From contig JBKGYM010000001.1 in NCBI GenBank assembly GCA_046546115.1, forward strand, positions 1 to 28,403: a stretch of DNA of 28,403 bases, in the 5' to 3' direction. Under the pieces are notes generated by a model that was not told where the DNA came from, searched no databases, and was given only the letters and a program-made list of their open reading frames with translations. Both the position numbers and the translations under genes were made by a program. Origin of the DNA: Candidatus Woesearchaeota archaeon (GTDB lineage Archaea > Nanobdellota > Nanobdellia > Woesearchaeales > CAZJJJ01). Shown one piece after another: positions 1 through 28,403 of this stretch. The first letter of the stretch is position 1, and each line of letters begins with the position of its first letter.

Positions 1-49
1 AGTTATATTTTAAATATTAGTGTACTAGAAAAAATAAAGAAGATCTAAT

Positions 50-415
50 CTATTGGGATTCAGCATCTTTCTCTTTCTGAAGCTCCATGATCGCTTCTGC
101 TAAATCGCCATCGGACGCCTCTATAGCAGATTTGGCCTTATCTTCAGAGACTTCAGCCTGTTCAGCGACCATGGTGATATCCTCATCACTGATATCAGGA
201 GAATTATCAACTTTTTCTTCATGAGGTTCGCCAACCACCTGATATGTCTGAGAACCCATCATATTGACTTTCGATACTTGGGGTGAATCAAACACCAGTC
301 GCCTGTCTCCCAAATCAATGATTACTCGGGAGACATCCAACTCTTCCTGCTGCACACCCATCTTCTTCATCGCAGAACGCATCTGCTTAGAGTTCATATT
401 CATACCTGGAAGCAT
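50..415 (-). CDS. nac: Nascent polypeptide-associated complex protein (archaeal NAC)
   Basis: N-terminal NAC domain (MKKMGVQQEEL...VSKVNMMGSQTYQVVG), then a C-terminal UBA-like helix bundle (DITMVAEQAEVSEDKAKSAIEASDGDLAEAIM). Confidence 0.93.
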   Translation of the reverse strand: MLPGMNMNSKQMRSAMKKMGVQQEELDVSRVIIDLGDRRLVFDSPQVSKVNMMGSQTYQVVGEPHEEKVDNSPDISDEDITMVAEQAEVSEDKAKSAIEASDGDLAEAIMELQKEKDAESQ

Positions 416-428
416 AAGAGCACCTCAT

Positions 429-605
429 TCAAGAACCGAACCATATGCCGGCTTGCCAATGCAAAATCATCTGTACAATGATGACAACGACAACAAGAAT
501 CAACACATGCTCCGGTTTTACCTGCAGTTTTGATCTGCTGTCGCCAGAATATCTTACCAATCCACCTCCAGACGTGGGCATCTGGATCTTGTCATTCTTT
601 GCCAT
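429..605 (-). CDS. secG: Preprotein translocase subunit Sec61beta (archaeal SecG)
   Basis: MPTSGGGLVRY...KLQVKPEHV followed by one TM helix. Start moved from 728 to ATG 605: the longer ORF runs into the RNase P RNA, and a TATA box lies 31 nt upstream of 605. Confidence 0.88.
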   Translation of the reverse strand: MAKNDKIQMPTSGGGLVRYSGDSRSKLQVKPEHVLILVVVVIIVQMILHWQAGIWFGS

Positions 606-628
606 AGTTGTTGATAACCTCTGTTCAT

Positions 629-640
629 ATTTAAAATTTT
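629..640 (-). promoter_or_regulatory. Archaeal BRE/TATA promoter of sec61beta-nac
   Basis: Minus strand reads AAAATTTTAAATA; the TATA begins 31 nt before ATG 605. Confidence 0.6.
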
Positions 641-682
641 GCTTGATATTTTCTTGATAAACAATCAAGATTGGGTTGCCCC

Positions 683-992
683 ATTGCAGAGAGCTTATAA
701 GCCACCTTCTGTCAGCCCCTGCCATCAAAGGCAGACAGGCTGCATCAACATTTGACTGAGCGCCTAAGCTTGCACCGACCAGGACTCACCGTTCCATCGA
801 TCCTCTGGAGAACGTCAACCGGTAAACTCTCTGCCCTCACGGGAAGATTCACAAGCATCATTCTCCTCCAGAGACGTGTCGTTTCTTATTTGGTTGCCAT
901 CCGATTAGGGATCTCGCCTTGCGACGAGTGGTCATGTATGGTGGGTGGACTTTCCTCGGTAAGATTCCGATAGTTGATCCGCCCCCTGCAAT
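683..992 (-). ncRNA. rnpB: Archaeal RNase P RNA
   Basis: Minus strand carries GAGGAAAGUCC (plus 947-957), AGAAAC, GAUGGAAC, CGGUGCAAG and ACAGAAGGUGGCUUAU (plus ~696-711). P1 is AUUGCAGGGGGC/GCUCUCUGCAAU, P2 AUCAAC/GUUGAU and P12 CUCUGGAG/CUCCAGAG. Confidence 0.95.
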
Positions 993-1012
993 ACGCTAGA
1001 TTGTTTAACAAA

Positions 1013-1028
1013 TATTTAAAAAACTATC
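1013..1028 (-). promoter_or_regulatory. TATA promoter of RNase P RNA
   Basis: Minus strand GATAGTTTTTTAAATA, about 28 nt upstream of the 5' end of P1 at 992. Confidence 0.65.
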
Positions 1029-1039
1029 GTTGAAAAAGA

Positions 1040-2173
1040 CTAATGCTTCTTTGTGAATGACAGGATCAGCATTTCAGAAGAGCCCACCATGAAACGTCTT
1101 TCAATCTGTGGAACAAGACCGTATCTTTCAGATAAGCTGATTGGCCTCTCTGAATTTGTGAGTATGACAATCTTACCTGTGTCAGATAACACGAATTCAG
1201 TCTGATAGAAGAATTTATCGAAGAATTTATCATTCTTCTTCTGATTGTATTTGCTATATGCAGGAGGATTTGAAACTATATGATCAATCGAGGACTCCTC
1301 AAACTTAGTCTCCAACCAATCAATGTCTCCTTTGGCAACAGAGACAAATTTATCAATGCCCCCTATCTTAAGATTCTTCTTTGCAGAATTCACCGCCTAT
1401 AGATCCACATCATAGGATGAGATTGAATTCTTCAAAGATTTTAGCTTTTCAGGAACTATAGTCTCATCATATTTTTCCAATTGGGGCTCCAAAGAACGGC
1501 CATCAAGTGACCCTCCCACAATATCATCCTTATCAAAAAACCTTGGAGAGATGCCTGTGGCAAGGTAAGCCGCCTCTGCACAGATGGTTCCAGAACCCGA
1601 ACATGGATCAAGAAACTGGCCATTGCCATCATAACCAGATAAGGCTACAAGAAAATAGGCAAGTGTGCCTTTTATAGAGGAAGGGTGCGCAAATATCTTA
1701 TAACTCCGTTTGCTCAGATCAATCCCAGTCAGATCCACGCCTGCAACAACATCATAGACTTCCGAGTTCCTGCTAGGCGACCAATGAAAATAGATCATAT
1801 TATCGGGAGAATCCATGTTCACAACAGGGTCCGCTAATCTTTTATACACCGAGGAACCGAGATCACGCTCAATAGAATGCCGTGAACATCTCACACAAAA
1901 ACTTCCATGTATTGATGAATAATCAATGTCAGCGGCTTTCTTCACGATCTCAGCTTCATCCTTAGCCTTGAAGACCGACAAAATCTTCATGACTTTCTTT
2001 GCTGATTGTGTGAGGTATGCAAAGAGTATGGCTTTCTCCGAGTCACACTCAAATGACACATAAGATTTTCCCATGACTGCATCTGAACCAGTCCGTCTTG
2101 TCACTTCTTCAGCAACAAGATCCTCGAATCCCTCATTACATATCGCACAGAATCTCATGGAAAAACACATCAC
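1040..2173 (-). pseudogene. THUMP-domain tRNA (guanine-N2) methyltransferase (Trm14/Trm11-like), interrupted by an in-frame TAG at 1397-1399
   Basis: THUMP N-terminus, SLSKRSY-type motif (DLSKRSYKIF), SAM motif I FLDPCSGSGTI, then DVDL*AVNSAKKN and motif IV IVSNPPAY. ORFs 1397..2173 and 1040..1393 are in the same frame. Pseudogene, readthrough or sequencing error cannot be distinguished here. Confidence 0.75.
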
Positions 2174-2376
2174 TTATTATCTGCATCCTCTTCCTTATTA
2201 TAATATGTATAGGAGAGGAGAAAAAGGAATAACACCACAATCATGAAAACGTGCGGCTCAATCTTACCCATGGCCATGAGTACAAGGTTCACTAATGCAG
2301 CAATCACTGCGATTAACGCAATCACCTTCTTTATGAAAGACTTATTTTTCCCCATATCATTTACACTCACAGCCAT
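2170..2376 (-). CDS. Small hypothetical membrane protein with two TM helices
   Basis: Two hydrophobic stretches. Its stop overlaps the GTG start of the methyltransferase, and TTTTTAAT lies 31 nt upstream of ATG 2376. Confidence 0.7.
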   Translation of the reverse strand: MAVSVNDMGKNKSFIKKVIALIAVIAALVNLVLMAMGKIEPHVFMIVVLFLFLLSYTYYNKEEDADNK

Positions 2377-2473
2377 AAGACGCTAAGATTCTCACCTAAA
2401 TTAAAAATATATCGAAACAGGGATGGGTGGATGACAACTTACGCCAGAAGGTGTTCCGGAAGGCTTTTCAACC

Positions 2474-2488
2474 TAAAGCTTTTTAAAT
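2474..2488 (+). promoter_or_regulatory. BRE/TATA promoter of the PIN-rpo7 operon
   Basis: TAAAGCTTTTTAAAT upstream of ATG 2533. Confidence 0.65.
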
Positions 2489-2532
2489 AGTCTCCAACTC
2501 CGAAAAAACAACAAAAGCATCATAAGCTGAAG

Positions 2533-2940
2533 ATGATAGAACAAAAGACCAAGATAATCTTGGACACTAACTTCCTACTGATCCCTGGACAGTCAAGTTT
2601 TGACATTTTCGAAGAGATCAGTAAGCTCATGGATGAACCTTACGAAGTCTTCATCGTCGACAAGACAATAGACGAGCTGAAAGGACTCACAAAGAAAGGT
2701 AAGGTCAAGGACAGAGTGTCTGCCAAAATAGGGATAGAACTCATCGATTACAAAAGAATTAAAAAGATCGATTCAGCAAAGTTAGAAAGCGATCTCGTCG
2801 ATGACATGATTATCGAAGTAGCTGATAAAGACACGATTGTAGCAACAATCGATAAAAACTTAAAAAGAGAGCTACTACAAAAAGGTTACAGGGTCATAGA
2901 GATTGTCAACAAAGGGTATCTCAGGATCAAAAAGAAATGA
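2533..2940 (+). CDS. PIN-domain ribonuclease, Fcf1/Utp23-like (COG1412)
   Basis: IILDTNFLL, DEL, VDD and ATIDKNLK acidic PIN motifs; usual position upstream of rpo7. Confidence 0.88.
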   Translation: MIEQKTKIILDTNFLLIPGQSSFDIFEEISKLMDEPYEVFIVDKTIDELKGLTKKGKVKDRVSAKIGIELIDYKRIKKIDSAKLESDLVDDMIIEVADKDTIVATIDKNLKRELLQKGYRVIEIVNKGYLRIKKK

Positions 2941-2981
2941 TGCCAAAAAACCATATAATTTAGAGCAGAGAGAAGGTAAAA

Positions 2982-3536
2982 ATGTTTTACAAGGTTGAAC
3001 TTAAGGACCACATAAGGATTCCGCCCGATTCGTTTGGGGTTGAGCTGGAAGATGCTATGGTGGCAAAGATAAAGGACAAGTATGATGGTTTCATATCTCG
3101 GGATCTAGGAATAGTCATTGATGTGCTGAGTGTCAAGAAGATTGGAGATGGCGTCTTGGTTCCTGGTGATGGGGCACAATACTATAAAGTGGAATTTGAG
3201 CTCATAACATATGAGCCTGAGATGCAGGAAGTGATGATGGGCACTGTGAGAGATATTGCAGATTTTGGAGTTTTCATGAATCTAGGGCCAATAGAAGGGA
3301 TGATACATGTATCACAGACAATGGATGATTTTGTGTCTTTCACGAAGGATAAAGTGCTCCAAGGTAAGGATAGCAAGAGAAGCCTTAAGATGGGAGATGT
3401 CTGCAGGGCAAGGATGATAGCCATCAGCTATAAAGATATCGCAAATCCTAAGTTAGGCCTCACAATGAGACAACCAGGCCTCGGAAAGCTAGAATGGATA
3501 GAAGAGGACCTCAAGAAAGATAAAAAGAAGAAATGA
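2982..3536 (+). CDS. rpo7: DNA-directed RNA polymerase subunit Rpo7 (E')
   Basis: HIRIPP N-terminal domain and S1 domain (FGVFMNLGPIEGMIHVSQ...LGLTMRQPGLGKLEWI). Confidence 0.97.
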   Translation: MFYKVELKDHIRIPPDSFGVELEDAMVAKIKDKYDGFISRDLGIVIDVLSVKKIGDGVLVPGDGAQYYKVEFELITYEPEMQEVMMGTVRDIADFGVFMNLGPIEGMIHVSQTMDDFVSFTKDKVLQGKDSKRSLKMGDVCRARMIAISYKDIANPKLGLTMRQPGLGKLEWIEEDLKKDKKKK

Positions 3537-3546
3537 GGAGACCAGA

Positions 3547-3738
3547 ATGGCAAAGAGAGAAGTCTGTAAGAAAAACAAGATGTTTGTTGATGATAAGAAT
3601 TTTCCGAAGAGTATGCAGGATGAAGCCAGGACTACAAACTGGCAAGGCAGGGTACACATTTTTGATCCAAAAAAATCTTTCATTGCCGAAAAGATTGCTG
3701 CAGACAGAAAAGGAGAATATGCAATAAAAGTCAAATGA
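3547..3738 (+). CDS. spt4: Transcription elongation factor Spt4 (RpoE''), zinc ligands mostly lost
   Basis: NWQGRVHIFDPKKSFIAEKI...GEYAIKVK C-terminus; directly after rpo7, with a GAGGAG SD. Confidence 0.9.
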   Translation: MAKREVCKKNKMFVDDKNFPKSMQDEARTTNWQGRVHIFDPKKSFIAEKIAADRKGEYAIKVK

Positions 3739-3747
3739 GGGATTAAT

Positions 3748-4062
3748 ATGAAGATAGAGATTCTAAAAGAAAAAGATATGCCTTTGCTCTCTAGAAAAAG
3801 ATACTCGTTGATTACAGAAAGCGATAAGCACACTCCTTCAAGAAAGGAATTATTGAAGAAAGTGGCTGAGAATCTTAAGACTAAACCTGAACTCGTGGTC
3901 ATAAAACATATATATACAAAATATGGATCAAAAGAAGTCAAGATAATAGCAAATGTCTACGATAATAAGAAAGACAAGGACCTTATTGAAAAAGAGTATC
4001 TTCTCAAGAAGAACTCACTCGAAGAAAAGAAGGATAATGAAGAAGCTACTGCTTCTGCTTGA
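3748..4062 (+). CDS. rps24e: 30S ribosomal protein eS24
   Basis: PLLSRKRY...TPSRKELL...VVIKHIYTKYG...ANVYD; conserved operon position. Confidence 0.93.
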   Translation: MKIEILKEKDMPLLSRKRYSLITESDKHTPSRKELLKKVAENLKTKPELVVIKHIYTKYGSKEVKIIANVYDNKKDKDLIEKEYLLKKNSLEEKKDNEEATASA

Positions 4063-4092
4063 TCCGCATAAGAAAGATGACAGGCTGATAAT

Positions 4093-4278
4093 ATGGCGAA
4101 AAGACAAGTGAAGAATAAGAGACCATCAAAGAGATGGGAAGCATATGAAGTGCAAGGAGATAAACTCGTAAGGAAAAAAAGGTATAGCCCAAAAGCAGAA
4201 GGGTGTTTCATGGCTGAACACAAAGACAGGTATACATGCGGTAAGACCGGCTATACAGAATTCAAACCAAAAGATTGA
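4093..4278 (+). CDS. rps27ae: 30S ribosomal protein eS31 (S27ae), zinc ligands mostly lost
   Basis: [11 protein letters not shown]...[19 protein letters not shown]; follows rps24e. Confidence 0.93.
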
Positions 4279-4307
4279 TTCTTACATTTTTTATATTCTG
4301 AAAGAGT

Positions 4308-4396
4308 CTAGTTTTAGATGCCCACAAGCACACCATTCTTGTGCTTACTCTTCGTGACTCTTGAAGGAAATTCTGCAATATCCTGCATAAAACTAG
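4308..4396. repeat. Imperfect inverted repeat enclosing internal hairpins, between convergent genes
   Basis: CTAGTTTTA(GA)TGC at 4308-4321 pairs with GCATAAAACTAG at 4385-4396; internal CACAAG/CTTGTG at 4323-4343. Confidence 0.55.
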
Positions 4397-4488
4397 CAGA
4401 GGTAATAGAAGAAGCAAAATTAATCAGAAAAATAAAACCTAAAGATCAATGTGAGAATTATCAATGTACCGATAAGAGAAATCTGAAA

Positions 4489-5379
4489 TCATTCTTCACC
4501 TGATTTCTGGAATACAAGAAGATCCTCTGTGGTCAGCTTCTGCCCTTTCTGTATCTTCTCTTCTACAGATATCTGCTTCTCTTTGATAGCAGATTCTTTT
4601 CTCTCTTCCTTCCTTTCTTTTGAATCGGCACGATTATCATCAAGCTTCTTTGAAATAGGTGTCAATTCTTTTAGTTTTTCTTTGAGCTTATTATTAAGGT
4701 CAGTGAAATCCTTTTTATGCTTAAGGAATGTCTTATAAGCCTCTTCTTCCTTTATCTTGAGTTCATCAATGCGTTTGGAGAACTCTATCATCTCTTCATG
4801 CTTCTCTTGACTCTTCTTTGCATTCTCACGTACTTTCTCATGTACCTGATCAGCTTCCTTCTTCAAGTCATCAATCTCCTTTGATAATTCATGTATCTTC
4901 TTTGATTGCTCAGAAGATTCATCTGACTCAGAAAGTTGTTTCTTGATCTCTTTCAGGCGCTTCATGAGCTTCTGCTCAGCATTGAAATTCATAGGTTCTG
5001 TCTCCAGTTTGAATTCGATTCCTTCCTTCTCCTTCTTAAGCGCTGAGAAATCTATTCGTTTCCCTGAAGAATCAGAATTCGATCTCTGGTTCTTCTGGAG
5101 CTCCTTTATCTCGGCAATCTTTTCGTTTATCTTCTCATTCATTTCAGTACGTTTCTTCTTTGATTCGCGTACATTATTCGTGAGCTTATCACGCATTGTC
5201 TTGAATTTCTTAATGTCAGAGATGAGTCGAACTATCTCTTTAGAGATGCTCTCCTTCTTAGAATACCATTCTTCCTTGACCTCATTGACCTTGTCTAAGT
5301 TAGACTTGATCTCAGAGATCTCAGATTTAATCTTCCGGGATTTGGAAACCAAATCCTTCAGCTCATCATCACTTAACAT
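4489..5379 (-). CDS. Archaeal coiled-coil protein (COG1340-like)
   Basis: Long K/E-rich heptads, EFKLETEPMNFNAEQKLMKRLKE, and the C-terminal EKIQKGQKLTTEDLLVFQ signature. ATG 5379 has a GGTGA SD. Confidence 0.82.
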   Translation of the reverse strand: MLSDDELKDLVSKSRKIKSEISEIKSNLDKVNEVKEEWYSKKESISKEIVRLISDIKKFKTMRDKLTNNVRESKKKRTEMNEKINEKIAEIKELQKNQRSNSDSSGKRIDFSALKKEKEGIEFKLETEPMNFNAEQKLMKRLKEIKKQLSESDESSEQSKKIHELSKEIDDLKKEADQVHEKVRENAKKSQEKHEEMIEFSKRIDELKIKEEEAYKTFLKHKKDFTDLNNKLKEKLKELTPISKKLDDNRADSKERKEERKESAIKEKQISVEEKIQKGQKLTTEDLLVFQKSGEE

Positions 5380-5407
5380 TGTCACCAATCAAACATCCTT
5401 TAAGGTT

Positions 5408-5438
5408 AAAGTAAAATAAAAGGTGGTACTAGGCCACC
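5408..5438 (-). terminator. Hairpin plus U-tract after the uL1-uL10-P1 operon
   Basis: Minus strand GGUGG-CCUAGUA-CCACC followed by UUUUAUUUUACUUU, about 20 nt after the L12 stop. Confidence 0.55.
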
Positions 5439-5458
5439 ATCCTCAAGCTTTATAAAGT

Positions 5459-5770
5459 TTACCCGAAAAGAGCTCCCAATCCAGCAGCTGCTTCCTCTTC
5501 CTTAGGTTCCTCTTCTTTCTTCTCTTCTTCCTTAGGAGCTTCTTCCTGCGCTTCTCCAGATGCTGGAGCAGCAGCGGAAGGCGCAGCAGCGACAGTAGCA
5601 GCCGTGTTGATAGCTTCTTCAATATCCACTCCATCAAGAGCAGCTATAAGCGCTTTTATCTTAGCGGAATCTGCTTCGATTCCAGCAGCATCGACTACTT
5701 TTTTTACAGCTTCTTCAGTTATCTCTTTACCAGCCTTGTAAAGCAACATTGCAGCATACACATATTCCAT
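5459..5770 (-). CDS. rpl12: 50S ribosomal protein P1/P2 (archaeal L12)
   Basis: [10 protein letters not shown]..., Ala-rich hinge, acidic tail ending [12 protein letters not shown]. Confidence 0.97.
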
Positions 5771-5802
5771 TTTAATACCTCCTGCTAATCAGTATAACAA
5801 AC

Positions 5803-6666
5803 TCATGCAGCGTCAGGGATCTTGGATGCTATTCCCTGTGCCTGTGATTGTGCTTTCGCGATTATCAAATCAATTGCCTCTCTTTCATAGGCGGGTGCAT
5901 TGACAGCAAGATTTCTTGTCTTACTATACGCCTGTGAAATGAGATGCGTAATATTCTCTTTAGTGGGATATCCAACAAACATGGAGAGATTGAATGCCTC
6001 TCCTGAAAATCTTGAAATCATATCAAGATACTCTTGCTCATCAACTGCCAGGATATCCTTGGTGAAAATTTCACCGTCCTCAAATGTAGCAGTCAGATCA
6101 AGCCCAATCTCCATTGGCTCTATCCCTAGCCGCCCAAGCAGAGATGCCAGCTTACCGCTGAAGACTTCACCTTCACGAATCACAGTAGAGTCCTCTTTGA
6201 CAATGACCTTACCATTTTCAATCCCTGCCTTGATACCTACCGAGCCCAATTCAGATATGATCGGCCCGGGCGCAAAACCAGTAGGACCTGCAGGCACCAC
6301 AACATCTTTTGGAGCGGTCTGACCACCTTTGGCGGGTGCTCCTGACTTATTCTTCTGAAGTGTCTTGTATAATGTGAAAGGGTTCTCTGATGTGAAAATC
6401 AATGCAGGCATCCCCTTCAGATGATCTTTTAAGCTCTCGATGCCTGGCTTTTTTGACTTGGCTTCCTCAAGAGCTATGCTGATCAATCTGCGTTTGCCCA
6501 TGAAGATCTCAACCTTTCCTCTCAACTGTTCTCTCATCTTTTGAAGTTGGGGCGTCGGAAGACCTTCCATATTCACACAGCCAACAATAGGATAACTTTC
6601 TATAAGACGAAGGTAATTATCCACAATCTTTTTCTTCTCTTTTGGTATCTTAGCCAATGGTGCCAT
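5803..6666 (-). CDS. rpl10: 50S ribosomal protein uL10 (P0)
   Basis: LQKMREQLRG, PAKGGQTAP.DVVVPAGPTGFAPGPIISELG; ATG 6666 preferred over TTG 6675. Confidence 0.97.
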   Translation of the reverse strand: MAPLAKIPKEKKKIVDNYLRLIESYPIVGCVNMEGLPTPQLQKMREQLRGKVEIFMGKRRLISIALEEAKSKKPGIESLKDHLKGMPALIFTSENPFTLYKTLQKNKSGAPAKGGQTAPKDVVVPAGPTGFAPGPIISELGSVGIKAGIENGKVIVKEDSTVIREGEVFSGKLASLLGRLGIEPMEIGLDLTATFEDGEIFTKDILAVDEQEYLDMISRFSGEAFNLSMFVGYPTKENITHLISQAYSKTRNLAVNAPAYEREAIDLIIAKAQSQAQGIASKIPDAA

Positions 6667-6733
6667 ATCAATCACGTTTCATCTGTCCAAAATCTCTGTT
6701 AAAATAAACCCTGCTTGAACCATATCATCTGAC

Positions 6734-7384
6734 TCAATATATTCTCTCAGGCCTGCTCATTGTCATCTTGACATATACTGAACGTATATTATTCTTCTCT
6801 AATGTCAGATGATGGAGCAACTGATCATAAACATAAGCAGCATTCTCGGCAACCTCATCCTCACTCATGCCTTCCGAACCTATGGGCACTTGCACAAGAG
6901 GCTGTGTCTTTGCGAAAATCCTTTGCATGTCCTGAAGCCGGTCATATAATGGTTTGAGGCTTCCTTTTGGAGGGACAACACAACCCGCCTTAGGATTGGG
7001 CATCTTTCCCCGGGGACCGAGGACTCTTCCGAAAACTTGAGCCACTTTTGGCATTATATTGGCCTGCGCGACGAAAAAGTCCATCTTCTCAGTGAGCGCT
7101 TTCAATGATTTCTTATCCTGCTGGAATTTCTCAAACTCATGAGCCTGAACCATTTCATCACAGACTTTTGCCTCTTCAGACAGCTCTGGACCCACTAAAG
7201 CACAAACCTTCCTTTTCCTGCCTGTATTGTGAGGCAGTTGAGCGTAAAAATCAACTTGATCCTCCGGCTTCTTCAAATTCAGGTTCTTGAGATTCACAAT
7301 CAGATCGATTCTCTGTGTGAAATTTCGCTTTTTAGAGTCAGCTTTCAGTCTCTTCACTGCTTCTTCAAATGTGTCTTTATCCAT
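6734..7384 (-). CDS. rpl1: 50S ribosomal protein uL1
   Basis: RNFTQRIDLIVNLK, GRVLGPRGKMP, YVKMTMS. Confidence 0.97.
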   Translation of the reverse strand: MDKDTFEEAVKRLKADSKKRNFTQRIDLIVNLKNLNLKKPEDQVDFYAQLPHNTGRKRKVCALVGPELSEEAKVCDEMVQAHEFEKFQQDKKSLKALTEKMDFFVAQANIMPKVAQVFGRVLGPRGKMPNPKAGCVVPPKGSLKPLYDRLQDMQRIFAKTQPLVQVPIGSEGMSEDEVAENAAYVYDQLLHHLTLEKNNIRSVYVKMTMSRPERIY

Positions 7385-7393
7385 AATATACCA

Positions 7394-7431
7394 CCCTTCT
7401 ACACGTAAGCGTAAGCCGCGTAGTCAACGGG
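7394..7431 (-). promoter_or_regulatory. Candidate structured 5' leader (autoregulatory site) of the uL1 operon
   Basis: CCC-GUUGA-CUACGCG-(11 nt loop)-CGUGUAG-AA-GGG; the GGG is the start of the SD-like GGGUGGU. A TATA at 7457-7464 places the whole element inside the transcript. Confidence 0.45.
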
Positions 7432-7456
7432 ACATCCTCGAGAAAACTTGAGTTTA

Positions 7457-7470
7457 TTTATAAACGTTTC
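7457..7470 (-). promoter_or_regulatory. BRE/TATA promoter of the uL1 operon
   Basis: Minus strand GAAACGTTTATAAA. Confidence 0.7.
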
Positions 7471-7482
7471 TATAATCCCATA

Positions 7483-8769
7483 TCAGTCAGGGCGTGAAAG
7501 CATCCAATCTATACTTGATAATGGAGCAGAGATATCATGGCCCGTAGAACTCTTTATCCTTTGTGAAGCAGCATAAGCATCCCTTATATTATTCTTTGTC
7601 TGCAGGTTGATATCCGGAAAGAACCAACCACAACTAGTAAAACTTAGCTGTGTAAGATATTCTGCCTCAAAGAGCTCTTTCAACTCATACATTGTGCTAT
7701 AAGTAACATCTTCTTTCAGATATGGCCTTATGAGATCCTCAAAACCCAGTTCGTCCATCAGTACGTGTATATAGTCGTCTCGGGCGACCCATGGATCATT
7801 GATGAATTTTCTGGAGGTTGTATAAAAGATATCATGCACCGTGTCCTCTTGCTCCTCAAGAGTCCTGAGAAGCTCTTCACGATATTGTTCACGACTCTTT
7901 GCACAATCACAGTCTCCGCTCCATCTTTTGAGTCCACCACAAAGACAGCTCCACGAACTCCGTTCAACAAGAGCCACCATCCCATGCGTTCCATATGTGT
8001 CAAGATATTGGTCTAATGTGATCATATCTTCTGTTTCAGGATGCTGTTCCACTGCCGTCGGAAAATAATCTGCCCAGAGATCTGCAAATTTATTATGATG
8101 ACCGAATGTTTCTGCATCGTACGCAAGAAGGATCAGAGCCTCCCCCTCACTTTCTCTTACCAGGACATCAAGAGCCACATCTGCATTATCAAGAAATGAA
8201 GTATCGCCAAAAGGAGTATCTGCGTTATGAGCGATCTCTCCGCTACGGGGATGGAAAAAGAAATAAGCGATAGAAAGACCGCTGCCCAGGTCTACATCAT
8301 AACATCCTGATGACACAGGAGAGCCATCTTCATTAATGGCTTGGCTTGGGGCACCTATAGTATACTCAATCCCTTCTTCCGCCAATGCCTTGCTTGTGCG
8401 GATATCCGTGGCAGTCTCAGGCAACCAGATTCCTCGAGGCTCCCTCCCAAAATATTTCTTGAAATGCTCTTTCCCCCACCTTATCTGTGTCTTCAGATCC
8501 TCATCATGCCTTATGAGAGGAAGTATCCTGTGATTATAGGGCTGAGCTATTGCTTGGCCATGGTCAGCGGAGATCATCCTATCAAGAGTGCCAGGATCAT
8601 TCTGTTCAAACCACTCTATCAGAGTAGGGCCGATATTGAAACTCACATGATCCATGACACCATTCTCAGAATTTGGTCTGTAACATTGTTCGTTGATTTT
8701 TGCCGCCCAGTAATCGTTACCGCGCGGCTGATAGAAATGCCAATGCTGTGACAGATGCCTCATACTCAT
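7483..8769 (-). CDS. Glycoside hydrolase family 57 (DUF3536-type)
   Basis: HWHFYQP, SFNIGPTLIEW, GIWLPETA (nucleophile Glu), AYDAETFGHH (acid/base Asp), SWSCLCGG.KRW, FTSCGWFF. Start uncertain among 8763, 8769 and 8778. Confidence 0.85.
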   Translation of the reverse strand: MSMRHLSQHWHFYQPRGNDYWAAKINEQCYRPNSENGVMDHVSFNIGPTLIEWFEQNDPGTLDRMISADHGQAIAQPYNHRILPLIRHDEDLKTQIRWGKEHFKKYFGREPRGIWLPETATDIRTSKALAEEGIEYTIGAPSQAINEDGSPVSSGCYDVDLGSGLSIAYFFFHPRSGEIAHNADTPFGDTSFLDNADVALDVLVRESEGEALILLAYDAETFGHHNKFADLWADYFPTAVEQHPETEDMITLDQYLDTYGTHGMVALVERSSWSCLCGGLKRWSGDCDCAKSREQYREELLRTLEEQEDTVHDIFYTTSRKFINDPWVARDDYIHVLMDELGFEDLIRPYLKEDVTYSTMYELKELFEAEYLTQLSFTSCGWFFPDINLQTKNNIRDAYAASQRIKSSTGHDISAPLSSIDWMLSRPD

Positions 8770-8821
8770 CCCAATCAAACCTTTCTATCCTCTTCAAAAA
8801 TTTTAATGTTGTGGAACAGCC

Positions 8822-9391
8822 TTATCCTTCATTGAACACTTTTGCACGGAATTTATAGAGTCTAGAATCTGGATCCAACCATGCAGCTTCATTCAGGCCG
8901 AACATAGTACAGGTATACTTAAGGAAATCCTCTGTCGACCAGGAACCTTTATCAGCAACCTGGGGTAGCATGAGCCCAGAGAAATTATTATTAGATAGGA
9001 TTATACCATCCTTTCCGACGATGATATTACTCAATACATCTTTCGGGCTTTCTTTCTGTAATGCTAATGGTTCTGTAAGCAATGAAATCTCTAATTCTAC
9101 CTTAGGCAATTCAGATTTCTGTAGAGGAGGATACCTTGGATCCTGGAATGCTGCAGACCTGGCGGCACTTATGAGAGATTCATAAAGAGGTTGTGATGTT
9201 CTCGCATAGCCCAGGCAACCTCGTAATCTGCCGAACTTCCTTAATGTGACAAACACACCAGCCGAGAAAGAAAATAATTGCTTGTGGTCCTGTGATATCA
9301 GGATCTCCTTGTCAGCGAAAGAAGAGGTGATTGACTCTCTTGCTAAAGCAACCAACATAGTGCCTTCTGAGGAACTCAAAACCCTTGACAT
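8822..9391 (-). CDS. AMMECR1-domain protein (TIGR00296-like)
   Basis: GVFVTL...LRGCLG, AAFQDPRYPPL, EISLLT, GLMLPQVA. Confidence 0.93.
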   Translation of the reverse strand: MSRVLSSSEGTMLVALARESITSSFADKEILISQDHKQLFSFSAGVFVTLRKFGRLRGCLGYARTSQPLYESLISAARSAAFQDPRYPPLQKSELPKVELEISLLTEPLALQKESPKDVLSNIIVGKDGIILSNNNFSGLMLPQVADKGSWSTEDFLKYTCTMFGLNEAAWLDPDSRLYKFRAKVFNEG

Positions 9392-9477
9392 ACATTCTTC
9401 TTCAGAAAATGCATTTAAAAATTTTTGCTGTCCTTTTTAGTAACAAAAAAAGGAAATTTTTCAAGATGAGGAAAAAA

Positions 9478-9747
9478 TCATATTGAAGAGAAAGCCTTCT
9501 CGAATTCTTTGAGCTCTTTCTTAGCTTCTTTCGCTGCAGAATCCAAGGCGGCAACAACATCAGTGCTTTCCGTCTCAGCCACAAACTTAGGTGAACCGAC
9601 CAACGGATGCTTGATGTTATAACCTGAAGTCTTCACACCCTTCTGATCCCAGAGCTTAACCCTTAACAGATTAGAGAATGTATGATCCTCTCCATTGATT
9701 TCGAAAACAATCCTGGTTTTTGATTTTTCTTTTGGTATGATTTCCAT
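9478..9747 (-). CDS. rpo11: DNA-directed RNA polymerase subunit Rpo11 (L)
   Basis: GEDHTFSNLLR...GYNIKHPL. Confidence 0.95.
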   Translation of the reverse strand: MEIIPKEKSKTRIVFEINGEDHTFSNLLRVKLWDQKGVKTSGYNIKHPLVGSPKFVAETESTDVVAALDSAAKEAKKELKEFEKAFSSI

Positions 9748-9802
9748 TTTCTCAAAAAAACAATGTTCTTTTTATAAAAGTTTCCTATGAACAGACACCT
9801 GA

Positions 9803-10123
9803 CTATTCATAATCACGCCAGACGTGCTTACATTTCTCACATTTGTAGAATTTTGTCTCGGATTCATCACTGGATCGAGTCTGTTCAAGCCAGAAGAAAG
9901 CCTTAGTGTGTGAACATTTAGGACAGACAATATCTACTAAAGGATTGGCTTCGACATCATTCTCCTCATCGATGACTTCAATCTCCTTCTTCTCCTGGAA
10001 AGATTCCTTCAATGAATCATCCTGATTAACAGGGGCAGTATACCCACAAGAACAAGAATAAACATACTTACCTGATGACTTTTTTGGCATCAGTATCGAA
10101 CCGCACTTTGGACAAAATTTCAT
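9803..10123 (-). CDS. tfs: Transcription factor S (TFS)
   Basis: Two zinc ribbons (CPKC..CSC and CPKC..CEKC) and the QTRSSDE catalytic acidic hairpin. Confidence 0.95.
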   Translation of the reverse strand: MKFCPKCGSILMPKKSSGKYVYSCSCGYTAPVNQDDSLKESFQEKKEIEVIDEENDVEANPLVDIVCPKCSHTKAFFWLEQTRSSDESETKFYKCEKCKHVWRDYE

Positions 10124-10153
10124 TTTTGATACCTCGCGTCATATTGATGATGT

Positions 10154-10774
10154 TTAGATAAAAAGACCGATAAGATTGAAAAACCAGATTTTCACATAAC
10201 CAAGGAAAGGTATGCGGAAGATTGATTTTCCGATGATATCCTCCTCTTTGATTTCAGATTCAAACTCATAGCTGACCGGGTTATTATCCCCCTTTGTCTT
10301 AAAAGTGGTTGAACTGCCATTTATATTCTTTTCTATGACTCTATGTATTATAGGATTCCTTTCAGTGCTTCCAAACACTATTATGTCACCAATCTCTACA
10401 TCCTCTGGTGACACACCCCTTAATACTTTTATATCACCCGTATTGAAACCATTACGAAAAGGAAATCCCTCGAAATCATCTTCTTGTATAGAATACTGAG
10501 CATAGAAATCTGCCTGAGTCATCCGGTTTCCGTCCACTACTGCAGGGGACTCCCACCATTCATCAAAGCCGCCAGGATGTTCCATGCTTCCCGAGACAAC
10601 CGCTACAATAGGGAAAGGTGTCGCGAGGACCAAACCAAGAAGTGGATAGACAATAAATCTGATCAAGACAAAGGCGAGTGCAACATTTACCACCCAGCTA
10701 AGGAATGAATCCTCATTGAGGAATTTGATGAATCTCTTATACTGTCTCTTGAAATAACGGAAAGATTTTGTCAT
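10154..10774 (-). CDS. Signal peptidase I (archaeal Sec11 type)
   Basis: TM anchor, VVSGSMEH (catalytic Ser), IIHRV (His), TKGDNN. ATG 10774 lies 30 nt from a TTTTTTAA box. Confidence 0.92.
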   Translation of the reverse strand: MTKSFRYFKRQYKRFIKFLNEDSFLSWVVNVALAFVLIRFIVYPLLGLVLATPFPIVAVVSGSMEHPGGFDEWWESPAVVDGNRMTQADFYAQYSIQEDDFEGFPFRNGFNTGDIKVLRGVSPEDVEIGDIIVFGSTERNPIIHRVIEKNINGSSTTFKTKGDNNPVSYEFESEIKEEDIIGKSIFRIPFLGYVKIWFFNLIGLFI

Positions 10775-10848
10775 CTTCTGAAACAACCAGGGTCAGTTAA
10801 AAAATGTTTTGCTTTTCCTGCTTTACATGGCCCATCCTTGTCATGGCT

Positions 10849-10862
10849 GAAAAGTTTTTAAA
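10849..10862 (+). promoter_or_regulatory. BRE/TATA promoter of nmd3
   Basis: GAAAAGTTTTTAAA; first T at 10855, 30 nt before ATG 10885. Confidence 0.65.
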
Positions 10863-10884
10863 ATGCACACACATTCATTGGAAC

Positions 10885-11853
10885 ATGAAGGGCAAGGAGA
10901 GAGAGAGGATGATGAAGAAATTCTATGACGAGATTGATCAGCCCAGACTCCTCCCTGATGATATGAAAGAGATTAGCATAAGATACTGCGAGAGTTCTAT
11001 GACTTACAGGCTGAATAACAAATGGAAAGAGTACGAGGACATTTCTGAAGTGCTGGATGATACTGTGAATAATGCCTTGAAAAAAAAGGTAGATAAAGAT
11101 ACTGAGATTGAAGTTGAGCCGGTCATGAAAGGTGAAAAAATCAAAGAACTCATCATAACCGCCAAGAAGAAAGGAGTGACAGAACAGAAAAAAGTCAAAG
11201 CCATAGTAGACAGGACGATGAACCCCGCATACTCAAAAAGATTCTCTAATTATCTAGAGGGCACCTTACAGTTAAGGAATGTTGATGAGGGGATGTTCAC
11301 TTTCCTACAGGATCAGCTTTCCATTGCAGAGAAGAGGTTTTCACATGTGATTGATCTCAGGGAGAAAGATAAAGCCATAGATATTGATATGACTTCTCAA
11401 AAAGAGATAGAGAAGATAGCAAAAAACATGCAGAAAGAATTCGGTGGCGAACTAAAGATGGATTATAAATTGCATACCCGTGACAAACAGACCCAGAAAG
11501 AACTCCATAGGCTCACTGCCACAGTGATCCTTCCAGATGTCAAGAAAGGCGACCACATCGAATCTGGAGACCAGGTATACAAGGTTGTCGCGATCATGGG
11601 GAATAAGATGAAAGTATCGGATCTTGATACAGGAAAGAATAAGATGATGTCCCTTAAGGATGAGCATAAGATCCTGAAGAAAGAGAAGGCCATTGTTGTA
11701 CAGATTAATCCAGACATAAAAGTTATAGACCCTGAGACATACCAGATGACCAAAATCATCCTAAAAGACAAGAAGAATGCTAAAAAGATACGGATGAACC
11801 AGAAACTGGATGCTGTGAGGTCAAAAAAACGACTTTACTCTGTTAAGAAATGA
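10885..11853 (+). CDS. nmd3: NMD3 family ribosome biogenesis protein, zinc ligands mostly lost
   Basis: NNKW, NYLEGTLQLR, KEFGGE...KLHTRDKQTQKELHRLT motifs, plus C-terminal SH3/OB regions (DPETYQ). Start set at 10885 from promoter spacing. Confidence 0.85.
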   Translation: MKGKERERMMKKFYDEIDQPRLLPDDMKEISIRYCESSMTYRLNNKWKEYEDISEVLDDTVNNALKKKVDKDTEIEVEPVMKGEKIKELIITAKKKGVTEQKKVKAIVDRTMNPAYSKRFSNYLEGTLQLRNVDEGMFTFLQDQLSIAEKRFSHVIDLREKDKAIDIDMTSQKEIEKIAKNMQKEFGGELKMDYKLHTRDKQTQKELHRLTATVILPDVKKGDHIESGDQVYKVVAIMGNKMKVSDLDTGKNKMMSLKDEHKILKKEKAIVVQINPDIKVIDPETYQMTKIILKDKKNAKKIRMNQKLDAVRSKKRLYSVKK

Positions 11854-11868
11854 TCAGTATCTCCGCTC

Positions 11869-14800
11869 TCATGTCTTCACATGTAATCCTTTATACTCTT
11901 CATCAATTATGTCATGGCATCTCTTCAACATGGTGGCTCTCTCATCCCAACCGATGACAGCATCGGTAACATCATCCATCCACTCCCAGGTACCATGCAA
12001 GTTCTCATTCTTAGTGCCATACAACACTGCGACTGTGCCTCTCAAAGAACTCACTTTACCAATCTGGTCAACATAAGGGTTCACTGTCTGTTTACCTGCG
12101 TCCATTGCATAATAAACATTCCTTTCAGCACCTGAGCCATGATGATGCCTGTCTGCCGCAAGAAAGCGTGTGGCTTTTGATCTTTGCCCCTGTGCTTGTG
12201 TTGAGATATTACTGATTTCGGTCCTGCCAGATTTCATCTTATGAGCCAGATAAGCATACATATCATGGCCTTCTTCCGTTGGTACCTTCACAAGATCTGA
12301 ACTGAATGATTGGCCTCTGCCTGCTTCAGAGATGTGGAGCTTCCCTTCATCCTTATAAGAAATATCAAACATCCCTCCAAGAATGTCCGCTTCGTTCTCA
12401 CCATACTGCTTTGTTGTATTGAGATGGTTCCCGCTGGAAAGATAGACCTCTGTGCCATTATCCATCAACTCTTCAAGCGCTGGCTGTCTGTATCTCTTAA
12501 ACAGTTCCTTCTGGTGTTCCAAAGTGGGCACAGATTTAGCTAAAGCGTTCTCAAGCACATAGCTATCAATATGATCATGGATCTCCTCATCACGATAACC
12601 TGCTTTCTTGAGGCGTTCCCTCAAGATCTTGACATGCATATTCATGGTTATATCGTCCAGCGAACGGTTCTCACGGGCAGGATCATATTTCGTGCCCAAT
12701 GACTGATTACCATTAAGATATTCAGAACCGAAATGCATAGATATATTTTCCAGACCAAGCCTCTGTTCCGCTACTGATTGAGTAGCGTCAATAGCATCAT
12801 GATTTGATGGCCTGCCAGGATGATTATAGACACCATAATGATTATCATTATCCATCAGGATACTCTTGACCTCTGGAACAATCTCTTCATACAGGGCATT
12901 CAATCTTCTCTTATGCTTGTCTATACTCTTCTGGGTACGTGCTCTCTCTATCTTCGATTCCAATTCCCTTACCTGGGCAGAATACTTCTCAGCAATCTCT
13001 TCATAGAACAGGTCATTGAAGAAAATCCATTTCTCGCTTCCGTCTGGTTCCATCACCTGTAAAACATTGCCCGTTGTATCTCCACCTTTCTCGATACGCT
13101 TCAATTCCCATGTTCCTGTGTTTCCACGATTACCCATCTCTTTCAGGATATCAGTATCATGCCGGGTAGGGAGCTTGAGATAATTGGTCATCGGAATTGA
13201 TTCCCTGTATTCGCCTTTCACGACAGTCGGTGCCACCGTCGCTTTCTTGTTCCTGTTATAGCCATCGGCACCCCATCCTGTGAAGACCACATCTGAAAAT
13301 GCTAATGATCCTCTCTTCTTGAATTCCTCGATTGTCCTAGGGCGTTCTGAACCAATCAATATAGATTTCTTCACTGAATTTTCATGCTTGCCGATCAGTT
13401 CCGCGAGACTATTCTTAAGAGGTTCATTGGATCTTTGACGGTTGGTCCTAGGTACAGATGTGATGATCGTGCCATAGAGCTTTTTGTCAGGATATGAGTT
13501 ATAGCCATATATCTGTGCTGGATCGGGCACATATACCGAAATGTCACGGTCTGTATGAAGTTTTATATTCTTCTCCTCGCCTAAGAGAGATTTCAATTCT
13601 TTTGAGATCATGTCTTCATAGTATTTCTTATATCGGTTTTTCTGGGCCATCTCGATAGCTTTTGAGACCGTCGGATTTATATGGACCTGTTTAGTAAACC
13701 AAGCATGTCCAGATCTTTTTTCAGATTCTCTTGCAAGCTTCAGCTGCTCATATTCATCTATCGTATCCTTGGTATGGTCATACTTCCTGTCCACACTATC
13801 TCTTTTCTTAGTATCGGCCTCAAGTCTGGCGATGATGTCATCAAGATTTCTTATCTTGCTGTTATTGAGCCGCTTCTCCACCAATTCCCAGAAAAGTTCA
13901 TCAAATTCTCGTGAATTCATTGTTCCACGGGATGTCTTTTTCAGGTTTTTCTTGAATTCCTTCAATCCTTTTGAATTCTTATCAAAATATTCTTGCCCCA
14001 GGATCTCTCTTATCTTCTTCCCGGAAAGTGCATCTTCAATAGCTTCCATCCCTTCTGGCGACGGAATACCATAACGCTCATAATCCAGAGAACCTTCTTC
14101 ATACCTATTCCGAAGATCAAGATAAGAATCCTCGAGTCTCTCATCGATGGATACTGCAGTATTCTCTCGCAGCGATCTTATCTTAAGTTCTCCTTCTTTC
14201 TCATACAGTCCTGGAAGTTTCTCCTCTGCCTTGTTAGCCTCATTCTCAGACTTTCTCCATGCTTCTACAAGAAGCGTCTCTATCTCACTTAGATTGAAAT
14301 CATCATTATAACTATAATAGATGTGTATTGGGACTTCGTTAGGGACATTCTCAATCAGCGGCTTAAGCTCTTTCGCTACACTCGCCTTGGCCTCTTCAAA
14401 AGAATCTATGGTATTTATGACATATTTCCTTAGATTATTTATCTCTTTGGGACTCAGATCATCCCCGCTTGAACGACCCAATAATTCCTTGATGTCATTA
14501 GTCTCATCATAGAATATCTCATTGAATTCCTTGTCATCCAAGTTCTCATACTCCCGATTCTTTCCTGTGAGAAGCGCCCTGTTATTTTTGAGCTTACCAT
14601 AGAAAGATACCATCTGTGGCATGATGCCTCCTTGGAGATGGACACTGTTAAGCATCTCATCAAGCCCCATTGCCTTCCTCACCAGTCTTTCGCCTTCGAA
14701 TGCGCTCGTATTGGTGTATAAGGTTCCAAGACCCAGCTCAGAAGAATAAAGATGGTAACGGGGAACCCTATAATCTGAAATCTCCTCATCCCATCTTAGC

Positions 14801-15195
14801 TTATGCTGATTCGCGAGAGCCAGGACCAATGCCTGCTCCTCATCAAGAGTACCATTATTAGAAGGTAACTTCTCTGGTAAGTCCCATAAATCTTTGATCT
14901 CATTCAAGCGTTCGGAGATATATTCTTTGGATTTCCTTGTCCTTTTTGCAAGCTCAGAGAAGTCAGGGATCTTCTCATCAGAATAGGGATGCCATAATAT
15001 CGCTGAATTTGCAGGCAACTCCTTCTCAAGTCTCTTAAGGAGGCGCCTATGTTCTTTGTTCAATCCAAGACGAGGTGCGAGTACTGATGGAAATCCAGCA
15101 TCTGGCCCGTCTTGCTTTTCTTCATCAACAACTTCATTCCGGACATTCTCTTGTGGAGTTAACCTATCTTCCAAAGTCGTCCCAATAATCTTCAT
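11869..15195 (-). CDS. Large hypothetical protein: putative N-terminal HTH, then two calcineurin-like metallophosphoesterase-type domains with a helical insert
   Basis: 1108 aa with a GGGTGA SD. C-terminal motifs DNDNHYG, FGSE, SGNH, AHK and ADRHH resemble phosphoesterase motifs I-V. N-terminal equivalents SSELGLG, QGGIMP, SYNDD and TGWG are degenerate. The CDS is secure; the domain call is by eye. Confidence 0.6.
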   Translation of the reverse strand: MKIIGTTLEDRLTPQENVRNEVVDEEKQDGPDAGFPSVLAPRLGLNKEHRRLLKRLEKELPANSAILWHPYSDEKIPDFSELAKRTRKSKEYISERLNEIKDLWDLPEKLPSNNGTLDEEQALVLALANQHKLRWDEEISDYRVPRYHLYSSELGLGTLYTNTSAFEGERLVRKAMGLDEMLNSVHLQGGIMPQMVSFYGKLKNNRALLTGKNREYENLDDKEFNEIFYDETNDIKELLGRSSGDDLSPKEINNLRKYVINTIDSFEEAKASVAKELKPLIENVPNEVPIHIYYSYNDDFNLSEIETLLVEAWRKSENEANKAEEKLPGLYEKEGELKIRSLRENTAVSIDERLEDSYLDLRNRYEEGSLDYERYGIPSPEGMEAIEDALSGKKIREILGQEYFDKNSKGLKEFKKNLKKTSRGTMNSREFDELFWELVEKRLNNSKIRNLDDIIARLEADTKKRDSVDRKYDHTKDTIDEYEQLKLARESEKRSGHAWFTKQVHINPTVSKAIEMAQKNRYKKYYEDMISKELKSLLGEEKNIKLHTDRDISVYVPDPAQIYGYNSYPDKKLYGTIITSVPRTNRQRSNEPLKNSLAELIGKHENSVKKSILIGSERPRTIEEFKKRGSLAFSDVVFTGWGADGYNRNKKATVAPTVVKGEYRESIPMTNYLKLPTRHDTDILKEMGNRGNTGTWELKRIEKGGDTTGNVLQVMEPDGSEKWIFFNDLFYEEIAEKYSAQVRELESKIERARTQKSIDKHKRRLNALYEEIVPEVKSILMDNDNHYGVYNHPGRPSNHDAIDATQSVAEQRLGLENISMHFGSEYLNGNQSLGTKYDPARENRSLDDITMNMHVKILRERLKKAGYRDEEIHDHIDSYVLENALAKSVPTLEHQKELFKRYRQPALEELMDNGTEVYLSSGNHLNTTKQYGENEADILGGMFDISYKDEGKLHISEAGRGQSFSSDLVKVPTEEGHDMYAYLAHKMKSGRTEISNISTQAQGQRSKATRFLAADRHHHGSGAERNVYYAMDAGKQTVNPYVDQIGKVSSLRGTVAVLYGTKNENLHGTWEWMDDVTDAVIGWDERATMLKRCHDIIDEEYKGLHVKT

Positions 15196-15252
15196 CCATT
15201 CACCCTAAGAACATTTTATTAAAATCATGAAGTACATCATTATATAATTAAC

Positions 15253-15288
15253 CTATATAGATTATATAGTCAGCAAAACCTTTTATAA
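15253..15288 (+). promoter_or_regulatory. Divergent promoter region with a 7-bp inverted repeat
   Basis: CTATATA-GAT-TATATAG at 15253-15269 lies between the minus-strand TATA (15240-15247) and the plus-strand AAAACCTTTTATAA (15275-15288). Confidence 0.45.
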
Positions 15289-15309
15289 TACATGCCCTCC
15301 CAGAAGATT

Positions 15310-16251
15310 ATGCCTACCAGGAAAATACAATTCATCGCAAACACCACATACTCTGTGTCACTTCCCAAGGAATGGATTATCAAGAATAACCTGGAACCGA
15401 AAAGCGAAGTCAGGATTTCGGAAACAAAAGAGAAAGATCTGCTGATCAGTAACATAAGGAAAAAGAGAGATGAAAGCACAGAGATAAAGCTTAGCCTGAG
15501 AGATGATGAGGAAGACATAGAAGAGATTATGATGGCCTGTTATCATAGAGGATTTGAGAAGATAACAATCAAGTCCGATTCGTACATAACAAAAAAAGAG
15601 AAAGAGATCCTGAGCAAGATTGCCAATAAAATGACTGGGACCGAAGTATCATTCGAGAAAGACAGGATGGTCATAAAGAACATTCTTGATCATAAGAAAT
15701 TAGATTTGAGACAGACACTATACAGGACATCACTGTTCCTTCAGGAATCCCTGAGAAGCATCATTGATGGAAACCCTGATCTTGTTGAGATTAAGCAAAA
15801 TGAGAAAGAGATCAACAGATTGGCACATCTTGCCATGAAGGTATGCTCACTGGCAACAAGGAACACAGGACTGCTCACCGCTTCAAGGATTGATGATAGT
15901 GATCATCTTCTGTACTTTCTGGACATAATCAAAGAACTTGAGAATCTTGGAGACCACATTCTCTTGATTGCGGAGAATGCAAATGACAGAGAAGATGCGA
16001 CAAAGCTAAGAATACTGGAAGACCTGTCTCATGAGCTTAAGAATACAATGGAGTTCATCATCTCGAACAAGAGAAAAAGATTCAGGAAGATGGATAAAAA
16101 AAAGCTCAAAAGGATGGAGAATCATACAAGAAAGATTGTAGACGGAGCCTGCAGAATGAACATGCAGGAAATATTAAGATGCGTGATGAGGATAGAAGAT
16201 AGCACGCTTGCTGAATCATTCCTAGAAAGAAATGCTGAACTTACCAAGTGA
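15310..16251 (+). CDS. phoU: AbrB/SpoVT-PhoU phosphate uptake regulator (COG0704-type)
   Basis: RKIQFIANTTYSVSLPKEWI AbrB-like N-terminus, then two PhoU-like helical repeats (EKEINRL, KELENLGDH). ATG 15310 is 29 nt from the TATA. Confidence 0.8.
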   Translation: MPTRKIQFIANTTYSVSLPKEWIIKNNLEPKSEVRISETKEKDLLISNIRKKRDESTEIKLSLRDDEEDIEEIMMACYHRGFEKITIKSDSYITKKEKEILSKIANKMTGTEVSFEKDRMVIKNILDHKKLDLRQTLYRTSLFLQESLRSIIDGNPDLVEIKQNEKEINRLAHLAMKVCSLATRNTGLLTASRIDDSDHLLYFLDIIKELENLGDHILLIAENANDREDATKLRILEDLSHELKNTMEFIISNKRKRFRKMDKKKLKRMENHTRKIVDGACRMNMQEILRCVMRIEDSTLAESFLERNAELTK

Positions 16252-16325
16252 AAAATCCAAAACGATTGAAAACATTTCGGAGCAAGCAGACGCATAGTTA
16301 AGTAAGATTAGGCCATCTATAATAT

Positions 16326-17345
16326 ATGAAAGCAATAGATAAGACAATCATCTTCCTGGTCATAGTCATATCTATCGTTGGCTGGACTCAGATGTTTCAG
16401 GAGCATGGACCATTTGAGAACAGTAAGATCAATAGCGTATATGATAAAATAGAGATGGAAGTGTTTTTTTGCCCCAGGGATGACTGTAGAGAAGAGTTGA
16501 TATACAGGATAGAGCAAAGTGAAGAAATAAGATGTGCATTCTTTGATATTGATGATGATACATTGATCAAGGTCCTTGCTGAGAATGAGGCACAAGTTGT
16601 GATTGATGAGGATAACGCTGCTGAGGCAGACAGGTATGATATGAATATCTCTACAGCAGAGGGATCAGGATACATGCACAATAAATTCTGTGTATTTGAC
16701 GATGATCTGATAATGACGGGGTCAATGAATCCCACAGGGAATGGCATGAGAAAAAACAATAATAACGCCATATACATCACTTCAGATAAGCTTGCGCAGA
16801 ATTACCTGCATAAATTTGAGCAAATGTTTAAATATAACATTTTCAAGGATGACGACGCAGAACGCAGACCATTCCAGAAGATAGAAGATTTGGACAAGGG
16901 AATCTGGATAGAGAATCATTTCTGTCCTGAAGACAGATGTGAAGCTCAGATTTTAAGGCATATTGAACAAGCAGATGATAGCATACATTTCATGACGTTC
17001 AGCTTTACCAGCAAGGCAATAGCAGAAGATATTATAGAGAAGATGGAGGAAGTCAGAGTAAAAGGCATATTCGAGAATTGGGGCGCTGGCAGCGAATGGT
17101 CACAATACCAGACACTCAACAGACTTGATACCGGGAATTTCATACGCAAGAACATTAAAGGTAAGATGCACCACAAAGTCTTCATAATAGATGAAAAGAC
17201 AATCATCACAGGATCATATAATCCTTCAAAGAACGCAAACACTAATAACGATGAGAACATAGTCATAATACACGACAAAGAGATTTCGAAAGAATTCCTA
17301 GAAGAATTCAATTTGGTTTGGGATATGAATGGCTCAGGACAATGA
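16326..17345 (+). CDS. Phospholipase D superfamily nuclease/phosphodiesterase with N-terminal signal anchor
   Basis: Two intact HKD motifs (MHNKFCVFD...TGSMN and MHHKVFIID...TGSYN), two FCP.D motifs and a hydrophobic N-terminus. Confidence 0.9.
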   Translation: MKAIDKTIIFLVIVISIVGWTQMFQEHGPFENSKINSVYDKIEMEVFFCPRDDCREELIYRIEQSEEIRCAFFDIDDDTLIKVLAENEAQVVIDEDNAAEADRYDMNISTAEGSGYMHNKFCVFDDDLIMTGSMNPTGNGMRKNNNNAIYITSDKLAQNYLHKFEQMFKYNIFKDDDAERRPFQKIEDLDKGIWIENHFCPEDRCEAQILRHIEQADDSIHFMTFSFTSKAIAEDIIEKMEEVRVKGIFENWGAGSEWSQYQTLNRLDTGNFIRKNIKGKMHHKVFIIDEKTIITGSYNPSKNANTNNDENIVIIHDKEISKEFLEEFNLVWDMNGSGQ

Positions 17346-18303
17346 AATTTATGGCATAGGGGATGTGGCGATCAAGCTCATCATGCAAGTGGACAAGGAA
17401 AATCTTTCTAGATTGGATGTCTCCAAAGACAGGAACTTGTCTGTTGACATAGAGACTCGTGATAGGATACTTAAGAAAGCAAAAAATATCAGAAAAGATA
17501 TCAAGATTAAAAGTGACACATTCTATGTCATGAAAACACTGAACTCGCTTGGTGTGAAGACAAGCATGACATGTAAGATAGGGATGGATGAGTTCGGGAT
17601 GATATGCCAGAGTGAGTTAGAGAAGACAAGCATAGATATTGATTCAAAGATTGGGTTTGGTTGCACTGATTCCTGTTTGGAGTTCATAACTCCTGATCAG
17701 AGATCAACGAAGATATGGCATAGGGGTATCAGCAGAAACATAAACTACAAAGAGGTTGATGTACTGAAAGCAAAATCAGCAAAAGCCATCCTAATAGAAG
17801 AATCTATGCTCAATAATGCATCAAGAAGAAGAGCTGCCAGATTTGCTGCAAGGATATGCAAAGAGAATGGTGGAAAGATGATTTTCGACATGAATTCTCT
17901 GGATGTGATGCTGGATGACAAGGAGACTGTAGAAGAAATGATGGCTTTTGCTGATGTTGTCATAGCGCCCCATGATCAGATATACCTGCTGGCAGAATCT
18001 AACGGAAAGCAGGAGATTGCAGACAAGCTCAAGAAGGATGGAGATATCCTGATCATTAAAGAGAGGAAGGGATTCAATTTCAAGCAAGATGACGATACCT
18101 TCTTTGTTGATAGGCCTGACGGAGGGACAGAACATGCCGAGCAATATTTCACGGCAGGGATAATCTTCGGGACAATCATGGAATACAGATTAAGGGATAC
18201 TGGCAGAATTGCATCCTATTTATCAAGCAGAAAGATTGTGGACGATTCTATACTTGATGATCTGAACGAGATGTTCAGAGGAAGGGATAAGAATGAGAGA
18301 TGA
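17329..18303 (+). CDS. PfkB/ribokinase-family protein with a degenerate catalytic motif
   Basis: YGIGD, CKIGMDEFG, FITPDQRST, IFDMN match the PfkB fold; canonical GAGD is replaced by HAEQ in TEHAEQYFTAG. Confidence 0.7.
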   Translation: MAQDNEIYGIGDVAIKLIMQVDKENLSRLDVSKDRNLSVDIETRDRILKKAKNIRKDIKIKSDTFYVMKTLNSLGVKTSMTCKIGMDEFGMICQSELEKTSIDIDSKIGFGCTDSCLEFITPDQRSTKIWHRGISRNINYKEVDVLKAKSAKAILIEESMLNNASRRRAARFAARICKENGGKMIFDMNSLDVMLDDKETVEEMMAFADVVIAPHDQIYLLAESNGKQEIADKLKKDGDILIIKERKGFNFKQDDDTFFVDRPDGGTEHAEQYFTAGIIFGTIMEYRLRDTGRIASYLSSRKIVDDSILDDLNEMFRGRDKNER

Positions 18304-19189
18304 AAAGATGAAGGATGTTATATCAAATCTATTCAGAGGGATTGCGATGGGGTCTGCAGACATAATACCTGGTGTGTCGGGAGGGACAATCGCTCTCATC
18401 ACAGGGATATACGCGAGACTTATCGGAGCAATCAGAGGGATATTCAGCATGATTGAGACAGGAGAGTCTATATCTCTCATCACAGGAGACAATGCTCGAC
18501 GGAAGAAAATATTCAAGAAGTCGGACCCATCATTGATCCTCCCTCTTCTGACTGGAATATTTATCGCAGTATTTTTATTATCAAACTTGATTGTGCATCT
18601 CGTAGAGAACTTCGAGATAGGCACATATTCTTTCTTCATCGGCCTTGTGGTGGCTTCTTCAATACTTCTAGCATTCCAATCTGGCCTAGATAAGATGTAT
18701 AGAGTGTTGATCATGGCTATCGGCATCGCCATCGGTGCGCTGCTTGCAGGAATGCCTGCTACATTTCAATTCACTGGATGGGCAATCCTCTTCATCTCAG
18801 GTGCGGTTGCTATCACCGCGATGATACTGCCTGGCATATCAGGTTCATTGGTCATACTGATGTTAGGACAATATGAGAGGGTACTTCAAGCGGTAAAAGA
18901 CATAAGCATCTTGGAGATTTTGATATTCATATCTGGATGTATTGTCGGGCTAGGGGCCTTCTCTAATCTCTTGAGCAGACTCATGAGAGACCACGAGAAA
19001 AGCACAAAAGCTTTCCTTGTCGGTCTTATGCTCGGAAGCTTAAGATATCAGTGGGACATCATCAGTACAGCAGGGATAGAAGAACCATTGAAAGCAGCGA
19101 CTTCTTTGATGTTCATCACAATAGGCACCATGGTGATAATGTTAATCGGTTATCTGAGCCATACACGCTATAGAAGACAAGAAGCATGA
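18293..19189 (+). CDS. DUF368 family membrane protein (PopT-like polyprenyl-phosphate translocase)
   Basis: GIAMGSADIIPGVSGGTIALITGIY and AMILPGISGSLVILMLGQY repeats, with many TM helices. Confidence 0.92.
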   Translation: MRDEKMKDVISNLFRGIAMGSADIIPGVSGGTIALITGIYARLIGAIRGIFSMIETGESISLITGDNARRKKIFKKSDPSLILPLLTGIFIAVFLLSNLIVHLVENFEIGTYSFFIGLVVASSILLAFQSGLDKMYRVLIMAIGIAIGALLAGMPATFQFTGWAILFISGAVAITAMILPGISGSLVILMLGQYERVLQAVKDISILEILIFISGCIVGLGAFSNLLSRLMRDHEKSTKAFLVGLMLGSLRYQWDIISTAGIEEPLKAATSLMFITIGTMVIMLIGYLSHTRYRRQEA

Positions 19190-19195
19190 ATCTGT

Positions 19196-19858
19196 TCAAC
19201 CGAAGAACAATCGGAGCAATAGGATTGTGACTGAAGCGATCAAAGGAATATAGAAATTATCATCCAGTCTGAACATCACGTCCTCAGTCGTCTCGGCCGC
19301 CATTGCCATCGCTGAAGCGATAAATGCGAACAGAGGATCCACAAAAAAAGATGCTGCGATAGAAGATAGTATGATTCCGAACAAAGTACCCTCTATCACC
19401 TTAGGCAAGCCATCATCCCTCATGTGTTTTCTTATATAAGTGCCAGCTAGATGTGATACTGAATCCCCCACCGCAAGGATAGCGATAGATGCGAGCGCGA
19501 CATTCTCCGGAAAAATGAACAAGACCATGGTGCAGCCAAAGATATAGAAGAAAGCGCCTTTGCCCGGAAAAAGTTTTTTATCATCATCTCTATCAAAATG
19601 CTCAAGAAAGAAATCCAGCAGATTCGTCTTTCCTGCTTTTGTCAATAATGAGAGGACACCTCCGACAATAAGCACTAATGTCAGGGAAACAGCAACCTGG
19701 AAGTTGCTGAAAAGAATCACAGAGAAGATGATGAATATACCCATGATAAAGTGGAACAATTGACGCTTCACCTCGCGATACGGGTTCCTTGTATTGAATC
19801 TCTTGTTGAAGAAATCTTCCGCTGATCTTCTTAACTGGTTGTTCGTTCGCATATTCAA
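19196..19858 (-). CDS. Dolichol/phytol kinase-like CTP-dependent membrane kinase (COG0170)
   Basis: EVKRQLFH, LAVGDSVSHLAG, KVIEGT, DDNFYIP motifs; multi-TM; start overlaps the cca stop. Confidence 0.85.
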   Translation of the reverse strand: MNMRTNNQLRRSAEDFFNKRFNTRNPYREVKRQLFHFIMGIFIIFSVILFSNFQVAVSLTLVLIVGGVLSLLTKAGKTNLLDFFLEHFDRDDDKKLFPGKGAFFYIFGCTMVLFIFPENVALASIAILAVGDSVSHLAGTYIRKHMRDDGLPKVIEGTLFGIILSSIAASFFVDPLFAFIASAMAMAAETTEDVMFRLDDNFYIPLIASVTILLLRLFFG

Positions 19859-21180
19859 GCACTTCGTGGAATAAGAGTTCCTTTCTCTATATCATACTTG
19901 TGCTTCTCCTCTTTAATAGTCTTATGGATTATCTGCATATAATCAGTATGTTTGCGCGCAACACGCGCATAAATCTTTCCATCGTGCCAGAAAAGAGAAT
20001 GATGCTTTTTCTTGAATCTCTCAATGTCAGCGGACTTATCCTTTGGTGGCCCAGAACGTATTATCTCTGGATTTTTCTTTATATAAGATATAGAATTCTT
20101 GGTTATATATATCCAGACATAGGCATTTGAACTGGGCCATGCCCAACCAGAGTCAAATATATCAAACCCATTTTTTTTTAATCGTGACAACAGCAGATTG
20201 TAAAACTTCATAATCTTAGAACCGACAACATCTTTCTTTGCCTTTTTTGGAGTTATCCTCAGAATGATCTTTTCACAATGTGGCACATCATCCCTCTTCA
20301 ATCTTGCTAAAGAGAATCTCGGTTGGACAAAAAATGAATAACTGGGGTGAGAGGTGAACTCTCGAGCTTTATCCTTGAAAAGATCAAATTTCTTTTTAGA
20401 GAGAGCTGCTGCTGCATTTCTGTCAGGCTGGATGGGGTCTATCACAATCAAAGGGCTGATCTTCGATTCATTGAGGCTCTTGAGAACATGATCTTTATCA
20501 CGAAAATGATGCTCAACATCAATCACATGGTGGTTTTCCCATTCAGGAGACGCCTTCACCAAAGCTTCAAATGAACCATAATGGGATATCAGTATATCCA
20601 CAACATGTCCTGAAAATCCTTTTATATAAGACTCGGCACCATAACAACCGATCGCTTTCAAGAAAAGTTTCATGGCCACAGATTCTTTCACAATATCCTT
20701 ATCTTCCGCAAACTTGCTTTTCAGCCACAACACATGAAGGGGTGAACAATCTGTGACATTCCTTGCCTGTGATGATCCAGTGACCTTAAGAACAGGAACT
20801 ATCTCAAAATTGATAGGATACTTCCAGCTTAGTCTGTATTGGAAATAATCTCGTGAACCATGGACACGCTCGAATCTGTTTGAAGTCGCTCGTTCCACAG
20901 CAAGATGCAATATATCAGAAAGAGCAGATGAGAACTTAGCATACTTGTCCAGGTCAAAACGGACAAAAAGATCCACATCAAATTTACCTTTAAGGAATGT
21001 ACCCTTTGCGCTGGAGCCCCCATGAAAAACATCGGCCTTGATCTTTTCTTTATCCAATTCATCCTGGAGTGTAGATGAGAAACTAGCAATCTGGTCAAAA
21101 ATCTCCTTTAATTCCGCAGGTGAATAGGTGTTATTCCTGAAGGCTCTATCCACTAACCGTTGTATCCGTGTTTGGACCAT
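19855..21180 (-). CDS. cca: CCA-adding enzyme, archaeal class I
   Basis: GGSSAKGTFL...DVDLFV nucleotidyltransferase motif, HGSRDYFQ, YGAESYIKGFSG, IVIDPIQPDRNAAAAL. Confidence 0.96.
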   Translation of the reverse strand: MVQTRIQRLVDRAFRNNTYSPAELKEIFDQIASFSSTLQDELDKEKIKADVFHGGSSAKGTFLKGKFDVDLFVRFDLDKYAKFSSALSDILHLAVERATSNRFERVHGSRDYFQYRLSWKYPINFEIVPVLKVTGSSQARNVTDCSPLHVLWLKSKFAEDKDIVKESVAMKLFLKAIGCYGAESYIKGFSGHVVDILISHYGSFEALVKASPEWENHHVIDVEHHFRDKDHVLKSLNESKISPLIVIDPIQPDRNAAAALSKKKFDLFKDKAREFTSHPSYSFFVQPRFSLARLKRDDVPHCEKIILRITPKKAKKDVVGSKIMKFYNLLLSRLKKNGFDIFDSGWAWPSSNAYVWIYITKNSISYIKKNPEIIRSGPPKDKSADIERFKKKHHSLFWHDGKIYARVARKHTDYMQIIHKTIKEEKHKYDIEKGTLIPRSA

Positions 21181-21201
21181 AAAAGATGATTTGTTTTTTC
21201 A

Positions 21202-21212
21202 TTTATAAATAT
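21202..21212 (-). promoter_or_regulatory. TATA promoter of cca
   Basis: Minus strand TTTATAAA, first T at 21209, 29 nt before ATG 21180. Confidence 0.6.
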
Positions 21213-21230
21213 GACTCTAATAACATATCA

Positions 21231-22022
21231 TCAGAGACCATAAGCAGAAGCAAGCACCTTCAGATCTATAGCTCCATGAAGAGGATCGGGTGATTCATTT
21301 ATGATTGTGAGCTCAATTTCAGTCTTCGCTGCAGCCTCAAGCAAAGGCTTCAGAAACTCATCAGTCATCTGGATGTGATTGGTCTCGCCTTTCTCTGAAT
21401 ACTCGATGCCTGAAAAATGACAATGCAGTCTCTTCAGCTTATTTTCTGTGAATTTTCGGAAAATATCATCATAGTCTATCTTACCATTCTGTCTTGCGAA
21501 GATGTGTGCAAAATCAACACAGATCTTGCACCCAGTGTCCTGCATCAGCTGGAGAAGCTCATCAACATCACCAAACTGACTCTTCTTCCCTGTCGTCTCT
21601 GGACAAAGGTTTACCTGTAGTTTCTCCTTCTTGATCACATCGAGCAGATCCTTTATCTGGTCCCGTACAATATTATAAGAATCGTGTTTGTTCCTCTTCT
21701 GATAATATCCTGGATGAAACACTATAGAATCAGCCCCAAGATAATGACCTCTTCTGCATGAATCAAGGATACGTTTTTTTGAAGCTTCAACCTTATGTTC
21801 TTCAGAAGATAGGAGATTTATGTAATAAGGGGCATGTATGCTGAGCCTAAGACCAAGCTCTTTAGCAAGGGAGCCTACTTCCTTTGCCTTTTTCTCACCC
21901 ATGGTCACACCCCTGACAAACTCGATCTCTTGGGCATCAAGCCCTAATTCCTTGATTGTCTTGAGAGAAGATACAATATCGGGTGCAGCATTCCCTCCCG
22001 GCCCTGATAAAATTCTAGCCAT
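21231..22022 (-). CDS. nfo: Endonuclease IV (AP endonuclease family 2, archaeal COG0648 type)
   Basis: QEIEFVRGV, HAPYYINL, VFHPG, PETTGKKSQFG, VDFAH, HCHFSG, NES. Start moved to ATG 22022 (TTATTAAA 30 nt upstream). Confidence 0.9.
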   Translation of the reverse strand: MARILSGPGGNAAPDIVSSLKTIKELGLDAQEIEFVRGVTMGEKKAKEVGSLAKELGLRLSIHAPYYINLLSSEEHKVEASKKRILDSCRRGHYLGADSIVFHPGYYQKRNKHDSYNIVRDQIKDLLDVIKKEKLQVNLCPETTGKKSQFGDVDELLQLMQDTGCKICVDFAHIFARQNGKIDYDDIFRKFTENKLKRLHCHFSGIEYSEKGETNHIQMTDEFLKPLLEAAAKTEIELTIINESPDPLHGAIDLKVLASAYGL

Positions 22023-22111
22023 AGAACCATGGTACCATCTGTCGTTTAATAATCTGTCGCCAAGAACGGATATAGAAAAGTTTTTTATGGATTGGCCCAA
22101 TCCTTAAGCTG

Positions 22112-23356
22112 ATGAAATTCTCACACATAGCTGATTGTCACATAGGGTCATACAGAGACGAAAGGATGAGCAATCTCACATTAGAAGCTTTCAAGAGAGC
22201 CGTTGAGAATTCAATTGCCGAGAAGGTTGATTTTATATTGATTTCCGGCGATCTGTTCAATACTTCAATCCCCTCGATAGACAGTATCAAAGAGACTGCA
22301 AGCTTGCTGAGGAAGCTATATGTTGCAGGCATACCTGTGTATGTGATCGCAGGAAGCCATGATTTCTCCCCGTCAGGCAAGACGATGCTTGACGTCTTTG
22401 AGAATTCAGGATTATGCAAGAATGTCGCCAGAGGAAAGACTGATGAAGAGGGAAAATTGAAACTCACTTTCACTGTTGATGAAACGACAGATGCTAAGAT
22501 GACGGGCGTTGTGGGAAGAAGGGGGAGCCTTGAGCGGTCTTATTATGAAGCCATGGATAATGAGGAGATTGAGAATGCCAGTGGATTTAAGATATTCATG
22601 TTCCACAGCGCAATCACCGAACTCAAGCCTAAAGGTATGGAGAAGACAGAATCATCACCAATCAGTTACCTCCCAAAAGGCTTCAACTATTATGCAGGAG
22701 GTCATGTACACTCTGTCATCAAATATTCCTCTGATGAGCTTGGTGGAGTCATAGCTTATCCAGGACCTCTATTCCCTAACACTTTCAAGGAGATTGAGGA
22801 TCTTGAGCAGGGCGGATTCTATATCTTTGACTCTTCACATCCAGACCTTCTAAGGTTTATACCCATCAGATTAAAAGAAATCATCAAGATCGGGGTTGAT
22901 GCGACCATGAAGTCTCCCGAAGAAGTGCTCTCCGAATTGCACGAAAAGACAGAAAAAGAAGAACTGACAGACAAGATTGTCCTGATCAGGATATGGGGCA
23001 AGCTTGGGAATGGTAACACATCAGATGTGAAACTAGGAGAGACAATAGCAGAGATGTATGAACAAGGCGCATTCTTTATCCTCAGGAACACCGCTTCGCT
23101 CACTTCAGAATCATTTGAGGAGATGAGGCCAACAACAGAATCATTAGCAAACTTGGAACATGAGGTGATAGAGAAGAACACAGGCCAGATGAAATTCTCA
23201 AAAATCCCTCTGAAAGATGAGAAAGCCACCGCCAGGGAACTTGTAGAGATGTTAGACATAGAAAAACAAGAAGGTGAGACGAGCAAGGATTTTGAGGAGA
23301 GAGTCCTGGAGAATGCATCATTTCTTGATAAGCTGACTGATGAAGATACTGAATGA
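22112..23356 (+). CDS. mre11: Mre11/SbcD-like DNA repair exonuclease
   Basis: ADCHIG, GDLF, GSHD, FMFH, GGHVH, YPG metallophosphoesterase motifs plus a capping domain. Confidence 0.88.
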   Translation: MKFSHIADCHIGSYRDERMSNLTLEAFKRAVENSIAEKVDFILISGDLFNTSIPSIDSIKETASLLRKLYVAGIPVYVIAGSHDFSPSGKTMLDVFENSGLCKNVARGKTDEEGKLKLTFTVDETTDAKMTGVVGRRGSLERSYYEAMDNEEIENASGFKIFMFHSAITELKPKGMEKTESSPISYLPKGFNYYAGGHVHSVIKYSSDELGGVIAYPGPLFPNTFKEIEDLEQGGFYIFDSSHPDLLRFIPIRLKEIIKIGVDATMKSPEEVLSELHEKTEKEELTDKIVLIRIWGKLGNGNTSDVKLGETIAEMYEQGAFFILRNTASLTSESFEEMRPTTESLANLEHEVIEKNTGQMKFSKIPLKDEKATARELVEMLDIEKQEGETSKDFEERVLENASFLDKLTDEDTE

Positions 23357-23392
23357 CCATAAACTTCCAGTCACAGAGACACCCATCTAATC

Positions 23393-23408
23393 AAAAAAGT
23401 TTATAAAT
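23393..23408 (+). promoter_or_regulatory. BRE/TATA promoter of rps15
   Basis: AAAAAAGTTTATAAAT. Confidence 0.7.
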
Positions 23409-23439
23409 AGATTCTGGTTCGCAACGATTGATGAAAAGG

Positions 23440-23475
23440 ATGAGCCGGTCAAAAGGCTTGCTCATACCAGGTGAT
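23440..23475 (+). promoter_or_regulatory. Candidate structured leader upstream of rps15
   Basis: ATGAGC (23440-45) pairs with GCTCAT (23460-65), with inner GCC/GGC potential, just upstream of SD AGGTGA. Confidence 0.45.
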
Positions 23476-23479
23476 ATGA

Positions 23480-23935
23480 ATGGCAAAAAGATATTCTAGA
23501 GCGCACGGAAATTCTGGATCAAAAAAACCAGAAGAGAAAAGCTCTCCAAGTTGGATGAACTATAAACCTAAAGAAGCAGAGATGATTGTCGTAAAGCTTG
23601 CAAAAGAAGGCAACAGCCCATCAAGGATCGGCATGGTACTCAGGGACTCGTATGGAATTCCTGATATAAACGTCCTGACTGGAAAGAATATTACCAAAAT
23701 CCTTGAAGAAAAAAAGCAAAATCCTGAGATTCCAGAAGATCTTATGGCAGTAATCAGGAAAAGCATCAGCCTCAGTAAGCATCTGGAAGAGAATCACAAA
23801 GATTTCACTGCGAAAAGAGGTTTACAGTTGACAGATTCACGGATAAAAAGACTTGTGGAGTATTACAAGAAGATAGGCAAACTTCAGAAGGATTTCAAGT
23901 TCGATAGGAAGAGTATCAAATTATATGCACAGTAA
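23480..23935 (+). CDS. rps15: 30S ribosomal protein uS15 (archaeal S15/S13e)
   Basis: SRAHGNSGSKKP, SRIGMVLRDSYGIP, IPEDL, KRGLQLTDSRIKRLVEYYK. Confidence 0.97.
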   Translation: MAKRYSRAHGNSGSKKPEEKSSPSWMNYKPKEAEMIVVKLAKEGNSPSRIGMVLRDSYGIPDINVLTGKNITKILEEKKQNPEIPEDLMAVIRKSISLSKHLEENHKDFTAKRGLQLTDSRIKRLVEYYKKIGKLQKDFKFDRKSIKLYAQ

Positions 23936-23938
23936 AGC

Positions 23939-23956
23939 TTTTTTTATTTTATTTTT
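23939..23956 (+). terminator. Oligo-T terminator after rps15
   Basis: TTTTTTTATTTTATTTTT directly after the stop codon. Confidence 0.6.
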
Positions 23957-24044
23957 CTTAACTTTTATAATATTGCCACGAAATATATTTAAACATGAAT
24001 TATGATTGTACATTCTGACGGCGGAGAAAGATAGGACCCTAGAG

Positions 24045-24446
24045 ATGATAATGAAAGATTCAACACATGAGAATGCTGTTGAGATTTTCGCTAACAGAAT
24101 ATTGAGAAAAGTGAAAGAATACAAGCATAAGCCTGCCGATGGATCCATCACATCAAACATAGAAGGCACAGATGCTGTGGGGATAAGCCTGTATAGATAT
24201 TTCTTGCCCATGCTTACGTTCAATCCTAAGGTATACCAGAGAATGGATGAAAAACTCCGCGAGATCTCAGAACCTGAAGAGAAGGTCTATAAAGAGTTTG
24301 ACGGAGAGGAGACAAGGTATAACAAAGGGCGTTTTTTTAGCATTGGAGAACATACAATAATATTAAGCAGTGATATGTCAGTGTCAATTGATGAGGAAAA
24401 AGGACAATACATGAGGGACAACAGGATATATGTCTTGCTGGAATGA
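24045..24446 (+). CDS. Hypothetical protein
   Basis: Open frame of about 133-146 codons with protein-like composition filling the gap between rps15 and the kinase. No family recognised; start uncertain (TTG 24006, ATG 24045 or 24051). Confidence 0.6.
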   Translation: MIMKDSTHENAVEIFANRILRKVKEYKHKPADGSITSNIEGTDAVGISLYRYFLPMLTFNPKVYQRMDEKLREISEPEEKVYKEFDGEETRYNKGRFFSIGEHTIILSSDMSVSIDEEKGQYMRDNRIYVLLE

Positions 24447-24453
24447 TATCATC

Positions 24454-25014
24454 TCATTTTCCCTTCCTGAGATCCGAATACAAGCGATCAAGCACAGAGA
24501 ATAACTCTTTTTTGGTCTTATACCTGTTTTGGAGCACAATGGTTGCCATCCTGGACACTTGTCCCATCTTCTGCCCAAACTCGTCTTTAGATTCCATCTC
24601 TTTACGTTCTTTCGCAAGGAATTCCTCAAGATTGCTGTATTTCTCACCATCTCGTCTCCTGCTGTTCACACGTTCAAATCTCATGGTATCGGGTGATGTG
24701 ACATTCACCAAGTGGAAATCCTCCAGGCGCTTCAGCTCTTTCACCTCTGCAGGATTCCGTATGGAGACAACAACATAATCTTTCCTCGGCATCATCTTCT
24801 GCTTTGCAATTTTAGCAAGGATCCAGGGACCAAATTTCTTCCTGAGTTCATTGCCCTTGTGAATGAGATTGTCCCGCGTCAGCGCAATGTCATCCTGGAT
24901 ACATTGATCACGTATGATGTCAGAAAGAGAGATACGGATAAACCCTTTTGAGAGAAAATATTCAGCTACAGTATCCTTGCCAGCACCATAGCCACCCGTA
25001 AGTCCGATAATCAT
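24454..25014 (-). CDS. P-loop nucleotide monophosphate kinase-like protein (dephospho-CoA kinase/dNMP kinase fold)
   Basis: IIGLTGGYGAGKDT, SLSDIIR, SIRNPAEV, RFER. ATG 25014 is 29 nt from TATAAATA. Confidence 0.75.
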   Translation of the reverse strand: MIIGLTGGYGAGKDTVAEYFLSKGFIRISLSDIIRDQCIQDDIALTRDNLIHKGNELRKKFGPWILAKIAKQKMMPRKDYVVVSIRNPAEVKELKRLEDFHLVNVTSPDTMRFERVNSRRRDGEKYSNLEEFLAKERKEMESKDEFGQKMGQVSRMATIVLQNRYKTKKELFSVLDRLYSDLRKGK

Positions 25015-25068
25015 GGGATAGATAACCATAAAGGATATTTATATCTTCTGAGAAGTAGTATGGAAATA

Positions 25069-25581
25069 CTAGAATCCTCTTCTGACGTAAGTCTCAAATG
25101 AAAATCGTTCAAGGGCACCCTCCACAAGCTCTTCATCATACTCGAGCCGCGAAAGCGCCCACTCATGAGAATCTATAGAAGGAAAATAAGTATCGCCTTC
25201 AACCTCTCGCTCCAGCCTTGTCATTTCTATGACGTTAGCATAGGGCAAAGTCTGCCTATAGATGCTTTCACCACCAATCACATATGACTCTTCTCCCTTG
25301 ACAAAATCCAGGACTTTGTTCAAATCATCGAAGACCAATATGTCTTCATCTGTGGTATAACTCTTGGATAATACAATATTGGTCCGTCCAGGCAAAGGCC
25401 TATAGCGTTCAGGGATGGACTCATATGTCTTCCTTCCCATTATGACATTTGTCCCGGATGTGAGTTCTCTGAATCGCTTCATGTCCTTTGGTATTTTCCA
25501 GGGCATGCCACCCTCATTGCCAATCACACCATTTCTGGCCATAGCGACAATGAGTTTCATATCAAGAGATCTGTCAGACAT
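25069..25581 (-). CDS. folA: Dihydrofolate reductase, bacterial type
   Basis: IVAMARNGVIG...MPWKIPKDMKRFRELT..VIMGRKTYESI..RPLPGRTNIVLS, VIGGESIY, GDTYFP. Confidence 0.96.
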   Translation of the reverse strand: MSDRSLDMKLIVAMARNGVIGNEGGMPWKIPKDMKRFRELTSGTNVIMGRKTYESIPERYRPLPGRTNIVLSKSYTTDEDILVFDDLNKVLDFVKGEESYVIGGESIYRQTLPYANVIEMTRLEREVEGDTYFPSIDSHEWALSRLEYDEELVEGALERFSFETYVRRGF

Positions 25582-25685
25582 AGGGAACGATAAGATATCA
25601 TGCTTAAATATCTTCTCCCAAACAGGCGCTCAAAGATATAAAATATTAAATAGTAATATTGATATGAGAATTTTGGTGGTTATGG

Positions 25686-26753
25686 ATGGAGCAATATTTG
25701 AACATCCTGGATAAAGTTATGTCACAGGGAAGAAGAAAATCAAATCGGACAGGCGTTGATACTATTTCTGTCAGCGGAGTACAATTTGAGCACGATATGC
25801 AGGATGGATTTCCTTTGTTGACCACAAAAGAGATGAGGACATCAGGAATATTATCTGAATTAGAATTCTTCATTAAAGGGAAGACAGATAAAGGATGGTT
25901 AAAAGAGAGGAATAACCACATCTGGGACGATTGGTGCAATCCTGAAGCGCTTAGGGAGTATAGTTTTGATGATGAGAGTATTGAAAGTGATTTCAATAAT
26001 GTTGTGGACAGATACATGGAGTTTTCAAAGAGCCATAAACCATTGAAAAGAGTAAGAAGATTATTGGACAAGGCCTTGTTGCAGGTTGAACCCACTGAAT
26101 CAGGCTACATATTACAACCTGGCTCGGATATGGAGACACTTAAAGATTCCACAAAAAAGATTGCTCAATATCTCGAGGATGACCTTGGACCCATATATGG
26201 ATGGCAATGGAGGCATTTCGGTGGGAATTATGGAAACCATGATGATGAGATCAGACCACAGGATCAAGATTATTCAAATGAAGGCATAGACCAGCTCGAG
26301 GAGATTGTTGAAAAGCTAAAGAGTAACCCTATGGACCGAAGAATGATATGCACAGCATGGAATCCTGAAGAGATCGGAAAGATGGCACTACCCCCCTGCC
26401 ACTATAGTTTCCAAGTACTATCAGATGGGAAAACCTTGGATCTTATATGGCAGCAGAGATCAGTAGACACACCCCTTGGACTACCTTTCAATATCGCAAG
26501 CTATGGAACATTGCTTCATCTTCTAGCAAAGGAAGCTGATATGGAAGAAGGAAGATTGGTAGGACAGTTGGGTGATGTGCATATCTATGAGAATCAACTG
26601 GAAGGCGCAAAGGAACAACTTACAAGAGAACCATACAAACTGCCGAAGATAACCACAGAAAATTTTGCCAGTATATATGATTGGAAATATACAGATAGTA
26701 CAATCAAGGATTATGAACATCATCCAAAGATTAAATTTCCCATAGCTGTATGA
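25686..26753 (+). CDS. thyA: Thymidylate synthase ThyA with a long insertion
   Basis: RTGVDT, FPLLTTK, DLGPIYGWQWR, MALPPCH, QRSVDTPLGLPFNIASY, GDVHIYENQ. Confidence 0.96.
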   Translation: MEQYLNILDKVMSQGRRKSNRTGVDTISVSGVQFEHDMQDGFPLLTTKEMRTSGILSELEFFIKGKTDKGWLKERNNHIWDDWCNPEALREYSFDDESIESDFNNVVDRYMEFSKSHKPLKRVRRLLDKALLQVEPTESGYILQPGSDMETLKDSTKKIAQYLEDDLGPIYGWQWRHFGGNYGNHDDEIRPQDQDYSNEGIDQLEEIVEKLKSNPMDRRMICTAWNPEEIGKMALPPCHYSFQVLSDGKTLDLIWQQRSVDTPLGLPFNIASYGTLLHLLAKEADMEEGRLVGQLGDVHIYENQLEGAKEQLTREPYKLPKITTENFASIYDWKYTDSTIKDYEHHPKIKFPIAV

Positions 26754-26768
26754 ATACGAGGGATAAAG

Positions 26769-27422
26769 ATGGCAGAAGAAGAAAGAAAATACTTCATAAC
26801 ATTCGAAGGTATTGATGGATGTGGAAAGGATACTCAGCTATACAGATTGGCAGATCTGATAAAAGAAGACAATAATGGGCTATACGGAAATAAATATTCT
26901 AACATCTGGCTCACAAGAGAACCGACGAAACTCACAGACTCGGGAAGAGAGATTTCAAGACTCCTGAAGACTGATAATATAGATGCTGATGTGGCGACAC
27001 GATATTTCATAGATGATAGGAAAGAACACACAAAAATGATAAAGGGGATTCTCGGACATTCTGATGTCCTCTGCTCAAGATATGATCTCTCGGCATTGAC
27101 TTATCAGTGTGTGCAGGGAACAGACCTGGATCAACTCTATGAATTACATTCTTATGACCAGGAACATGGTGCGATGATACCTGATGTAACACTATTCTTT
27201 GACCTCCCAGCAGAAGAAGCAGCAAGAAGGACCACAAAGAGGAGTTCAGACAGAGAATTCTTCGAGAACCTGGAATTTCAGAAAAGAGTCAGAGAAAAGA
27301 GCTATGAAGTGATAGATTATCTCATGAAGAGAGATAATAGGAAGATTATAGTGATCAATTCTGACCAAAGCATTGATGCTGTCACAGGAGAGATGTACGA
27401 GAAGCTAAAAAATGTTCTGTGA
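26769..27422 (+). CDS. tmk: Thymidylate (dTMP) kinase
   Basis: FITFEGIDGCGKDTQ, TREP, SRYDLSALTYQ, PDVTLFFD, FFENLEFQKRVR. Confidence 0.9.
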   Translation: MAEEERKYFITFEGIDGCGKDTQLYRLADLIKEDNNGLYGNKYSNIWLTREPTKLTDSGREISRLLKTDNIDADVATRYFIDDRKEHTKMIKGILGHSDVLCSRYDLSALTYQCVQGTDLDQLYELHSYDQEHGAMIPDVTLFFDLPAEEAARRTTKRSSDREFFENLEFQKRVREKSYEVIDYLMKRDNRKIIVINSDQSIDAVTGEMYEKLKNVL

Positions 27423-27457
27423 AAGGGACAGAGTATACTTCATGTACTGATACCTGA

Positions 27458-27470
27458 CAAAGTTTTTAAT
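27458..27470 (+). promoter_or_regulatory. BRE/TATA promoter of taw1
   Basis: CAAAGTTTTTAAT, 30 nt before ATG 27493. Confidence 0.6.
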
Positions 27471-27492
27471 AGAGTTCTCAATCACCAAAGAT

Positions 27493-28403
27493 ATGGTCAC
27501 TAAAGAATTGAAAGACAGACTGACAAAGCAGCAGTACGGGTTTACTGGAGAGCATTCTGCGGTAAAGATATGCAACTGGACAAAAAGATCCCTGAAAGAT
27601 GACGGCGTCTGTTATAAGGAAAAGTTCTATGGGATAAAGAGTCATCGATGCTGCCAGATCACCCCCAGCGTGGGCTTCTGCCAGAACAGATGTATATTCT
27701 GTTGGAGAGAGATTGACCTGAATGAAGGGACTGGAGAGATCAGCGAGACTGCCACGAATATCAAACTTGACGAACCTGAGGACATCATCGAGGAATCAAT
27801 AAAACAGCACAGGATGCTTCTGACAGGTTTTGGCGGTAACGAGAAAGTGAACATGGAAAAATTCAGAGAAGCTCAAGACCCCAACCAATTTGCGATATCG
27901 TTGACGGGAGAGCCTACACTCTATCCTAGACTGAACGAGTTGATAAAATCGTTGAAGCGGAGGGATTCGAGTGTTTTTGTCGTATCCAATGGACTATGTC
28001 CTGAAGCCATAAGAAACATGGAACCTCCAACACAATTGTATGTATCATTAGAAGCTTCTGATGAGGAAGACTTCCTGAAGATTGTGAGGCCAGGGATTTC
28101 AGGAGCATGGGAGAAGCTCATGCAATCTTTGGATGCATTGCGCTCGATAGAGTGTAAGACTGCTCTGAGAATAACTGTGATCAAAGGCATAAATATGAAA
28201 GATCCGGAAAAATTTGGAGAACTCATAAAGAAGGCATCTCCCACATATGTGGAAGTGAAAGCATACATGCATGTAGGAGCATCACGCGAAAGGCTAAAGA
28301 AAGAGAACATGCCCAGCCATGAGGAGATTAGAGATTTTAGCGCAAAGATTGCCAGAAGCTGCGGTTATGATATAAAAGATGAACAGGAAGAATCTCTCGT
28401 TGT
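27493..28403 (+). CDS. taw1: 4-demethylwyosine synthase Taw1/TYW1 (radical SAM), 3'-truncated by the window end; not in the ORF track
   Basis: Manual translation: HSAVKICNWT, CYKEKFYGIKSHRC, CQNRCIFCWR (CxxxCxxC), AISLTGEPTLY, VEVKAYMHVG; open to the window edge. Confidence 0.95.
   Translation, partial: MVTKELKDRLTKQQYGFTGEHSAVKICNWTKRSLKDDGVCYKEKFYGIKSHRCCQITPSVGFCQNRCIFCWREIDLNEGTGEISETATNIKLDEPEDIIEESIKQHRMLLTGFGGNEKVNMEKFREAQDPNQFAISLTGEPTLYPRLNELIKSLKRRDSSVFVVSNGLCPEAIRNMEPPTQLYVSLEASDEEDFLKIVRPGISGAWEKLMQSLDALRSIECKTALRITVIKGINMKDPEKFGELIKKASPTYVEVKAYMHVGASRERLKKENMPSHEEIRDFSAKIARSCGYDIKDEQEESLV

What the first reader, a model, noticed from the sequence alone, without database searches (positions are those of the whole stretch)
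3547..11853. Coordinated loss of structural zinc sites across Spt4, eS31 and NMD3, with TFS spared
Seen: three unrelated information-processing proteins each retain only about one canonical Cys. TFS keeps both ribbons and Taw1 keeps its Fe-S cysteines, so this is not general Cys avoidance. Known: C-minus zinc-free ribosomal protein paralogues are a zinc-sparing strategy in bacteria. Inference: a lineage-level, constitutive zinc-sparing programme in an archaeon, possibly reflecting sulfidic, alkaline or otherwise zinc-poor habitats.
Basis: partly seen in the sequence, partly recalled or inferred. Interest (0 to 1): 0.65.

Follow-up and report, generated by a model that had tools for sequence, protein, structure and literature searches.

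The report
Genus-wide loss of structural zinc sites
A genus of tiny uncultured archaea has permanently replaced the zinc-holding cysteines in about half of the zinc sites checked in its transcription and translation machinery, including sites in RNA polymerase that most relatives in its order keep, which makes it a natural test of how much structural zinc a cell needs.

Summary
Spt4 (3547-3738), eS31 (4093-4278) and NMD3 (real start about 10885) each keep one canonical Cys. TFS and Taw1 keep theirs.

It is the visible part of something larger. In this genome and its five sister species, 12 of 22 structural zinc sites checked have lost their ligands. The others are eL43, uS14, eL24, Nop10, aIF2-gamma, RNA polymerase A' site 1 (CKTC..CPGHFGH reads CKTD..SPGYFGY), and the B and D subunit sites. 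Ten are intact: eL37, eS27, eL42, RpoP, RpoN, A' site 2, both TFS ribbons, TFB and aIF2-beta.

- Each gene is single-copy, with no zinc-bearing paralogue.
- The four zinc-free genes tested are under strong purifying selection.
- Losses came in two stages. Spt4, NMD3 site 2, RpoB, RpoD and the first A' change are shared with the sister genus. At least seven more fall on the genus stem, 1.4% of the tree's length.
- Four to five other lineages of the order show milder losses.
- Cysteine content is normal and Fe-S motifs and many other zinc proteins remain.

"Lineage-level and constitutive" is supported. Zinc scarcity as the cause is plausible (about 0.4) but untested, and habitat data could not be reached. 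Earlier notes of this scan report zinc-free RNA polymerase in Saccharibacteria and zinc-free eL42 elsewhere.

The parts
3547..3738 (+). Spt4 (RpoE''), zinc-free: CKKN..FPKS, 1 of 4 ligand Cys
   Evidence: Pfam PF06093. 39-sequence alignment A1. AlphaFold pLDDT 85. Best PDB matches are M. jannaschii Spt4 4zn1_B and 3lpe_B, TM 0.70-0.75.
4093..4278 (+). Ribosomal protein eS31 (S27ae), zinc-free: SPKAEG..CGKTGYT, 1 of 4 ligand Cys
   Evidence: Pfam PF01599. All 35 genomes read outside the genus keep CxxC..CxxC. Only four zinc-free clusters appear among the seven hits returned from 5.8 billion proteins.
10885..11853 (+). NMD3, both C4 sites lost (one Cys left, in RYCESS). The ORF runs from 10804 but the conserved start is M at 10885.
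   Evidence: Pfam PF04981 from profile position 31. Genus alignment of N-termini. 1 of 8 conserved Cys columns kept.
9803..10123 (-). TFS (RpoM), both zinc ribbons intact: internal control
   Evidence: Pfam PF02150 and PF01096. 8 of 8 conserved Cys columns kept.
27493..28401 (+). Taw1 (radical SAM, wyosine formation; runs off the window end), CxxxCxxC kept: internal control
   Evidence: Pfam PF04055 and PF08608. CQNRCIFC at residue 63.
2982..3536 (+). Rpo7 (RpoE'), first gene of the rpoE'-spt4-S24e-S27ae cluster
   Evidence: Pfam SHS2_Rpb7-N plus S1. Its one conserved Cys is kept.
3748..4062 (+). Ribosomal protein eS24, lying between spt4 and eS31
   Evidence: Pfam PF01282.

Best explanation
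Shown: in this genus of small-genome (DPANN-type) archaea, 12 of 22 structural Cys4/Cys3His zinc sites checked in the gene-expression core have been converted, permanently and in single-copy genes, into metal-free versions of the same folds.
- Lost: Spt4, NMD3 (two sites), eS31, eL43, uS14, eL24, Nop10, aIF2-gamma, RpoA' site 1, RpoB and RpoD.
- Replacements are mostly Ser, Thr, Ala, Asp or Tyr, and usually one Cys survives.
- Kept: eL37, eS27, eL42, RpoP, RpoN, RpoA' site 2, TFS (two ribbons), TFB and aIF2-beta.
- Order of events: a first set (Spt4, NMD3 site 2, RpoB, RpoD, and C-to-D at the second ligand of RpoA' site 1) was lost before the split from the sister genus. At least seven further sites went on the short stem of the genus. 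The state then stayed frozen in all six species.

Inferred: the proteins still work, as zinc-independent folds.

Inferred cause, which I commit to at about 0.4: an episode or lasting condition of low usable zinc in the genus ancestor. This selected for function without zinc at every site where the fold could tolerate it, whatever the protein's abundance. Sites where zinc is structurally indispensable were kept. This is a fixed, genome-wide counterpart of the bacterial zinc-free ribosomal-protein strategy, not a regulated switch.
For: Extent:
- eL43 reads SPFC..CTKT, uS14 CRFSGR..SRQAF, and eL24 CSFSG..SSSKS.
- Nop10 reads TKSGEY..CPWTG.
- aIF2-gamma has 0 Cys in its knuckle. RpoA' site 1 reads C,D,S,Y. 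RpoB has 0 of 4. RpoD has 0 Cys against CSCKGxGCAxCQ in outgroups.

Constitutive: one hit per family in G000 and in the 98%-complete G002. tblastn with zinc-bearing homologues finds only the zinc-free locus, and the next hit has E >= 0.18.

Functional: among the species pS is 0.68-0.94 (saturated) and pN 0.03-0.31 for eL24, uS14, eL43 and Nop10. The Spt4 model matches solved Spt4 structures.

Burst:
- The sister genus G006 keeps eS31, eL43, uS14, eL24, Nop10 and aIF2-gamma.
- The genus stem is 0.22 of a total tree length of 16.1, and is not long against a median terminal branch of 0.36.
- Outside the genus these six sites show only two full losses in the lineages read (G025 uS14, G035 eL24).

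Specific to zinc sites: Cys content is normal. The radical-SAM CxxxCxxC motif and ferredoxin-like CxxCxxC genes are kept.

The affected complexes are physically unrelated (both ribosomal subunits, aIF2, H/ACA RNP, a 60S assembly factor, RNA polymerase). The only shared feature is the Cys-zinc site.

Four of the seven ribosomal zinc sites checked are gone. From general knowledge of bacteria, the ribosome is a major zinc pool.
Against: - No habitat or metal data could be obtained.
- G000 has two ZIP genes, a CDF efflux gene and a P1B ATPase, as zinc-retaining relatives do.
- The only Fur-family regulator found sits next to a peroxiredoxin-like gene, so it looks PerR-like rather than Zur-like.
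- The earliest sites lost (RNA polymerase, Spt4, NMD3) are not the most abundant zinc users.
- The same sites are lost, apparently independently, in other lineages of the order, and RpoA' site 1 in unrelated Rpb1-like proteins. This fits intrinsic dispensability plus drift.
- Ten core sites and many other zinc proteins remain (DnaJ, ZPR1, MetRS knuckle, thymidine kinase, the Fur-like protein).
- The sign tests for correlated loss are underpowered.
Confidence: 0.4

Rival explanations
1. Neutral or nearly neutral erosion. In ultra-small, probably host-dependent archaea with small populations, zinc ligands of intrinsically dispensable ribbons are lost by drift. Once one Cys is gone the rest decay. 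The genus stem simply included a severe bottleneck. No zinc-related selection is involved.
For: - The same sites are lost repeatedly elsewhere in the order. On the best tree RpoB zinc needs at least 6 changes, or 5 if G037 is sister to the own family, which the AU test allows. RpoA' site 1 needs 5 and Spt4 needs 3.
- G035 lost eL24 and G025 lost uS14.
- NMD3 is cut down to its C-terminal part in about 13 of 40 genomes.
- From my own knowledge, eukaryotic eL24 and Nop10 are zinc-free, so some of these ribbons tolerate loss.
- 23 of 150 distant Rpb1-like cluster representatives carry the same C-D-x-Y series.
- There is no distinctive zinc-transport signature.
Against: - At least seven sites in unrelated complexes fell on one branch that is 1.4% of tree length and not accelerated in RpoB/RpoA'.
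- No further loss or reversal occurred at any of the 10 retained sites in six species whose synonymous sites are saturated. Continuing erosion should give differences among species.
- The residual single Cys are conserved.
Confidence: 0.33
2. Avoidance of oxidation-sensitive zinc-thiolate sites. The lineage moved into an oxidant-exposed niche, where Cys4-zinc sites are damaged by peroxide or similar oxidants. Selection then replaced them with redox-inert residues.
For: - A Fur-family regulator with an intact CxxC..CxxC site lies directly upstream of a peroxiredoxin-like gene, a PerR-like arrangement (G000:C3:7688-8765).
- Replacements are mostly redox-inert Ser, Thr, Ala, Asp or Tyr.
Against: - Fe-S motifs, which are more oxygen-sensitive, are kept (Taw1 CxxxCxxC and several ferredoxin-like CxxCxxC genes).
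- DnaJ, a classic redox-sensitive zinc protein, keeps all four CxxCxGxG motifs.
- Overall Cys content is normal.
- One exposed Cys is usually retained at each lost site.
Confidence: 0.15
3. Artefact: the zinc-free genes are pseudogenes, assembly or binning errors, or a minor paralogue set. The true zinc-bearing genes lie in the missing 17% of the genome.
For: G000 is 83% complete, in 112 contigs.
Against: - Identical ligand states occur in six independently assembled species, including one 98% complete.
- The genes sit in the usual conserved operons (rpoE'-spt4-S24e-S27ae, eL43-rpoP, rpoB-rpoA).
- Frames are intact and under strong purifying selection.
- No second copy was found.
Confidence: 0.02

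Closest known systems
Bacterial C-minus (zinc-free) ribosomal protein paralogues under Zur control (L31, L33, L36, S14, S18; Makarova et al. 2001 'Two C or not two C'; reviewed in PMC11672702 and PMC9825181)
   Same: Cys ligands of zinc ribbons in ribosomal proteins are replaced while the fold and ribosomal role are kept. uS14 is affected in both.
   Different: - Here there is no C+/C- pair and no switch. The single copy is zinc-free, so the state is constitutive.
- It is in an archaeon.
- It affects archaeal/eukaryotic-type proteins (eS31, eL43, eL24).
- It reaches well beyond the ribosome, into RNA polymerase, Spt4, aIF2-gamma, Nop10 and NMD3.
- No Zur-type regulation is evident.
Eukaryotic eL24 and Nop10, which lack the zinc ribbon cysteines of their archaeal counterparts (from my own knowledge of the yeast sequences and structures; not tested here)
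   Same: The same two proteins are zinc-free with the fold retained. The eL24 pattern here, CSFSG..SSSKS, resembles the yeast pattern as I recall it.
   Different: This happened inside an archaeal order whose other members keep the zinc sites. It coincides with losses at sites that eukaryotes keep (eS31, eL43, uS14, Spt4, NMD3, and the Rpb1, Rpb2 and Rpb3 sites).
Zinc-free RNA polymerase beta-prime in Saccharibacteria
   Same: The N-terminal clamp zinc site of the largest RNA polymerase subunit is lost in a clade of ultra-small, probably episymbiotic organisms, while the domain stays conserved.
   Different: Bacterial rather than archaeal. That note gives no evidence of parallel losses in ribosomal proteins or translation factors.
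Canonical archaeal Spt4 (M. jannaschii 3lpe/4zn1, P. furiosus 3p8b/3qqc)
   Same: Same length. The Spt5-binding C-terminal half is conserved (GEYAIKV). The predicted fold matches at TM 0.70-0.75.
   Different: Three of the four zinc ligands are replaced (C,N,F,S).

Membership tests
Spt4/RpoE'' (Pfam PF06093) | Sequence match over the family cut-off | tested here: met
   33.5 bits against a cut-off of 25, but only profile positions 19-77.
Spt4/RpoE'' (Pfam PF06093) | C4 zinc ribbon (CxxC..CPxC) | tested here: not met
   Reads CKKN..FPKS. 30 of the 38 same-order genomes with a readable Spt4 keep all four Cys.
Spt4/RpoE'' (Pfam PF06093) | Spt4 fold and the usual position after rpoE' | tested here: met
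   AlphaFold pLDDT 85. Top PDB hits are archaeal Spt4. The gene follows Rpo7.
Ribosomal protein eS31/S27ae (PF01599) | Sequence match, and the C4 ribbon CPxCG..CGxCG | tested here: inconclusive
   Family match is met (52.4 bits against 22.3). Zinc ligands are not met (SPKA..CGKT).
NMD3 (PF04981) | Sequence match, and two N-terminal C4 sites | tested here: inconclusive
   Family match is met from profile position 31 (68.3 bits). Only 1 of 8 conserved Cys is kept.
Bacterial-type zinc-sparing C+/C- paralogue system | A zinc-bearing and a zinc-free copy of the same ribosomal protein in one genome | tested here: not met
   One copy per family in G000 and G002. tblastn with zinc-bearing homologues finds no second locus.
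Bacterial-type zinc-sparing C+/C- paralogue system | Zinc-responsive (Zur) regulation of the zinc-free copy | not testable with these tools
   The only Fur-family gene found lies next to a peroxiredoxin-like ORF. There are no expression data.
Bacterial-type zinc-sparing C+/C- paralogue system | Ligand cysteines replaced while the rest of the protein is conserved | tested here: met
   eS31, eL43, uS14 and eL24. Purifying selection confirmed for eL43, uS14 and eL24.
Multisubunit RNA polymerase largest subunit (Rpo1N/A') | Clamp zinc site 1 (equivalent to yeast Rpb1 C67, C70, C77, H80; residue numbering from my own knowledge): CxTC..CPGHFGH | tested here: not met
   Reads CKTDGRKLKDSPGYFGY in all five genus genomes read. 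30 of 32 genomes outside the loss lineages keep C-C-C-H. Site 2 is intact.

The most novel reading that the evidence does not exclude
Ultra-small symbiotic prokaryotes repeatedly strip structural zinc from their transcription and translation machinery as an adaptation to a zinc-poor or zinc-unreliable intracellular state. This would cover both DPANN archaea, as here, and CPR bacteria, as an earlier scan note suggests. This genus would be the most advanced case known: an RNA polymerase lacking three of its six zinc sites checked, and a ribosome lacking four of seven. The recurrent C-D-x-Y replacement at RpoA' site 1 would be a defined structural way to run the clamp without zinc.
Probability: 0.3. 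Interest if true: 0.78.

Novelty: new variant of a known kind. Interest (0 to 1): 0.68.

Why it matters
Structural zinc sites in RNA polymerase (CPGHFGH), Spt4, eS31, eL43, uS14, aIF2-gamma and NMD3 are usually treated as near-invariant features of archaeal and eukaryotic gene expression.

- A lineage that does without a dozen of them, while close relatives keep them, provides matched natural pairs. These can be used to measure what each zinc contributes to stability, assembly and fidelity.
- It shows which sites are dispensable and which are never lost.
- It gives a defined replacement pathway, C-C-C-H to C-D-C-H to C-D-S-Y.
- If the cause is zinc limitation, it extends the bacterial zinc-sparing idea to archaea, and from a regulated paralogue switch to a fixed remodelling of the proteome. 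It would also suggest a genomic marker, a conserved-Cys retention index, for metal limitation in uncultured microbes.
- These degenerate motifs lower profile scores. Spt4 and NMD3 here match only part of their Pfam models.

Tried and rejected
- General Cys avoidance: rejected. Cys is 1.13% in long ORFs of G000, and the own genus (0.96-1.38%) lies within the outgroup range of 0.8-1.7%. 51 crude genes still carry two or more CxxC.
- Zinc-bearing paralogues elsewhere in the genome: none found.
- Pseudogenes or assembly artefact: rejected (six species, intact frames, pN far below pS).
- A generally fast-evolving long branch: not seen in RpoB'+RpoA' (stem 0.22 against a median terminal branch of 0.36).
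- One shared ancestral loss for all lineages lacking RpoB zinc: the single-clade tree is 101 log-likelihood units worse, p-AU 0.049, which is only borderline. G037 as sister of the own family is not rejected (p 0.535), so stage-1 losses may be shared with it.
- Correlated loss of the RpoA' and RpoB sites: 3 of 4 independent pairs go the same way and none the opposite way, but the sign test cannot reach significance.
- Zinc-transport signature: ZIP and CDF are present and ZnuA is absent in all five genomes tested, so this is uninformative.
Record titles give no habitat.
- Literature: three full-text searches found no report of lineage-wide zinc-site loss in archaeal or DPANN gene-expression proteins. 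This library lacks most subscription journals, so absence is weak evidence.
- eL40 was not found in any of five genomes.
- RpoP was missed by the Pfam search but found by hand next to eL43, and it is intact.

Full report
**What is in the window**

The finding spans a conserved archaeal gene-expression neighbourhood. Pfam identifies these genes:
- Rpo7/RpoE' (2982-3536)
- Spt4 (3547-3738)
- eS24 (3748-4062)
- eS31/S27ae (4093-4278)
- a DUF7121 coiled-coil protein, then ORFs at 5459-7384 on the minus strand that read as ribosomal stalk proteins P1 and P0 and uL1 (from the translations; not scanned against Pfam)
- a GH57 enzyme and AMMECR1
- Rpo11/RpoL (9478-9747)
- TFS (9803-10123, minus strand)
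- NMD3 (ORF 10804-11853)

Taw1 lies at the window's end (27493-28401). The window is contig C1 of a 0.97-Mb, 112-contig, 83%-complete genome (G000). That genome belongs to an order of 0.6-2.1-Mb genomes with at least 35 families. This is DPANN-like, as an earlier follow-up on this window also concluded.

**Checking the observation**

I compared the proteins with 35-40 genomes of the same order.
- Spt4 reads CKKNKMFVDDKNFPKS, where 30 of the 38 relatives with a readable Spt4 have CxxC..CPxC.
- eS31 reads [15 protein letters not shown], where all 35 genomes read outside the genus have C(P/I/L)KC..CGxC.
- NMD3 keeps one (RYCESS) of eight Cys columns conserved in outgroups.
- The upstream MFCFSC of the long ORF is not conserved in sister species. 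Their proteins begin M..(K/R)ER.RMMK.FY, so the real start is most likely 10885.
- TFS keeps 8 of 8 conserved Cys, and Taw1 keeps CQNRCIFC.

**How far it goes**

*Intact in the genus:*
- eL37, eS27 and eL42
- RpoN and aIF2-beta
- RpoP, found by hand next to eL43
- the TFB ribbon
- RpoA' zinc site 2

*Degenerate in the genus:*

| Protein or site | Reads | Canonical (outgroups) |
|---|---|---|
| eL43 | SPFC..CTKT | CPYC..CxKC |
| uS14 | CRFSGR..SRQAF | CxxCGR..CRQCF |
| eL24 | CSFSG..SSSKS | CSFCG..CSSKC |
| Nop10 | TKSGEY..CPWTG | CPKCGKY..CYDC |
| aIF2-gamma knuckle | no Cys | Cys knuckle present |
| RpoA' site 1 | CKTDGRKLKDSPGYFGY | CKTCG..CxGHFGY |
| RpoB C-terminal site | SEKSG..DLMYG | CEKCG..CxxCG |
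| RpoD | no Cys | CSCKGxGCAxCQ |

TFE-alpha is ambiguous (CC..CPEC). eL40 was not found in any of five genomes.

Tally for the genus: 12 sites in 11 proteins lost and 10 sites kept.

**Real, single-copy and functional**

- Every family gives one hit in G000 and in the 98%-complete G002.
- tblastn of zinc-bearing homologues from G006 and G011 against the whole G000 assembly finds only the zinc-free locus. The next hit has E >= 0.18.
- Among the species, synonymous sites are saturated (pS 0.68-0.94) while pN is 0.03-0.31 for eL24, uS14, eL43 and Nop10. The zinc-free state is therefore old and under purifying selection.
- An AlphaFold model of the window's Spt4 has pLDDT 85. It superposes on solved archaeal Spt4 structures (4zn1_B, 3lpe_B, 3p8b_A, 3qqc_E; TM 0.68-0.78). 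The caveat is that its alignment contains zinc-bearing homologues.

**Order of events**

G006 shares the following with the genus:
- the Spt4 loss
- a degenerate NMD3 site 2 (CSHS)
- the RpoB and RpoD losses
- C-to-D at the second ligand of RpoA' site 1, giving C,D,C,H

G006 keeps eS31, eL43, uS14, eL24, Nop10, aIF2-gamma and NMD3 site 1.

At least seven sites were therefore lost on the stem of the genus. In a maximum-likelihood tree of RpoB'+RpoA' (zinc columns removed, 1421 columns, 39 genomes), that stem is 0.22 substitutions per site. This is 1.4% of the total tree length of 16.1 and shorter than the median terminal branch of 0.36. Outside the genus, the six later-lost sites show only two full losses in the lineages read: uS14 in G025 and eL24 in G035. 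After the burst, none of the ten retained sites changed in any of the six species.

**The wider order**

Milder versions occur elsewhere.
- The RpoB zinc site is lost in G025, G032, G034, G035 and G037.
- RpoA' site 1 is degenerate in all of these except G034. G025 has the same C,D,S,Y as this genus.
- Spt4 is zinc-free in G025 and G037.
- On the best tree this needs 6, 5 and 3 changes respectively.
- G037 may be sister to the own family. The constrained tree is slightly better, p-AU 0.535.
- Forcing all lineages without RpoB zinc into one clade costs 101 log-likelihood units, but p-AU is only 0.049. Independent recurrence is likely, not proven.
- NMD3 is reduced to its C-terminal 150-250 residues, with no zinc domain at all, in about 13 of 40 genomes.
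- A crude retention index over conserved Cys columns gives:
  - own genus: 0.56-0.81
  - G035: 0.70
  - G025, G032, G034, G037 and G006: 0.81-0.85
  - the other 29 genomes: 0.91-1.00
- That set of loci is biased, because the loci were chosen for zinc proteins.

**A recurrent replacement series at RpoA' site 1**

I searched the N-terminal 330 residues of RpoA' against 1.84 billion cluster representatives. Among the best 150:
- 105 have C-C-C-H
- 23 have C-D-(C/S/T)-(Y/H/F)

All 23 are Rpb1-like proteins from metagenome contigs. One is a EukProt entry from Andalucia godoyi annotated as RNA polymerase II subunit 1. This is the same series seen here: G006 has C-D-C-H, G037 has C-D-S-H, and the genus and G025 have C-D-S-Y. 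It suggests a preferred path in which Asp replaces the second Cys first.

**What drives it**

General Cys avoidance is excluded.
- Cys is about 1.0-1.1% of the crude proteome.
- 51 crude genes carry two or more CxxC.
- Ferredoxin-like motifs remain, as do DnaJ's four CxxCxGxG, ZPR1, an HVO_2753-like finger, thymidine kinase, the MetRS knuckle and a Fur-family protein.

The burst-then-stasis pattern, across physically unrelated complexes whose only common feature is a Cys-zinc site, argues for a lineage-level regime rather than steady protein-by-protein decay.

Low usable zinc is the simplest such regime. It would select for zinc independence in any protein whose fold tolerates it, whatever its abundance. 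That would explain why rare factors (NMD3, Nop10) are affected as well as ribosomal proteins. I give this about 0.4.

Against it:
- There are no habitat data.
- ZIP, CDF and P1B-ATPase genes look the same as in zinc-retaining relatives.
- The only Fur-family gene sits next to a peroxiredoxin-like ORF, so it looks PerR-like, not Zur-like.
- The recurrence of the same losses elsewhere fits intrinsic dispensability plus drift, possibly with a bottleneck (about 0.33).
- Avoidance of oxidation-prone zinc thiolates is a third option (about 0.15). It is weakened by the retention of Fe-S motifs and of DnaJ's zinc fingers.

**Comparison with what is known**

The closest concept is the bacterial set of zinc-free (C-minus) ribosomal protein paralogues under Zur. 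Here one defining feature was tested and not met: there is no paired zinc-bearing copy, so no switch. Zur regulation could not be tested. This works like that strategy at most in outcome and is not a member of it.

Zinc-free eL24 and Nop10 are, from my own knowledge, the eukaryotic norm. Earlier notes of this scan report a zinc-free RNA polymerase beta-prime in Saccharibacteria and zinc-free eL42 in other archaeal genomes. I did not check those notes.

I found no paper describing a lineage-wide loss across ribosome, RNA polymerase, initiation factor, H/ACA RNP and NMD3 in an archaeon. The library is incomplete, so this is weak evidence of novelty.

**Verdict**

- Observation: confirmed and considerably extended.
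- Interpretation: partly supported. "Lineage-level and constitutive" holds, "coordinated" holds only in two stages, and the zinc-scarcity motive and habitat remain untested.
- Novelty: a new variant of a known kind.
- Interest: 0.68.

Noticed in passing
L040-L069 and the rows (NMD3 loci of G007, G010, G014, G015, G019, G021, G022, G024, G029, G032, G033, G036, G040): In about 13 of 40 genomes of the order, NMD3 is reduced to a C-terminal 145-250-residue protein starting near YFEGxLQLRN. It has no zinc-binding N-terminal domain at all.
   Followed up: partly
P0058-P0154 (scripts 86-90); P0059 = EukProt Andalucia godoyi ANDGO_01232: 23 of the 150 best Rpb1/RpoA' cluster representatives carry C-D-(C/S/T)-(Y/H/F) instead of C-C-C-H at the clamp zinc site. 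This is the same replacement series as in this archaeal lineage. Most are long Rpb1-like proteins on metagenome contigs of unknown origin.
   Followed up: partly
G000:C3:7688-8765 (L271 and the next ORF): A Fur-family regulator with an intact CxxC..CxxC site is followed, with overlap, by a peroxiredoxin-like ORF. This is a PerR-like arrangement in a DPANN-type genome.
   Followed up: no
G000:C8:15834-16250 (L281, uL13): Three Cys columns conserved in four outgroup uL13 proteins read S,C,S in the genus and in G006. uL13 is not known to me as a zinc protein.
   Followed up: no
G000:C18:10664-11161 (TFE-alpha-like, L176): The first knuckle of the TFE-alpha ribbon is CPNMC in G006 but a contracted CC in the genus, with CPEC kept. 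It is unclear whether zinc is still bound.
   Followed up: no
window 10804-10884: An in-frame upstream extension of NMD3 encodes MFCFSC..KCTHIH, which mimics a zinc knuckle. It is not conserved in any sister species, so it is probably not translated.
   Followed up: yes
G025:C1:6439-6615 and G025:C10:8110-8286 (L240, L244): Two eL24 hits with the same score in one genome that has 5% contamination. This could be a duplication or a binning duplicate.
   Followed up: no
There is no eL43 hit in G001 or G002 (98% complete), although the rest of the genus has it. There is no eL40 hit in any of G000, G002, G004, G006 or G037.
   Followed up: no
L184, L185: Public records of two congeners are titled 'uncultured Methanosarcinales archaeon isolate binchicken_co32_...'. 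This label does not fit 1-Mb DPANN-like genomes and is probably a taxonomy-mapping artefact.
   Followed up: no
window 22112-23356 and 11869-15195: A 414-aa Mre11-like metallophosphoesterase lies in the same window as the 1108-aa tandem phosphoesterase already described by an earlier follow-up.
   Followed up: no

Follow-up and report, generated by a model that had tools for sequence, protein, structure and literature searches.

The DP1 subunit of PolD is a 3′-5′ exonuclease on DNA, and it belongs with Mre11/SbcD among nucleases of the metallophosphoesterase (MPE; calcineurin-like) fold. Other substrates of this fold include nucleotides, cyclic nucleotides, lipids and phosphoproteins, and the substrate is not fixed by fold similarity. 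In the B-subunits of eukaryotic polymerases the catalytic residues have been lost and the fold serves as a scaffold, while in YonJ-type phage proteins (YonJ_N/YonJ_CC) an MPE domain is joined to a coiled-coil domain. The degradation of host DNA in vivo requires the A1 protein of phage T5, a predicted metallophosphatase of the MPE type with DP1/Mre11-like features, which also suffices for it (bioRxiv 10.64898/2026.04.02.716235).

Here we describe a gene in a 28,403-nucleotide stretch of Woesearchaeota DNA (the window) whose 1108-aa product, as modelled, is a single chain of two MPE domains of the Mre11/PolD-DP1 type, one apparently active and one degenerate. Both domains find their closest structural counterpart in PolD DP1 (for example PDB 5ihe, 8ppt, 6t8h), with a five-motif two-metal scaffold in common. 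Identity to DP1 is only ~10%, however, and the archaeal protein has no PF04042 match, OB-fold or DP2-binding context; it differs further in carrying two MPE domains per chain, a coiled-coil insert and an HTH. With Mre11/SbcD it shares paired MPE domains and a long antiparallel coiled coil, but it lacks the capping domain, the Rad50 ABC ATPase and the zinc hook, and its coiled coil is inserted in the degenerate MPE domain. By analogy, it may work like a single-chain counterpart of Mre11-Rad50. Its N-terminal domain resembles the B-subunits, although these are stand-alone proteins that contain an OB fold and attach to the C-terminal domain of the polymerase, and no such partner is evident here. 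Proteins of the T5 A1 family are likewise of the MPE type, but they are ~450-560 aa long, lack the long helical insert and show no significant sequence or profile similarity. In the ESM Atlas, phage clusters of ~680 aa can be aligned over 490 residues that take in both MPE domains, with a TM by hit of 0.62 and 0.58. Their members, uncharacterised and known solely as predicted models, are shorter, devoid of the 245-aa insert and without a link at the sequence level.

Gene and predicted architecture

The gene is the sole long frame in its region, a minus-strand ORF (11869-15195) that opens with ATG. The contig occurs in hypersaline lake and mat samples; no RNA-seq run containing the gene was found. 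By sequence reading, a predicted SD-like GGGTGA lies at 15200-15205, with the ATG 4 nt further on, and candidate AT-rich TATA-like boxes lie at 15213-15224 and 15240-15250. Every motif quoted in the initial annotation was found in the translation, approximately where it had been placed, and the motif sets are far more than a product of chance; the C-terminal motif residues are invariant among close homologues. The features of the locus are collected in Table 1.

Table 1. Features of the gene and its product (positions in the window; residues of the 1108-aa protein)
Feature	Positions	Strand	Basis
Upstream region	15200..15250	-	SD-like GGGTGA and TATA-like boxes; predicted, from sequence reading
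Whole gene	11869..15195	-	1108 codons and stop; homologues full-length, 34-45% identity
Residues 1-32, acidic, predicted disordered	15100..15195	-	pLDDT <50; poor conservation, length varies in alignment
Residues 35-110, small helical domain	14866..15093	-	AF2 helices, pLDDT 78-98
Residues 143-295, degenerate MPE first half, strands 1-3	14311..14769	-	Structural match to PolD DP1
Residues 296-540, helical insert	13576..14310	-	AF2 helices and alignment
Residues 541-727, degenerate MPE second half	13015..13575	-	Structural match to PolD DP1 and alignment
Residues 728-772, two-helix interdomain linker	12880..13014	-	AF2 helices 728-751, 755-772
Residues 773-1081, C-terminal MPE	11953..12879	-	VIA-align, Foldseek, family motifs, Pfam matches of distant members
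Residues 1083-1107, C-terminal helix	11875..11949	-	AF2

The full-length AlphaFold2 (AF2) model is confident (pLDDT 90.5, pTM 0.84). Within the small helical domain, helices 79-86 and 90-103 are HTH-like and include the stretch (79-100) in which an N-terminal HTH had initially been noticed; this region is modelled with high confidence. The pattern I[AS]..G.....V...L..I is conserved there in the family alignment, one distant homologue matches Pfam HTH_8 and one homologue carries the source annotation 'biotin operon repressor', while some family members lack the region. An HTH at the N-terminus is plausible.

Residues 112-772 folded separately gave a pLDDT of 92.3. When residues 143-732 of this part were compared with PolD DP1 (349..619), 232 residues could be aligned with a Z of 16.4 and an rmsd of 3.2, and the best 46 of 48,161 chains in the fold search were all MPE; the B-subunits of eukaryotic polymerases alpha, delta and epsilon scored Z 14.0, 12.4 and 11.6. 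The motifs of this domain that had been read as a degenerate set correspond to residues 149-157 (LYSSELGLG), 185-193 (VHLQGGIMP), 292-299 (IYYSYNDD) and 637-642 (VFTGWG). At the motif positions, with the register taken from strand order and not from superposed coordinates, the domain has SSELGLG, QGG, YNDD, H547 (motif IV) and GWGADG (motif V). Most ligands are indeed lost and the metal-ligand set is incomplete: the motif-I His and motif-II Asp are replaced by G, and the motif-V histidines by W/G. The second half of the domain (541-727) contains the conserved blocks PRTNRQRSNEP, PTRHD and GN.GTW..KR..KGG.

The degenerate domain is predicted to bear a long coiled-coil arm, which separates strand 3 from the strand of motif IV. 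AF2 places helices over residues 296-538 of this ~245-aa insert, in which a 70-residue outgoing helix leads to a small helical apex (~372-443) and is followed by return helices at 451-493 and 508-538, with a conserved GHAWFTK loop at 495-501. The composition of the insert (14.7% E, 12.7% K) and its place agree with the ~250-aa K/E-rich helix that had been proposed between the third and later motifs, and an insert of 128-258 aa is present at the same position, after pseudo-motif III, in 59/59 family members. The interdomain linker is ~48 aa throughout the family, whereas the C-terminal helix is reduced in length in distant members.

Metal-ligand motifs of the C-terminal domain

In VIA-align comparisons, residues 775-1078 matched PolD DP1 (351..619) with a Z of 17.1 and an rmsd of 2.7 over 220 aligned residues, the rmsd range to DP1 being 2.7-3.0 over 220-231 residues. 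The Pol delta B-subunit followed at Z 14.3, Mre11 at Z 13-14 and the cNMP phosphodiesterase Rv0805, below DP1 and Mre11, at Z 12.8. The best Foldseek matches were all MPE structures (E ~1e-4), and on these grounds the domain is assigned the four-layer alpha/beta-beta/alpha MPE fold. The initial annotation had proposed tandem MPE folds and had likened the protein to Mre11. Both folds are found, with top matches that are all MPE; the likeness to Mre11 holds for the MPE fold, but the closest structures are PolD DP1 and polymerase B-subunits rather than Mre11 itself.

The C-terminal motifs lie at residues 779-788 (ILMDNDNHYG), 820-825 (MHFGSE), 918-925 (YLSSGNHL), 982-986 (YLAHK) and 1011-1020 (FLAADRHHHG). 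All ligand positions are kept, and the set is complete: D784 and H786, E825, N923 and H924, H985, D1015 and H1017. The motifs read NDxH / SE / GNH / H / DRHH, against a canonical DxH / GD / GNH[DE] / H / GHxH, and differ by two conservative substitutions, in which the bridging Asp of motif II has become Glu and the first His of motif V has become Asp. More canonical relatives have GDxH / GD / GNH / H / GHxH in register with the NDxH, SE and DRHH columns, and on this alignment the ligands would form one metal site. The Glu in motif II and the Asp in motif V are unusual, and activity could be changed or abolished.

Conservation of the ligands is high. In 19 homologues with 35-45% identity, N783/D784/H786, E825, G922/N923/H924, H985 and D1015/R1016/H1017 are invariant; across 59 sequences, with identity down to 17%, GNH, H985 and H1017 remain invariant, and conservation of D784 and H786 is 90% or higher. 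The 1108-aa protein itself has no match to Pfam Metallophos (PF00149), but the equivalent domain of three distant homologues exceeds the cut-off of 21.5 (P0049, 26.0 bits; P0068, 23.9 bits; P0081, 22.8 bits). These data bear on whether the protein could be a scaffold altogether, with both MPE domains pseudo-enzymes, as in Vps29 and the polymerase B-subunits, and partners recruited via the coiled coil. Vps29 and the B-subunits do occur among the fold matches, and the close clade departs from the canonical form in motifs II and V. Each ligand position of the C-domain is nevertheless a metal-binding residue, and fully canonical motifs stand in the same columns of relatives. Because the ligand positions are near-invariant, a dead site is not expected for the C-domain, and we regard a wholly non-catalytic protein as very improbable.

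Distribution, neighbourhood and a shared chromosomal slot

Searches of Pfam, NCBIfam, PHROGs and PADLOC with the 1108-aa protein returned only sub-threshold noise, with 0 PADLOC families at E up to 1, and phmmer and profile searches of PDB sequences returned only coiled-coil noise. For Mre11/SbcD, there was no NCBIfam or Pfam match and no adjoining Rad50, the only signal being a 13-bit sub-threshold match to Mre11_2nd on residues 272-309. None of the libraries searched gave a characterised family, in keeping with the original statement that no named family could be recognised. The structural reading offered with that statement was to fall if no MPE fold was predicted, if the motif residues did not come together at one site or if a characterised family was matched; it withstood each of these, the single site being judged from alignment to canonical relatives.

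Homologues form ~70 clusters of 820-1210 aa, and all members that are labelled or can be read from context come from Woesearchaeota/Nanoarchaeota or DPANN-type archaea. Within the phylum, the family was found in 18/401 sampled genomes, in single copy each, and a 98%-complete congener genome has no match. It is an undescribed, patchily distributed family of DPANN archaea. DPANN genomes are tiny; a gene of 1100 codons with 35-45% identity across lineages is costly in such genomes, which implies a real function. Searches of GenBank phages (tblastn with the C-domain) and of IMG/VR viral contigs (close-clade and distant-clade alignments) found no relatives, so a viral or proviral location is unsupported.

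In the congener, the same chromosomal slot, flanked by PLD and NMD3, holds, in the same orientation, a gene of the phage T5 A1 metallophosphatase family (P0089). A1-like genes are patchy and single-copy in Nanoarchaeota (20/401 genomes), and 0 genomes in the sample have both families, although the missing overlap is not significant, as only ~0.9 genomes would be expected. Homology between the two families is not significant (BLASTP E 0.43; hhalign probability 5.9%), and in the ESM Atlas P0089 falls in A1 clusters and the 1108-aa protein does not. One reading of this pattern is that the protein is a nuclease of anti-virus or anti-plasmid defence, or a domesticated viral nuclease that degraded host DNA, exchanged among DPANN archaea and interchangeable with A1-like genes. 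The patchy distribution and the shared slot would fit, as would the protein-language-model and fold neighbours, which are chiefly phage MPEs. We consider it unlikely, given the empty viral searches, a context that shows no defence island, the lack of a PADLOC match and the statistics of overlap and profile-profile comparison.

The surroundings of the gene are mainly housekeeping. A survey of the neighbourhoods of homologues, the check proposed in the initial annotation, yielded no conserved operon partner, and neighbours vary among lineages; DNA-repair genes did recur, however. UDG, RadA, Ada Zn domain, XPF/Hef, HerA-like and KaiC/RadB-like genes were found in several independent contexts, a count that was made post hoc. 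Other neighbours include one HD-domain protein and one ITPase-like NTPase. Such neighbours would suit a phosphodiesterase for small molecules (cyclic mono-, di- or oligonucleotides, Ap4A or nucleotide turnover) in which the HTH and coiled coil provide regulation or oligomerisation. Both cNMP phosphodiesterases and nucleotidases belong to the MPE superfamily, and Rv0805, GpdQ, MJ0936 and 5′-nucleotidases are among the structural matches at Z 10-13. These matches rank under DP1 and Mre11, though; no cyclase or CARF/SAVED-type partner was found nearby, PADLOC was empty, and an HTH with a long coiled coil is atypical of these enzymes. On balance, a small-molecule substrate seems distinctly unlikely.

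The genome has a DP1-DP2 pair on contig C10, which rules out replacement of PolD. Replacement of Mre11 is ruled out by an Mre11-like gene at 22112-23356 of the window together with Rad50/SMC-like candidates in the genome; hhalign of the family profile against this Mre11-like protein was not significant. As Mre11-like, Rad50/SMC-like and PolD genes are already present, there is no obvious gap for the 1108-aa protein to fill.

A predicted DNA nuclease that pairs a catalytic with a scaffold domain

The reading that we favour, with a probability of roughly 0.55, is that the 1108-aa protein binds DNA and acts as a nuclease, with catalysis in one MPE domain and a scaffold role for the other. On the basis of the model and motifs, it would be cytoplasmic and combine two PolD-DP1/Mre11-type domains into a single-chain pseudo-dimer, in which the C-domain (773-1081) would act as a two-metal phosphodiesterase with conservatively altered ligands. 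The N-domain (143-727) would be a scaffold or substrate-binding partner, as are the inactive eukaryotic B-subunits, and would carry the antiparallel coiled-coil arm with its small apex; the N-terminal HTH would supply nucleic-acid binding. DNA would be cleaved exo- or endonucleolytically, and the role may lie in repair or processing, or in degrading foreign or imported DNA.

DNA is favoured as the substrate because DP1 and Mre11 are the closest structures, with Rv0805 lower, and because of the HTH, the repair-gene neighbours and the A1-family gene in the congener's slot. It is favoured also by the best viral matches, which are phage MPEs, several of them annotated 'DNA polymerase II small subunit'. 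The initial annotation had named defence, turnover of signalling nucleotides and scavenging of nucleic acids as roles that the protein could have; among substrates, the present data lean to DNA.

A bolder and rather doubtful proposal concerns the slot itself, which adjoins an AbrB-PhoU regulator. In DPANN archaea it would host interchangeable phage-type DP1/Mre11-like DNases: one species would keep the tandem-MPE giant there, and its congener a T5 A1-like enzyme. With these enzymes, the ultra-small, nucleotide-auxotrophic symbionts would break down DNA of foreign or host origin, whether for immunity, nucleotide salvage or both. The giant would then be an ATPase-free, single-chain functional analogue of the Mre11 dimer and a Rad50-like arm.

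The MPE fold is well known, but the combination of an HTH, a degenerate MPE domain split by a coiled coil and an active MPE domain is not described in the libraries and literature searched; literature searches on YonJ and on DPANN MPE/coiled-coil proteins found nothing relevant. If the protein is a DNA nuclease, it would represent a third archaeal type of MPE nuclease, beside Mre11 and PolD DP1, and a natural single-chain model in which homodimerisation and Rad50 are dispensed with in favour of a coiled coil and an inactive MPE partner. The A1-like gene at the same locus in the sister species links the family to a phage enzyme responsible for the destruction of host chromosomes, and this sharing of a slot suggests a route to how DPANN archaea handle foreign or host DNA.

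Two metallophosphoesterase domains in the P0001 model

P0001, the 1108-aa protein, is encoded by the sole long ORF in its interval, with an SD-like GGGTGA 4 nt 5′ of the ATG and TATA-like AT-rich boxes 20–55 nt 5′ of it, as read from the sequence. The peptide motifs quoted in the initial annotation all recur in the translation, roughly where they had been placed. An AlphaFold2 model built on a 59-sequence alignment had a mean pLDDT of 90.5 and a pTM of 0.84, with only residues 1–32 disordered. When the whole model was compared with the PDB using Foldseek, the top matches were exclusively metallophosphoesterases (MPEs: PolD DP1, Mre11, purple acid phosphatase, GpdQ and Vps29). VIA-align mapped the match to residues 775–1078, and this C-domain aligned with the phosphodiesterase domain of DP1, the PolD small subunit, at Z 17.1 (rmsd 2.7–3.0, 220–231 residues), with the Pol delta B-subunit at Z 14.3, Mre11 at 13–14 and Rv0805 at 12.8.

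Because the C-domain dominated the structural match lists, residues 112–772 were folded separately (pLDDT 92.3), and the N-domain was searched against 48,161 PDB representatives without the Foldseek prefilter. The first 46 matches were all MPE folds, led by DP1 (Z 16.4, rmsd 3.2, 232 residues aligned; protein residues 143–732, model residues 32–621) and followed by the Pol delta, epsilon and alpha B-subunits, MJ0936 and Mre11. Its best shape match in the ESM Atlas was an archaeal DNA_pol_E_B/Metallophos cluster (TM by hit 0.71). P0001 is therefore modelled as two MPE domains in tandem, as the initial annotation had proposed, and we regard this architecture as essentially shown. The long helical insert described there also appears in the model, where it interrupts the first MPE domain after strand 3 and before the motif-IV strand: a 70-residue helix leads out to a small helical apex, from which two long helices return. 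Two helices link the domains, and the segment layout is shared by all 59 members of the family.

The two returning helices of the arm are separated by a strongly conserved GHAWFTK (FT[KR]) loop. It is the sole low-confidence spot inside the fold (pLDDT ~54) and may have a function of its own or act as a hinge.

The putative N-terminal HTH is supported by two confidently modelled helices with a conserved HTH-like hydrophobic/Gly pattern in the family alignment. One distant homologue matches Pfam HTH_8, and a further homologue is annotated at source as a "biotin operon repressor". Several members lack this region, which is therefore an accessory module.

Features of P0001, its surroundings in the window and the compared loci
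Feature	Position (strand)	Length or note
P0001 gene	11869..15195 (-)	1108 codons from ATG
N-terminal extension		variable in 59 members
HTH helices	residues 79-86, 90-103	
N-domain, first half		~145 aa in 59 members
Helical insert	residues 296-540	128-258 aa in 59 members
GHAWFTK loop	residues 495-501; window ~13693-13713 (-)	N-domain conserved block, foot of arm
N-domain, second half		~170 aa in 59 members
PRTNRQRSNEP	residues 582-592	N-domain conserved block
PTRHD	residues 676-680	N-domain conserved block
GN.GTW..KR..KGG	residues 691-705	N-domain conserved block
Two-helix linker	residues 728-772	~48 aa in 59 members
C-domain		~295 aa in 59 members
C-domain NDxH	residues 783-786	
C-domain [ST]E	residues 824-825	
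C-domain GNH	residues 922-924	
C-domain HK	residues 985-986	
C-domain DRHH	residues 1015-1018	
AbrB-PhoU gene	15292-16251 (+)	
PLD, PfkB-like, DUF368 (VCA0040-like) trio	16326-19189 (+)	then a 220-aa unknown, CCA-adding enzyme
AP endonuclease gene	21231-22100	endonuclease-IV type
Mre11-like gene	22112-23356 (+)	414 aa
AbrB-PhoU gene, G146	L032:5132-6091 (-)	
P0089, A1-like, G146	L032:6195-7649 (+)	484 aa
AbrB(-PhoU)-type gene, G190	L013:402-1283 (-)	only AbrB part detected
A1-like gene and Mre11-like homologue, G211	L042:1489-2817, L042:3547-4311	~700 bp apart

One probable active site and one degenerate site

The five C-domain motifs are invariant in the close clade. Across the 59-sequence alignment GNH, H985 and H1017 do not vary, and conservation of D784 and H786 is at least 90%. 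The canonical GDxH, GD and GHxH of distant members, three of which exceed the Pfam Metallophos gathering score on the C-domain equivalent, fall in exactly the same columns. Metal-binding residues therefore occupy all ligand positions of the C-domain, two of them by conservative replacement (Asp to Glu and His to Asp). From these alignments we infer an active two-metal centre; the domain is likely to be catalytically competent, and a fully non-catalytic scaffold is very improbable.

In the N-domain the motifs, assigned by inferred strand register, read SSELGLG, QGG, YNDD, H547 and GWGADG, and by that register the domain lacks the motif-I His, the bridging Asp and both motif-V histidines. In distant members the first motif-V position is still His (HGxGG). 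A single-metal remnant at most seems possible. The contrast drawn in the initial annotation, one active and one degenerate motif set, thus holds at the level of predicted ligands. The conserved N-domain blocks suggest a binding surface or interface.

An unnamed family and its neighbourhood

P0001 had no match above noise in Pfam, NCBIfam, PHROGs or PADLOC, and neither it nor the family profile matched PDB sequences, in keeping with the earlier failure to recognise a named family. A word-indexed search returned 21 homologues, most full-length (1044–1143 aa, 34–45% identity over 93–99% of the query). Exhaustive phmmer gave 73 clusters at 50% identity (63 with E ≤1e-10), including a second tier of 820–1020 aa at 17–27% identity, and AlphaFold DB clusters held eight full-length fold relatives (790–1209 aa, E 1e-10 to 1e-69). 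This is a real but unnamed and uncharacterised family. Close relatives bearing names are metagenome-assembled genomes of Woesearchaeota or Nanoarchaeota, and distant members lie among archaeal housekeeping genes. The window itself is archaeal, encoding TFS/RpoM, NMD3, an archaeal CCA-adding enzyme, AMMECR1 and uS15; the assembly it comes from spans 0.97 Mb at 83% completeness, and its DNA was found in metagenomes of hypersaline lakes and microbial mats.

Public labels of homologues (P0003 in locus L011, P0071, and those in L010 and L033) look unreliable: the JGI label "flagellar hook-basal body protein FliE" is clearly spurious, the "biotin operon repressor" label is also doubtful, and two homologue-bearing contigs with a DPANN-like housekeeping context go under the names "Methanococcoides sp. 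SA1" and "uncultured Methanosarcinales archaeon", which suggests mislabelled or contaminated bins.

Of 401 genomes sampled from the phylum, 18 were positive with the family HMM, each with one copy and spread over many families (P0001 alone as query, 11/301). No conserved operon partner was found across the gene contexts compared. DNA-repair or DNA-handling genes recur immediately beside the family gene. In one clade UDG is the next gene downstream and RadA lies a few genes upstream; other neighbours are an Ada zinc domain, XPF/Hef with a KaiC/RadB-like ATPase, and a HerA-like ATPase. This recurrence, counted post hoc, is suggestive.

The window's order CCA, DUF368, PfkB, PLD, [gene], NMD3 recurs in three genomes. 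The PLD/PfkB-like/DUF368 cluster noted in the initial annotation, with the 220-aa unknown and the CCA-adding enzyme after it, is syntenic in four (window, L011, L032, L033; 42–58% identity) and is therefore conserved in the lineage.

The Mre11-like protein of the window matches NCBIfam Mre11_Pyroc at E 2e-33, well short of what the equivalog cut-off demands; its gene has no adjacent Rad50 and neighbours the AP endonuclease and uS15 genes. Since the genome encodes this protein as well as PolD DP1/DP2 and Rad50/SMC candidates, P0001 was rejected as a replacement for any of them.

An exchanged slot and the proposed function

G146, a genome of the same genus (98% complete), had no detected family member. 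Its contig C50 retains the synteny, and the P0001 slot, between the AbrB-PhoU gene and NMD3, is filled in the same inverted orientation by a different ORF, P0089, with motifs GDWHVGD, SNHDD, NHGH and MHSH. P0089 had no Pfam match and falls in "T5 A1 family"/"DNA transfer protein" phage clusters of the ESM Atlas (feature score 0.96; TM 0.87 over 442–451 residues). T5 A1, predicted to be a metallophosphatase and showing Mre11/DP1-like features, is both required and sufficient in vivo to degrade the host chromosome; purified A1 has yet to be shown to act as a nuclease (bioRxiv 10.64898/2026.04.02.716235). Of the same 401 Nanoarchaeota genomes, 20 had a single A1-like gene, and none of these 20 had the tandem-MPE gene; ~0.9 co-occurrences were expected by chance, so this lack of overlap is not significant. 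Comparing the two families by sequence and by profile gave no significant similarity.

The AbrB-PhoU protein (AbrB/MazE-fold N-terminus plus PhoU domain) is encoded divergently beside P0001, and such genes also adjoin the A1-like gene in G146 and a family member in G190, from a different taxonomic family; the gene is absent from syntenic locus L011. It may regulate the slot. In G211 an A1-like gene lies upstream of a homologue (49% identity) of the window's Mre11-like protein, another hint that such MPE genes sit among DNA-repair genes.

Judged by its nearest structural relatives, the HTH, phage relatives, neighbours and the A1 swap, P0001 is somewhat more likely than not to have DNA as its substrate; a small-molecule phosphodiesterase is unlikely. 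A defence or domesticated viral nuclease, whose mechanism overlaps that of a DNA nuclease, is only slightly less doubtful; no family relatives were found in GenBank phages or IMG/VR. We favour, with a probability of roughly 0.55, a DNA-directed MPE nuclease in which the C-terminal domain would cleave DNA and the other would serve as a scaffold bearing the coiled-coil arm and HTH. P0001 may resemble DP1 and Mre11 in mode of action, yet it falls outside Mre11 and DP1/PF04042, as it does outside T5 A1 and every PADLOC system. By fold and motifs it belongs to the MPE superfamily, and no description of its architecture was found in Pfam, NCBIfam, the PDB or the literature searched. Its tandem-MPE family is restricted to DPANN archaea as far as sampled.
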